Assembly (NCBI RefSeq): GCF_964204645.1
Contig: NC_134036.1
Coordinates: forward strand, 9,961,859 to 10,025,858
DNA from: Tubulanus polymorphus
Lineage: Eukaryota; Animalia; Nemertea
Length of the DNA stretch: 64,000 bases
Direction of reading: 5' to 3'
The position numbers and the translations under genes were made by a program. Positions 1 to 64,000 of the stretch are shown here, in pieces. Positions within the stretch are counted from its first letter, which is position 1, and each line of letters starts with the position of its first letter. The notes below the pieces were generated by a model. That model was not told the origin of the DNA. It searched no databases and was given only the letters and a program-made list of their open reading frames with translations.

Positions 1-2425
1 TATCCAGAGTGCTTAGTAAGAGTTTGGACTTCTCCCTCATTTTTTCAATCATGAAATCTCTTAGTAGCTTCAGATCATTTGTAACCGGAATCAACGGTAC
101 TTTTTTCATCTTTTCTTTGACGATTTTCTTGGTTCCGACAGAATTCACACGGAAGTTCCACTCTGATTCAAAAAGAAGCTTAAATGCTTTGGCTTTTTCA
201 CATTGGGTATTTCCATCTTCTAATCTCAAATACATGCCAATTTTAATCAAAATTACATGGCTCAAAATATTTCCGATATAGCTACACAGCGAAAATGCTT
301 GTTTTTCTTTCGAAAATGCCAATGACTTAGTGGTTTTAACAACTAGGTCAAATTTTGCCGGATCAATCAGTTCATTTAACGTAATGTTGGCTTCATGTTT
401 ACATGCTTCTTGGACTAACCGAGCCAATGTGCGTGCACAAGCACTTACCCGATGCATGTCGTTTAATTTCCTATCATCTCTATCACCGAGCGATTCGACT
501 CGTAGACTGGAATATCTCCTAATAAGTTCGTCATTCATTACAATCTCCTTTATGCCATCGTCTCTCATACGCTCCAGCATTTGCGCTAGAAATTGGTCAC
601 TTTCATTATTATTTCCAAAGACTGCACTTAAGAGTAGTGACCTGCCTCTTCTTACGGCATTCGCTGATCTAGCTTCTTCAGTGCCATTATCTATATCTCT
701 TTGAATAGATAAGTGTCTTAAGGCTGCTTCACATCGCTTAACATGCAACCACAGTGTTGATTTATGTATAAACTTTTTACAGTATTCGCAAGGCAGGTAT
801 TCATGTGGTGGTCCTTGACCTTTATCACGAGACGATCGACGGGCGATAACAAGGTAACCATTTCCTGTTTCGAGCACTTCACAATTGTGGTTAAAATTAC
901 CCTCATTTGCAAGCATATTTAGCTGAAAAATCCGTTCTTTCGACTGCTTCGGCATTAATAGGATGCTGTATACTCTTGGTTGATCTTTGTGAGCAGCGAG
1001 TAAGTGGCGCGATATCTTACTCTTTATTCCTTTTTTACAGAATACACAATAGCTAACTTTATCATATACCTGTTTCTTCCCAGGTTTTACTTTGTTTTTT
1101 TCAGAGATTGATACTTTAGCAGGGGAAGTAGGCTTGACCTTAGCGCAAATACTATGCGACAGGTGATCCATTGATGGTTCTAGTGGGAATTTAGATACAT
1201 CAAGAAAAGGAATAACATCAGATTCAGCATCTGAAATCGAACTGTCTTCCATATCTTCACTGTCATTGGAAAAGTCATCTACGTTAAAATCTGAGTCATT
1301 CTCATCTGAAGGCGAGGAATCCAAGTCGTTGTTATTAAAATCAATCTCATCAGTATCAATGGAGGGTTCTTCTGCAGGGAGTTGAATGGGTTCCACCACA
1401 AGACTTGCTTTGCAGGTGTCAACTGGGAAAGGAAGACATGATTCTTTCGTACAACTGTTTTCACAGGCGTCAACTAAGGAAACTGGACAGGATTCTACCA
1501 AATGACTGTCATCGCAGGGCTCAACTGCAGGAAGGTGACAGGATTCTAGCTTAAGCCGCTTTTTGGAGGGCTCAACTGTGGAAAGTTCACAGGATTCAAC
1601 CAGACGACTGTGTTTGCAGGCCATAGCTGCAGCAAGTTGACAAGAATCTACCATATGACCTTCTCCACAGGCGTCAACGGATCGAACTTGACAATATTCT
1701 ACCATACGACTGTCTTTGCAGGCCGTATCTGCAGGCGATTGACATGATTCTTCCATAGGACTGTCGTTGTAGTCTGCTACTGCGGGAAGGTGACAATAAT
1801 CTACCATACGACTGTCTTTGCAGGCTGTAACTGCAGGCGATGGACACAATTCTACCATACGACTGTTTTTGCAGTCTGCTACTGCTGGAAGCTGATAATA
1901 ATCTACCATACGACTCTCGTTGGAGGTGCAGTCAGCTACTGCTGGAAGCTGACAAAATTCTACCATAGGACTGTCTTTGCAGAGTGTAACTGCAGGCAAT
2001 TGACACAATTCTACCATACAACTGTTTTTGCAGTCCGCTACTACTGGAAGCTGACAATATTCTACCATAGGACTGTCTTTGCAGAGTGTAACTGCAGGCA
2101 ATTGACATGATTCTTCCATACAACTGTCTTTGCAGTCTTCTACTGCTGGACGTTGACAAAATTCTTCCATGCAACAGTACTTGCAGGCCGTAACAGAAGA
2201 AAGTTGACAAGGATCTACCATACAACCTCCTTCGCAGGCGTCAACGGATGGAACTTGACAAGATTCTACCATACGACTGTCTTTGCAGGCTGTAACTGCA
2301 GGCGATTGACACAATTCTACCACACGACTGTTTTTGCCATCTGCTCCTGCTGGACGTTGATAAGGTTCTACCATACGACTGTCTTTATAGGCCGTAACTG
2401 CAGGCGATTGACACAATTCTACCAT
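1..2425 (-). CDS. Open frame running off the window: last repeat units, acidic linker, Zn-finger and helical region of a SET-associated tyrosine recombinase-like protein
   Basis: Absent from the ORF track (no stop in window). Manual translation: YDKVSYCVFCKKGIKSKISRHLLAAH...LANEGNFNHN...YLPCEYCKKFIHKSTLWLHVKRC...FKLLFESEWNFRVNS...VPLIPVTNDLKLLRDF. From recall, this pattern precedes the YR catalytic domain in this family; the catalytic residues themselves are not in the window. Confidence 0.72.
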   Translation of the reverse strand, partial: MVELCQSPAVTAYKDSRMVEPYQRPAGADGKNSRVVELCQSPAVTACKDSRMVESCQVPSVDACEGGCMVDPCQLSSVTACKYCCMEEFCQRPAVEDCKDSCMEESCQLPAVTLCKDSPMVEYCQLPVVADCKNSCMVELCQLPAVTLCKDSPMVEFCQLPAVADCTSNESRMVDYYQLPAVADCKNSRMVELCPSPAVTACKDSRMVDYCHLPAVADYNDSPMEESCQSPADTACKDSRMVEYCQVRSVDACGEGHMVDSCQLAAAMACKHSRLVESCELSTVEPSKKRLKLESCHLPAVEPCDDSHLVESCPVSLVDACENSCTKESCLPFPVDTCKASLVVEPIQLPAEEPSIDTDEIDFNNNDLDSSPSDENDSDFNVDDFSNDSEDMEDSSISDAESDVIPFLDVSKFPLEPSMDHLSHSICAKVKPTSPAKVSISEKNKVKPGKKQVYDKVSYCVFCKKGIKSKISRHLLAAHKDQPRVYSILLMPKQSKERIFQLNMLANEGNFNHNCEVLETGNGYLVIARRSSRDKGQGPPHEYLPCEYCKKFIHKSTLWLHVKRCEAALRHLSIQRDIDNGTEEARSANAVRRGRSLLLSAVFGNNNESDQFLAQMLERMRDDGIKEIVMNDELIRRYSSLRVESLGDRDDRKLNDMHRVSACARTLARLVQEACKHEANITLNELIDPAKFDLVVKTTKSLAFSKEKQAFSLCSYIGNILSHVILIKIGMYLRLEDGNTQCEKAKAFKLLFESEWNFRVNSVGTKKIVKEKMKKVPLIPVTNDLKLLRDFMIEKMREKSKLLLSTLD

Positions 2426-5400
2426 TCGAACTGTTTTTGCCATCTGCTACTGCTGGACGTTGATAAGGTTCTACAATTCGACTGTCTTTGCAATCTGTAA
2501 CTGCAGGCGGTGGACACGATTCTTCCATAGGACATTTTTTGCATGCAGTGACTGCATGAAGCAGATATGATTCTTCCATACGACTGTTTTTGCAGTCTGC
2601 TACTGCTGGAAGCTGACAATATTCTACCATAGGGCTATCTTAGCAGGGTGTAACTGCAGGCAATTGACACAATTCTACCATACAAGTGTTTTTGCAGGCT
2701 GTTACTGCTGGAAGCTGACAATATTCTACCATAGAACTGTCTGTGCAGGCTGTTACTGCAGGCGGTTGACATGATTCTCCCATACGACTGTCTTTGGAGT
2801 CTTCTACTGCTGGACGTTGACAAATTTCTCCCACGGGACTGTCCTTGCAGGCCGTAACAGAAGAAAGTTGACAAGGATCTACCATTCGACCTTCTTCGCA
2901 GGCGTCAACAGATGGAACTTGACAAGATTCTACCATACAACTGTTTTTGCAGGCCGTAACTGCAGGCGATGGACACAATTCTACCATCCGACTGTTTTTG
3001 CATGCAGTAATTGCAGGAAGCTGATATGATTCTTCCATACGACTGTTTTTGCAGTCAGCTACTGATGGAAGTTGACAATATTCTACCATACGACTGTCTT
3101 TGCAGGCTCTAACTGCAGGCCATGGACACAATTCTACCATACGACTGTTTTTGCCATCTGCTACTGCTGGACACTGATAAGGTTCTACCATATGACTGTC
3201 TTTGCAGGCTGTAACTGCAGGCGATGGACACAATTCTACCATATGACTGTTTTTGCCATCTGCTACTGCTGGAAGCTGACAATATTCTACCATAGGACTG
3301 TCTTTGCAGGCTGTAACTGCAGGCAATTGACACAATTCTAACATACAACTGTTTTTGCCATCTGCTACTGCTGGACGTTGATAAGGTTCTACCATACGAC
3401 TGTCTTTGCACGCTGTTACTGCAGGCGATGGACACGATTCTTCCATAGGACTGTTTTTGCATGCAGTAACTGCAGGAAGCTGATATGATTCTTCCATACG
3501 ACTGTTTTTGCAGTTAGCTACTGCTGGAAGTTGACAAAATTCTACCATGCAACTGTCCTTGCAGGCCGTAACAGCAGGAAGTTGACAAGACTCTACCATA
3601 CGACTGTTTTTGCCATCTGCTACTGCTTGACATTGATAAGGTTCTACCATATGACTGTCTTTGCAGGCTGTAACTGCAGGCGATGGACACAATTCTACCA
3701 TATGACTGTTTTTGCCATCTGCTACTGCTGGAAGCTGACAATATTCTACCATAGGACTTTCTTTGCAGGCTGTAACTGCAGGCAATTGAGACAATTCTAA
3801 CATACAACTGTTTTTGCCATCTGCTACTGCTGGACGTTGATAAGGTTCTACCATACGACTGTCTTTGCAGGCTGTTACTGCAGGCGATGGACACGATTCT
3901 TCCATAGGACTGTTTATGCATGCAGTAACTGCAGGAAGCTGATATGATTCTTCCATACGACTGTTTTTGCAGTTAGCTACTGCTGGAAGTTGACAAAATT
4001 CTACCATGCAACTGTCCTTGCAGGCCGTAACAGCAGGAAGTTGACAAGACTCTACCATACGACTGTTTTTGCCATCTGCTACCGCTTGACATTGATAAGG
4101 TTCTACCATACGACTGTCTTTGCAGGCTGTAACTGCAGGCGATGGACACAATTCTATCATACGACTGTTTTTGCCATCTGTTACTGCTGGACGTTGATAA
4201 GGTTCTACTATACGACTGTCTTTGCAGGCTGTTACTGCAGGCGATGGACACGATTCTTCCATACGACTGTTTTTACTGTCAGTAACTGCAGGAAGCTGAT
4301 ATGATTCTTCCATACGACTGTTTTTGCAGTCTGCTACTGCTGTAAGCTGACAATATTCTACCAGAGGACTGTCTGTGCAGGCTGTTACTGCAGGCAATTG
4401 ACACAATTCTACCATACAACTGTTTTTGCAGGCTGTTGCTGCTGGAAGCTGACAATATTCTAACATACGACTGTCTTTGCAGGCTGTAACTGCAGGCAAT
4501 TGACATGATTCTTCCATACGACTGTCTTTGCAGTCAGCTACTGCTGGAAGTTGACAAAATTCTACCATACGACTGTTTTTGCACGCAGTAACTGCAGGAA
4601 GCTGATATGATTCTTCCATACCATTGTCTTTGCAGTCTTCTACTGCTGGAAGTTGACAAAATACAACCAGGTGAATGTCCTTGCAGGCATAAACGGATGG
4701 AAGTCGACAATATTCTACCATAGGACTGTCTTTGCAGGCTCTAACTGCAGCCGGTGGACATGATTCTTCCATACGACTGTTTTTGCCATCTGCTACTGCT
4801 GGACGTTGATAAGGTTCTACCATACGACTGTCTTTGCTGGCTGTTACTGCAGGCGGTGGACACAATTCTTCCATAGGAATGTTTTTGCACGCAGTAACTG
4901 CAGGATGCTGATATGATTCTTCCATACGACTGTTTTTGCAGTCAGCTACTGCTGGAAGTTGACAAAATTCTACCATGCGACTGTCCTTGCAGGCCGTAAC
5001 AGCAGGAAATGGACAAGACTCTACCATACGACTGTTTTTGCCATCTGCTACTGCTGGACATTGATAAGGTTCTACCATACGACTGTTTTTGCAGGCCGTA
5101 ACTGCAAGCGATTGACATGATTCTTCCATACGACTGTCGTTGCAGTCTGCTATTGCTCGAAGCTGACAATATTCTACCATACGACTGGCTTTGCAGGCCG
5201 TAACTGCAGGCGATGGACATGATTCTACCATACAACTGTTTTTGTCAGCTGCTACTGCTGGACATTGATAAGGTTCTACCATACAACTGTCTTTGCAGAC
5301 TGGTACTGCAGGCGGTGGATTAGGTTCTTCCGTAGGACTGTTTTTGCACGCAGAAACTGCAGGAAGCAGATATGATTCTTCCAAACGACTGTTTTTGCAG

Positions 5401-8400
5401 TCAGCTACTGCTGGAAGTTGATTTGTTGAAATTCGACCATGCGACTGTCTTTGCAGGCCGTAACAGCAGGAAGTTGACAAGAATCTACCAAACGACCTTC
5501 TCCACAGGCGTCAACGGAGGGAACTTGACAAGAATCTACTATATGACTGTCTTTGCAGGCGGTAACTGCAGGCGATTGACATGATTCTACCATACGACGG
5601 TTTTTGCAGTCTGCTACTGCTGGACGTTGATAAGGTTCTACCATACAACTGTCTTTGCAGACTGGTACTGCAGGCGATGGATCAGATTATTCCATAGGAC
5701 TGTTTTTGCAGTCTGCTACTGCTGGAAGCTGACAATAATCTACCATACGACTGTTTTTGCACGCAGTAACTGCAGGAAGAAAATATGATTCTTCCATACG
5801 ACTGTTTTTGCAGTCTGCTACTGCTGGAAGCTGACAATATTCTACCATAGGACTGTCTGTGCAGGTTGTAACTGCAGGCGATGGACACAATTCTACCATA
5901 CGACTGTTTTTGCATCTGCTACTGCTGGACGTTGATAAGGTTCTACCATATGACTGTCTTTGCAGGCTCTTACTGCGGGCGGTGGATGGGATTCTTTCAT
6001 AGGACTGTTTTTGCAGTCAGCTTCTGCTGGAAGTTGACAAAATTCGACCATGCGACTGTCTTTGCAGGCCGTAACAGCAGGAAGTTGACAAGAATCTACC
6101 AAACGACCTTCTCCACAGGCGTCAATGGACGGAACTTGACCAGAATCTACCATATGACTGTCTTTGCAGGCCCTAACTGCAGGCGATTGACATGATTCTT
6201 CCATACGACTGTTTTTGCAGTCAGCTACTGCTGGAAGTTGACAATATTCGACCATACGGCTGTCTCTGCAGGCTGTAACTGCAGGCGATGGACACAATTC
6301 TACCATACGACTGTTTTTGCCATCTGCTACTGCTGGACGTTGAAAAGGTTCTACCATAGGACTGTCATTGCAGGCTGTAACTGCAGGCGATTGACACAAT
6401 TCTACCATACGACTGTTTTTGCATGCAGTAACTGTAGGAAGCAGATATGATTCTTCAATACGACTGTTTTTGCAGTCTGCTACTGCTGGAAGCTGACAAT
6501 ATTCTACCATAGGACTGTCTGTGCAGGCTGTTACTGCAGGCGGTTGACATGATTCTTCCATACGACTGTCTGTGCAGTCTTCTACTGCAGGCGGTTGGCA
6601 TGATTCTTCCATACGACTGTCTGTGCAGTCTTCTACTGCAGGCAGTTGACATGATTCTTCCATACGACTGTTTTTGCCATCAGCTACTGCTGGAAGTTGA
6701 CAAAATTCTACCATGCAACTGTCCTTGCAGGCCGTAACAGCAGGAAGTTGACAAGACTCTACCATACGACTGTTTTTGCCATCTGCTACCGCTTGACATT
6801 GATAAGGCTCTACCATACGACTGTCTTTGCAGGCTGTAACTGCAGGCGATGGACACAATTCTACCATATGACTGTTTTTGCAGTCTGCTACTGCTGGAAG
6901 CTGACAATATTCTACCATAGGACTGTCTGTGCAGGCTGTTACTGCAGGCGGTTGACATGATTCTTCCATACGACTGTCTGTGCAGTCTTCTACTGCAGGC
7001 GGTTGACATGATTCTTCCATACGACTGTCTGTGCAGTCTTCTACTGCAGGCAGTTGACATGATTCTTCCATACGACTGTTTTTGCCATCAGCTACTGCTG
7101 GAAGTTGACAAAATTCTACCATGCAACTGTCCTTGCAGGCCGTAACAGCAGGAAGTTGACAAGACTCTACCATACGACTGTTTTTGCCATCTGCTACCGC
7201 TTGACATTGATAAGGCTCTACCATACGACTGTCTTTGCAGGCTGTAACTGCAGGCAATCGACACAATTCTACCATACGACTGTTTTTGCAGTCTGCTACT
7301 GCTGGAAGCTGACAATATTCTACCATAGGACTGTCTGTGCAGGCTGTTACTGCAGGCGGTTGACATGATTCTTCCATACGACTGTCTGTGCAGTCTTCTA
7401 CTGCAGGCGGTTGACATGATTCTTCCATACGACTGTTTTTGCCATCAGCTACTGCTGGAAGTTGACAAAATTCTACCATGCAACTGTCCTTGCAGGCCGT
7501 AACAGCAGGAAGTTGACAAGACTCTACCATACGACTGTTTTTGCCATCTGCTACCGCTTGACATTGATAAGGCTCTACCATACGACTGTCTTTGCAGGCT
7601 GTAACTGAAGGCGATGGACACAATTCTACCATACGACTGTTTTTGCAGTCTGCTACTGCTGGAAGCTGACAATATTCTACCATAGGACTGTCTGTGCAGG
7701 CTGTTACTGCAGGCGGTTGACATGATTCTTCCATACGACTGTCTGTGCAGTCTTCTACTGCAGGAAGTTGACATGATTCTTCCATACGACTGTTTTTGCC
7801 ATCAGCTACTGCTGGAAGTTGACAAAATTCTACCATGCAACTGTCCTTGCAGGCCGTAACAGCAGGAAGTTGACAAGACTCTACCATACGACTGTTTTTG
7901 CCATCTGCTACCGCTTGACATTGATAAGGCTCTACCATACGACTGTCTTTGCAGGCTGTAACTGAAGGCGATGGACACAATTCTACCATACGACTGTTTT
8001 TGCAGTCTGCTACTGCTGGAAGCTGACAATATTCTACCATAGGACTGTCTGTGCAGGCTGTTACTGCAGGCGGTTGACATGATTCTTCCATACGACTGTC
8101 TGTGCAGTCTTCTACTGCAGGCAATTGACATGATTCTTCCATACGACTGTTTTTGCCATCAGCTACTGCTGGAAGTTGACAAAATTCTACCATGCAACTG
8201 TCCTTGCAGGCCGTAACAGCAGGAAGTTGACAAGACTCTACCATACGACTGTTTTTGCCATCTGCTACCGCTTGACATTGATAAGGCTCTACCATACGAC
8301 TGTCTTTGCAGGCTGTAACTGCAGGCGATGGACACAATTCTACCATACGACTGTTTTTGCAGTCTGCTACTGCTGGAAGCTGACAATATTCTACCATAGG

Positions 8401-11400
8401 ACTGTCTGTGCAGGCTGTTACTGCAGGCGGTTGACATGATTCTTCCATACGACTGTCTGTGCAGTCTTCTACTGCAGGCGGTTGACATGATTCTTCCATA
8501 CGACTGTTTTTGCCATCAGCTACTGCTGGAAGTTGACAAAATTCTACCATGCAACTGTCCTTGCAGGCCGTCACAGCAGGAAGTTGACAAGACTCTACCA
8601 TACGACTGTTTTTGCCATCTGCTACCGCTTGACATTGATAAGGCTCTACCATACAACTTTCTTTGCAGGCTGTAACTGCAGGCGATCGACACAATTCTAC
8701 CATACGACTGTTTTTGCAGTCTGCTACTGCTGGAAGCTGACAATATTCTACCATAGGACTGTCTGTGCAGGCTGTTACTGCAGGCGGTTGACATGATTCT
8801 TCCATACGACTGTCTGTGCAGTCTTCTACTGCAGGCGGTTGACATGATTCTTCCATACGACTGTTTTTGCCATCAGCTACTGCTGTAAGTTGACAAAATT
8901 CTACCATGCAACTGTCCTTGCAGGCCGTAACAACATGAAGTTGACAAGACTCTACCATACGACTGTTTTTGCCATCTGCTACCGCTTGACATTGATAAGG
9001 CTCTACCATACGACTGTCTGTGCAGGCTGTAACTGAAGGCGATGGACACAATTCTACCATACGACTGTTTTTGCAGTCTGCTACTGCTGGAAGCTGACAA
9101 TATTCTACCATAGGACTGTCTGTGCAGGCTGTTACTGCAGGCGGTTGACATGATTCTTCCATACGACTGTCTGTGCAGTCTTCTACTGCAGGCAGTTGAC
9201 ATGATTCTTCCATACGACTGTTTTTGCCATCAGCTACTGCTGGAAGTTGACAAAATTCTACCATGCAACTGTCCTTGCAGGCCGTAACAGCAGGAAGTTG
9301 ACAAGACTCTTCCATACGACTGTTTTTGCCATCTGCTACCGCTTGACATTGATAAGGCTCTACCATACGACTGTCTTTGCAGGCTGTAACTGCAGGCGAT
9401 GGACACAATTCTACCATACGACTGTTTTTGCAGTCTGCTACTGCTGGAAGCTGACAATATTCTACCATAGGACTGTCTGTGCAGGCTGTTACTGCAGGCG
9501 GTTGACATGATTCTTCCCTACGACTGTCTGTGCAGTCTTCTACTGCAGGCAGTTGACATGATTCTTCCATACGACTGTTTTTGCCATCAGCTACTGCGGG
9601 AAGTTGACAAAATTCTACCATGCAACTGTCCTTGCAGGCCGTAACAGCAGGGAGTTGACAAGACTCTACCATACGACTGTTTTTGCCATCTGCTACCGCT
9701 TGACATTGATAAGGCTCTACCATACGACTGTCTTTGCAGGCTGTAACTGCAGGCGATGGACACAATTCTACCATACGACTGTTTTTGCAGTCTGCTACTG
9801 CTGGAAGCTGACAATATTCTACCATAGGACTGTCTGTGCAGGCTGTTACTGCAGGCGGTTGACATGATTCTTCAATAGAACCGTCTTTGAAGGCCATAAC
9901 CGCAGGAAGATGACAAGATTCTTCCATACGACCTTCTCCACATGCGTCAACAGAAAGAATGTGAGAAGATTCAATCAGACTGTTTTTGCAGGTCTCAGCC
10001 AAAACATCGGGGAGTTTGCAGGATTTTTCCATACAACTACTTTTGCAGTCTGCTCCTGCTGGAAGTTGACGAGATTCTACCATACCACTTGCGCCACAGG
10101 CGCGAACTGACAGAAGTTGACAGGATTCAACCCTTAAACCGTTTTTGCAGGCTTCAACAGCGGGAAGATAAGAGGATTCAACCATATGACCTTCTCTCCA
10201 GGCGTCGACAGAAGTTGACAGGATTCAACTTTTAAACTGTTTTTGCAGTCTACTACTGCTGGACGTTGATAAGGTTCTACCATACGACTGTCTTTGCAGG
10301 CCGTAACTGCAAGAGATTGACATGATTCTTCCATACGACTGTTTTTGCAGTCTGCTACTGCTGGAAGCTGACAATATTCTACCATACGACTGTTTTTGCC
10401 ATCTGCTACTGCTGGACGTTGAAAAGGTTCTACCATACGACTGTCTTTGCAATCTGTAACTGCAGGCGATTGACACAATTCTACCATACGACTGTTTTTG
10501 CAGTCTTCTACTGCTGGAAGCTGACATGATTCTTCCATACGACGGTCTGTGCAGGCTGTTACTGCAGGCGGTTGACATGATTCTTCCATATGACTGTCTG
10601 TGCAGTCTGCTACTGCTGGAAGCTGACAATATTCTACCATAGGACTGTCTGTGCAGGCTGTTACTGCAGGCGGTTGACATGATTCTTCCATACGACGGTG
10701 TGTGCAGGCTGTTACTGCAGGCGGTTGACATGATTCTTCCATACGACTGTTTTTGCATGCAGTAACTGTAGGAAGCAGATATGATTCTTCCATACGACTG
10801 TCTTTGCAGTCAGCTACTGCTGGAAACTGACAATATTCTACCATAGGACTGTCTGTGCAGGCTGTTACTGCAGGCGGTTGACATGATTCTTCCATACGAC
10901 TGTCTTTGCAGTCTGCTACTGCTGGAAGCTGACAATATTCTACCATAGGATTGTCTGTGCAGTCTGTTACTGCAGGCGGTTGACATGATTCTTCCATACG
11001 ACTGTTTTTGCAGTCTGCTACTGCTGGAAGCTGACAATATTCTACCATAGGACTGTCTGTGCAGGCTGTTACTGCAGGCGGTTGACATGATTCTTCCATA
11101 CGACTGTCTGTGCAGTCTGTTACTGCAGGCGGTTGACATGATTCTTCAATAGTATCGTCTTTGAAGGCCATAACCGCACGAAGATGACAAGATTCTACCA
11201 TACGACCTTCTCCACATGCGTTAACAGAAAGAATGTGAGAAGATTCAATCAGACTGTTTTTGCAGGTCTCAGCCAAAACATCGGGGAGTTCGCAGGATTT
11301 TTCCATACAACTACTTTTGCAGTCTGCTCCTGCTGGGTGTTGACAAGATTCTACCATACCACTTACTCCACAGGCGCGAACTGACAGAAGTTGACAGGAT

Positions 11401-11520
11401 TCAACCCTTAAACCGTTTTTGCAGGCTTCAACAGCGGGAAGATAAGAGGATTCAACCATATGACCTTCTCTCCAGGCGTCGACGGACGGACTGTTTTTAC
11501 AGGCCGTAACTGCAGAATCT
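1450..11520 (-). repeat. Coding 51-bp minisatellite, roughly 195 units, encoding 17-aa Cys-rich repeats (approx. MVEYCQLPAVADCKNSR)
   Basis: 51-nt periodicity of ...ctaccatacgactgt...; long minus ORFs 2640-5480, 5893-10185 and 10134-11459; higher-order periods of 357, 408 and 459 bp. Confidence 0.97.
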
Positions 11521-12816
11521 TGGCGGGATTGTACTGTATCATTCTCTCTGGAGGGCTGAACCGAGAAACAAACTCTTGGTGGTCCCTCTACCTATCAATA
11601 TTACAGATATCAAAATGCATAAGAAATCGGGTAGTAGTTTAAGTGTACGTACGTACATGGCAGTGAATAAATAATTAAAAGGTTATAGTAAGCAATTATA
11701 TGGATTTCCCAAGTTCCCAGGGGGTCCACGGGCCTCGAGTTTGTATAATTCATTAACACAAGGAAGGAGGCGTAGACCTTGGTTTCCTGAAACTGTGAAA
11801 CTCCTTCAATGTATTGTTATACGGTCCTGCAAGCAGCTGTCAATTTGCTGACTGAAAACCCCCTCAGACAATCACTGTTCGGACTTCGAAATCCGGGTGA
11901 ACACATTTTTTGCAAATGGTGAATGGATGATCTTGTTTTGGGAAAATGCATACAGACGGCAGGTTGATAGCTTCATTAGTTTCTAGTTCTCACATCTGAT
12001 GCTGCAACTAATATGGTAAACTCGATATGATAAATAGTCTATTATAAACCAGACTGTTCCTTGTAAAATCGTTATATATTTCTATATGAAACTGATTTAC
12101 AGACATGTTGGGTCTTTCAAATTAAGTATTTAGATATCTATATGTTCCGCATACATAATTACCATAGTAAATATAGGCCTATACAGTCAAACCCTGTAAG
12201 GACGATTCGGGTTTTAACAAAACCTTAGAGATACGATGAAGTACATAAGGCCCCAAGAGGCAAAATGTCAACATTCGCTTTTCATAAACGATGCAATCTG
12301 TGGGTTACATTCGTCAAAGAATACACTCCTGGCACAATTGTGTTTTACACAGTACAATTGTGTTTTATAAGTACCGTAACAGTACTACCGAAGACAGGGA
12401 GATGGCAAGAACGAATACCTCGGATCAATATTTTGCATTTGTCATGGAATGTGGAATAAAATTAATTTGAATTTAGTGTAATTTTTTCCAATAAAATAAA
12501 ACTCAATTTGATTATTTTTGTTCAATAATATAAAAATTGACTTGGATTTTATATTTTTTGCCGTAGGTTGAATTTGCAATTCGAGTACATAGAAAATCTG
12601 TATAACAAGTTTCCACTGTATTGGAAGCATCAAACTCATATGCACTACATGAGAGATCAATACTCAATTGGACCGCAATATTGGTAGTCAATGATGTTTA
12701 ATAGCCCAGTATTTTCCATATCAGAGATAGAAATAACCATGGGAATTTGAAAAAAAGTCCTTTTGGGTCCCTCAAACTGCGGATTTCCCTATGTTCAACA
12801 ACTAATACATTCCCTA

Positions 12817-13093
12817 TGCCTTTTTTTAATAGCTTGGTTTACGGGATAGACCAATTAAAATATTCTTTTGGCGGAGGAAATAAAAAAAAAATTCCCTCAG
12901 TGAGATAAAATCACTTTTTGAAGGAAGAGGGAACTGTCGATAGGGCAATATACCTATGTCCAAACACAAATGATTCTTGGAAAGTTCTAATTTTGCACAC
13001 TGTGATAAAAAAAGAAGCTTGTTCCACAGACGGGAATAAAAACTTTATTTGACTTTTCTTCAAATTTAGGGAGCCAAGCTATTAAAAAAGGCC
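12817..13093. mobile_element. Small MITE (PIF/Harbinger-ISL2EU-like ends) in an intron
   Basis: Inverted ends (t/g)gcctttttt(t)aatagcttgg ... ccaagctattaaaaaaggcc. Confidence 0.55.
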
Positions 13094-13824
13094 TTATTAT
13101 AGATTGTGCAGATTTATTGGGTCCCTAAGACTGAGACTAATAAATACATATTGGGCCCCTGGACTGTAGGAATCAAATACTTTAGATCAATCCTCCGAAC
13201 ACAATGCACAATTTATGCTGAATTAAATTAAAACTCTACAATACAAACTAGATCACGTAACTGGGTTGATTGTGCACGTGTGTGGTGCGTGTTTGTGAAC
13301 GTGATCTTTTGACAAACCTTCAGTTCAAATTAGTAAGTGAGACTGTAAAGGCTAAAACATTTGTCACAAAATAGTTGAAAAGATGTGTTTTTTACCTTGC
13401 TATAACTTCTTTTCACAGAACCACGAAGACTTTGTCTTCCTTAAAACAAACAAACAAACAAACAAACAAATAAACAAATGCGTGTATCAATGAAGTATAT
13501 ACCAGGGCCTGTTTGTGTAGCCCTAGTTAATGAACCAAGATCATGAGGCACCAGTGAAGTATTTTTACACATGTCACCTTGTTAGCAAAAGTTCTGGTAA
13601 TACTTCTGAATGTTTTCTTTTACCTATTGGCCAAGATAAATAGTACAGCCATGATTTGTCTTTAAATTGTTGCCTTTGTGGATTTTTGATATTGAGATAT
13701 AAAACAAGACAAGTTTTAAGTATGGCAATTCTGTATGTTGGCTGCATGAGACATATCAATCTGAGGTTGCACTGACACATGCCCATTAGAGAATAAACAT
13801 TTACTCGTCAGACATTATACATAC

Positions 13825-16418
13825 CACAGGAACTACTTTTTCGCCAAGGTAGATTTGGCGCGTTATAGTTGTATCTTATCTCATCACCGATGTTGATGTC
13901 ACCTTTAGCCATTATCGCAAGACAAATGGTCTGCTTGTGTTCGACAGCAACTACCTTCGAATTTTCTGTCTCACGAGGCCAGGCGTCGTTGACAAACTTC
14001 CCCAAACTATTGATATTCGTGGCATCAATACTAGGAGAAAGAACTCATTTCGTTTAAGATATATGGGGAAATTGTCAATTAAATAATTTACTTGACATAA
14101 CTATAGGGCCAAAAATGTCATACAAAACAAGAAAAAATATTTATTCCGGGGTATATTGGTCAATGATTCTAAGGTTGGTAAGCTTTTGTTATGATAAAAC
14201 AAATATTACACGATGCTACGAACCTCTAAATAAATCGCTCATGGGCAAAGTGGTTTACCTTCGAAACCGTAGCTTGTTTGGCAATGGCATTACCTATAAA
14301 AACTATTTTGATTTCTTGAGTTCAAAGTTCTATTTTGTATTTAGGGTTTCTGCTTCTTTCGCACTTGTACGCTTTCCAGTGCGATATGAACCAGTTAGGC
14401 AGAAACCCGTTATCACTGCTTTGCAGCTAGGCCTATATTTTATTTTATCTTTTTCAAAGAGTAATTTTGTAGTCAAATAAGGCCAAAAAACATACATACA
14501 TTTTTTTAAGCCCAACGCACACGGCAAAACATTTGTTTCGCCGAAACAGAAAACACGTTTTTCGTAAAACGCTTTGCCCGCAAACGATAAAACGTTCAAC
14601 GCACATGTGACGAAAAACGTTTTCGACTACACAAAACGTTTTTCGCAAATCAAGCAGTGCTTGAATCGTGAAAAACGATTTTTGCTCGCGAAAATCGTTT
14701 TTCAGTTCGGTGTTTTGTGCTTTGCCTCCCCCGCACATGGCATAACAAAAAACATCGAAAACGTTTTCGGTGCCGTGTGCGTTGGGCTTTACAGTCCATG
14801 TCCAAAATTTGGTAGGGTACAGGTAGGTAGGGAAACTATTTTATACTTTGAGAAAAATATTTTTCACGACAAATAAAAATATTTGAAAAATATTTAGATT
14901 AAAAATTCATATGATATCACCAATCAGAGGACGGCTGAATATTGAAATTTCTGGCAGCCTCTTCCAATGTAGGGCCGGAGAAGTTACTGGTACCGCAAAA
15001 TATCAGTGTATGTAAGTGGATCGTTTTAAACCCCGGATTTTACCTCTTAAATATTGAGCTCTACTTATACACCGAGAAAAACAATAGTTTGCTGCTTAGT
15101 ATTAGGTCTCAAGAAATTACAATTTATTACAAATGGTACCAAATTTAAAACACAGTGCTCATCTTTAGCTAAAACAGTTTAAATGATTATTCATGATAAA
15201 TTATCATTACTTTATAAGAAAAATAACTTATATTTAAACACCACTCTAAACAATGCACGTGCGGTAGCAAGCAGCTTACAGTATCGCTATGTAAGAGTGT
15301 ACACTGTCCGAGCTTGTGTGTGTGTAACACTAACAGTCTACTTATTGATTATAACTCCCACGCTTGAAGTGAATGTGAACATTTGCTCACACTTTTATGG
15401 TCAATGAAAACAAACTATGGGTATTAAATGAAACAATACCTATGGCGTATAAAAATATATTCTTACAAAACTATATTAGAAGTGTCTTTAAAATTGTATT
15501 CTGTCCAATGACGGATGGATGATGGAGAAAAAGTAAACAGGCAATGGCCTGCTGAGGTGTAAGTACCACATTAGGCTAAAACAAGCAGCAGCGGTCTTCT
15601 TAAATCGGAAATGCAACACCTTACAAACTTACATACCATAATTTGCGTTTCTTGAAATTGAAAAAATATAAAAACGATCCTAAATCGTTAGAATATGTTG
15701 AGAATCTTTTTTCTCCTTCATCTAGGGAACATAGTTCACCATAGTACTCCAGGAGAAAATCCCCTTTACGGAATTTTCTTTTTGAGAAAATACCAAAACC
15801 TGAAATAATATAACATGGTCAATTTAAAACATCCACTGTTTAATTTAAACCAACCTTTGAGCAAATTATCGAGGAATGGTCATTACTACGTTATCAACAA
15901 TCATACGATTCCAAGACACCTCGCATGAATAAGAGCCCCAAGCAGCACTACGGCCAGCTGTTCATATTCGCTTTTCATAAATGATGCATGTAGGTTATAT
16001 TTATCAAAATACACTCCCCGCTCAATATAATTCATAAAGTACAATTGTTTTTATTAGTACCACAGACAGGAGGATGGCAGGAACGAATACCTTGGATCAA
16101 TCTTGCAATTCGAGCACTTAGCTAATAAGCACATCATCTAGGCTATCTGTTTTGTGAAAAAGCACCATTATGTTTCTAAAATCAATTTTTTCACTAAAAA
16201 GAGCTACGAGCACTATCAGTTAATAACCATGGGTTTATGTTCGCTCATTCAGCACCCCTTTTCAAACCATACAATCAGCTTTCAGTATAGAGTTGTAACC
16301 TATAACTTTTGCCTTAAAAAAATCTATAGATCTTACCTATGTCAGCGCTAATCCATTTTTTTTCGAACCATTGTGGATCTCTAAGATGTTCCCGGTAGCA
16401 GATTACTGGTACTGTTTC
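13825..16418 (-). CDS. SET domain exons (KMT5A/PR-Set7-like lysine methyltransferase fold)
   Basis: SET motifs GFGIF, GDFLLEYYGEL, YFF..CIDAT, GKFVND (NH>ND variant) and DINIGDEIRYNY, reconstructed across three exons with matching phases. Confidence 0.88.
14509..14788. mobile_element. 280-bp PIF/Harbinger (Tourist-like) MITE
   Basis: TIRs agcccaacgcacacggca / tgccgtgtgcgttgggct; TTA on both flanks (14506-14508, 14789-14791); internal aaaacg repeats. Confidence 0.85.
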
Positions 16419-16989
16419 CTTGAAAAACATTACAGGCCTAAATCATTATGGGATTACAACACATAGCGGCCACCACCTATTTCTTCCATATATTCGTGGA
16501 AACATGACATGGTGTGCTAAAGTCTGAGGGTGAGCTACACATTACTTGGTTTTCTAATTTTTGTCAGGAGGTATGCAGTTTTAAAATCTGATGAGAACTA
16601 AAGCTAAGCTCAGGGTGACAAGAAATTTTCCGGTTGAAAAATTTGCAGAACGATCCAACAAGACGATTGGGTCATAAGTGGTACTGAGCTTACCTTAAGT
16701 AAGGCCTATCTTTGTAGGGACCTTGCACTATACAGGTCACATGTTCATCAAAAAGATACAATGTTAACACTAGACGCTTACTATTTCTTAAGCCTGACAA
16801 AAAGAACAACTAACTGGGTCATTGCAGTCAAATATGAACAACTATCTCATTAAAAGAATTCTTAAGATTCTTCATGGGCCTCTCTAAGGGTGTTAGAAAA
16901 GTGGTAAAGTTATATATTTGAATACATACCCCGACTTGACGTCTTCTGCTAGTTCGTTTCATTATCTGCAAAAAATGCTCAGATGAATG

Positions 16990-19078
16990 AGAGAATCAAT
17001 AGTCCACCAGTAACAAACCTAAACAGTTTCTGTATATGGCATGCGATATAATTAACAACATGAAAATATTGGGTCTACCACACTGTGGGTTTACTGTGTA
17101 ATAACTAATATATTATATAGGGCCTACAGTAGATTTCGACCGAATTCTTGGGCCATCGAACTGTGGCGTTCCTGTGTGTTAATAACTAATTATTTTCATA
17201 TAGGAGTTTCCCCTAACGCAGTAGGTTTCCTCAAAAATATCCCAAATGATAGATTTCAACCATATTCTTGAGTCTAACAAAATGAGCCTTATCAACTTCC
17301 TTATGAATAATTAAACGACAGTAATTCATCTCTTATGATGACTTGGTCTCCGAGCATAAAAAAAATAGATTGAAATAAATGTTCACCTCGATTATTAAAA
17401 TCAAAATGGTAGTTGATAAACCAAAATATGCACCATGCAAAAAACATACACACAAACAATGATTGCTAAGAATTCCTGTGTGTCTGGCATGTTTCACCCT
17501 GGAATAGAAATAACTGAAACTATACTAGTATATGAATAAGTTGGAGCCTTTACAATTTTTCTCCAATGGCTGCATTTAAATTTTTTTCTAGAATGGCCAG
17601 GGTATTAATTAGTACAGTTTATCGTCAGAAGAGGATAAGGAATGATTAGAGTTAAATAGGGAAAATCAAATTTCAAATAAAGGAAATGGAGTTAGGTCAG
17701 ACTCTATAGCCAGAATCAACAGTCCACCAATAACAAACCTAAGTTCAGAAACTGTGTAGGTATATGGCATCTGATATATTTAACCACATATATGAAAATA
17801 TTGGGTCTACCACATTGTGGGTTTACTGAGTAATTACTGATATATTTCACATGCTCAATTCCCCTCAAACTGTTCCCATAAAAATATTCCATTTGGTAAA
17901 TTTGAACCAAATTCTTGGGTCTTATTTAAGGAGCCTTATTAACTTGCTAGTGAATAATTAAACGAGACAGATAGTAGGCTTATTGATTGGTTAACCCATT
18001 TGTCTAGAGAATGAACACTACATGTCCATACAAGCTTTGTGGCTATTGCTCAGTGAACAGTGATTCATCTCTTACGATGACTTGGTCTCCCAGCATAAAA
18101 ATAGATTGAAATAAATGTACCTCGGTTATTAAAATGGTGATTGATACACCAAAATATGCACCATACAAAAACACACACACAAACAATAATAGCAAAGAAT
18201 TCCTGTGTGTCTGGCATGTTTCTACCTAGAAAAGAAACAACTGAAACTACACTAGTAGGCCTACATGAATAAGTTTAAGGCTTTTCAGATATTTCTCCAA
18301 TGTCTTCATTTCAATTTTTTCTAGAACGGCCAGTGTAATAGCCCTCTGATACAGTGCAGGAAGAGGATAAGGAATACTTGGAGTTAAATATGAACTGTAC
18401 AATTGAAAATAAGGAAAATGGATTTAGAGATACAGGTCACACTCTATAGCCAGAATCAAAGTAGTCCACCAATAACAAACTTAAACAGATACTATTGAAG
18501 TATTTGGCATGCAACATATTCAACGACATATCTGAAAATATTGGGTCTACCGCACTGTGGGTTTACTGTGTAATTCCTAATATATTTCAATAATAGTCAG
18601 AACAAACCTAAACAGATACTAATGAAGTATAGGCCTATGGCATGCAACATATTTAAAGAAAAATCTGAAAATATTGGGTCTACCGCACTGTGGATTTACT
18701 GTGTAATTCCTAATATATTTCAATAATAGCCAGAATCAATAGTCAACCAATAACAAACCTAAACAGATACTAATGAAGTATAGGCCTATGACATGCAACA
18801 TAGGCCTATTTAACAACATATATGTGAAAATATTGGGTCTACCGCACTATGGGTTTACTGTGTAATTCCTAATATATTTCAATAGGCCTTATAGCCAAAG
18901 TCATTAGTCCACCAATAACAAACCGAAACAGATACTAATGAAGTATAGGCCTATGACATGCAACATAGGCCATATTTAACAACATATGTGAAAATATTGG
19001 GTCTACCGCACTATGGGTTTACTGTGTAATTACTAATATATTTCAATAATAGCCAGAATCAATAGTCCACCAATAACA
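16990..19078. repeat. Two ~720-740-bp tandem units followed by ~4 shorter (~130-170 bp) units sharing a core
   Basis: agaatcaa(t/c)agtccaccaataacaaac...gaaaatattgggtctacc(a/g)cact(g/a)tggg recurs at ~16993, 17712, 18452, 18600, 18732 and 18900. Confidence 0.85.
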
Positions 19079-19597
19079 ATGGACACCAAAAAAATCATAC
19101 AGCCGCCATCTTGTGTCCAATCGACCCTATTTTTCTTATGCTAATGTACCATGGTGGATACAAACATGTGAAAGATCAAGATAATTGATTAAAGAATTTT
19201 CAAAATTTCCCATGAAAAACTTGTGTAGGCCTATACTGATTTTGATGAGCACCAATGGCTGCCAGTCCGCCATCTTGATTTGGATCAGGTCAGTATTCGG
19301 GCTGAAGATGTTAGGGTAGATACATGTATAAATCAAAGATCAAGACAATCCATTAAAGCGTCTTCAAAACTTCCCAAAATAACCAGATTCCAATGGACGA
19401 AAAGATGTATCTAGGGTAGATACATGTATAAATGTGACGCAAAAACACACAGCCTGATAGCTGGGAAATCCCCATAAAAACTAATGTTGGCTACCTAGCA
19501 ACAAAGACCTGTGAAACAATGAGGTAACCTGTGTCATAGGCCGTCGTTATTGGTTGCAATTACGTCACAATACAATATACAATAGGCCTATTTCTGT

Positions 19598-20852
19598 AAC
19601 TAGGGGTCCAGGACACCATGCCTACTTAAGAAGTGGTCCCAAATGCTCAACAATCTAACAATTTCAATATTCAATACCCCCTGGTGACCATAACAAAAAC
19701 CAATGACCTTGAAACACCACAATCATAGAACATGTCAGCAGCTACGATTTTGTAGGCCTAATTGATGTGATAACAAAATATGCCTCGTTACCAATTTAAT
19801 ATCGAAATACTAAATTATTCTACTATTCAACGCCCCCTGGTCACCATATTCAAAACCCAATGACCTCGAAACTCACCACAATCATAGAATATGTCACTAC
19901 ATGAACTACAACTTAGCAATTGATCATGGTAACAAAATATGCCTAGGTACCAATATAACAAGGAAATACTAAGTTACTCTACTATTAAACGCCCCCTGGT
20001 GACCATATAGAATAACTTATGACCTTAAAACTCGCAACAATCATAGATGATGTCATGAGCTACAACTTTCCAATTGATTGTGGTTTCAAAATATGCATAG
20101 GTACGAATATTGAAGAAATGCTAAGATATTGTATTATTCAACACACCCTGGTGGCCATATACAAAATCCATTTACCTTGAAACTCACCACAATCATAGAA
20201 CACGCTATGAGCTACAACTTTCTCATTGATTGTGGTAGCAAAATACGCTTAGATATCAATATAATGCCGAAAAACTTTTTCCCACTTACGAATGAGTACT
20301 GGTGACACCAAGATGGCCGCCAATTGCGTTATAATCGGCTGATGAAAAATACCTGTCTCAGGTATAAAACATCCCTTTCCAAAGAATACCCATCACAAAT
20401 TGCAATGAGAAATGGCAAACCAGTAGGAAGCTACAGGACTCAGAATTCGAGCCAAAATTGACATTTTTGGGCACTAAAAAGGTCATAAGACGGCCATCTT
20501 TAGTCCGATCGACCCAATTTTTGTTATGCTGATGGGCCCTGGGGGGATTCACATATATCCAAAAGATCAAGGTAATTGATCAAAGCGTCTTCAAAATTTC
20601 CCTCAAAAAGTTCAAAAATGTGTAAAAAGTGCCGATTTTGGCAAACAACAATAGCTGCCAGTCGGCCATCTTGATTCTGACGGCCAGTTTTTGGGCTGAA
20701 GATGTGTCTAGAGTAGATTCATGTGTAACCCAAATATCAAGACGTTACATTGAAGCGTCTTCAAAACTTCCCAAAATAACTGGACGGATGGGCGACGGAC
20801 GAAAAGTGAACGCAATAGCCCGCTGGGACGTAAGTCCCAAGTGGGCTAAAAA
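19598..20852 (+). mobile_element. Non-autonomous Helentron/DINE-1-like repeat with internal ~155-160-bp tandem array
   Basis: Begins aactaggggtcc; 4 internal repeats (ccctggtgaccata...cacaatcatagaa) at ~19670-20270; ggacggat/ggacg tract; 3' hairpin agcccgctgggac-gtaa-gtcccaagtgggct then aaaaa. Partial copy at 19079-19435, related copy at 38958-39756. Confidence 0.6.
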
Positions 20853-23170
20853 GGAGTTAACAACACCCACAAACTACTCAACTTCAGTTGCTTAATAGGC
20901 CTACATCGTTATTCCATCCAATTTCGATAATCAGTCTGAAAACAACCCTTCGCACCTAAAATTCCAGCATTCTAGCGAGGAGGTAAGCATCAGTTTCTTG
21001 GCCTACATTAGCCTATGCGATGCCAACATTATTGGAGATGAGAGTTGATGATTATCTATACAATAACTATTTAGGCTTAGCACTGAAAATGTATTTATAT
21101 TGGCTGTCACAGACTGTGACAGTAGGGTGGGTTAGGCCTGGGTCAACAAATACCAATCCCAGGTCTAGTAGCAGGCACTGAATCTCTTTACACGAAGGGT
21201 GGGTTTACCAAGGTCAGCAATCCGAGGTTAAAATACTGTAAGTTTACACAACAGACCATGGCTAGGCCTAACCGACACCAGATTAATCCCAATATGGGTT
21301 GTAAATTAGCCTGTCTCTCCGTGAGAAAATTTAAACAGACTATACCGTACCGTACGGTGTACGTTCACTTCAATTTAACTCAATATTCCGACAGTTAAGT
21401 TCTAAAAAATCCCAATACGCTGAGTCATGAAAGGGGGAATACTCGTTTCCACAGGACCTTTAGGCCTAACTAAAGATTACGACAAGATTTAGGCCTACCT
21501 AACGACTTTTGCTTATTGGGTCCTGTTTATTTTACACACGCCAGACTACAGGCAAAAGGTTGAAAGCCTGTTTTGGTCGATGGCTAGTGACGTCATCAAG
21601 ATCGCCTTTTTGTTACTCCCACAGCTAAACAACTCACTTTTAACGGTTAACCGCTGAATTTGAATTTGCTGTCAAGTGTATTCTTGCTGGCTGTTGATTA
21701 AAAGATTGTGAATCATGTTTTCCGAACGTGTTAAGCTTGTCTCCGGACCAGTTGGTGGGAATATTGGTTTGAAAAAAGAGGTAGATTGCAAGATTATAAA
21801 AAACTCACTGGGTAACACTGGTGAACGCCGCGAGCATCGTACACGGTGGTGCAGGCGAGGCGTCGCGACCGCGCGGCGGCAGGGCTTTTTAATTTTGGCT
21901 TTTTTTGCCAGTTTTGGAGTCTTGTTATTGCCACCACGGCCACGTTACCACCACACTCACATTGTCGCTAGGCCTACTGTACTGCCACTACTTTACTTGC
22001 TTGCTACTTACTCGGCTAAATTAATTTGTCTTCATCCACGCTTACTTCCCCCCTCCCCCCCCCCATGTTAAAAAGTAATTTCTGCCAACCGAACCACCAG
22101 TCGCAGTAGCCGTAGGCAGTATACTATAGTGCAGTAGTGGGTACCCAGTGGCATGCCATTGCCATGCCACTGGGTATAGGCCTATGTTGCCCGTACACAG
22201 TCACCACCTACTAGGCCTTAAATATTCCAACAACCATTCCAAATCCAGCAACAAAAAATAAACAATAAATTTTAAGGCCTCGAAACAGAAGAATGGTAGT
22301 TCCCTGTATTCAGAGTCAATGAAAATGTATTTCTTGTTGCAGATAGATAGCCTAACCAATTTCAGGATAAGTACTTTTCATTCCTTTATTTATATACGTA
22401 GCCTAACTGTTTAATCCTGGCCCTGGCCACTGAGGGTGTATGCATTAGGTCTGGTCCCAGTTTCACTGAGCTAGTTAGCCAACAATTAAGCTGAGAAATT
22501 TTGTTAAGTGGCAATTCAGGGGCAGATCAGGAGAGTATACAGGGGTGTACACTCCTTAAAACTTTTAAGTTGCAATGAAATTTAAAGAAAAAATTAAAAA
22601 TATCAACAAGTATTTTTAAAAAGCTTATATTCCAAAACATGTTCTCTGTAGGCCTACTTCCAAAATATAGGTATTATGTTTTCTGATGATCTGGTGCCCT
22701 TTTGATTTTTAATTATATATGATACTGATATGTATGCCCTATTTTGGGCTGCACCCCTCCCTGAATCAGTCTGCCTGCAATTAAGAGGATGTTTATAGAT
22801 AATTTGATTTAGAGGAATCTTTTAATTTAGTGCCTGATGTTAGGCCTTCCACAGCCTGGTAGAGGTGGTTTAGGTGAGCAAGTTAGTCTTCACACTGCAG
22901 GACTTTTAGGTGAAGGTGAAACTGGCCCTTGTTTATGCATAGGCTACTGTGTGTGCACGCTTATCTGTATGCTTATTCAATTAGAATACCCATGTAGCTA
23001 CCAAATAAGCACCGCTTCAGAGGATTTTAGAAATTTTCACTTCACTATCACATTGATATACATATATGTGTCACTTCTTTTGCATATAGTAGGGTCTTAC
23101 AGTAACCAGTGTGCTCTCTCACACCTCCCTGTGATATTGGCCTGAGACTGACAAATAATCTTTTTTGTAG

Positions 23171-26100
23171 CGTATTGGTCTCGTAGCAGACAGCATTTTA
23201 AAGTATGCTGGGCTAGATGGTGTAGGCTTATTTGAATGGACAAGGATCGTGTGCCCCGGAGGAACCATTGAAACATTGATGGAAGGTAATTTCTCGGTTC
23301 AGTACTGATTTATATTGTTCATTTTCATTGGGTTACTGATTAGTTGTATATTACAGAATTGAAAAAGGTGAAGATGCTGAATGTGGAACAACTAATCGTC
23401 AATGTTGGAACAAATAATATGACGCGTGATGTCCCGCTTGAGATTGTTCTGCGAAGACACGTTGAATTAATTCGATTGTTGCTCTATAAATGTACTGGGA
23501 CCATCATTGTACCAGCTCTTTTTCCTCGATGTGATGAGTAAGTATCAAGAATGGATTTTTCTTGAAGTACTATATTTATCATCGATGTAATGATTTTTAA
23601 ATTTCTTTCTTTTTTAAAGTTTCGATGCTGACACAAATATATTTCATTACAATGAAATGCTTCACCGCGAATGCTTTACACTTGGTGTAAAGTTCGTTGA
23701 TTTTCACTTCTCAAGAGATCTCCTTTCACCGTAAGTAATCGTTTAATTTTAATAAGCCCAGTAGGTTATGTGCATTTTTTCGCGATTTAAACTAACTTGT
23801 TTTTTTCTAAATTTTGTGATCTAGGACTGACTTGTTACACCCCAGCCGTAAGGGAAATCAGTTCATAAATAACAGGATAATGGAACTACTGCTATTGAAA
23901 AATGAAGATGAAATGTACGTAGAATTGCATTATTTTATCCAATTACCAGGTATGCAAACTACATAAATTTTATGATTGTACTGGAAATAATGAATGATTC
24001 TTAATCAGGTGCCCTCAATACTTTCCATATGAGATTGAAAAGATGCAAAGAAGTAGAGCAGTCCATCGACGAAAGGTAATCATTTAGCATTGATATCCTA
24101 GAAAATGAATGATTTGCAATTAGTTTTTATAACTTGAATACGAAACCACGTTATTCAAAATCCTTGCATTGAATTAATGAATCATATTGATAGCTGATAG
24201 CAAAAAACAAATTGAAGGATGATCAAGCAAGAGCATGGGATGATTCAACAATAGTGGTAAAGTTGTTTTCCTAAGTGATTTGTACGTGATTTATCTTTAT
24301 AAAGTTAGATATATTTTAACAGTTTTTTTGTATCCTTCAATCCAGTATAGCAGTTTTGACGTTGCGCATCATACAAGGAAACAATTCTGTTGTGAAGATC
24401 AAAGAGCCTTTTTCACATTCGACCAGGTACATATCATCTCAAGAACTTATGATTTAATATTAGTTTGGTCACTTTTATTTCACAATTACCTAAAGGCTGT
24501 GCATGCACAAATCTGTCTTTTTTTTCCAGTACATGACTAAAATTGATGTGGCTGGTGTTGCTATTTGTTTAAAGCCTAAATTATTTACTCCTTTTTATCA
24601 GACTAAGAACGTGAGTAATATGTTTCTCGAAATGAAATTATAGAAATTCATTGGTATTGGTATGATTTATGCTGTAAAGCTTTGTTTTCATATTCAGGGA
24701 TGCTACAATAGAAGTTGTCACAATACTAAAAGATTTAACAGAAAAAGGAAGTCAGTGGAACATGTAAGTTTGATGCCCTTTCTGCGAGACGCGGGTTCAT
24801 TTTTGTTATTTTTGCTTAGATGTTGAAGCAAAAACAGATTAATGTGCTCTTCCACATTAGGTTATTCATCCACAGACGGATCCTGCTGACTCGACATGTT
24901 TTTGCGGAGTTGAATTCACCAATTGGAAAGATCTTCTAGACCATGTTAGTTTAAACCATACTGAAATGTAAGTACAACATAATTCAATTAATTTAGTACC
25001 TACAAATCTAAATGACTTAATGCAAATGACTCAGAGATACCCATGTTTTATGTTAGGCCTATATGGGTAATTTCATACTCTATCTATTGATATGTCTAAA
25101 AAAAGTGAGTTGATAATGTGTATTTCAGGCGGACAATGGAGGAAGAAGGAAAGGACGCGGCTTGTGACAATTTCTCGGAAGGAACGATAGAGGAAGCAGA
25201 AAAGATGCAGGAAGATAGTTCGAAAGAAAGGATAGAAAGATTAAAGATGCAGGAAGATAGCTGGATGGAAAACAAAAAACAGCTAAGTATCACAGGTGGT
25301 GGAGGTATCGAACCAATCATAATTGATGATAGTGATGAGAATGATTCTGATGATGAACATGTATGTAGAAGAAATTTTAGTTACAATCCAACAGAAATGT
25401 GCCTCAATGACTATCAGTTTTTGAAAATTCCTCCTGTTATGCCATCAAAGGTCACGTCATTCAGAATTTGTGACATGTCTAATTCATGTCATTTGGCTGA
25501 TGATGCCCCCACTATGCCCCACAAAAATCAGTTGGAGGACATAAAAGCACAGATGCAGTCAAGGATTGTCCGTGACCCTTCCATTAATATCCATGTGAGA
25601 CTCGATACAGGCTGCTATTCTATTGATCAGATTAATAGGTTTCTTTTCTTACATTATGCTAAAACCAAACAACAAGATCTTTTTGCCATGAATCTTTGGG
25701 TAAATAGTAAGCCTTTAAGCCCCACTGATTCAGTCGATTGGGAACAGATTCAAGCATTTTCAAATATGCTCTTTTCCTTAAAACCCTCTCAACAATTTCC
25801 AGTTGGTAATAATAATAGCGTATCTGTATCAGAACTTCAGACGATGACTAATCAAAAATGGTTTGAAGGATCTGTGTTAAATGCTTTTGCATCTATGATA
25901 AATGAACAGTACTGTAATATTCATGCATTTATGATGCCACTAACATTTGATGCTAAGAAATATGTTTTAAATTTATATAAAAGATTCAGTCCTAATCCAC
26001 TCATAAGTTGTGATGAACTAATTTTTTTCCTGCATGTTGGCACCCAAAACGATTTCGTATTTTTAAATTCTTATGGACATGTTGTTGCCAATCATTATGC

Positions 26101-29100
26101 ACTAGCAGTTTTTTACCCAAAAAGTAACAAACTGTGTTATGCTGATACACTAGCATGGGATTGTCCAAGGGAATTTAAAAATCATTTAAGATCTGTTTTG
26201 AAAGGTTTGAATTGCCCTGATCCTGTTTATATCCACCTCCATGATCCTCATTTTGTTACTGAAAATTCAGTGCATGTATGTAGTAATAATTGTACTAGTT
26301 ATTACCCACTCCAATCATGTTCATCTGTCTGTGGCCCTGCTACATTAATTGGTGCTTGCATTGCAGCCTATTATGAAAAGGATATTTCAAGTGTATTTTC
26401 ATCTCCCAATGAATTATCTTATCTTAAGAACATTTCTAACTATTCTGATTTTGTTAGATTGATATTGATTAATTGGCTTATGAAACATCTAATTGATATT
26501 ACTCAACTCTTCTCAAAGTCATCTCAACCTACTGCTAATAGTACTACTTTCTCTAAGATATCACGATTATCTCGCAGACAGAGACATAAACGATCAACTG
26601 AGTCAAATAATACACTAGCTAGTTCTGAATTAAAGATGTCAGACTCTTATATTGCCCCTAAAAAAAGCAAATCAGTCTTAACTACAGCCAAATCTAAATC
26701 TACACCAATTTTGAATAATGAATCAACACTTGAATCTACAGCAATTTCGAATTATGAATCTGCAGCAATTTTGACTAATGAATCAACACCAATTTCGAAT
26801 AGTGAATCTGCACCAATTTTGACTAATGAATCTACACCAATTTCGAATAGTGAATCTGCACCAATTTTGACTATTAAATCTACACCTGAATCTACGCCAA
26901 TTTCGAATAATGAATCTACACCTGAATCTACATCCTCAATTTTGAATCCTCAATCCTCATTAACTATAAATTCAGCTGAACCATTAACTTCCCATATTAA
27001 TGGTTCTAAAACTACTATCTCCCATCGCATCAGGAGAGGAAAGCATTATCTTGAAGTTGCTTTTCATTCAACTGGCAGTAAGACGAAGTATAAAAGTTTT
27101 CATTGTACAGACCAAGGTACAAATGACCAGGTAGCCATTGACGCTATCAAGAAATACCTCAACAACCAGAATCCACTTAGTGATGAATGGGTTGAAAATG
27201 GGGAAGTAATGACTGGTGCTGACACAAAATATTATTTCGATAGATTCACTTTTGATTTTACAAAAACAGTTCGTCTGCATAAGAATGTGCGGCCTTCATT
27301 TGTTGGTAACCAGACAACGATGAAAGCTTCCTTAACATTAAAAAAGAATTGGCAAACCCATAGATTAGATAATAAATTTGAATTTATTGAGCCAATTGTT
27401 GAGGATACTTCTCAATTTGTGGCTGCAGAAATGCTCATAAAATGTTCGTCAAAGTCTTCAGTTTGTAAATCATCATGTGGATATTATCTTTCAAAGTTGA
27501 ATATGTCCAGTAACATCACTAATTGTCCCTCATGTCAAATTGACGTTGTTTTAAATGATAAACAATGTATTCATTGCTCCATTACCATGTCTAACAAATG
27601 GAGGAAAAATGCTGATGGTGAAACACTTTGTTCCAACTGTTACAACTATAAGCTGAAGAATAAACGTGATCGTCCTGTGAAGTTAAGGCAGCAGTTTGAG
27701 CCAAAAAAATTAATTCACCCTCATTTTATGTGTTATTGGGCAACGAAACTTGTATTATTTAGTACTGATTTATCCAAGTGGAGAATCTTCAGCAAACCAC
27801 TTAATGGTCAATATCATGACAATATTCCTTTACAAATTAAAAAGCGACCTAATTTATCTACTAGAGATAGATGGGATGAAAATAGAGTCATGATGAAAGC
27901 CACAGCAATGAAGGTTCTTTCTGCCACCAATGCTCACAATAACCTTCATGTATCAAATGTAAATGATGGCGCCGGTCATGACCATACCCTAGATCAAATT
28001 TCAAATAGATTGAAATATATTGATAAATCTTCGATAAAATTCAAGTCTCAAGACGAAATACCTATTCTAAGTTCTGATTGGAGAAATACTGAAAAATTAT
28101 TAGAGGGTAACTATGAATCTGTCCTTTTATTTCAACGAGGGGATGCCACACTCAAACGTAATTATCACATTATTCTCTCTGATCCTCGTTCTCTGGAACA
28201 TTTATCCAACTTTGGACAATCTGTCATTGGTATTGACGTGAAACATGATTTCAATTCGTGGAAATTCAAAACTTCATTTGTAACTTTTGCAGACAACAAA
28301 AATGAAGGACGTATTGCTGCTGCATCAATTAGTAGTGATGAAGGGGGGCTACTCATGCAACTACCATCCAGTTAGTTCTAGCCAATACACCATGTAAAGA
28401 CGAAAAATGTAATCATCCATCTGAATTCTATATATTTAATGATGGCAATGGTTTTTTCAGAATCAAGCCATGTTCATCAACATCTAGATTTTGTCCTTTT
28501 GTACAACATGATAAAGATGCAAGTCTAAAGCAAGGAGCATCTGACAATAATCTTAAATCAGTACTATGTAATTTTCATGTCCTGCAGTGTATTCGTCGCT
28601 TCATGAATGAAAATCAAGAACTTCGCTTATTTTGCAAGCCTCTAGAAACTGGTTTCAAATGCATTATGAGATCATGGGATGCTTCCTCTAGAACTGATAT
28701 AGCCAATTCATTTATTAGTTTTATTGAGAATGATATTTCTTTAGACCTTATGTCGCAAGATACAAAAACATTATTTATTGATTACCTAAAGAAGAATTGG
28801 TTTAGTTCCCAAATTTGGTCTGATGCATTCAATGCTGAATCAATTTATCAGTCAGACCAATCTAACAGAAATAACCCTTTGCTATTAACTGATAATATTA
28901 CTGAGCGCAAATTCAAACAAATAGATGATGTCTACTTAAGTGGACACCTAAATAAACTGATATCATCTTTTGTACGATTACTGTTTGAAAATGTTTTTAA
29001 TGATGAGATCAAAGCGACAAATATGAACAATCTCCAATTTAAGCAACTTGACCAACGAGTTAAGAATATACGTCACCTTGAAAAGATAGAAAAGTGTTGC

Positions 29101-30798
29101 AAAAGAGCCTTTGATTTATTACAGAATAATGAGACTTTAAAATATGATGAAGAAACTAATTGGTTTGTTGTGAAGAGTTCTTCACGAAAGAACTTAAATA
29201 GGTTAGAAGATAATGATAATTTTTTCAATGGTGATACTCAATATACATTCAATCAGCTTGATGTTTTAGAAGAAAGATTCCCCGATAAAGTATCAATATC
29301 CGAGGAACATTCATATGACATTTCAAAAAAATGCCGAAGGTACATAGGAAATTTAGATTCAATATCCAGTCGTATCTTATTCAATTACGTTATTACAATC
29401 GTTCCTGAAAATTGTCTTTCATACGTAGATGGTAATTGCCATTTAATCAATTTGAAACTAGGTATATGTACTTGTGAAGCTTTTATAATGATTGGACAAC
29501 CATATTTTTGCAAACATCTTTTTGCCTGTTTTGCCCAAAAAAACAATATAACCACAACGAAGGCTTTAATTGATGCATATAAATTCCACATTGTGGAGCC
29601 TCTGCCAACTTACAATTTTACTCGACAAAATAGTTCTGTTTCATCTACCCTCATTGATAAGTTAAAAGATCATTCCCACATTGCTAGCTCGAATGATATC
29701 AATGCTGCTCGGAAAGGGCACATTCTAAGTATTTTACATAATGAAAGCCACTGTGGAATTAAGTTAATAAGCGGACGACCTGCCAAACGACAACCTCACA
29801 ATATGGCTCATAGGCGTGCTGAGGGTCCAATCAAGGACAATCAGGTTGCCATAAACCTTCCTGAACTTGAAGTGATAGACCCTTACTGCCCTAAGGTTAC
29901 AATGCCTAAAGATGCTGAGAATGCAAGACACGGAGGGCGAAAGATAATTAGACCTGCTAACAGAGGTGTATCCTTTTCTGCTATGGTTGAAAATGCTGCT
30001 ATCAAACTAGGTAAAAAAGCTAAAATATCAGAAATTGAAACCATAGACTCCACTGATCCAGATCCTGGCAATAATATCGAATTTTCAGCAGATATTTTAA
30101 GTCAGAATAAATCATCCTTACCGAAAAAATCAAAAGATACCAAACCAAAAGATATTAAGTCAATACCAGTTGTTAAAAATGACTCGAAGTCTGTTTTATT
30201 TGAAAAAAGTATTGTCTGTTCCTTTTGTATTAAAGACAAAATAAATCCTCCATATCTTTGTTCATGTCGCAGGGAACTAGATAGGCACATATCCACTTCT
30301 CATTCATCTTTGAAACCTATCTCATGTGCTATTTGTTGGGCAGATGGGGTTATTAATTCATATGCAAGTGAAACATTCCTTCAAAAGCACATTCGTATTG
30401 AACATAATCATCATAAGAAAAAATCTATTGTAATCGATTATAATAATAGAGATGATTATCTCAACAGTTCTCCTATTACAGAAATCAATAATTCCAATTC
30501 TGAAAAAGAATTAGAAATTCTTATAGATCAACCTGGAAATGCAGGCCTCCAAAACCTAGCAAAATTGAAACTAGATAATCTTTTGTCATCAAAAGTTGAA
30601 AAAACCCCTTCTCAGTTAGTTGCTGAAACCTGCCCTGTCTGCCACAAAAACTGCAATGCTAATCCTAAGAAAAAGTCCACATTCTCAATTGAATGTGATA
30701 ATTGCCATAGATGGTATCATTGGAAATGTGCTCCAATCAATGAGGCTCCTCCTGAACATATCAGGTGGTTTTGTTTTCATTGTGACCCGATTTCCTAA
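23171..30798 (+). CDS. MULE multidomain protein: SGNH hydrolase - C2H2 - Ulp1-like protease - GATA finger - DDE transposase - SWIM - C2H2 - PHD; one frameshift
   Basis: Phase-consistent exons 23171-23285, 23357-23537, 23620-23730, 23825-23914, 24009-24075, 24194-24256, 24346-24426, 24530-24610, 24698-24763, 24861-24967, 25129-30798 (possible ATG at 22293-22295). SGNH blocks VADSI/PGGTI/VGTNN/DLLHP; Ulp1 NHYAL/YADTL/QSCSSVCG; GATA C-x2-C-x17-C-x2-C; MULE IGIDVKH, QHDKD, CNFH, NITER; SWIM CTC...CKH; PHD at the C-terminus. Frameshift in G6 at 28343-28348. Confidence 0.82.
26697..26946 (+). repeat. Coding 24-bp repeat (ESTPISNS/ESAPILTN) in the linker of the MULE protein
   Basis: gaatct(a/g)caccaattt(t/c)ga repeated in frame. 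Confidence 0.8.
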
Positions 30799-31574
30799 AT
30801 AGTTTGTATTGAATATTATTGATCGGGTTTCGAATGAATCCCTGACGTTAGAAATATTTTCATTTCCCATGGTGAACGTAGAAGCCTATAATGACCGTCA
30901 CTTAGTCACCTATATATTTACTCGATTATATATAAGGTTAAGAAGCGATGTATATGCACTGGTGTTTATAGTGCTCTATTTCAGGTTTTTTCTTTCAGGA
31001 AAATATATTTTGTGAATAGATTACCGCTTGATTTTTTATGTTACAGGTTACTGCAAAATCATCAGTTATTGTGATGCGTGCCGATGTCTCTGGATGATTC
31101 TGACCATGTCTAGAACTTCAACATCCTTGACTTATCATCAATTGGCAGCAGTATACATACATGCATGTTCAGAGAGTGTATGAAGAGAGTGTATGGACAC
31201 ATCAACCTCGGTTCAAGGCTGTCCCTGATTAAATTGTATAATCCATATATAATATATATAGATTGGTCCCATTTTAACTTACTCAACTGCTTGAATGTAT
31301 TGTTTGTTATTCGTAAATTTTCACTTATTCATTGATTGTTTCTGTAGAATTTTATATGTGATATATAAACGTGGAAACCAGGGCCCATTGCACTATGAAA
31401 GACACTTGACATTTTTTTGGGACAGATCTTTCTATATGTTTATGTCCTCGAGGCATCTGAAGTTAAGAAAATTCCCTTTGAAAACTGGAAATGACATAAT
31501 GATATAAGTTGTGGAATGTTTAAATTCGACAAAATGAATGTGTTTTGCATTCCTAAGGCCCTATATATTTACTG

Positions 31575-32480
31575 CAGTTAGTCCTGTATGTCTTTTTTAT
31601 CGCAATTTACTGTGGTTTATTCCTGTTTGTCCTGTATGTCTTTGTGATCGCGATCGCAATTCATTGGTTGCATTGTTTACTGTTAGTCCTGTATGTCTAT
31701 CGCAATTAAGTTAGTCCTGTATGTCTTAGTTAATCGCAATTCATTGATTGCATTGTCTACTGTTAGTCCTGTATGTCCTGTATGTCTTAGTTAATCGCAA
31801 TTCATTGGTTGCATTGTTTACTGTTAGTCCTGTATATTCTGTATGTCTATCGCAATTAAGTTAGTCCTGTATTTCTTAAATAATCGCAATTCATTGGTTA
31901 TTGAATTGTCTACTGTTAGTCCTGTGGTTTAGTCCTGTATGTCTTAGTTAATCGCAATTCATTGGTTGAATTGTCTACTGTTAGTCCTGTATGTCCTGTG
32001 GTTTTGTCCTGTATGTCTTTGTGATCGCGATCGCAATTCATTGGTTGCATTGTTTACTGTTAGTCCTGTATGTCTATCGCAATTAAGTTAGTCCTGTATG
32101 TCCTGTATGTCTTAGTTAATCGCAATTCATTGGTTGTTGAATTGTCTACTGTTAGTCCTGTATGTCCGGTGGTTTAGTCCTGTATGTCTTAGTTAATCGC
32201 AATTCGTTGGTTGAATTGTCTACTGTTAATCCTGTATGTCCTGTATGTCTATCGCAATTAAGTTAGTCCTGTTTGTCCTGTATGTCTTAGCTACGAGCAA
32301 TTATCAAACTTGATAATTGCTCGTAGGTCTTAGTTAATCGCAATTCATTGGTTGCATGGTTTACTGTTAAAGCTGTATGTTCTGTATCTCTATCGCAATT
32401 TCATTGGTTGCATTGTTTACTGTTAAAGCTGTATGTTCTGTATCTCTATCGCAATTTCATTGGTTGAATTGTTAACAGTC
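31575..32480. repeat. Complex minisatellite in the 3' part of the MULE
   Basis: Shuffled modules gttagtcctgtatgtc and atcgcaattcattggttg(c/a)attg. Confidence 0.9.
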
Positions 32481-32623
32481 CTCTGTATGTACATGTAAAA
32501 ATAATTAAGGTTCTGACAACAGGTTTGTAAAGTAATCAGCTATCTGTTTTGTCTATCGTTGCTTAAACTGTTAACTGTTGTTTTAGAGTTCTGTATGTCT
32601 TTGTCGATCATTTTGTCTGCACT

Positions 32624-32864
32624 CAGGGGCGGATCCAGCATTTTGAAGGGGGGGGGGCAAATGAAAGCAACAACAGATGGCTGTAAGCCATTCCAGAGCA
32701 AGCACCGATAACGCGAAGACCCTCCCTAAATTTTTTTTGGAAAAATAGATGCAAGCAGGTGCATTCTGAGCATTACTTAATAGAAAGATTTCATTCGGTT
32801 TTTACTCAGTAACGCATAGATTTGCGGCTACATCGGTAAAAATAGAGGGGTGGATCCGCCACTG
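32624..32864. mobile_element. hAT-like MITE nested in the MULE
   Basis: Ends caggggcggatcca ... tggatccgccactg; no TSD recognised. Confidence 0.5.
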
Positions 32865-34123
32865 AATAGCTATTGTTTTGTGTAGGATTGTATCTGTGAA
32901 TTAAGTAAAGTTACTTACTCCAGTCTGATGTTATTGCTTATTGCTCGTATTTTATTGTTTTAAGTGTGCGAATACTTTTCTTAGATTTATGGAGATCAGG
33001 ATGACGAGGGTTCGATTTGAACCAACAAATAAACAAAAACATTCAAACCTCAAATTAATCCGTTTACTTGTCTTTATTTTTGGGGAACATTTTTTTACCT
33101 AGTTCAGATTTGATAACACAGTAGTCGCGAAAAAAGCGATGTGCCGTTGAAGACAGACCTGAAGGTCTTTGCCGACAGCGATGCTATCCATGATTTCAAA
33201 AGATGTGAAGAAGGTGCATCTTCGACAACCATAGTTTGCAGTTTTAACAATTTAAAACAATAATAGTTTCATTAAACAACTTAAAACTTAAAGATTTAGT
33301 GGACTTACTGTTTAACCAGGGCAGGGATTTCTCGCAACCGTACATGATATATACATACACTAGCAGTAAATACAATGTACTTCTAACCCTTATAAAACTT
33401 AAACTATTATTAGTTATTTTACAATTATCAAACGGCAACGTTGAAATGCGATGTGCGCTCAGAGCGGCCGTAGTGATTTTGGCGTATTGTGGGATTCGAA
33501 CCGCTCGGAATTTGTACTAGTGACGTCACTCGCCATCGACCAAAACAGGCTTTCAACCTTTTGCAGACTACAGTACAAAAGGAAACCCCACACAATATGG
33601 TATTACTACAATGTGGATTTGGACTCAGTAAAAGCCGGTGACAGAACTCAACGGGACTTAAAATATTTTTACGGGTGGGAGTTAAAAGTAGCTTACGCCC
33701 TGCCAGTACTAGCACCTAGCAGTCCTCTTCGGTGTTGCAGGCATAAATTAGACCAGACCTTTACTCCTAGGCTATGAACTTGAAGTTTGAGTCAAGTGGA
33801 AATCAGTCTATACCTTGCTTATAGGCATATCAGGCCCTAACAAAATATGTACCATGGGCTGGAAAGCATATACCTAGGCCTATCGGACTTAAGACCGGGA
33901 GAAATTGTTCCACAATATTTCGGTGAAGGTAGGCTATAAAACAGAAGCATGATTGAACATGCTTCAAAGCATGATATGTAGGATTCATTATAGGCTAGTT
34001 CATCGTCGCTCCGGAAATTTATTCATTTATTCATTATTAGTTCTGGGTTCGGCTAGTTGAACTAGCCTACTACTAAAAAAACGTGCCAAATTCAATGAAT
34101 CCCATTCTTAGTTGATACAATAC

Positions 34124-34523
34124 AGGGGCGTAGCCACCACCGGTGCGACAACTGCGACATGTGTCGCACCAATCAATTCAAAAACCCATTACGCTAAAAA
34201 GTCATAAGAAACCTTGTTCTGTGTTTACATGGGGGGGGGGAGGTAGGCCTATCAGGTTCTCCACCAAGTTTTGTTTATAGTGTTTACAGTATCACATCTG
34301 GACAATGCATCTGATCTCACACTACCAAATCTCCAAAAAATTATTCAAATATGAGTTCTCATAGCCACAAGAACGCATCTCAGACGTTTTAATGTTCAAG
34401 ATTTTCTTGGGGGAGGGCCCCAAATCCCCGTTTAGACATCGCGCCTTCGGCTCTCGTTTGGATATGCGCGCCTTTGGCGCTCTGGATTGTTGCACCGAGT
34501 GAATTCTCGGTAGCTACGCCCCT
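34124..34523. mobile_element. 400-bp hAT-like MITE
   Basis: TIRs aggggcgtagc / gctacgcccct; 8-bp TSD tacaatac / tgcaatac (1 mismatch). Confidence 0.75.
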
Positions 34524-34988
34524 TGCAATACCAGCAAAAGAATCCATTTATCAATAATACTGATAAATAATAATAATAATAATATAACACAATAAGCCGC
34601 GCAATATTCCAAAGCGAAGTGTTGAACGGAACGACAATAGCCGCCATTCAGGTGAATGAGATTGAATAGAGTTGAATCTGATTGGTCGAGTCAAACAAAT
34701 CAATCTGATTGGTCGATAGATATATATCAAATCTGATTGGTCGAATCATACATATCGTTTCCAGAGTTTACCACCAGAGGGGTGTTGTGTCGCTACTCCA
34801 CGACCCAATATCCATTTTTGCCACATACGATATATTAACGTTGGGGTGCTAACCACGTCAGCTTAATAATTGGGGCCACAATTATTGGGTCCCAGTCCCA
34901 ATAAACAGAAAATGACCCAATACGACAGAGTGGACCCAATACTCCGAGTCTCAGGATCACGCATGTCCCGATAAGTTGGCGTTTATAA

Positions 34989-35106
<118 letters not shown>

Positions 35107-38091
35107 TCGTATAGATGTGAGCCGGTTTCCGGATTTTGAGGTTTATCTAGAAATCCCATTTTCCTGAGATAAGTCCTATCATGTATCAGTAGGCTTTCTA
35201 ACTCAAATGTATGCATAGCTTAGCCATGGGAAAGTGAAGGTGGGTCCATTTTAAAAATATAGACTTAGCTAATCATGATGAGTGGTACTAACCATTTTGT
35301 CATTTGGGTCAATGGGAATTTGATTAATAACTCTGGACGTTTATTATTCATAGCAACCATTGTTTTTTTGCTAACCAGTGAAGTGGTTGAAATTGTCCAG
35401 GCGATAGTTTTATTACCCTAATACTATCTTTAACAAGTCCCCAATGAAATTTTCATTGAAAATTCAATTTGGAATTTAGCCAAATCGAATAGCATTCGAA
35501 GGATCCGACTTCAGAGCGGATGCTAATTTTTTATTTCATGTACGATGACAATGGCTATAAGTTTCAAATATCCGCTATGAAAAGTTTTAAATTAATTATG
35601 ATTTTAAATATATTTTATTCCTTGTAATGTGCATTGTACGTTTGCATTTGTAAAGTTTAGGTGAATAATGTATTTGTGTACATTGTACTTTGAACGTTTT
35701 ATTGTCCTGTTCAAGTCAATTGAAAGTCAATTGAAATGGAGGAAGTTATTTCGATCTATTTAAGATCTTATCACGCCTTATCTAACCTAGGATGGAATTA
35801 GTATCGGCACTAGTGTCAATGTCGCTAGCCTCTACTATGGTACAATATATTCATTAATCCAATCAGCTGCTACATCTGAATTCAGACTTTATTTCCAATC
35901 TTGAAACCTTAGCATCCACAAAATACACCAACATTTTTTTGAGTTGATCGGAAAACCAAGATTTTGGGGTACATTTAACCCCCGATAAACCACCATCATA
36001 TTTACAGCAACCCCCTCCTGCCGCCAGGTTTTCTCAATGTACATCTCTATACAAATACGTAAAGCACCTCCAATACACCGCCATACACTCTATACCATGT
36101 AAAACGTTCTACACCCATGTGGGCGGTATATAGGGAGTTGACTGTTCGTTGTTTCAAACACTTCTTGCTGGTTGCATTTGAGTTTCATGTTTATTGTTCA
36201 TGAAATAAAGTTGCTGACAAGAATTATTATGGCTACCATATCTTTGTATAGAGGTATTTAACCTTTTCTTTCTTTGTCCACAGCGATCTCCTCCAAATGT
36301 GTCCCCTTCACGTCAACTAGTTGTCTATTTTGCCACTCGCATCTGTTGTCTGGTAATCTATAGTATTGTCTGTGCACCTTCATACCATGACCCGTGGTCT
36401 TTCAAATTCAATACCTGCGACATCGAACTGTAGTGTCACTTTGAAAATCTGTACCACTTGTAATTGCCACGGAATTCTCGAAGAGTTGTTGTGTCACAAA
36501 GTTCTGCTAGTAGTTGGTGTGTGACTACTTTCTCAACCAATGGTTTTGACGGGCTTGTTCATTTGGGTTGTCCTAAGCGTTCTCCCTTCTGAGGGTAATA
36601 TAAGTTATAACAAGTTTTCTTATACGACCACACTGCTTCTTTATTTTCTTCTCCTTAGTGTAACATATCTCTCTGCTTTATCGCCCAACTCTCTTTTTGT
36701 ACTCTCTAACTTTAAAAACCTTAGACTTATATACTAATTTGTACGTTCCTCACATTCCTAAACTATTTCCTCACCCGCTTCTTACCTTAACCTATATGGT
36801 ATTTTCAATACCCGCTACTTCCATTCTACTCCCTCTTAACCCAGGTTAATCATCCCTTAAAAGTCCTTATATTTTAGATATAGCAACTAAATGATCTTCC
36901 GTCTTTCTCACAAACTCCCAATTAATCTGAGCCATTTGAGTCAGTAGTGATTTAATAACATTCGTCACCTAAATTGGTTGTATGACATTCAAACAAACTG
37001 GGTCTGAAAATCACTTTTTTGGGTCTGCTGAATATCAAATAAGTCTGGATTGGCATACATTTTCCTTAACAATTTAACAAGTGGCCTCAACGTAGGTGTA
37101 TAGAAAAAAATCGGGCATGAGGTATTAGTAGGAAGTAATGGGATCTTGATGACCTCGATACAACATATAACTCATTATCTGAATGGGGTATAGAGTCCAT
37201 TTGAGAAAGGGGCTGCTGGCTCTGTACCTTTGTTGGCAACTGACTGTGCTGCAGCTTTAAACTGCGGCTTTTTCTACCTTAATTCAAGAAGGGTATAAGT
37301 CATTTGTATCTATGAATTATTGTAAATGTCAATTACATTCAACAAGCGAGGGTGATAAATGTTCATAGGCCACTAATTCAGGTAAGGGCCTATATCAAGT
37401 GCATATTTAACGCTAGCGTTTTGCATAATTCATGAGCGTTAATGGTAGTCTGCACTCCGAACACATTCTGAGGGGTAATCATATACCATTTTTTTCATCG
37501 TTTATTAATTCTTTACCTCGCTAAAGTAATATATTATCAATTCCGAGTTTACACATACACGGCAGATTCCCCCTTATTCATTACGGATGATTTCGGTGAA
37601 TTTCACTAAAAATTATTCGGAAAAAATATTCGTTATACCAATTCTCAACTCGGTGAAATAGAAAAATTCACAATGCCGAGTTCCCAGATTCTGAACCGGT
37701 GGAATATGAAACATCAAAACGCTACTGAGTTTCCCAATTATCAATTCTTGTCAGCAGTCTCGTGCGTTTAAGAAGAACCTGATTGCGCACAGCGCTACAA
37801 GTTCGACAATCTTCATTCATGATCGCATGTTTACTCTGAAGGCCTTGTTCATCAAGAGTGTCCTTGCCCGATCTTAACTCTGGAACATGATATATATGTA
37901 TCTGCGTTCTTGCTGTTATTGTCGATGCGGTAAATTTAGTTGGAAACAATCAAAATCATGACGATGATGTTTCAAGCTGTTTATCTCGTCTTGAAGAAAG
38001 TGATATGCTGTATACAATGCATACATGTCACTGAATTGTGTGTTAAGTGTAAGTAATTTAAATTTTTCTGATGGGACCCTTATGAAAATGG

Positions 38092-38500
38092 TACACGTGT
38101 AATTGTAAATGAAAATACACGTGTATTTCAAGTACACGTGTAAAATTGGCCCAATTTTACACGTGTACTTTATCCCAATTACACGTGTACTTCATCCTAA
38201 TTACACGTGTACTTCATCCAAATTACACGTGTATTACACGTGTACTTCATCCTTATTACACGTGTTTTTCATCTTGTATTACACGTGTACTTCATCCAAA
38301 TTACACGTGTATTACACGTATACTTCATCCTAATTACACGTGTACTTCATCCTTATTACACGTGTACTTCATCCAAATTACACGTGTATTACACGTGTAC
38401 TTCATCCTTATTACACGTGTTTTTCATCTTGTATTACACGTGTACTTTATCCTAATTACATGTGTATTTCATCCAATATTACACGTGTCTTACACGTGTA
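38092..38500. repeat. Left subterminal array of palindromic TACACGTGTA (matching right array at ~43525-43741)
   Basis: About 20 copies of the acacgtgt core. Confidence 0.92.
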
Positions 38501-38957
38501 CTTCATGCTAAATACAGGTGTCTTCAATTGCTATTTTTTGTTGAATTCAAATCAAACCACCATGTGAGGACCATCTCCTTAATCCATGTGCTGTTTAGAA
38601 TGAACGTACTCAAGAGATTCACATTTTCCATACTAACTGATTTATTCATCTTCATAAATTTTATAAATCTTTGAGTAATGGCATGTCTTATGTTGGCCTC
38701 TTTCGCACCCTTCTCCTTTTGACATTGTTCTGAAATGATAACCATTTGAAAAAAATTAAGCAAAAGTATAAAATGATTTCTTTACCCGGATAAATAATTC
38801 AACTTCAGCTGCTTGGGATGATGATTGAATTCTGTAGCTTTTTCTAAGAGTCTTCTGCATATAACAGTTTTTGCACTCTTCAATGACTTGATTTTAAGCC
38901 ATATGGTGAAATGCTTGACAATCTGGAAATTTCAATGTTCAACGCCACCTGATGAAA

Positions 38958-39756
38958 AACAAGGGGTCTAGGGACACCATGCCCATATGGTTTCGAATGC
39001 TAACCAATCAACATAATAAAATAGAAACAGGACATTGAAACTCACCACTATCATAGAACATGTCACAAGCTACAATTTCATAATTGATCGATGTTATCAA
39101 GTATTCATAGGTACAAAAATAAATTAGACAAATTGTATATAATTCAATATTCAACTCCCCCTGATGGTGAGAACAAAAACCTGGGTAACCCCAATTCCAC
39201 ATGAGATGAATACTACAACAGTGGTAACAATTATCAAATATCAAGACTATAAGTCAAAACCTGTTGATATTTTCCTTCAAAAACCTTTTTCTATCTATGA
39301 ATAAGAACTGATGACACTAAGATGGCTGCCAAATGTGTCACGCATGACTGATCGAAAAATCTGTCTCGTATGTTTTAGATTGTTAAGAATGTACACCCAT
39401 TACAAATTTCAAAGAAAAATTGCAAACCATTAGGCAGCTACAAGGCAAAAATGACCTTTTTGGGTACAAAAAAGGTCACATGATGGCCATCTTGTGTCAA
39501 GATTGAAGCATCTTCAAAATTTCCCTTGAAAACTTCAAAAAATTGCATAAGTGATGATTTTGGGGAACGAAAATGGCCAATGCAGTTGGCCATCTCGATT
39601 CGGACCAGTTTTGGGCTGGAGACATGGCTAGGATAGATATATGTATAACTTAAATATCAAGAGTATTAAAACCTCCCAAAATACTGGATTCCAACAACAG
39701 ACGAACAAAGGGTGAATGCAATAGCCCGCTTGGACTAAAGTCTCAAATGGACTAAA
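38958..39756 (+). mobile_element. Second, diverged Helentron/DINE-1-like repeat nested in the EnSpm
   Basis: Colinear similarity to 19598-20852: start aacaaggggtctagggacaccatgcc, aagatggctgcc, 3' aatagcccgcttggac...ggactaaa. Confidence 0.6.
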
Positions 39757-42700
39757 GCTGGGGACACATTAGGCAATTTCGTCGAGCACTTATGTTGTGC
39801 AACGAAATCGTCAGTAAAATCACCTAATTTGTCAGGGTCTGCGCCGACTGAATCGCCCGAATCCAACACGTCCTTCGACTGAATCACCCAACGCATCAGG
39901 ACACGGTGATTGTTCACCTCGAGCGCCATATTAAACGTTAAACCCTCCCCTTTTCTGACCAAGTGCCCTTTTGAATCACAGGTGAAAAATTCCACCCTAT
40001 GATCGAAGTGCACAAACCCCATACTACCGTTTCACACCGTGAGACCTGTATTGACTAGTGCCCTTTTCATAAGAGCTGAACCCTCGTTCTTCCAGCTTGG
40101 ATCCGCCCCTGTAAATCAACAACAAATGAACGCTAGCCATTATATATTGAATTCATGTACTTACGTATTATTTAGCTGACCCGGTTTGGGTCCAACTTTT
40201 TTCCTCATGGAAGACTTTCATTGCTTTGCATCCAGTCCAATGCCTTGACAATTAGTTCTTCTTTTAAATGAGTGGACGACAGCATGCATGCACCCAACAG
40301 TATTAGGTTTTCAGAATAATCAGCGTATGGCAGCAGCTGTTGTATCATTCAATAGTGAGTAGGCATCCTAAAATGAGAAGAATTTACAATGCTCACGCTG
40401 TAATCTATACTAAAACCATTTCGACGCTCATATAATCTATTATGTAAATACCTGATTTTCATCACACTGTCATTGTTGAGAAATCAGTGGAAAATTGAAG
40501 GCTCTCTCGCGCTAACATCATTTTCCAACAATCCCCTGGTGGATACATTTTTAAGCCAAAAAATGGGAATTCCAATTTTATAGTGTCGGTCTGGATCAAT
40601 TCTTATTGGTGTAGACCCTATAAAGTTTGAAAAAAAATGGTCAAGAATTGATTGCACTAACGTCGTTTTTGCCGACAATCGAAACTCCGACAGCGACCTA
40701 ATTTCATGTCCAGCATACAAATTTAATGGCGATGATGGGCGCACAACAAAATCAAAATGATCCTGCGGTTTTTAGATTGGATGAATAAACACCAAAGAAA
40801 CTCCATTTTTATCCCTCACGATTGGAATGATCACTCACAATTTTTTCACTGGACATTCAATCATTTAAGGCCTACTAATAACCATAACTAATTCAAATTC
40901 AATTCAATACTAAAAATAAAGATTCTAGGCCTACAATATTTACTTAGTCATGTTAGTTTTCATTCCAATAAGCATATTCTTTTAGTGACCTTGTGGTGGC
41001 CTGAAGCCCAACACAATAAACGTTTACTTTACTACATGTACATAACAATAATAATACCTGAACAATCCACAACGCGTCCTTTAAACGCGGGATAATAAAT
41101 CAAATGGCCTTCGACTTTTTCTGTTCCACTTCCATTCGAATCCACTCTAATGAATCTAATCATTCAATGATCCACTATGTGTTTCACCTCAAACAAAGAA
41201 GCAGTGTCACTTTTGGTCCAGTTGTCAATGATCCCCTATTATACATCGTCATCCAATGCGTTTTGCAATCATTATGAGAATATAATACTGAATAGATCGT
41301 CAAAGCCTGTGAAAACGGCGTGAAAACGTGTTGCTTAACAATGGCAATATGGCTGCCACCGCGCAGGGGTGCTTGGGAGTTTAATTGAAATAGATTATTT
41401 AATTATTAATAAGTTTTACATCAGCATTTTAGTTCTTTTAGAATTTAAGAATAATCGTGATAAGTGATATTTAATTAGTAAAAAAATTACTTATACTAAG
41501 TTATTATGAAGCTAAGGCAAAATCAATTAAGTAAGTTGAAAATAACGATTCAGTGAAGAAATGACGATCATTTAAATATACGCTGTATTATAAAAATAGA
41601 CAAAAAGGTGCATGAATAAGGCCTGTTAGTATTTAATTCAACATTTAGATGAGATTATTTTGTCTAGGTTGTTTTTCTGTTCATTGAAAACCATTCAATC
41701 GGAGCTAGTCAGTTCGTCAGTGAGGTTTTCATTTTAGTAGTATTCCAAAATGGAAGACAAATAACATAAAGATGCACTTTTTAGTGGAAAAGTTACCGGT
41801 AAATATCGATGTATACCAACCGAATTCGTCTTTTGCAAGCATGGAGTTTGAAAAAGAAATTGCAAGTAGAAGGCCAGTTAAAATACGCGAGTAGGCCTAC
41901 ATGTTAAACATTTGGAGGTAAGATCATTTTAAATCTAAGCAAATCAAATTGACTTTATTGGTCCTTATCAATAATAATGTTAAACAAGTAAATTATTGGT
42001 TTGACAGCTCAATAAAGTTGACAGGACAAACAAGAGACATGGAGAATTATGCTATTGCATAGGCCAATTGTTTAGTTTAATGTTAATGTTGTTAGTTTTC
42101 ACAAGCGGGCTCTCAGTGCTAATTGAGGGGATGGCCTCTGTCTGTCTCAGTGTCTGTATATTGGACGATCGCATTGTACCACATACTTTTTATGTGTATA
42201 ACATACAAAATATGGTGTATACATATATAATGGATAATGTATGATAGACAATGCTAGGTATTTCGTATATATGCCCTTACAGACAAAAAATCCAGGTCCG
42301 TTATGCATGTTCATCGCAACAATAGGCTACGAAATCGCTAGCTGGAAACCAACCTACGTATAGGCCTACTGTAGCCTTAAGTTCTATATGCTTGGGAATA
42401 ATTTATTCTCAAATTACTTCTTGTTTTGTAGTTTGTAATATGTTGCTAAATGATGGACATTTTGATTTTTCAAGAAGTCGATTTTGAGAATCTGGAAGAT
42501 TTAAGAATTGAAAATGGCCACAATCCACCAATAATGCAGACAATGGTTGTGACGACGTAAGTTAGTAATACAGTGCCTTATGACTAAAGTGAATGCAATC
42601 ATAATTGCCAATCTACTCATCTGATATGAACTTGACCAATCACCAAAATGTTTAATCTGTTTTGCAGCCACAGCTCATTGATGGAAATAGATGATCCTCT

Positions 42701-45700
42701 CCACACAAATGCTGAGGTGACCCTTCGTGGGGCTGTTACTACTATTATGATGTTCTCCCTCAAAGCTGGATCCACATCAACTGTTTTGACTGGATTGTTG
42801 GATCGGTTGAATTTACTGTTACTGAGAAGCGGTTCTACGCAGTTCTAAATGCCTATTTTGAAAAGATTTTCTCTATGTGCGGAGGTGAACAAATATTACT
42901 GCACTGTATGTAAGACATTATTAAAAAAACTGCAGGTATGATACAAATGTTCATTATGTGATATACAGTACGATAAGGCAACATTAGAGGAAAAAGGACA
43001 TTTTTTGTGTATGGGCCTACAAGGAAAGCAGAACACTTGGAGCTGGTGACAGCAATATATTCAACATTTTTCATAAATAACATTGTAATTCGGGGCTTGG
43101 GCAGTCCCCTAAGCCTCTAGTTATCTTGATAATAAATGAAATATCCAAAATTTTTTGTTCAGATCATGATTTTTGTGAAACAGTTTTTGGATTTATTCAG
43201 AGGGCAACAAAGACATGTGCTTCATTCATACAGGATCCAATCTAGTCAATACAGGACAAACAACATGATTTTTTGACATGGCATCCTGGAAAAAACTACT
43301 AAATGAGGATCAAACAATTAAAAAGACAGGAGATTCCTTCAATTCTCCGAACATTACATGCAAAATCTTACTTTTTATGAAATCATGTGAAGCTAAATGA
43401 TGTAATTACAAATTTTATTGCAGTTTACAAAAGTGACCAATTATGAGAAACAAGGTACATGTATAATTTTTTAGCCAAGGTACATGCATCCAGATTGCAC
43501 ATGTATTTCAGAAGCCACACATGAATTTACACGTGTTTTTAAAATACACGTCCTAAGTTACACGTGTATTTCAAAATACACATCTTCAGTACACGTGTAA
43601 TTCAAAATACATGTCCAAACTACACGTGTATTTTAGAAATACACGTGTTTTACACATGTACTTCAAAATACATGTCAAAAGTACACGTGTAATTTCATAT
43701 TACACGTGTATTACACGTGTATTTAGCTAAATACACGTGTACCATTTTCATAAGGGGAATGGATCAAAAAGACTCAATAACTTCAAGGAGTTTTTAGAAT
43801 GGGCGTGGATCTTCAATAATTTGTGTACATGATTACCAGTAAAACTATTAGATTGCCAGGCAATACCATTTTCATGCAACTTATTATCAAGGGCTATTTA
43901 TATTGGACCCATATTGAATTTCCGAGTGAATTGATTTCGGAGATGATCGATCAGGCAATAAACGAATTTCTAGGGCTCTTTGATAACACATGGTAAATCA
44001 CCTTCGGTTTGAAATATCATTACCATAGTTGTTGAAATCCTTTTGCCAGTAGTATGGCCTACACTGGTGGCGGTGAAATACATGACTGCTGCCCTGACGA
44101 ATAACAACACATTGTTCGTTATGTGGCGCATTACCATTTGAACAGTACACATTGATTTGGTTTTGGGACATCTATTACTGGAATCAAACAAATAGCGCCG
44201 GAACAGTTTGAAGAACTAGAAGCTTTTTTTCTTAGCAATTTGTGAGTTTTAACACTGAAGATTATTTTTATTAAGGTCAGCTTAGCCAGCTAATCTTCAA
44301 GTTGCCCATTGTTCATATAAGATTGAATCTCTCTCATTTAGCGTTGTTTTGTCTACGTAGCTCCCGGTAGCGTTGTTCAACCAATTGCATAATTTGCTAT
44401 CCAATTCCTATGGACATATGAATGGATGGGGGTACGAAATAAGTAATTTCCACTGGTGGTAAAAGCATGGGATGATTTACGCTGTGACTCCATTGGAATG
44501 CAGCGTTTAAGTCTTGTAAATATGTAAGTGATATTTTGGATACTATGGCGCAGTCCTTTTTTGTTTCGCAAATCGTCGAGAGTTACATGACACTAGAGCC
44601 ACGGGTATGTCGATGAACTCCCTTGATGCCCCAGCATGGATGTTTCCGATGAGAAATAGCCTCAACATATTCTGTATGACTACATCCTTCCACGCCAATC
44701 ATCAATTATCCAGACAATCGATCTATGTTTGAAGCCGATAAATTTCTGAACTATACCATCCAACCTTGCCCAAACATCTTCTAAGGAAACTAAACGCACC
44801 TTCCGTTTTTGGAGGTTGAACCAAATTTTGCCTAGCAACACCAACATACTCTAAAATGGCGGCTGGTGTGGATAATTTTGTCATGTCTGGTGCCGAGTTC
44901 TCTTCAGATCCATTATCTCAATCTAAGCTTAGTGACGCATATGATTCTGAACTTGAGACAGATAAAGGTCCCGCACGAAAAAAAGGAAAACATTTGATTT
45001 TGATAGACGAAGAAGATTTTTGTGTATAGTTAAGGAAACTACTTATTTTTCATGAAAATTACCAGTTAAAAGGTTGGTTCCTTAGAAATTTCTGAAAATA
45101 CTTAAACCATAAGTAGCGAAGTTTACGTCACTCTGCTGTGCCCAGGCGTCCGCTAGACGGGTCTGCCTAGCTCAACCGCACTTGGGTAGTTAAATCGGCT
45201 AGGAGACTCCTGTCTTCCCAGGAAAATTAGTAGTTTAAAATATATAAAATTTGTTCGTCTTATGTGAAAACTATCGTTAAAAAGCGCTTTCGCATTATGC
45301 TCTCCTCCAAACAGTCGCCTCCCTACTCCACGTAGCCTTAATCTGTGTGGCCAATGCAAACCCCCAACCCACTCTCCTCTGAGTAACCCGGGTTATGGGC
45401 TTCCCTCTAACGAACATCTCGGTGTTGATTACTCGGCGGATATTGCTAACCCCATTCCAAGTTCGCTTTGCTACCATAGCGCTGTCCCCAGTCATCTCAG
45501 GAGCTAAATGCGAGTCATGCCAGATCTGTAAAACTAGCCATATGCGTAAGTGTCGACGGTAACGGAGGTCAGATCCTGATATCTAATTAGATATTTATGC
45601 AGCAGAAAAACAACGGAAATCCTCATTCTATCAGTGCCAGAAAATCGAATAAACGCAGGTCCTGAAGTTTGATTTGAATGTTAAATGGTCTTTAGAATTT

Positions 45701-46099
45701 GTATTTTCTTTTAATTATAAAAACAACTTTCTAGATGCCATAAAGGCATCACGTCAGCATACGAATTACTCCTGCATACTATCTATCAGAAATCTCGTCC
45801 CTTCAAGCCCAAGAATATTTACAAGTATATTTATACGACCCGAGCCGGATCATCTTCTGACACGTCGTGCAGAAGAGACGACCAAACGACCGAGTTGGTG
45901 AGATCGTGTCTTTTCTAAGGTCGACATTAATAGACGAGCATTGAACATAAAGACGCGAGAGCTAGGATGGACGCGCGGCTAAGAAATCTACGACAGAGTG
46001 TCAAGTAGTTAACTACGAGCGTTGTCATTAATCAACAGTTAAGAAATATACGACGGAGCATCAAACAGTTAATGACGAACGTTGTCGTTACTCAACGAA

Positions 46100-48563
46100 C
46101 GACGTGTATTGTCGATATTTTACGACGGCGCGCCAAATTGAAAATCTCGACGTAAACGTTCGGATACGAGACTGGTGACGTTTATCAGGCGTAGCAACGA
46201 CTGCGTATTTGAAAGAGGAGTTACAACTGTTAAATATAGAAGATTGCAATAGTCGGAAGAGATAAGAATATATCGGCATAGGTCTACGAAGATAGCACGG
46301 AAGATATACTATTAAAACGACGATAGCGTTAGGATGACACCGCCAAAGGAGATTCGACAGACGACAAGGTCACCTAGGATGGACTTGTGAATAATTGGCA
46401 GTATTTACATGATTGATTGCAGCGTTAAGGACGAGACTAGTGATTGCCCGTCACCAAAAACGCAGGCTCCGGGCGCAACGGCATCCGTGATTCGCTGGGG
46501 GAGGAATGTTAAAACCACTCCAGCGACCTTGAGTGAACCAGTAGACACCCGGAAGCCCATGAAGATGAGGAATCGAATCGACTTCTTACATAATCTGTCG
46601 GTTTGACGTTCGTTTTATTCAGTACGAGACGTATTCAGTTCGGTTTAATTCGTTTAAATGAGCTCTGACAGTTTCGACCTTTGATCTGAAAAGACACTTA
46701 CCTAATTAATCGCAGCTTTCATAAGCCGCCATCGGGTTTCCGCGGAGTTTTTGCTATACCACCATTCGCTTACGAATATCTTCTTGAACTGTTCGGCTGA
46801 TTTTTCTCGGGCCTCATCCCTGCATCGGATTGAATCAACGATCTTCCCTGCAACGCAATGGTTAAGCAAATGGCCCACCATATTCCCAAGACATTCCAAT
46901 TCCCATGACAAGACGCCGCATTGTCCGAGCATTCTATGATACCCGGGAGATATCATTTTTTTTCTAAAGTTTGCCTCCTAGGGCGTGTAATTCCAGGGCT
47001 GCCTGGCGTTTAAATAAGAGTGTCCGCTAGACACTGTCGTGTAACTCATTTTTCATCCTGTCGAATAGTTCGACGATATCCTATAATCTAAGTAACGCGC
47101 TGAGCAGAACGTGACTGGCACTTCTGACACAGGAAGTTTCCGGATTCTCGTCGTCGTCTTCGTCGTCTTTAGCGGTGAATCGACTTATTTGACGAGACGG
47201 ACATCTTTTTGTGTGCCGCCACAGCGATGATGAAGACAAAATGCTTTGCAATACTGGCACGGTATGTGGTCGAATGGATCGGTGTTGTCACCCCGGCAGC
47301 TAACGATAAGGGTTCCTTCCTCAGTTTTCAAGACATTGATGTTGTGTAGGAAATCCCTTCATTTGTTAGTAGTTTCCATTCCAATCTTCGAATTTTTGAT
47401 CCAATCGGCAATTTCATAATACGCTTTACTTCCTCCTTATCCAAATGATTATTCTCTAGATGTCGAGAAATCTTAGTAGATGAATCGGGAGAGTATAAAC
47501 AGAAATGCACTCTATCATATCGCTTGTTCTTTCGCTTTTGACAGGTTCTATTACTTGGAGTATAACTATGAAAATACTATGAATTTCGGTGAATTCAAAA
47601 ATATTTGCAGTATCAAAGAGAAATAAGGTTACAATAAATACAAAGTCCAATTGTTCAGGATGCTCTCTGTAAAAGGCGAAGTGCGATCGGGTCATCGCTG
47701 TGTACGAAGAAACACCAAAACACCGGTACTATCGCTATTCGTTTTCAAGGGGGTTCAAAAAGTCCTGGTTATAGAATATACCATTTGAAGGTTTGAGCGC
47801 ATCGAAAACTTAGTTTGCCAAAAATTATTTTTCTTTTTAATTGTTCGTGTTATGCTCGATGAGACGGCTGTAGGACTAACTGCGTAGATACGATTCTCAC
47901 AATTCTGACACAGACACAGAATTGTGAAACAATTCGGTCAACAGTAAGGATTGATAATAAGGTTGGCAATGGGTCGTTGAATTCACATGTTTATTCGCAA
48001 GGTTCCGCAAGTACAGCGGGGGTGGTCTCCGCGGGAACTGCGTGTCCGGTACGTGTCCGGTACGGGCGTTGACGTTCGAGCAAGTAATGATAAATTCAAA
48101 GGTTCTTCGATACCTTCTAAGACGATTTATGAAGAAACATCGAAGCTGCACCGCGCAGCTGATTCCGGCAAAGGAATGTCTAAACAGTCGTATAATGTCG
48201 GAGTTACGATAGGCGGACGCGACGAATTGGCTGGCGGAGGAGGCGAATACTCTCTTGTGGAGCCAGTCTCATGGGCTGCTGAGTGCTTGTCACTAGTGAT
48301 ATGATCAGTAGGCGTACAAACATTACTGGTTGAACTTACAGCAACTGATCTCGTATTCATAATCTCTTCATCTATAAATCATACAATTAGAATTCAAATA
48401 GACATGGCCCCTTATTCCAAGCTGTAAGGGTGAAATATAAACTAAACAGTATATTTTTCTCTTACCTTTAGCTTTTAAAGCGGCCTCTAATTCACGTATT
48501 TTAGCCCTCATTCGTTCTATTTCAGCGACTAATTCCGTACGCTCGCAAACTCGCGGTTTATCT
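46100..48563 (-). pseudogene. Second, heavily decayed gene of the same recombinase-element family as 1-2425
   Basis: 47200-47515 gives HFCLYSPDSSTKISRHLENNH...LLTNEG/NFLHNINVL...HIPCQYC...LWRHTKRC, matching the Zn-finger region at ~720-1060; ~46760 gives FKKIFVSEW; a coiled-coil exon lies at ~48465-48563. Confidence 0.6.
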
Positions 48564-48930
48564 GTAAAAATAATACCAGAAATAGATCTTTATGAGATAT
48601 CCTCAGTGAGGGCCGTTTCTAATCAAGAGGTTGCTTGTGCCAGTCATCATCAGCAAAAACAACAAGACACCCCTTACGAAAATGGTACACGTGTATGGTA
48701 CAGCTTAGAATTAAGGTTCGAATCCCGAAATTATTAAAACAATTTTTTTAGGCATAACATGCTTACAAACCTTCATTGTGATGATGTATCGTTTATTTGC
48801 TTGATCTTATAAGGCTTCGTTCATTTAAACTGCCCAATATTTTTCCATTGGGCACCAAAGGATGGCCACCAAAGGGCCGAAGACGAAATGTATGTACGAC
48901 CTCCTGTAGCTTCAGCTTGGACGTTTGAAA

Positions 48931-49005
48931 ATGGAACAATGCTCTTAAAACATGTTGTTAGATGGAGATGGAACAATGCTCTTAAAACATGTTGTTAGAT
49001 GGAGA
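48931..49005. repeat. 37-bp tandem duplication
   Basis: tggaacaatgctcttaaaacatgttgttagatggaga x2. Confidence 0.85.
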
Positions 49006-49624
49006 TAAGAGATACGTGCCCATAAGCCAAAGTGGGTTAGGGTAGGGGTAAATATTGTTAGATTTGAGACAAGATATACGTGCACATAAGCCAAAAATGA
49101 AAAACGGCATGTTACGGGTAAAGGTATAGAGGGCGCTACGTCAAAGTTAGGAACCATTTATTCAATACACACTTAAAAGGAGTCCTTTGCTATAACCCTA
49201 CCTGATTTCGTGACTGTCAGTATATGATTAAGTGCGTTCTTGTCTCTTCAAAAATCTACTATCACTAGGGTTAACCGTAACATTAGACACACGTGCACAT
49301 AAGCCACATGTAATTAAACGCGTTAAAAATCGCTCCTTACCCTTGACAACAATCAATTATACTTTGCTGACATCTGAAAACATTAAAACATTTATTATAA
49401 CCATATCTTACCTCATAATGTCTAACTCGCGTAGAATATTCCTAAAAACAATTTGGTTTCTTGTGTTCAGAATAAGTAAGATGTTTACGGTACAATGTTG
49501 ACACAACTCCTTCAATCCAGGGACTGATGAAACAAAGGTCGAATCCCATAAAGAGATAAATTTTTCTTCTTCTTTGGAACTTCACATAAAAGGTTGATAT
49601 CGCCACTTCTGGTCTTTAGGGGCC

Positions 49625-50358
49625 TTAAAACATTAGGTGAACATAAGGTAAATTATGAACATTGTATACTATCGCATCGGGAGCATACAGCTCTGAATAA
49701 TGCTCCACAAACGTCACCAAAAGATCATGTGCATATTTAATAAAATCATGATTCATACATAATCTTGGGCAGCACAAAATGTTTATACTAGTTGATTGCA
49801 AGAGAAAATTTTTGTAAAATTCCTCGGGTATTAGTTGGTGTAGAGCAACTACTCCGGTATACAATAAAAAAGACGATACTTAGAGGCTTTCCAATACGCT
49901 AGTTCATTCATAGACCTTCCCTTACGATTGAAATCAGAAGCGATAAAACTTACAAATGAGAGTAATCTATCAGATATATCAATGATAGTATTACGACCGA
50001 TACGATTTTCTAAGGGTCCTTTAACCCATGTAGAAATGAGCCGTTCCATTACTCCTAAGCACACAAGATGCATGTAGTCTAAAGGAAATCCAGACACCAT
50101 TCCAAGGTCAAGTTCAGTAAGGGGTGATATAGAAGTATGATGGTTTATATCTTTCATTTGAATGAAATCGAAGTCATTCCGCAATCGATCATTCAAACTT
50201 GGAAACGTCATCCGATGACTGGAATACTTTCCCTTGGTTGTACATTTTTCACAATCATAATACCCAGTGTGTGATTTAATACATTTAACAAATGCCCTTG
50301 CTGTGGCATCACATATGAAAGCCTGTATTTTCAAAGTAAGAAGGATATTTTCATACAC
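49625..50358 (-). pseudogene. EnSpm/CACTA-type transposase fragment (frameshifted)
   Basis: FICDATARAFVKCIKSHTGYYDCEKC, PLDYMHLVCLGV and VYNVHNL motifs; frameshift at ~49860. Confidence 0.88.
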
Positions 50359-50384
50359 AAATCCCTTAAATGGTTATTAACTTA

Positions 50385-51129
50385 CCTCATAGACTTTGAA
50401 CACATTTTCGCTTTTTTCACCTAACACAGCCATAAGTAGGAGAATAACACCGTGCACTTGTGGTTCGACACATTTCATTTCATTGCACTGTTTTTCGATC
50501 ACGGCAATCCAATCCTCCATTGCAGTGGATTCATTAGCGATTGACTTAACAAACTTCCAAATGCGATTAGCTTTGTTCCTGGCATAGAGCGCCTCATTAA
50601 ATAAGTCTCTCGAATTGACCTGCATGAGCGTATCAAAATGGTCCATTAAAACTTCATAACGGAAAAGAAATGGCCATTCATCTACAACTGGCACAACCCC
50701 GCCCTGATTACGGTTGATACATTTCCTTTGCGATGCGTACGTAGCATTCATAGTCTGCCTAATCGTTTGAAGATCAGATGTATCACCTTTTGAATACAGT
50801 TCCTTCAAAAAAGTTTGTTCATCAGCTTGCGATTCCGCGGTCTCGCCCTCTAGTAAACTGCATTCCCAGTTCACACAGCCATACTTATCAGTAGCATTTT
50901 TCTTCGATTTTCTGTTGCCAGCGTTTTCATCCACACCAGCCCTGGACCTATTGCAATTGACTATTTGCCAATGAATAGCCTTTGAAAGAGATTGAGACCC
51001 ATCTCCCAATGGTCTCCCCTGTAAATCCGTATCTTTTAGACACGGATACCGGCGTGTTACAGCTAACGCGATTCTCCTTAACGAAGGAAAACCATTGTCG
51101 ATTTTTTTGTCCACGATTTCGCTTGCCAT
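50385..51129 (-). pseudogene. Fragment of an accessory (ORF2-type) protein of an animal EnSpm-like element
   Basis: YPCLKD...GDGSQSL, TYASQRKCIN...DEWPFLF; ends at a GT donor; adjacent to the transposase fragment. Confidence 0.6.
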
Positions 51130-52249
51130 TATGTTTTTAAGAACTTGAATTGAGACGGATTTAATGTTTGATTACTTTCCAACGATTTACTAATATCTGA
51201 CGGGAATTTCGAAATCGGCATCCGAAATTCAAATTCTGGCTCAGAATCCATTGACTCAGTGGACGCCGGCGAAAGTGGTATGGTGGATGATGGTGATAAC
51301 GGCATACCTGATCCTGGTGAAAGTAGTAACGTGGATGCTGGCGACAGCGGTACAGTCGAAACTGGTGAAGAGGGACACGCAGCAACCAGTTGTGTTTACG
51401 GACAATTGGACTACGATTATTCGACTTAGTTGCATAAAGTGCCGAACTATTGTCGTACGTTGGATATCGTGATTTGAACAATTCGCGAACATCTCTACAG
51501 CAATACTAAGAATAAGCTTCGCGCACTCATCGTGACCTTTTAGGAAATCGATATTTTTGGTATCCGCGAACAAATCTATCGCGCGCGATCGTGACCATCA
51601 ACCAAACGTGGAGTCATCAGGTGGGCCTAGAAAGCACACAATAATCCAAGGCAATCCATTTCATCTGGGCATGCGAAGATCCAAGGCAATAAATCATCTC
51701 TTGTCTGGGGTAAAAGTTGATCGGGGCATGCAACAATCTGAGACAATTGTCCTGGGTCCGAGGCATGCCAAAAACTGAGGTTATTGACTCTGGGGAAAAG
51801 GGAACCGCTACTTAATTACAAATCCAAAATTAGCTTTTTGATTCAAATGGTTTGTAATTAGCATGGATACATTTTTCTCCCTCGTCAAAGAGGCATCTAA
51901 GCTGAGCATGCATGTAAAAATAAGTGATTAATGCTAATTTAAAGAAAAAGTTATTATTTATCACCGGCACTATAAAATATTCATAAAGCTTCCATTACAT
52001 TTCTGATTTATTATACATTACAGATCATTAATCACTGAAAGAATGTTTTTCAAGGGTGACAGATGAAGTTATTCATAAGTAAGATCATTTTATTTATTCA
52101 CCGTTCTAATAATACAAACATGTACGCCTTGCTCGTGGATAAGAATATGTGTAAATGATCAATAACACTATTTTGACTTTCAGTTTTGAAAGAATTTATG
52201 AAGTTATTTTCCGAGAATTCTGATTTGAGAATTAAATTAGATTCATCAA

Positions 52250-53483
52250 GTGAAAAAGTATTGGGATGGAATTCAGTGAAGATACTTTATTCATGATCAA
52301 TAAATACCCACCTAAGATTCTGAGAGATTCGTTGACTACGAAGCTTACAAAGCGTAATGTACTCAGTGTAGTGAGTGAAGTGTATGATGTCACCGGTTAT
52401 CTCGGTCCGTTTTTACTCATGGCTAAAGTCAGAATGCAAGAAATATGGAAATTAAATTTGGATTTGGACGATGATTTACCCTGCAGCATCAAAGAATTCT
52501 GGATCGAATTTCTGAAAAAAATTAAAAGCATTGACCAAGTGTCAATTAGAAGAAGCTTAACTCCTGAGGATGCGATTGGAAAACCTACGTTACTAATTTT
52601 CTGTGATGCAGCGCAATCCGGATACGGAGCTGTTGCTTACGTGAGATGGCAGATATCAAATGGAACATATGAATGTCGATTTGTCTGTTCAAAAAATCGT
52701 GTTAGCCCATTAAGAGCGTTAAGCATACATCAACTAAAGCTAAACTCATGTGTAATTGGAGCACGGTTACATGATAGTATACTTTCTGGATCTCGATTGG
52801 ACTTCGAAAAATCGATCTTATTTACTGATTCGAAAATTTGCTTAGCGTGGATTCAGTCCCAGTCTAGGAATTTGAAACCCTTCACTTCAGTAAGAGTCGG
52901 AGAGATTCATATGCGAACGAAAATTTGCGACTGGTATCATGTACCCAGCTCGTTAAATGTGGCTGATGACCTTACTCGAGGTTTACATTTATCGCAATTG
53001 TATGGTCGTTGGACGACTGGAGACTCATTTCTCTTTCGACCCGAGAGAGAGTGGCCATTCAACGTGGGTCAGGATCACATTTAATTGAATGATGGTGATA
53101 ATCGGGTACTGCATGATTCAATTATCAAGAAGGCTGCAGTAACAGTCACAATCATCAACCCACCAGAATTTAACGAAAAATTCTCATCGTTTGACAAAGC
53201 TATTAGAGTGACAGCATATATATTGCGTTTCATATCTATTGTGAAAAATCAGATGAAAGTTGAAAAATCAAACATTCCAGTCGATGAATTTAATGTCGCA
53301 AGAGAGAAACTGATAGTCTTATCTCAGAGAACTCTGGAGATGAAGAAGCTAAAATCGTTAACGCCTGAGAAAACTGACAAAGGAATCATCGTAGTAAGGG
53401 GACGAACTGATTCATACGAACATTACCGTCCACCAATATTACCGTACTCCGCCTACCTGTCATATTCGATAGTACGGCAGTAA
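52250..53483 (+). pseudogene. BEL/Pao LTR retrotransposon pol fragment (RT end plus RNase H)
   Basis: TKRNVLSVVSEVYDVTGYLGP, IFCDAAQSGYGAVAYVR, SKNRVSPL, FTDSKICLAWI, WYHVPSSLNVADDLTRG; in-frame stop at 53082; no LTRs seen. Confidence 0.92.
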
Positions 53484-53562
53484 TTGGAAAAGTAGGCTTT
53501 CAGATCAGAGGTCGAAGGTCGAGACACCACTCATCACCACAAGTAATTTTTTCCCCTAATAA

Positions 53563-53888
53563 ATGGGAGATAGAAAAGCATTCTTAGTAACAATAAATAA
53601 CAGAATTAAACCAGCAAAAAACAATTTGAAATAAAAAAGTTAGTTGATGTTACAAAAGAAATTGAACATAAAATATTGAAATTAGAAAAGATAAAAACTA
53701 AATATGGAGAGAAAGTATCAGCAAATTTAAGCTACTGTAATGTTAGTACATCGCGAGAATTTAAAGTATTTTTTCCTGATTAATGGGTTTCATTGAGTAC
53801 AGAGGAATTAAAAGATTTAGAAGGATTTAAAATAATCTATCATGGGAAAAATGAAGACGGTCATCATGATTTAGAAATTGTTGATTAA
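53563..53888 (+). pseudogene. Small Polinton-like virus gene remnant on the opposite strand
   Basis: Same upstream signal taattttttcccctaataaATG; MGDRKAFLV...; frameshift and internal stop. Confidence 0.45.
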
Positions 53889-54869
53889 ATAAAAAATAAA
53901 AATAATGAATATCTAGAATCCAAAATGACCTTAGTCGTTTTACGAACAACTACAATCATACAGTCAAACATCTGTTACATGTTATTATAAGAGAGTGCTT
54001 CATTTGAATATTGATCAATCAAACAGGTGTTGCACAACGTTGTTGTCATATTGGATAGCTAGCAGTTATATAATAAGCACGCAGTACATACAACACACAC
54101 AGGATACCTTCTCTCTCTCGTGATTAAAAGGAATATTTCAGTGTTTTTGAGGTAAGTTTTAGCAAAATTGCCCTATCCTCGACCTACAGAGTTTTCAGGG
54201 GATAAGCATCCAATTATTGAAAGGCGCCACGGGACGCTTATCCCCCGTCATTTCTACTTACACCCCCGCGACCCACGTCAACCGGGATCTCCTTCAATGA
54301 TTGGCAGAATTCACAGTATATTAAAGGCGCCTAATGTAATTTCTACCAATATCGAAATTCGAAACCGAAGGAGAAACCCGGAGAGTGGACGAAGGTGCAT
54401 TTTCAAAATGCCTCTGCTGGCCAGAGCTACTCCAGTGTTGGAATGAATTGCCTTATATACTTAGCTAAAACACCTAAGTAAATGTTGTTGGTGCTAAAAA
54501 AATATGTGAAATTTGAAATTATAAATTATTCCGAATGAAAAGAATATAAGAATGAAAACTGATAAATGAATTATGGATTTTTAACTTAATTATGATATAA
54601 TTTTTAATCACTATGTTAATTGATTAACAAATTCAAATATTCATTTTAGCATCACACCCATCTTTCAATTTAAGAAAAAACTAATAATAAGAAACGACTG
54701 TAATACAATATTCAAGTAAAAACAAAATAAATTAATAAACATAATGAATATCTAGAATCCGAAATGACTTATCTGGACAATTTAATTGCTCCGCATAGAT
54801 AGACAAAAGTAGTGAGATATTCAATTAATTAAAAAAAAAATTATTTTTTTTTGCTTTCTTTCTAAAATA

Positions 54870-55226
54870 TTAATCCATTTTTTTTATTGTCAATTTTGGA
54901 ATTTCATAATTATTTTCATTTTTGATAGCAGTTGTTTCAGAATTATTAATATCATGAATTTTATTTGATTTCTTATACCAATTACACCCAATCAAAATGA
55001 ATACAATTACAAATCCAACCGTAAAATATAGACATTTATCAAATATTCTATTATCAGAAGGAGTAGAAATAACAATATTTTGACAATTTTTATCACTTCT
55101 TTTTTCTTTTACAGCTTTTTTATATTCTTGTGATTTAATTCCTAATTGTCGAGACCATTCAATTTGTTTCTGTGATCTCGGTTTTTTCTTCACAGTTAAT
55201 TCCTTCACTTCTTCCACCTTGTTCAT
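54870..55226 (-). CDS. Hypothetical viral protein with basic N-terminus and one TM helix
   Basis: 118-aa ORF; TAAATG start; hydrophobic LYFTVGFVIVFILIGC. Confidence 0.65.
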   Translation of the reverse strand: MNKVEEVKELTVKKKPRSQKQIEWSRQLGIKSQEYKKAVKEKRSDKNCQNIVISTPSDNRIFDKCLYFTVGFVIVFILIGCNWYKKSNKIHDINNSETTAIKNENNYEIPKLTIKKMD

Positions 55227-55772
55227 TTATTATGGAAATATTTTTACTTTCAATATTTGAAAATGTTATAACTCCAGTTGATAATAATGTCATAAATCCA
55301 CCTAATTGAAATGATAAATATCCAATCCATTTATTTAATTCAGTCATAACTAAATAGTCATTTTTTAAATCGGAATATAATCTATTTTCATCTTGAATTG
55401 GTAGTATATAATTACATAATTTACTATAACCTTTTACTACATTTTCTGATATCGCGTCATTAATTCTAGCTGTTCTCGCGGCTTCATAAATCTTAAATAA
55501 TCTAATAATTTCATCTGATTTCATTGTATCTAATTCATTAGTTAAATTCAAGTTAAATTTTTACCGACAAAATTTTTACATTTTCCAGATGCTATTAATA
55601 TTTCTAATTGATGTTTACAATAAAGATAATATTCATAATTATTATTTGTTGTAACATTATTTAAAGCACCATCATCTGGAATTAATTGGTTTTCTGTTAT
55701 TCCTAAATCATCTAAAGTTTTTTCAATTGGAACATCACCATTTTTAGATTTTATTTTCTTTTCACCTCCGAT
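55159..55772 (-). pseudogene. Hypothetical viral protein with lost start codon
   Basis: tatataaATC-GGA at 55772 (apparent ATG>ATC); break near 55550; continues as ORF 55159-55551. Confidence 0.55.
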
Positions 55773-55802
55773 TTATATAACAAATAAATTAGTTGTGATG
55801 TT

Positions 55803-56075
55803 GCAACTAGAATTCAACTAGAATGTAACTAGAATTCAACTAGATTAACAAGCTAGTTGAAATATTGTTGTTTTTGTTTATTTCTTCTTAAATCTAGTTG
55901 ATTTTTGGTCCAACTACTAATAACTAGAATTCAACTAGAATGTAACTAGAATTAAACTAGATTAACAAGCTAGTTATAATATTGTTAAATCTAGTTGATT
56001 TTTGTTACAACTACCAATAACTAGAATTCAACTAGAATGTAACTAGAATTCAATTAGATTAACAAGCTAGTTGAA
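55803..56075. repeat. Three copies of an ~55-bp block built from 11-bp aactagaat(tc/gt) units
   Basis: aactagaattcaactagaatgtaactagaatt..actagattaacaagctagtt at ~55805, 55922 and 56019. Confidence 0.88.
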
Positions 56076-56076
56076 T

Positions 56077-56685
56077 TTAAATAAATTCATATTTAAATGG
56101 GTGTTGTAATCTAATTAGTAATTTTGATCTTTTAATATTTTTCAACTTATCCATATATTCATTATGTAAATCATGTGGAATAATATCATTTTCCTCAAGT
56201 GCATTTTTCATCGATTTTCTATCTTTATTGTAGAATAAAACTAGAAATCTTATATTCTCCCTAAAATCTTTAACAATTGAATTATATTTTTGATTTAAAA
56301 CCCAAGTTGTTATCCCAAAATGTCTGCCAGAAAAAGCTAAATAACATAACTCACTTTCTCTAACTTTTGAATCATGTAAATTAGCACAATCATCTATAAT
56401 GAATAATGTATTTGATCCTTTATAAATATCAATTGCTATTTTTATACAATTATCTAAATTTTCTTTTACTGTTTTAGGATCTAATATAATAAATTTATTA
56501 TTTCTAGTAATATTTCTATCATAAGTTTGATTAAATTCATATGTTGGGCAAAATAATACTATATTATCAAAATAGTTTTCATAAACAGTTTCTAATAAAT
56601 TTAATATAAAATAAGTTTTTCCACAATTTGTAACGCCAGAAATTAACATATTATGAGGCTCAAATATAAATAATTCCTTATTCAT
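56077..56685 (-). CDS. A32/FtsK-like DNA packaging ATPase
   Basis: Walker A LISGVTNCGKT, Walker B FIIDD, GRHFGIT..LNQ motif. Confidence 0.92.
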   Translation of the reverse strand: MNKELFIFEPHNMLISGVTNCGKTYFILNLLETVYENYFDNIVLFCPTYEFNQTYDRNITRNNKFIILDPKTVKENLDNCIKIAIDIYKGSNTLFIIDDCANLHDSKVRESELCYLAFSGRHFGITTWVLNQKYNSIVKDFRENIRFLVLFYNKDRKSMKNALEENDIIPHDLHNEYMDKLKNIKRSKLLIRLQHPFKYEFI

Positions 56686-57817
56686 TTATATATTTTTAAT
56701 TTTACTTGATAATATCCATTCATTGAATTTATCTGGCCATCCAACCCATTTTACTAAAGAATATTTTTTTCTTTTAATAGTTTTTGTTTTTAATACTTTT
56801 TCAATTTTATATTCTTGTTCTAGATTTTCAGTAGTTAAACTTAATTCTTCTTCATAAAAGTAGCCATCAACTTCTTCACCATCTAAATCTTCTAATTTAT
56901 AGACATATGGTTTTGTTGTTATTACCTTTTTTATTTTATATATTTCTCTAGTAAAATTTCGATCGTATCCTTTGTTAATCTTTATATCTTTTTATACTTA
57001 GAAATTCTAACATTTTGACCAACTTTAAATTTAGGTTCACCAAAATCATCTACAAGAAATGCTCCATATAAATTATTCCAAACAATTTCAGCATTTTCAG
57101 GTTTTCTAGCATCAATAGGTTTCATTCCAATAGAAGAATGATAAGAATTATTATATCCTTCTATCAATTTTGGTAAAACATCAATCCATTTAAAAGTATT
57201 ATTTGCTGTAAAATATTTCCACATTCTTGTTCTTAATGTTCTATTAAATCGTTCAACAACTGCAGCTTTTTATCCGATTTTGTTGAAAAATATTTAATAT
57301 TATGATTATCTAAGAGTTCATGAACAAGTGAATTATCAAACTCTTTTCCATCATCAAATTGTATTTTTTCTGGTTTTACTTTATCATCCGAAAGAAATTT
57401 TCTTAAAACATTTGATGTTTGTACAGCATCTTTTCTATAAAGTGGGAAACTCCATACATAACGACTAAAAATATCAATTATATTCAATAACCACCAATAA
57501 TCATCATTATCTTTCTTAACATTTTTCATATCAATTAAATCTCCTTGCCACTGTTGATCTACATAACTTACCATAGTTTTACGAGTTTTATATTTTCTAA
57601 CAATTTTTTTATGTGTTGTATATGTTGGTTGTTCTAACATAAATTCATTTATATCTTTATATTTAACTAAATTTTGTGGGATTATCTTATCTAATTTATC
57701 TTGTTTTACTTTACTCCATATATTTTTGGTAGAAGAATAAGCAACCGAACTCTCAGGGTTGTAATATAAATTTCTTAAATATTGTTCTTTAGTATTAGGA
57801 GTTTTTTTACCACCCAT
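56686..57817 (-). pseudogene. Retroviral-like (rve) integrase with C-terminal chromodomain; frameshifted
   Basis: WQGDLIDM, IDIFSRYVW, QFDDGKEF, VVERFNRTLR, YNNSYHSSIGMKP, VKWVGWPDKFNEWI; frameshifts at ~57270 and ~56985. Confidence 0.9.
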
Positions 57818-57847
57818 TTATATATCCTTAATTTTTACTTTATATTT

Positions 57848-59096
57848 CTAATATTGAATACTATCTAATTGTGAATTTACAATATTTAATTGTGCATCAG
57901 ATATAATATAAATGTGCATTTTAAAATTTTTGTCTCCTCTTTTCTTTTTCATGAATAATTGTATTCCATCTTTAGTATTCTGTAGTTTTTCTTCCAGAAC
58001 CATGTAATGAATTATCCTCTGTTGTTCTAAAATCTAACCATAATGCATATTTATTGCCGGTATAATAATCAATTTGATTAATATTACAATTTTCAAATGA
58101 TTTAACTTTTTCATTCATAAAATGTTTTCTAATTTCTGGCCATTGATCAATCATTCTCATTCCTTGACAAAATATTTTATTTGCTATTCGTTCGATAGTT
58201 ATTTCTACTTTTGTTATTTCAGGATTATAATAATTATCAACATTTATTGCAGCATTAGTATATGTTGCAATGGTAAAGAATATTATTATACCTTTAATAG
58301 ATCTTCCTGGGAAGTTAATATTCTCATTAATTTTTTACATCATTTGCATTAATAGTTACAGTTTTAAATTTATCAATATAATCATATAATAATGAAAATC
58401 CTTGATTGTATTGAGTTTGAATTGTGCTAGCAATATTTTCATTAGTGACGGTTTTATATTCTAAACATATATTCGATAATTTATAACCCATATCTTTAAC
58501 AACGCTAGATAATACAATTTCATTAACAGGAGCAAATGTTATCTCAAATATAATATCTTCTTGAATTGCGTATTTATATAAAGGTGCATTGTTATTTATC
58601 AATTCAAAGTCTAATGGGATTTTATATTTGCTTCCATAAATCTTTTTAATCAAATTATCTGTGGCACGAGTTACTATTGCGTCATTACTTCCTGATCTTA
58701 ATTTATTATGGTTTTCGGATTGAATACCCTGAAATATCATATTATTTCTATTTTCTTTAGTTAACCATAAATCTTTATAATGCATAAATAAATTATAATC
58801 ATCTAATGAGAAAACTGTTTCTGGACCAATCTTTATAGTTAATTTTTCAATCAAATATCTTCCAACATTATCAACAACATAATTATTATTATTACCGATT
58901 ACTTTTATATCGGCTGATAAATAAATACTATTTGGAACGTAAAAAGTATTTTGTGTTAATCTAGGGATTCTAACATACAAGTTTCATCAGGATTAATATT
59001 AGAAGGGTTATGAGTAATTATATGATGTGATCTTTCTGCTTTAATAGCATTAGATATTCTAGAATTCTTAGAAGGACTTATATAACTCCCACTCAT
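57848..59096 (-). pseudogene. Polinton-type major capsid protein; frameshifted
   Basis: MSGSYISPSK...YVRIP...YKIPLDFE...LSNICLEY...KYALWLDFRTTEDNSLHGSGR...DAQLNI in several frames; position beside integrase and ATPase. Confidence 0.75.
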
Positions 59097-59130
59097 TTAT
59101 TTAACAAAAAAATTAGTTATTTATTTTTTA

Positions 59131-60570
59131 TTATTTTTTTTCTTGATATCTTTTTGATATCATATTCACTAACCCAAAAATAATAGCACCTACAACTGTA
59201 ATTAGAAATAAAATAATATGTTCAGCAGCAAAGTTAATAATGTTTCCTGCAGATTTCAATATAAAACCAACAATTGATGCAATAATTCCTGGCAATGCTG
59301 CAGCGGATTTTTTAGATAGTTCCCATAAATATTTTGCTAATTTCTTTAAACCATCTTTAACTTTATCTTGTATAGAATTATTATCTGGGGATTTATCTGG
59401 TTTATTTGGAGTAGGAGTAGATTTTAAAGCATTTGATATTGCTAAACCAATTGTTGTAAATAACATAGTTACAGCTGTTAGAATTGAAAGAATTGTTATT
59501 CCTTCAAATTTAAATGATAATTTTATTCTATCTTTCAATGATATTTTAGAATCTGGTTTTATTAGATATCGTTTAAAAACATCTTTTAATCTATTAATAT
59601 TATAATCATATGATTTTAACAATAATTTAATTTCTTCTTTCTGTACTTCTAAATTATCTTTTAAATTATTAATTTCTTTTTCTAATCGTAATTCTTTTTG
59701 CCTATATTCGATTTCATCAATTACTCGATGATCTAAATCAGACTTTAGTTTTTCTATTTCTTTATTTGCATTAGTTAATTTTTTTTCCAAATACATAATT
59801 TTTTGATCTCTTATACTTTTATTATGTGCAATTTTATCAGCTTTATTTCTTATACTAATAATTTCTCTAATTGCTTCATCAGAAAATATATCTAAATCTT
59901 CTAATTCTTGATCTGTTGCATCAAGTAATCCATTCGGTAAAAGTTTTTCAATTGAAACTTTATTTGATTTAAGTTTACTAGTTTTGGAAGTTATATTCTG
60001 TTCAGAAGTTGTTTCTGTTTCTGATTTCTTTTTGATTATTTCAAATAATTCATTAATTCTTTGTTTTAAATACGTCTATATTATCATCTATTTCTTTTTG
60101 TGTAACATCAGTTATTTCATTACTATTACTTATTCTTTTAATTTTATCTGGTTTTAAACTTTTCAAAGTTGATTCCGCTAATATTTTTTTATTATTTTTA
60201 GAAGTGATATCAATATAATAATCACCTTTCAAACGATAATAACATTTACCATTATCTAAAAATTTTAATTGATATGCTAAAAGTCCAACGTCTTCATTAT
60301 TTATGTTAAGTTTAGATTTTTCAATTAAATCTTCTAATTTAGGTATTAAATTATCTAAATCTTCTTTTACTAAACCTGGGTCTAAATTTTTTCAGGATTT
60401 AATTGTGATTCTGCATTTTTAATATAATCAGGCATATTTAAATTATTATTATATCCGTGCTCATTACCATCATTAAAACTTCTTTCATCAAAATCAGGTG
60501 GTTGTTCATCACTTATACCAGGTTCATCAAAAGGATCCATTCCAATATCTTCTCCACCTTCTACATCCAT
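59131..60570 (-). pseudogene. Acidic N-terminus / coiled-coil / multi-TM viral protein; frameshifted
   Basis: ORFs 60382-60570 and 59131-59796 with coding-like sequence between them; hydrophobic helices at the C-terminus. Confidence 0.6.
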
Positions 60571-60586
60571 TTATATAATAAAAAAA

Positions 60587-61971
60587 TTAAAATTTAAAAT
60601 ATAATATTCCTCCGATTACAATTCCTATACAAGTTAAAGCTAATTTAGTATTTTCATGGGATTTATTATCATCATTTAGTTTAATTATATCATGTTGAAT
60701 ATTATCAGTTTTTATATTTTCTGTAGTATTGTAATCTTTTATTTTGGAATCATTATCCAATTTAATATTCTTAGTTTTAGTTTCTGTTGATTGAATATGT
60801 TTTTTATTTTTTTCACCTTCCATTAATTTTGCAGCAGTAATTATCTTTTTATTTATATCATTTAATCCAAATGAATTATTTATTGTTGCTGTTTTAATTA
60901 GATTATTGTAACCAATTATGTTTCCCATCTTTAATACTAAATCATTAGAAATAATAAATAGATTAGGGCCGATACAATGATTTAATCTAATATGTGATTT
61001 ATCTAAATAATTTTGATATCTTACAATGTTTTCTGGAATCGATCTATTTTTATCATTATGAATGGATCTTCAAATAATACTTTAAATTGTTTCTGCGTAT
61101 CAAATGATGTATTTAAATTTCCAATTATTGTGGATCCTGTTTCAACTTGCGCACCTAAAATACATATCAAATAAGTTCTAATAGATTGATTTATTCTTTC
61201 TATACTTGATTTAGTAAAACCTTCACTATTTCTAAAATGAAATAAACCCAACCATTATTGTTTTCTTGTTACATTATCATAAAATGTCGGTAATTTATTG
61301 AAATTTAATGTTTCTAAATCCTTAGTTTCTATTTTACCATAACCTAATTTATTATTATAGATATTATAAAGACTATTAGATGGTATGGGAAGTGCACAAT
61401 ATTCTGCAATCTTTTTAGGGCAAGGAAGTGATCTTATTGTTCCAATTTTCGTTCTAAAATCAGAATTATTTATATCTATATTAAATTCATTACAAATTTT
61501 ATAAAACTTTGACAAATTAATATTATTATCTAATTCTTTAAAATACCTAGATCCTGGTAAAGGACACTCTAATTCATTTAATATTAATCTTATTTGAAAG
61601 TATGTATGAAATCTAAATAAACTTTGAATTAACTTATATTTAGAATTATTCAAATGATTATTCCAACTAATTCCACAACCTGTTGTTGCACAATAAACAG
61701 CTAAATTTAATTGGTTCTGCCAATACTTCATATTAGATTTTAATAACCATTGTTTTTCATCTTTCAATTTTTTAAAATCAATTAAATATACATGAAATAT
61801 ATTTTCCATCTTTGCATTGAAATTATAAGTTTCAGTAACATAGATTTCTAAATTAGTTAATGAATCTAAAACTTCATTTCTATATGTAATATCTTTATTA
61901 AAATCTATTGCTGGAATATTATATTTAATTGATTTATTATATTGGAAAGCTTTTGGAAAACTATCTACCAT
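60587..61971 (-). pseudogene. Polinton-like virus protein of unknown function with C-terminal TM helix; fragmented
   Basis: ORFs 61255-61971, 61021-61251 and 60587-60928 are colinear; only the first has the TAAATG start; motif WQNQLNLAVYCATTGCGIS. Confidence 0.6.
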
Positions 61972-61987
61972 TTATATAATTCAAAAA

Positions 61988-62422
61988 TTAATAATTTATT
62001 AATTCTTTTAATAATTTATCTTGTTCTTCAACTGTTATATGGCCATTTAAACTTATTATATAATCTAGTGTGTTCTTTAATTTATTAATTTCTTTTATAT
62101 TAGTTTTAATTTTTTCTTTATTACTTTTTATATTTAATTTTGAACTTATACCAGTTAAAACACTTGAGCTTAATCCTAATACGCCAATTGATATAGCTAA
62201 AAGTGTTAATGGGCTGAATATTGCTAAAAATGTTATTACAGAACTAATTGTAACCGAACCACTTATAGTCAAATAATATATAATTTTACTTTTTAAATAT
62301 TTTTTCTTTTTTATCTTTAAGTCATTTTCAAATTCTAATATTTGTTTTTCTAAATATGTTTTTAATTTAGTTTTATTTATATCATGAGTAATAATATCAA
62401 TATTATCAACTTTATCTTCCAT
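61988..62422 (-). CDS. Viral membrane protein (two TM helices flanked by coiled coils)
   Basis: 144-aa ORF; TAAATG start. Confidence 0.7.
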   Translation of the reverse strand: MEDKVDNIDIITHDINKTKLKTYLEKQILEFENDLKIKKKKYLKSKIIYYLTISGSVTISSVITFLAIFSPLTLLAISIGVLGLSSSVLTGISSKLNIKSNKEKIKTNIKEINKLKNTLDYIISLNGHITVEEQDKLLKELINY

Positions 62423-62441
62423 TTATTTAGAAAAAAAATTA

Positions 62442-62864
62442 CTAATTAGTAAATTTATATGCTACAAATATAGCAATCACTGTTCCACCTAAAATCCATA
62501 TTATTTCATATTTCTGTTGTTCTTTACTTGGGGTATAATAATCTGATAATTTAGGTTTGTATAGATGTAATTTTTCTTTATTGGTTACTGCGTTATATAT
62601 ACTCATTGCATCATCAACTGATAGAAAATCGCTATGTGAAATATTCTGATCAATTAATTCTTTATTGATGTTATCCATATAGTTTTGTCTCTTTTCTCTA
62701 TATTCTTCTGCAGCTTTATCATATTTCTCTAATGCTAAGTTATGTCTTTTTTGTTCTGTTAATGATCCATTTTTATCAATATGTTTAAATAAATAACCAC
62801 CACCAGCAAATGCAAAAGCGTTGACAATTGCCGATCCTATAATAGTTATAATTGCAGAAGCCAT
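62442..62864 (-). CDS. Small viral protein with hydrophobic N- and C-termini
   Basis: 140-aa ORF MASAIITIIGSAIVNAFAF...KRHNLALEKY; TAAATG start. Confidence 0.7.
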   Translation of the reverse strand: MASAIITIIGSAIVNAFAFAGGGYLFKHIDKNGSLTEQKRHNLALEKYDKAAEEYREKRQNYMDNINKELIDQNISHSDFLSVDDAMSIYNAVTNKEKLHLYKPKLSDYYTPSKEQQKYEIIWILGGTVIAIFVAYKFTN

Positions 62865-62888
62865 TTATTTAGCAAAAAAATTATGCAT

Positions 62889-63099
62889 TTATATGGGAGG
62901 AATATATTTTTGTTTTTCCAAATAATCAATAGGTAAATTAGATAAAGTAACTGCTAACGTTATTTTTAAAATATCATTTATATCAAATCTATCAACATTA
63001 ACACTTCCCATTTTAAATACTTTTTTTGATACCAGTGAATAACCAACAGTTCCAACTGATAGTAATGCGCCATTATATAATCCAGTTATTATCACTCAT
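62889..63099 (-). pseudogene. Small hydrophobic viral protein; frameshift just after the ATG
   Basis: TAAATG start at 63099 is out of frame with ORF 62889-63095. Confidence 0.55.
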
Positions 63100-63240
63100 T
63101 TATTTATCAAAAAAATTACTATCATCAAAATATTTAGTTAACTTATTTATGATTATTTCAACATTTATTTCATTACTAGTTTCATTTGTATATATTTCAA
63201 TTATTATTTTTTTAATATCATCGATGATAAAATCTTCATC

Positions 63241-63456
63241 TTATTCATAAAATCTTAAAGATTCTCTTATTAAATTAGTAATCTTTTTTACATTTAAAGT
63301 TTCTTTATCTATTGTTGTTTCATACTCGAATGTTGTTTCATTAGAAAATGCAATATTTTTGATACGTGTGATTATATCATTAACGTTAAATTTCATTTCT
63401 TTCTCACGTTTGAAATCAAACCCAAAACATATACTCGGTCCAACAGTTATATTCAT
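63241..63456 (-). CDS. Small hypothetical viral protein
   Basis: 71-aa ORF; TAAATG start. Confidence 0.5.
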   Translation of the reverse strand: MNITVGPSICFGFDFKREKEMKFNVNDIITRIKNIAFSNETTFEYETTIDKETLNVKKITNLIRESLRFYE

Positions 63457-63472
63457 TTATATAATGAAAAAA

Positions 63473-64000
63473 TTACTCTTTACATCTTATAATTAATTCA
63501 TATATCACAGGAAAGTTATTCAAATCAATTAAATAACCATTATGATTTCTTATTTCTAATTTAAAATTATTAAATTTAGGAATGCAAGGTTTAAAATCAC
63601 ATTCAGCTAAATTATAATTTATTTGCGTTCCAAATTGTTTAACATTCTTTAATGGTAAAATGTTTAATATACTAGAATTACAAGTTATATCTTTAGTTGC
63701 TTCAAATTTTTTTGTTGGGTCAATTAAATTGCAATAAATATAAAAATGTGTAAAAGGTATTAAGCTTGATCTACCGTATATGTTTTCTCTAATATCTTTA
63801 TCTGGAGGAATTCCTAACAGTTTAGCTATAGGTTTTTTTCACCATGTAAAGATATCTTTCTATTGTATGTTGATAAAGTTTAAAATAATCATTATCAAAC
63901 TTTATTTTAATTTTATTAGAGCTCTCACTTTTTATGAATTTAATATTAAATTTAGAATCACTACCTAATCTAATGCGAGCTTTTCTATTAATTTCTTGCT
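63473..64000 (-). pseudogene. Minor capsid (penton-like) protein, C-terminal part
   Basis: Manual translation: IAKLLGIPP...HFYIYCNLID...ILNILPL...FKLEIRNHNGYLIDLNNFPVIYELII; frameshift in the T-run at ~63833-63839. Confidence 0.7.

What the first reader, a model, noticed from the sequence alone, without database searches (positions are those of the whole stretch)
1..16962. SET methyltransferase domain joined to a recombinase-type protein through a ~3,300-aa Cys-rich repeat
Seen: five small exons rebuild a KMT5A-like SET domain. They splice in phase into an exon of more than 11.5 kb holding ~195 17-aa repeats, then in frame into a Zn-finger/helical region. Recalled: this region belongs to animal SET-plus-tyrosine-recombinase (Crypton-like) elements, where I remember SET commonly lying C-terminal and linkers being short. 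Inference: a mobile recombinase with an N-terminal chromatin writer on a very long repetitive tether, possibly to mark its own locus or target.
Basis: partly seen in the sequence, partly recalled or inferred. Interest (0 to 1): 0.75.

Follow-up and report, generated by a model that had tools for sequence, protein, structure and literature searches.

The report
Broken histone-marking recombinase transposon gene
This is a damaged copy of a gene type found across many animals, likely carried by a jumping gene, in which a predicted histone-marking enzyme is joined by a long repetitive spacer to a predicted DNA cut-and-rejoin enzyme; the spacer here is unusually long but carries six breaks, so the giant protein would not be made from this copy.

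Summary
The parts are real; the intact fusion is not. Five GT-AG exons rebuild a KMT5A-like SET domain and splice in phase into about 190-196 Cys-rich 17-aa repeats. But the 11.6-kb "exon" holds four frameshifts (net +1) and two stops, so the SET frame ends after 661 aa. The 1-1156 peptide is two zinc fingers plus a tyrosine-recombinase core-binding fold; the catalytic domain lies just outside the window and is shown only in relatives. N-terminal SET plus a long repeat linker is the family norm, not the exception: oyster, brittle star and a metagenomic contig show it, each with an unrelated repeat unit. Near-identical dispersed copies in oyster, sea cucumber and coral point to a Crypton-type transposon. 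Old repeat variants are enriched for silent changes and young ones are neutral, so the array was coding and then decayed. Distinctive here is only linker length (about 3,480 codons versus about 200-1,000). The wider lead: published "expanded H4K20 methyltransferases" switched on at genome activation in Hydractinia include SET-then-recombinase genes and may be these elements.

The parts
16930..16962 (-). Predicted coding exon 1 (ATG, basic N-terminus)
   Evidence: GT donor, phase 0; aligns with N-termini of family SETs; no RNA
16337..16418 (-). Predicted exon 2, start of SET
   Evidence: AG/GT, in phase; aligned to homologs; 1-base deletion at 16356 in 10 of 18 reads of run X5
15637..15799 (-). 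Exon 3, SET N-half (GxG and EYxG motifs)
   Evidence: Pfam SET E 8e-4; best PDB hits KMT5A E 4e-7; ends at the same phase-2 position as the matching exon of L015
13825..14030 (-). Exon 4, SET C-half; N-D in place of the N-H motif, YxY retained
   Evidence: Pfam SET E 4.5e-3; alignment
13396..13439 (-). Predicted 44-nt exon 5, restores phase 0
   Evidence: AG/GT and phase; no RNA
1..11591 (-). Large exon (linker, acidic patch, Zn fingers, core-binding domain); runs off the window; broken
   Evidence: relatives keep linker to first catalytic Arg in one open frame
1486..11480 (-). 51-nt (17-aa) Cys-rich tandem array, about 190-196 units
6500..9900 (-). Young 7-unit (357-nt) higher-order block, nearly homogeneous, no lesions
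   Evidence: nearest-neighbour distance 0.31 nt per unit; 1.2 private changes per kb
9828..10212 (-). 385-nt duplicate (96.6%) of the array start 11102-11486; first frameshift lies at its junction
10195..10241 (-). Frameshift 1 (47-nt unit); SET frame stops at 10136-10134
5909..5958 (-). Frameshift 2 (50-nt unit)
5687..5689 (-). In-register stop codon
5445..5500 (-). Frameshift 3 (56-nt unit)
2640..2642 (-). In-register stop codon
2435..2486 (-). Frameshift 4 (52-nt unit)
1200..1360 (-). Acidic Asp/Ser/Glu patch; relatives have one before the Zn fingers too
   Evidence: translation; P0003, P0174, L015
560..1156 (-). Two predicted Cys/His zinc-finger units and helices
   Evidence: conserved Cys/His columns; model pLDDT 92.5; weak Zn-finger hits
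120..559 (-). Tyrosine-recombinase core-binding fold (model residues about 200-345)
   Evidence: VIA-align: Brujita integrase Z 8.6, rmsd 3.1, 102 aligned; lambda Int 7.5; Ndc10 6.9; XerD 6.7; Cre 6.6
16992..19079 (.). Upstream non-coding arrays (about 740-nt and 133-165-nt units); may belong to the element's 5' region
   Evidence: membership not shown

Best explanation
This is a broken, low-copy copy of the single gene of a likely Crypton-type DNA transposon, whose intact product is predicted to run SET domain, long repeat linker, two zinc fingers, then tyrosine recombinase. SHOWN here: exon phases, SET likeness, the array and its six lesions, the core-binding fold, and the same order with a recombinase fold in relatives. 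INFERRED for intact relatives: the zinc fingers and core-binding domain grip the element's ends and the recombinase excises and reinserts it, as proposed for Cryptons (PMC3212892); the SET domain, leashed to that DNA-bound end by a floppy linker, would methylate nearby nucleosomes (H4K20 by likeness to KMT5A) and help keep the element transcribed. The linker's sequence seems free (unrelated units in each relative) while its reading frame was kept, so it grows by unequal exchange; here it ran to about 3,480 codons, and then the copy lost function and decayed.
For: Recombinase: 8 long homologs at 41-51% identity, 2,934 representatives at E<=1e-3; the window's helical part has tyrosine-recombinase core-binding domains as 6 of its top 7 rows (the other is the Crypton-derived Ndc10); the model of oyster P0003 matches XerH Z 10.3 over 273 residues, and 9 of its top 10 rows are recombinases/integrases. 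Conserved in the 70-row alignment: R587 >=90%, R712 18 of 21, H738 16 of 19, Y747 15 of 17 rows with residues. Architecture: oyster P0174 SET 52-152, about 1,000-aa linker of tandem repeats; brittle star P0149 SET 48-158, 817-aa linker; L015 has SET C-half, 98 copies of an 18-nt unit, Zn fingers, core-binding domain and first Arg in one open frame of 1,483 codons, then intact catalytic exons. 23 of 43 upstream regions >=200 aa hold tandem duplications, 0 of 43 shuffles. Mobility in relatives: oyster models 99-100% identical on contigs of 4 different chromosome-scale lengths, SET and recombinase models on each; >=90% clusters on 5 chromosome-scale contig lengths in sea cucumber and several in Acropora. 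Coding then decay: shared codon variants 22 of 55 silent versus 21-29% expected (p 0.001-0.05), private variants 9 silent, 38 missense, 2 stop of 49 (Fisher p 0.019). Independent null alleles in other runs: stop at 492 (5 of 22 reads), 1-base deletions at 890 (4 of 35) and 16356 (10 of 18), insertions at 314 and 172.
Against: The catalytic domain of this copy lies outside the window (it stops about 27 codons before the first Arg) and could not be read. No element ends or target sites were found. Depth over the gene equals the upstream flank in run X1 (109-139) and is only about twice it in X5 (about 20-29 versus 11-17), so no recent burst is seen in this species. The His of HxxR is Thr in 17 of 20 rows. 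Foldseek gave no match at E<=0.001 for either model, and Z 8.6 in a helical region is middling. Pfam Phage_integrase hit only 1 of the 80 homologs scanned. The SET has N-D for N-H and several fish relatives lost the YxY motif. Some oyster and coral models split SET from recombinase. The lesions inside the array were not checked against reads. Methylation, its substrate and any action in cis are untested.
Confidence: 0.72

Rival explanations
1. The gene is intact in life and the six lesions are assembly errors in a hard-to-polish array, so a roughly 4,300-aa SET-repeat-recombinase protein exists.
For: Run X1 contigs differ from the window at 6 substitutions and 2 one-base gaps in about 6.2 kb outside the array, some shared by most X5 reads, so one-base errors are plausible; two of the four frameshifts are single-base changes in short runs. 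All six lesions lie in the array, none in the SET exons or the last 815 codons.
Against: A 4-base loss, a 5-base gain and two nonsense substitutions are not typical long-read errors (own knowledge); private changes are substitution-dominated and rarest in the most homogeneous block (1.2 per kb versus 3.5-23.5 elsewhere), the opposite of a polishing failure; other haplotypes carry their own null alleles. The array is 80% of the coding length, so clustering there is expected about 1 time in 4 (own arithmetic).
Confidence: 0.07
2. The locus works as a short SET-only gene: the intact exons give a 661-aa SET-plus-repeat protein (or a shorter isoform), and the recombinase half is separately expressed or dispensable.
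For: SET frame is unbroken to 10136; 302-315-aa SET-only models exist in oyster, a 278-aa one in coral, and 10 of the 24 Hydractinia genes listed are under 450 aa apart from the canonical one.
Against: An exon-2 frameshift is in 10 of 18 X5 reads; a stop 1.4 kb into an 11.6-kb exon with later introns should trigger nonsense-mediated decay (own knowledge); short models may only reflect short reads failing to bridge repeats; L015 shows SET and recombinase in one frame.
Confidence: 0.11
3. A domesticated, non-mobile host chromatin gene (like the Crypton-derived ZMYM/QRICH1 genes) whose recombinase fold only binds DNA; this is a dead paralog or allele.
For: Low copy number here; fish relatives sit in tandem arrays, in several models fused to ZMYM4-type domains, and P0101 has degenerate catalytic motifs; 9 of 24 X5 variants in the Zn-finger/core-binding part are silent (21% expected, p 0.05).
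Against: The closest relatives keep the Arg, Arg, His, Tyr set and are dispersed as near-identical copies; several independent null alleles segregate; the neighbourhood is mostly mobile DNA.
Confidence: 0.1

Closest known systems
Crypton DNA transposons (Kojima and Jurka 2011, PMC3212892; passages read)
   Same: Intron-containing eukaryotic gene built on a tyrosine recombinase; accessory domains vary; some relatives carry a C48 peptidase as oomycete Cryptons do; dispersed near-identical copies in relatives.
   Different: N-terminal KMT5A-like SET, long repeat linker and two Zn fingers; no GCR1_C or DUF3504 hit on the recombinase part; HxxR His replaced; termini untested.
CryptonV (Repbase; named in PMC8869645 and PMC5753468 passages)
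   Same: Animal, including cnidarian, recombinase-encoding DNA transposons; possibly the same group (recalled lead only).
   Different: Described there only as microsatellite-targeting; no domain description or sequence was available, so identity is untested.
N-terminal-SET 'predicted H4K20 methyltransferases' of Hydractinia, Hydra and sea urchin (PMC10368294; section 9 and S8 Table read)
   Same: SETD8-like SET first; long forms mostly 1,000-1,500 aa; 3 of 24 listed Hydractinia genes have DNA_BRE_C after the SET; multi-copy, some near-identical.
   Different: The section read treats them as novel KMT5A genes, not transposons; their sequences were not obtained, so homology is inferred from architecture; none listed exceeds 2,652 aa.
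KMT5A/SETD8
   Same: Best structural-database match of exon 3; the tyrosines in EYxG and YxY are kept.
   Different: SET is N-terminal and fused; N-H motif is N-D; substrate untested.
SET-carrying HarbingerS and MuDR of Phytophthora; VANDAL anti-silencing (passage in PMC12730594)
   Same: Transposon carrying a chromatin-modifying or anti-silencing protein.
   Different: DDE transposases in oomycetes and plants, not tyrosine recombinases; no tether described in the passage read.

Membership tests
Crypton superfamily | Encodes a tyrosine recombinase | tested here: met
   Core-binding fold in the window; full fold in the 49%-identical oyster relative; catalytic exons follow the match in most long JGI loci. 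The catalytic domain of this copy itself is outside the window.
Crypton superfamily | Catalytic R-H-R-Y residues | tested here: inconclusive
   Relatives keep Arg, Arg, later His and Tyr; the HxxR His is Thr in 17 of 20 rows. Not readable for this copy.
Crypton superfamily | No terminal inverted or long direct repeats; 4-6-bp terminal direct repeats | not testable with these tools
   One end is outside the window, no genome is held, no second copy to align.
Crypton superfamily | Dispersed multiple copies | tested here: inconclusive
   Met for oyster, sea cucumber and coral relatives; this species shows about 1-2 times flank depth.
Crypton superfamily | No reverse transcriptase (unlike DIRS/Ngaro) | tested here: inconclusive
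   No RT Pfam hit in 80 homologs scanned; sequence left of the window unseen; JGI flanks not scanned for RT.
CryptonV | Sequence clade of Repbase CryptonV and insertion into microsatellites | not testable with these tools
   No Repbase sequences; 3 papers mention the name without domains.
CryptonA / DUF3504 | Recombinase matches DUF3504 | tested here: not met
   DUF3504 hits occur only in separate C-terminal parts of four fish models, outside the family's recombinase region.
KMT5A/SETD8 orthologs | SET domain closest to KMT5A | tested here: met
   Top 14 PDB rows for exon 3 are KMT5A; exon 4 alone found none.
KMT5A/SETD8 orthologs | Short protein with C-terminal SET | tested here: not met
   SET is N-terminal, followed by linker.
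KMT5A/SETD8 orthologs | H4K20 monomethylation | not testable with these tools
   Needs an enzyme assay.

The most novel reading that the evidence does not exclude
An animal-wide family of self-marking Crypton transposons: a KMT5A-derived writer leashed to the recombinase by a tether that each lineage rebuilds from a new repeat, methylating chromatin around the element's own DNA. The 'expanded H4K20 methyltransferases' switched on at genome activation in Hydractinia and sea urchin embryos are these transposons waking up, not a host innovation; this window shows the tether can grow past 3,400 residues under selection for frame.
Probability: 0.35. Interest if true: 0.75.

Novelty: new variant of a known kind. 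Interest (0 to 1): 0.45.

Why it matters
This copy alone is a pseudogene with a record-long linker. The family matters more: a recombinase transposon that carries its own histone writer would be an animal counterpart of plant and oomycete anti-silencing elements. It would also change the reading of KMT5A 'gene expansions' reported in cnidarian and sea urchin embryos. Oyster, sea cucumber and Hydractinia copies make both ideas directly testable.

Tried and rejected
No whole genome held, so no extension left of the window and no direct copy count. No RNA holder listed; run X7 laid nothing: neither says anything on expression. Repeat homologs: none at E<=1e-5 among 7,995 candidates of 596-2,000 aa (weak evidence). 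PDB sequence searches for the recombinase found nothing significant (a Xer-like row at E 0.22); Foldseek none at E<=0.001. No relative in viral contigs: a viral origin got no support. Protein Atlas unavailable. A search meant to reach the sea-urchin genes of the S8 Table returned none of them among 27 hits, so that link is untested. Earlier-findings look-ups by sequence and place were empty. A recalled 2019 review of transposon diversity is not held. Rejected: repeat is intronic (silent-site excess, in-phase acceptor, open-frame relatives); metal-binding role for the Cys repeat (Cys kept in only 135 and 141 of 179 units; relatives use Cys-poor units); link to the ORFs at 25109-30798 (opposite strand, transposase-like motifs of another class). 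The shuffle control for linker repeats is weak, and many ENA/JGI/Logan 'proteins' are single-exon ORFs whose upstream part may include non-coding DNA.

Full report
Observation. Five minus-strand exons (16962-16930, 16418-16337, 15799-15637, 14030-13825, 13439-13396) join through GT-AG introns in phases 0/1/2/1/0 to an acceptor at 11591 and read without a stop for 630 codons. Exons 3 and 4 each hit Pfam SET weakly; exon 3 matches KMT5A best (E 4e-7), exon 4 alone matches no SET structure. The array has a 51-nt unit, 190.4 copies by TRF, about 196 with degenerate ends. From the acceptor to the conserved domain is 3,478 codons.

The large exon is not open. Four units are 47, 50, 56 and 52 nt long and two carry stops; the net shift is +1. 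The SET frame ends after 661 aa. The first break lies at the junction of a 385-nt, 96.6%-identical duplicate of the array start.

History of the array. Of 179 full-length units, codon variants shared by 3 or more units are silent in 22 of 55 cases, against 21-29% expected depending on transition bias (p 0.001-0.05). Variants private to one unit are 9 silent, 38 missense and 2 stop, the neutral pattern (Fisher p 0.019). Each lesion occurs once, whereas an in-frame 54-nt variant is duplicated. Private changes are rarest in the young 7-unit block (1.2 per kb, against 3.5-23.5 elsewhere). I read this as growth under selection for coding, then decay. Independent null alleles appear in other runs: a stop at 492 (5 of 22 X5 reads), deletions at 890 (4 of 35) and 16356 (10 of 18), insertions at 314 and 172.

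The downstream domain. Window 2-1156 finds 8 long proteins at 41-51% identity and 2,934 representatives at E<=1e-3. Its model (pLDDT 92.5) matches tyrosine-recombinase core-binding domains over residues about 200-345: Brujita integrase Z 8.6 (rmsd 3.1, 102 aligned), lambda Int 7.5, XerD 6.7, Cre 6.6. Foldseek found nothing significant. The oyster relative P0003 (49% identical) continues into a full recombinase fold: XerH Z 10.3 over 273 residues; Foldseek's top rows are XerA and Cre but at E>=0.015. Relatives conserve R587, R712, H738 and Y747; the HxxR His is mostly Thr. The window ends about 27 codons before the first Arg; contigs of X1-X3 run 598 bases further but their letters are not shown.

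Architecture is a family trait. Of 154 homologs held at that point, 8 have a SET, and in all 8 a SET precedes a Zn-finger/core-binding unit; most of the rest are single-exon fragments. Four more of 25 later hits (sea cucumber, corals) have SET within the first 180 residues. Oyster P0174 has about 1,000 linker residues, mostly tandem repeat; brittle star P0149 has 817 acidic ones. Among 40 metagenomic loci, L015 carries SET C-half, 98 copies of an 18-nt unit, Zn fingers, core-binding domain and first Arg in one 1,483-codon open frame, shares a SET intron position with the window, and has intact catalytic exons; L013 has at least 864 open upstream codons with 23-aa repeats. SET hits upstream were seen in 3 of 40 loci; most are too short to tell. 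The repeat units are unrelated to each other, and the window's unit has no detected homolog.

Mobility. Oyster models are 99-100% identical and lie on contigs of four chromosome-scale lengths, with SET and recombinase models on each. Sea cucumber and Acropora clusters are likewise spread. In this species depth over the gene equals the upstream flank in X1 and is about double in X5: one or two copies, no burst. Ends were not found.

Literature. Eight searches found no paper describing a SET-recombinase transposon in animals; Repbase Reports and most subscription journals are not in the library, and the family may be CryptonV or CryptonH there (recalled, untested). PMC10368294 (passages, section 9, supplement search and S8 Table) reports up to 65 KMT5A-like genes in Hydractinia and 61 in sea urchin, mostly N-terminal SET, many activated at genome activation; 3 of 24 listed Hydractinia genes carry DNA_BRE_C after the SET. 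Figures and sequences were not seen. PMC3212892, PMC8869645, PMC5753468, PMC12730594, PMC13465315 and PMC12153100 were read as passages only.

Mechanism. Shown: domain order, folds, lesions, dispersed copies in relatives. Inferred: end binding and excision/reinsertion by the recombinase as proposed for Cryptons; methylation of nearby nucleosomes by the tethered SET, probably H4K20, favouring the element's own expression; a linker free in sequence and length but held in frame. The N-D for N-H change in the SET (shared with several relatives) leaves its activity open.

Verdict. A real but broken member of a widespread, thinly described SET-linker-recombinase family. Interest 0.45, carried mainly by the family-level lead.

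Noticed in passing
window 56077-64000 (-): AT-rich (22-25% GC) Polinton/Maverick-like stretch: A32-type ATPase (56077-56685), chromo-like ORF, rve integrase (57233-57817), weak major-capsid hit (58327-58983); several ORFs look cut short.
   Followed up: partly
window 25109-30798 (+): Two overlapping long ORFs (1,088 and 818 aa, one frame change) with a C-terminal PHD finger; by eye Ulp1-like, CxFH and SWIM-like motifs suggest a MuDR-type transposon (labels recalled; Pfam did not confirm them).
   Followed up: partly
window 52254-53483 (+): Pao/BEL retrotransposon fragment (Peptidase_A17, E 4e-42).
   Followed up: no
window 49849-51505 (-): Broken ORFs resembling a CACTA-type transposase by eye (recalled; no Pfam hit).
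   Followed up: no
window 12846-13073, 14260-15210, 15830-16130: High-copy repeats inside the SET introns (depth up to about 520 in X5 against about 25 for exons); 12273-12432 and 15966-16104 share a short repeat.
   Followed up: no
window 314, 38077-38526, 43524-43756: The insertion seen at 314 in runs X5, X2 and X3 contains the same short palindromic motif that builds the arrays at 38.1 and 43.5 kb.
   Followed up: no
P0101, P0102, P0103, P0131, P0150, P0160, P0063, P0079 (fish RefSeq models among them): Tandem arrays of SET-ZnF-recombinase units, several fused in gene models to ZMYM4-type domains; P0101 has degenerate catalytic motifs. Possibly a domesticated branch.
   Followed up: partly
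P0105, P0183, P0188, L013:1-3840: Linker regions of some relatives hold extra domains: OTU, C48 peptidase, DBF zinc finger; Hydractinia/Hydra models list a kinase. The linker may be a domain-capture site.
   Followed up: no
window 34992-35101: Perfect (TA)55 microsatellite; no link to the element shown.
   Followed up: no

Follow-up and report, generated by a model that had tools for sequence, protein, structure and literature searches.

TAAATG gene starts in a decayed Maverick/Polinton of Tubulanus polymorphus: a probable poxvirus-type late promoter signal read by a helper virus

All 11 intact gene starts of a decayed Maverick/Polinton in the genome of the nemertean Tubulanus polymorphus bear the sequence TAAATG over the start codon, a signal confirmed as real, with chance excluded, and probably best explained by transcription through a helper virus. 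On our analysis, the genes of this family were probably transcribed by the poxvirus-type late machinery of that helper, in a virophage-like life. To our knowledge, Mavericks/Polintons encode no RNA polymerase, and it has long been an open question whether those of animals live as autonomous viruses, as transposons or as parasites that depend on a helper. No report of poxvirus-type late promoters on these elements was found in the literature searched.

The element and its genes

The region studied comprises positions 53480..64000 of the window, the whole 64-kb stretch of contig NC_134036.1 that was analysed. The first-pass annotation had described an endogenous, integrase-bearing and capsid-coding 'Polinton-like virus' beginning at 53540. 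The element itself was borne out by its rve integrase, its double-jelly-roll capsid orthologue and the multi-copy state of the family in host read data, while the label was replaced with 'Maverick/Polinton' because the integrase is of the rve type and relatives sharing the virion genes encode a protein-primed PolB. Its left end was moved to ~53480, where a depth step accompanies 783 reads with loose ends at 53479. Other copies extend further to the left than the 10.5 kb visible here. From 55 kb onward, the GC of the element is 0.22-0.25. Twelve gene starts were placed by means of ORF lists and homology to a near-intact relative, L001.

Features of the region (position, strand, description):
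52266..53483, plus: BEL/Pao retrotransposon remnant in the flank adjoining the element (PF05380, E 4e-42)
53480..64000, no strand: Maverick/Polinton copy, decayed and left-truncated, its right end beyond the window
53563, plus: TAAATG start
63456, 63099, 62864, 62422, 61971, 60570, 59096, 57817, 56685 and 55226, minus: TAAATG starts
53544..53565, plus: promoter-like element (TAA, T6, spacer, TAAATG) ahead of a possibly SSB-like gene
53563..53888, plus: that small gene, broken, orthologous to L001:125-469 (71% identity; 20 relatives)
53890..54724, no strand: 833-base insertion, absent from some other copies, with a 35-base direct repeat at its flanks
54870..55226, minus: 118-aa gene with open frame, likely membrane segment and TAAATG start (46% to L001)
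55159..55772, minus: conserved Maverick gene, function not assigned, broken, with degraded start at 55772 (homologues in 28 loci)
55804..56072, no strand: tandem repeats (11-base units within 97-117-base units) in the gap between the ATPase and the next gene
56077..56685, minus: intact A32-type genome-packaging ATPase, 202 aa (PF04665, E 3e-13)
56686..57817, minus: retroviral-type (rve) integrase with C-terminal chromodomain, three pieces, TAAATG start (PF00665, E 1e-10; PF00385, E 4e-5)
57848..59096, minus: major capsid protein (MCP) gene, four pieces 64-77% identical to the L001 MCP, TAAATG start, promoter-like element 59094-59115 with T7 tract
59131..60570, minus: conserved coiled-coil/membrane gene, three pieces, TAAATG start, T7 (60568-60589)
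60587..61971, minus: conserved Maverick gene (27 loci), three pieces, TAAATG start, T5 (61969-61990)
61988..62422, minus: 144-aa gene with two membrane helices, open frame, TAAATG start, T8 (62420-62441)
62442..62864, minus: 140-aa conserved membrane gene (23 loci), open frame, TAAATG start, T7 (62862-62883)
62889..63099, minus: small membrane gene (75 aa in L001), broken near its start, TAAATG, T7 (63097-63118)
63100..63456, minus: broken gene, N-terminus orthologous to L001:1333-1713, TAAATG, T6 (63454-63475)
63473..64000, minus: 3' part of a gene orthologous to L001:565-1329 (59% identity)

Judged by its reading frames, the window copy is dead, with 4 of its 13 genes retaining open frames. 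The absence of the 833-base insertion from other copies is based on the joint 53890-54724, seen in X5 reads and X1 contigs, and the repeats following the ATPase gene have a counterpart in the same gap of L001. The ATPase has 193 homologues. The window MCP is, through its intact L001 orthologue, modelled as a double-jelly-roll capsid protein, since the L001 model (pLDDT 92) matches such capsids in fold searches. For the remaining products, evidence is sparser: the gene at 53563..53888 offers a lead towards a phi29-type single-strand-binding protein (PF17427 is the nearest named family in the atlas, at 0.87, and 44% of the cluster carries it), 61988..62422 has a weak SLATT match below the cut-off (PF18142, E 0.007), and fold searches gave no resolved fold for 60587..61971. 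The gene at 63473..64000 had no family match in profile searches, and a minor capsid or penton protein is our guess from its size and place. PolB is absent from both the window and L001, which are truncated elements; its protein-primed motifs are present in relatives L024, L025 and L054, which share virion genes, and L058 holds a broken PolB-like frame with TAAATG at its likely start. Pfam searches of the window pieces and the scanned ORFs of relatives, themselves incomplete elements, gave no match to an Ulp1/adenain-type cysteine protease.

A two-part signal at gene starts

The 11 TAAATG starts reported in the first-pass annotation were confirmed from ORF lists and L001 homology, and the long form TA(A/T)ATAAATG does form the majority (9/11). 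A twelfth start, at 55772, has decayed to TAAATC as described, and its L001 orthologue begins at a canonical motif; L001 itself has TAAATG at 14/14 starts. Virion, packaging, integrase and accessory genes all carry the signal. The proposed check for enrichment over an AT-matched background was run, and the motif proved enriched: TAA precedes 14 of 222 non-start ATGs on the minus strand of the element (Fisher p 2e-12 against the starts), and TAAATG occurs at 46 of 305 starts in AT-rich viral control loci (binomial p 9e-10; GC<0.30, with 80 of the 120 loci scored and selected matches left out).

Tracts of T5-8 had been placed right after the previous stop and taken for early-terminator gene ends. 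They do precede most window starts (8/12), but only ~5 lie within 3 bases of a stop, and stop-to-ATG gaps range from -68 to +34 while the distance from tract to TAAAT is fixed. Thus, a T stands at -11 from TAAAT at 12/12 window starts, at 15/19 in L001/L002 and at 32/42 in more distant loci, and 42/57 starts carry it as against 35% of other ATGs (p 7e-9). The poxvirus early terminator, TTTTTNT, is expected after gene ends and absent inside genes; here it precedes 5/12 window starts but also interrupts the intact ATPase gene (at 56335) and occurs within 5 of 16 L001 genes, so that the terminator reading is not supported. Because the tracts are anchored to the downstream TAAAT and kept where no gene ends upstream (29/33), we read them as part of a late promoter, their counterpart in vaccinia being the late-promoter T element and not the early terminator.

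In descriptions of vaccinia late promoters, the 10th base ahead of TAAAT is a conserved T, accompanied by further Ts (PMC11980589), and the core, lying 5-7 bases before TAAAT, contains T (PMC5294985). The element resembles them, as far as these sources describe them, in TAAAT over the start codon, a T-rich core and one strongly conserved T, whose position is -11 in the element but the 10th base upstream in the review of vaccinia promoters (PMC11980589), possibly through a difference in counting. Unlike the vaccinia late promoter, the element family has an additional TAA at -16 to -14.

Distribution among relatives

TAAATG was found at half or more of the starts in 22 of 75 loci with a scorable start (GC 0.20-0.39 for 21 of the 22) and on both genes of seven head-to-head pairs, with T at -11 in 14/14, counts that are non-independent because the 22-locus set was defined by the motif, many loci have 1-2 starts only and 4 of the 6 head-to-head loci belong to one clade. 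Two of the pairs share a single central TTTA(T)AAA. On an ATPase tree of the relatives (57 rows), loci with the signal group together: the TAAATG label needs 4 changes versus 15.6 in shuffles, with 0 of 500 shuffles as low. AT-rich Mavericks outside the set have TAAATG at 2/53 starts (background 3%). In sister Maverick lineages, TATA adjoins the ATG at 27/53 starts versus 6.5% of other ATGs, and L025, from such a TATA-type lineage, encodes the late factor VLTF3. Profile searches of pieces and ORFs of TAAATG loci revealed neither poxvirus polymerase subunits nor other poxvirus-specific genes.

Comparison with known systems

Mavericks/Polintons (Polintoviricetes; 'adintoviruses', Starrett et al., PMC8502044) share with the element an rve integrase, A32 ATPase, double-jelly-roll MCP and multi-copy endogenous state, and its SLATT- and SSB-like accessory genes resemble labels on their Hydra and Stylophora maps (supplement). 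They also carry PolB, a protease and terminal repeats, which are not in the part of the element seen. No promoter motif for them is described in the literature searched. The entomopoxvirus-associated AHEV_PLV1/2, CBEV_PLV1 and Ca_PLV1, compared here by published description and not by sequence, are likewise small and capsid-coding; they have been proposed as poxvirus hyperparasites, two of them falling in the Maverick MCP clade (Barth et al. 2024, PMC11296320). They differ in their occurrence in occlusion bodies, in a cysteine protease common to all and in that no rve integrase is reported, and neither the text nor the supplement of that study contains a promoter analysis. The Lavidaviridae mavirus and Sputnik are described as sharing late promoter motifs with their helpers, mavirus also having an rve integrase and remaining silent until its helper arrives (PMC6428243); they differ in their protist hosts, their Mimiviridae helpers with other motifs and their capsid lineage. 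Membership of the element in Lavidaviridae was rejected, virophage capsids ranking below NCLDV capsids in fold searches at 8-12% identity, and window pieces and scanned relatives gave no Pfam match to virophage families.

Proposed helper-driven late transcription and its alternatives

If our preferred reading is correct, the T element ~11 bases before TAAAT and the TAAATG over the start codon would together form a late promoter, and it would be a co-infecting helper of poxvirus type whose RNA polymerase and late factors transcribe active family members in the cytoplasm. In vaccinia, late transcripts begin inside the AAA and gain a 5' poly(A) leader through slippage, as described in PMC5294985, PMC11980589 and PMC6211774. 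The T before AAA would then be untranscribed, giving an mRNA with A at -3 despite the T in the DNA, and every gene would be served by a separate promoter and lack a 5' UTR, in keeping with the intergenic gaps of 0-34 bases. Virophages are described as having late promoters in common with their helpers, and integrated mavirus as silent until helper infection (PMC6428243); in a mavirus-like manner, integrated copies may stay silent until a helper infects the cell and then be expressed, replicated, packaged and re-integrated. Maverick-clade elements found in entomopoxvirus occlusion bodies offer a precedent (PMC11296320).

Two further points weigh against this reading of the signal. Its late-only character on every gene leaves unexplained how a nuclear integrated copy first arrives at the cytoplasmic factory. 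TAAA-type initiators are not exclusive to poxviruses, occurring also in yeast cytoplasmic plasmids and some giant-virus contigs.

Nuclear, helper-free transcription by host RNA polymerase II, now or always, seems unlikely. The motif would then be a TATA-like box or else direct polyadenylation of the preceding gene, as AATAAA or a variant accompanied by a U-rich upstream element. TAAATAAATG indeed contains AATAAA, and of 61 hexamers whose last base is the start A, 51 are AATAAA, TATAAA, ATTAAA or AGTAAA, a count partly forced by TAAA and AT-richness. The multi-copy state of the family in the host also suits this view, as do coral polintoviruses, ~half of whose 49 elements are expressed in host transcriptomes of colonies for which the available part of the source names no helper (PMC11131425). 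However, a TATA box, placed 25-30 bases before the start site (PMC5294985), would fall inside coding sequence, and a poly(A) signal at this site would cut within the first codons of the next gene. Head-to-head starts, with no upstream gene to end, keep both the motif and the -11 T, and no splice acceptor AG for trans-splicing stands ahead of the ATGs. A T at -3 is a poor host (Kozak) start context, whereas other Mavericks keep A there (35/53 and 50/88 starts, versus 3/57 in TAAATG loci).

Also rather unlikely is the same promoter served by the element's own enzyme, a poxvirus-like RNA polymerase encoded in its unseen part, other copies reaching beyond the 10.5 kb seen, or on a co-resident cytoplasmic linear plasmid. 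The yeast plasmids pGKL1/2 provide the model, with a TAAAN initiator, 5' poly(A) by slippage and their own, poxvirus-related polymerase (PMC6211774), but they lack capsid and integrase, and their upstream element is described as early-type, whereas that of the Maverick is T-rich and late-promoter-like. No polymerase matched in window pieces or scanned ORFs of relatives, nor in the longer PolB relatives L024, L025 and L054, though these are without the TAAATG motif. A lone small subunit would suggest tuning of a helper's enzyme more than autonomy.

A non-poxvirus helper with a similar late initiator, be it an asfarvirus relative or another cytoplasmic large DNA virus of an undescribed lineage, is distinctly unlikely. 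Late promoters of ASFV are also described as two-part, with slippage (PMC7163114; PMC5294985), and a few giant-virus contigs have several TAAATG starts (L098 3/5, L126 4/6), but AT-rich giant-virus contigs overall have 20/131. The ASFV late initiator is given as TATA, mimivirus and CroV have other late motifs, and within the set of families under review it is poxvirus late genes for which TAAAT over the start is described (PMC5294985).

A stop-start role for TAAATG, in which genes on a polycistronic mRNA are translated by coupling or re-initiation, is very improbable. It would suit the same-strand gene block with its short gaps (0-4 in 9/28 tandem starts of relatives) and the true TAA-ATG junction at 56685, where the TAA of the ATPase start is the integrase stop. 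The earlier statement that the TAA is otherwise not the upstream stop holds for the most part, the TAA at 63099 being in frame with a decayed upstream piece where the equivalent L001 junction has a 19-base gap. That coupling does not explain the motif was upheld: among 45 homology-anchored starts of relatives, the TAA closes an upstream frame of at least 80 codons at 1, and divergent genes also carry TAAATG. Finally, a compositional artefact, to which the GC of 0.22-0.25 and the greater AT-richness of intergenic DNA than of the coding background might have led, is refuted by the control ATGs (14/222), the AT-rich viral loci (46/305), L008 (GC 0.20, 0/4 starts) and relatives at GC 0.36-0.39 with TAAATG at nearly all conserved starts (L007 4/4, L011 3/3, L016 2/2).

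Implications

Helper transcription by poxvirus-type late machinery, if confirmed, would add animals to the protists in which provirophages of the mavirus/CroV kind are described. With such a promoter on every gene, a small reporter would suffice for a direct test of the hypothesis; the promoter would also serve as a sequence signature from which to predict the helper of other Mavericks, whatever their kind, and point to hosts in which unknown poxvirus-type viruses should be sought. A wider and more doubtful idea, offered tentatively, is that integrated animal Mavericks are largely virophages of cytoplasmic large DNA viruses and that their start signal names the class of helper, T(-11)...TAAATG indicating poxviruses and TATA asfarvirus-like viruses. 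If so, the helpers of T(-11)...TAAATG lineages would include undiscovered poxviruses in hosts without a known poxvirus, and such provirophages could be an inherited anti-poxvirus defence in animals.

Structure, gene content and copy state of the element

The element extends from about position 53480 to the end of the window and has a GC content of 0.22-0.25 beyond 55 kb, versus 0.31-0.47 elsewhere in the window. Of its 13 genes, 12 lie on the minus strand and a single one on the plus strand. Among them are an A32-type packaging ATPase (PF04665, E 3e-13), whose gene is intact, and an rve integrase bearing a chromodomain. The closest fetched relative is the Maverick-type locus L001 (ATPase 82% identical to that of the window), which harbors the same genes in near-identical order, mostly intact, and the window gene pieces were named via their L001 orthologues. 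A 415-aa protein of L001, sharing 64-77% identity with four window pieces at 57848-59096, has a predicted fold (pLDDT 92) that matches double-jelly-roll capsids, among them those of iridoviruses and chloroviruses; a conserved 442-aa protein yielded a low-confidence model (pLDDT 47) with neither fold nor PDB match. PolB, protease and terminal repeats are absent from the seen part of the element, an incomplete 10.5 kb. PolB motifs are present in L024, L025 and L054, relatives sharing its virion genes, a call that rests on sequence motifs, their PolB being unrecognised by PDB and family searches. On three of seven class features, the element is a Maverick/Polinton; it is not a lavidavirus.

Frames are open in just 4 of the 13 window genes. 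In X5, raw reads of a separate study under the same species label, depth per bin was 190-1076 in the element, compared with 30-94 in its flank, which is also repetitive. Sorted by identity to the element, 1397 reads matched at ≥99%, 16393 at 95-99%, 20002 at 90-95% and 9108 lower, and 783 reads continue left of 53479 into different sequence; copy numbers were not taken from the summed contig depths of runs X1 and X2. Given the few open frames together with this depth, identity spread and departure of reads at 53479, the element is one dead and truncated member of a family with many copies.

Several further features were recorded. L001 encodes a deoxynucleoside kinase (PF01712; 10340-10981, minus strand) with a TAAATG start, missing from the window. 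A palindrome (A run, 3-base spacer, T run) at 54825-54852 directly follows the stop codon of the 54870 gene, where two genes converge, and is possibly a two-way end signal. Tandem repeats occupy the sole long intergenic gap at 55804-56072 and, with unlike sequence, the same place in L001 (9085-9409); they are a possible origin or binding site. In L030 (9967-13596, minus strand), a large helicase/endonuclease-VII gene, with matches in L043, L045 and L069, takes the place of any recognisable PolB; these loci are GC-rich and share the virion genes, and the gene, being helicase-like, was rejected as a PolB.

Features in the flank of the element
Left flank of the element: BEL/Pao retrotransposon remnant (PF05380)
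2640-5510, minus strand: long open frame without clear family, GC-richer block
5893-10224, minus strand: long open frame without clear family, GC-richer block
10134-11591, minus strand: long open frame without clear family, GC-richer block
25109-28375, plus strand: long open frame without clear family
28342-30798, plus strand: long open frame without clear family

BEL/Pao elements are typical of animal genomes, so the remnant suggests an animal host. The five long frames, whose family matches comprise just a PHD finger and a spurious-looking DAHP, probably belong to other mobile elements; a PDB search with a 1443-aa ORF of the flank gave no match.

A fixed two-part signal at gene starts

As the first-pass annotation had described, TAAATG overlies 11 gene starts and is degraded at a twelfth; the L001 orthologue of that twelfth start (55772) has the motif. 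TAA precedes 14 of 222 other ATGs on the minus strand of the element (Fisher p 2e-12). As an outside control, ORFs of at least 100 codons taken from their first ATG were scored in 80 of 120 viral loci, with 4 selected matches removed; loci with GC below 0.30 bore TAAATG at 46/305 starts (binomial p 9e-10 for 11/11). Enrichment over an AT-rich background thus held in both comparisons, which reject plain AT-richness as the explanation.

Tracts of five to eight T stand ahead of 8/12 window starts and had been interpreted as gene ends of the poxvirus early-terminator type (TTTTTNT). Counted from the first T of TAAAT, however, a T occurs at -11 in all 12 starts and at -10 and -9 in 10/12, and TAA occupies -16 to -14 in 10/12. 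Because this spacing is fixed while the gap between upstream stop and start varies from -68 to +34, the T-tract is part of the start signal and belongs to the downstream start, not to the preceding gene end. The terminator reading was rejected accordingly: TTTTTNT precedes only 5/12 window starts and also occurs within genes, namely the intact ATPase gene and 5 of 16 L001 genes. The -11 peak recurs in L001 and L002 (15/19) and in more distant loci (32/42), and is kept in 29/33 starts without a nearby same-strand stop and in 18/28 tandem starts. A fixed two-part signal stands at every gene start.

Vaccinia late promoters place TAAAT and a following G over the start codon and carry, along with other Ts, one that is conserved at the 10th base upstream (PMC11980589, in part); their core, which contains T, lies 5-7 bases ahead of TAAAT (PMC5294985, in part). 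Compared by description only, the conserved T of vaccinia and that at -11 in the element agree within one base.

At 62864-62891, two TAAATG lie 24 bases apart, the first overlapping the stop of the preceding gene and opening a frame of 7 codons that closes at the second. For an 875-base contig from runs X6 and X7, the sole matches are the promoter at 63096-63116 (21 bases with a single difference) and 18 bases at 53618, explicable either by chance or by a further element that carries the motif. No relatives of the element were found in viral_contigs by ATPase, ATPase alignment or MCP alignment, and a motif scan of that set gave 80 loci among the matches listed, one match each, none resembling the element. 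Two giant-virus bins, L098 and L126, bore TAAATG at 3/5 and 4/6 starts, one L098 start being a selected match.

Distribution among Maverick relatives

An ATPase alignment of the window and 97 of 120 listed homologues led to 80 loci from metagenomes and 5 from genomes; two of these, the short bacterial Walker-A matches L084 and L085, were chance matches left out of all counts, leaving 83 loci. When each ORF with homology to an L001 gene was taken to start at its first ATG, 75/83 loci had at least one scorable start and 8 had none. In 22 loci with TAAATG at half or more of their starts, a set defined by the motif itself, it stands at 53/57 starts, versus 2/53 in the other 21 loci under GC 0.40 (background 3%), 2/88 in 32 GC-richer loci and 0/4 in L008, with a GC of 0.20. 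Capsid, ATPase, integrase, membrane and accessory genes bear it alike, and in L058 a broken PolB-like frame probably starts at it.

In a maximum-likelihood tree of the ATPase with 57 rows (the window and 56 loci, broken or cut ATPases left out), the TAAATG label changes 4 times versus 15.6 in shuffles (0/500 as low); as the root is unsure, a single origin with losses is not established. The group of 22 loci that the tree places around the window has TAAATG at 45/59 starts and the remaining 53 loci at 12/139, and the two-part signal is kept among loci with ATPases down to 43-50% identity to that of the window.

In Mavericks that lack TAAATG, TATA frequently lies no more than 10 bases from the ATG (27/53 starts vs 219/3392 other ATGs, a background that includes coding DNA), an enrichment that is a lead from sequence. 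TATA-type AT-rich relatives include L008, L010, L025, L040, L042, L046, L053, L060 and others. Their TATA is like the late initiator of ASFV; the TATA late motif of asfarviruses and the intermediate promoter are treated in PMC11788076, PMC7163114 and PMC12917281. The TATA-type L025 has a gene (5746-6387, minus strand) for a late transcription factor resembling Pox_VLTF3 (PF04947, E 1.5e-16); VLTF3 was already reported in polintoviruses (PMC11131425, in part).

Alternative explanations of the start motif

Transcription by host RNA polymerase II, with the motif serving as a poly(A) signal, is unlikely. In its favour, hexamers like poly(A) signals end at the A of the start codon in 51/61 cases, and about half of 49 coral polintoviruses are expressed (PMC11131425, in part). 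Among 38 head-to-head gene pairs listed, however, 7 pairs in 6 loci (four from one clade) bear TAAATG on both genes, with T at -11 in 14/14 starts, and in L006 and L007 only 6 and 4 bases separate the two ATGs; a poly(A) signal or re-initiation site would therefore be useless there. The usual host start context, A at -3 from the ATG, occurs at 3/57 starts in TAAATG loci versus 35/53 and 50/88 in other Mavericks, so that the TAAATG lineages have abandoned it at the DNA level. Such a loss is understandable if the polymerase initiates in the AAA and produces an A leader by slippage, a mechanism demonstrated in vaccinia and in yeast cytoplasmic elements (PMC6211774, in part).

A polymerase of the element's own is a little less probable than a host one: no poxvirus-type polymerase was found in the ORFs scanned (sets of 30, 32 and 12, with 72 of the 75 remaining non-core ORFs of AT-rich loci, the other 3 lying within the set of 12), and none is known from Mavericks. 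Another large DNA virus as the helper we consider improbable. Translational coupling at TAAATG, a stop-start reading that the first-pass annotation had also argued against, is very improbable: in 1/45 starts the TAA ends an upstream frame of at least 80 codons, and divergent genes bear TAAATG too. A compositional artefact is extremely improbable, given the rarity of TAAATG in AT-rich non-member loci, L008 included.

A proposed poxvirus-type helper

The two-part signal would thus be a late-type promoter, used in the cytoplasm by the late machinery of a poxvirus-type polymerase. No such polymerase is known from Mavericks and none was found in the scanned ORFs, so it would come from a helper, and we consider it fairly probable that a poxvirus-type helper transcribes the element. 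The main line of the first-pass interpretation is supported, with the role of the T-tract corrected to that of a start signal and the family name to Maverick/Polinton. Matches of the window to runs X7, X6, X8, X9 and X10 (4, 5, 3, 0 and 0 short partial contigs) have no bearing on expression either way.

Polinton-like viruses associated with poxviruses are already known (PMC11296320), from a source that mentions neither promoter nor motif in its accessible part; in the accessible parts of PMC8502044, PMC11161782, PMC11131425 and two 2026 preprints, no promoter is mentioned. In the literature searched, to which subscription papers mostly do not belong, no paper covers such a start motif in Mavericks, and a poxvirus-late-type motif in this family appears undescribed there.

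Mavirus has a late promoter common to its helper, integrates, and is silent until infection (PMC6428243, in part). By analogy, integrated copies of the Tubulanus polymorphus element may be silent until helper infection, and the family would spread in bursts during such infection.
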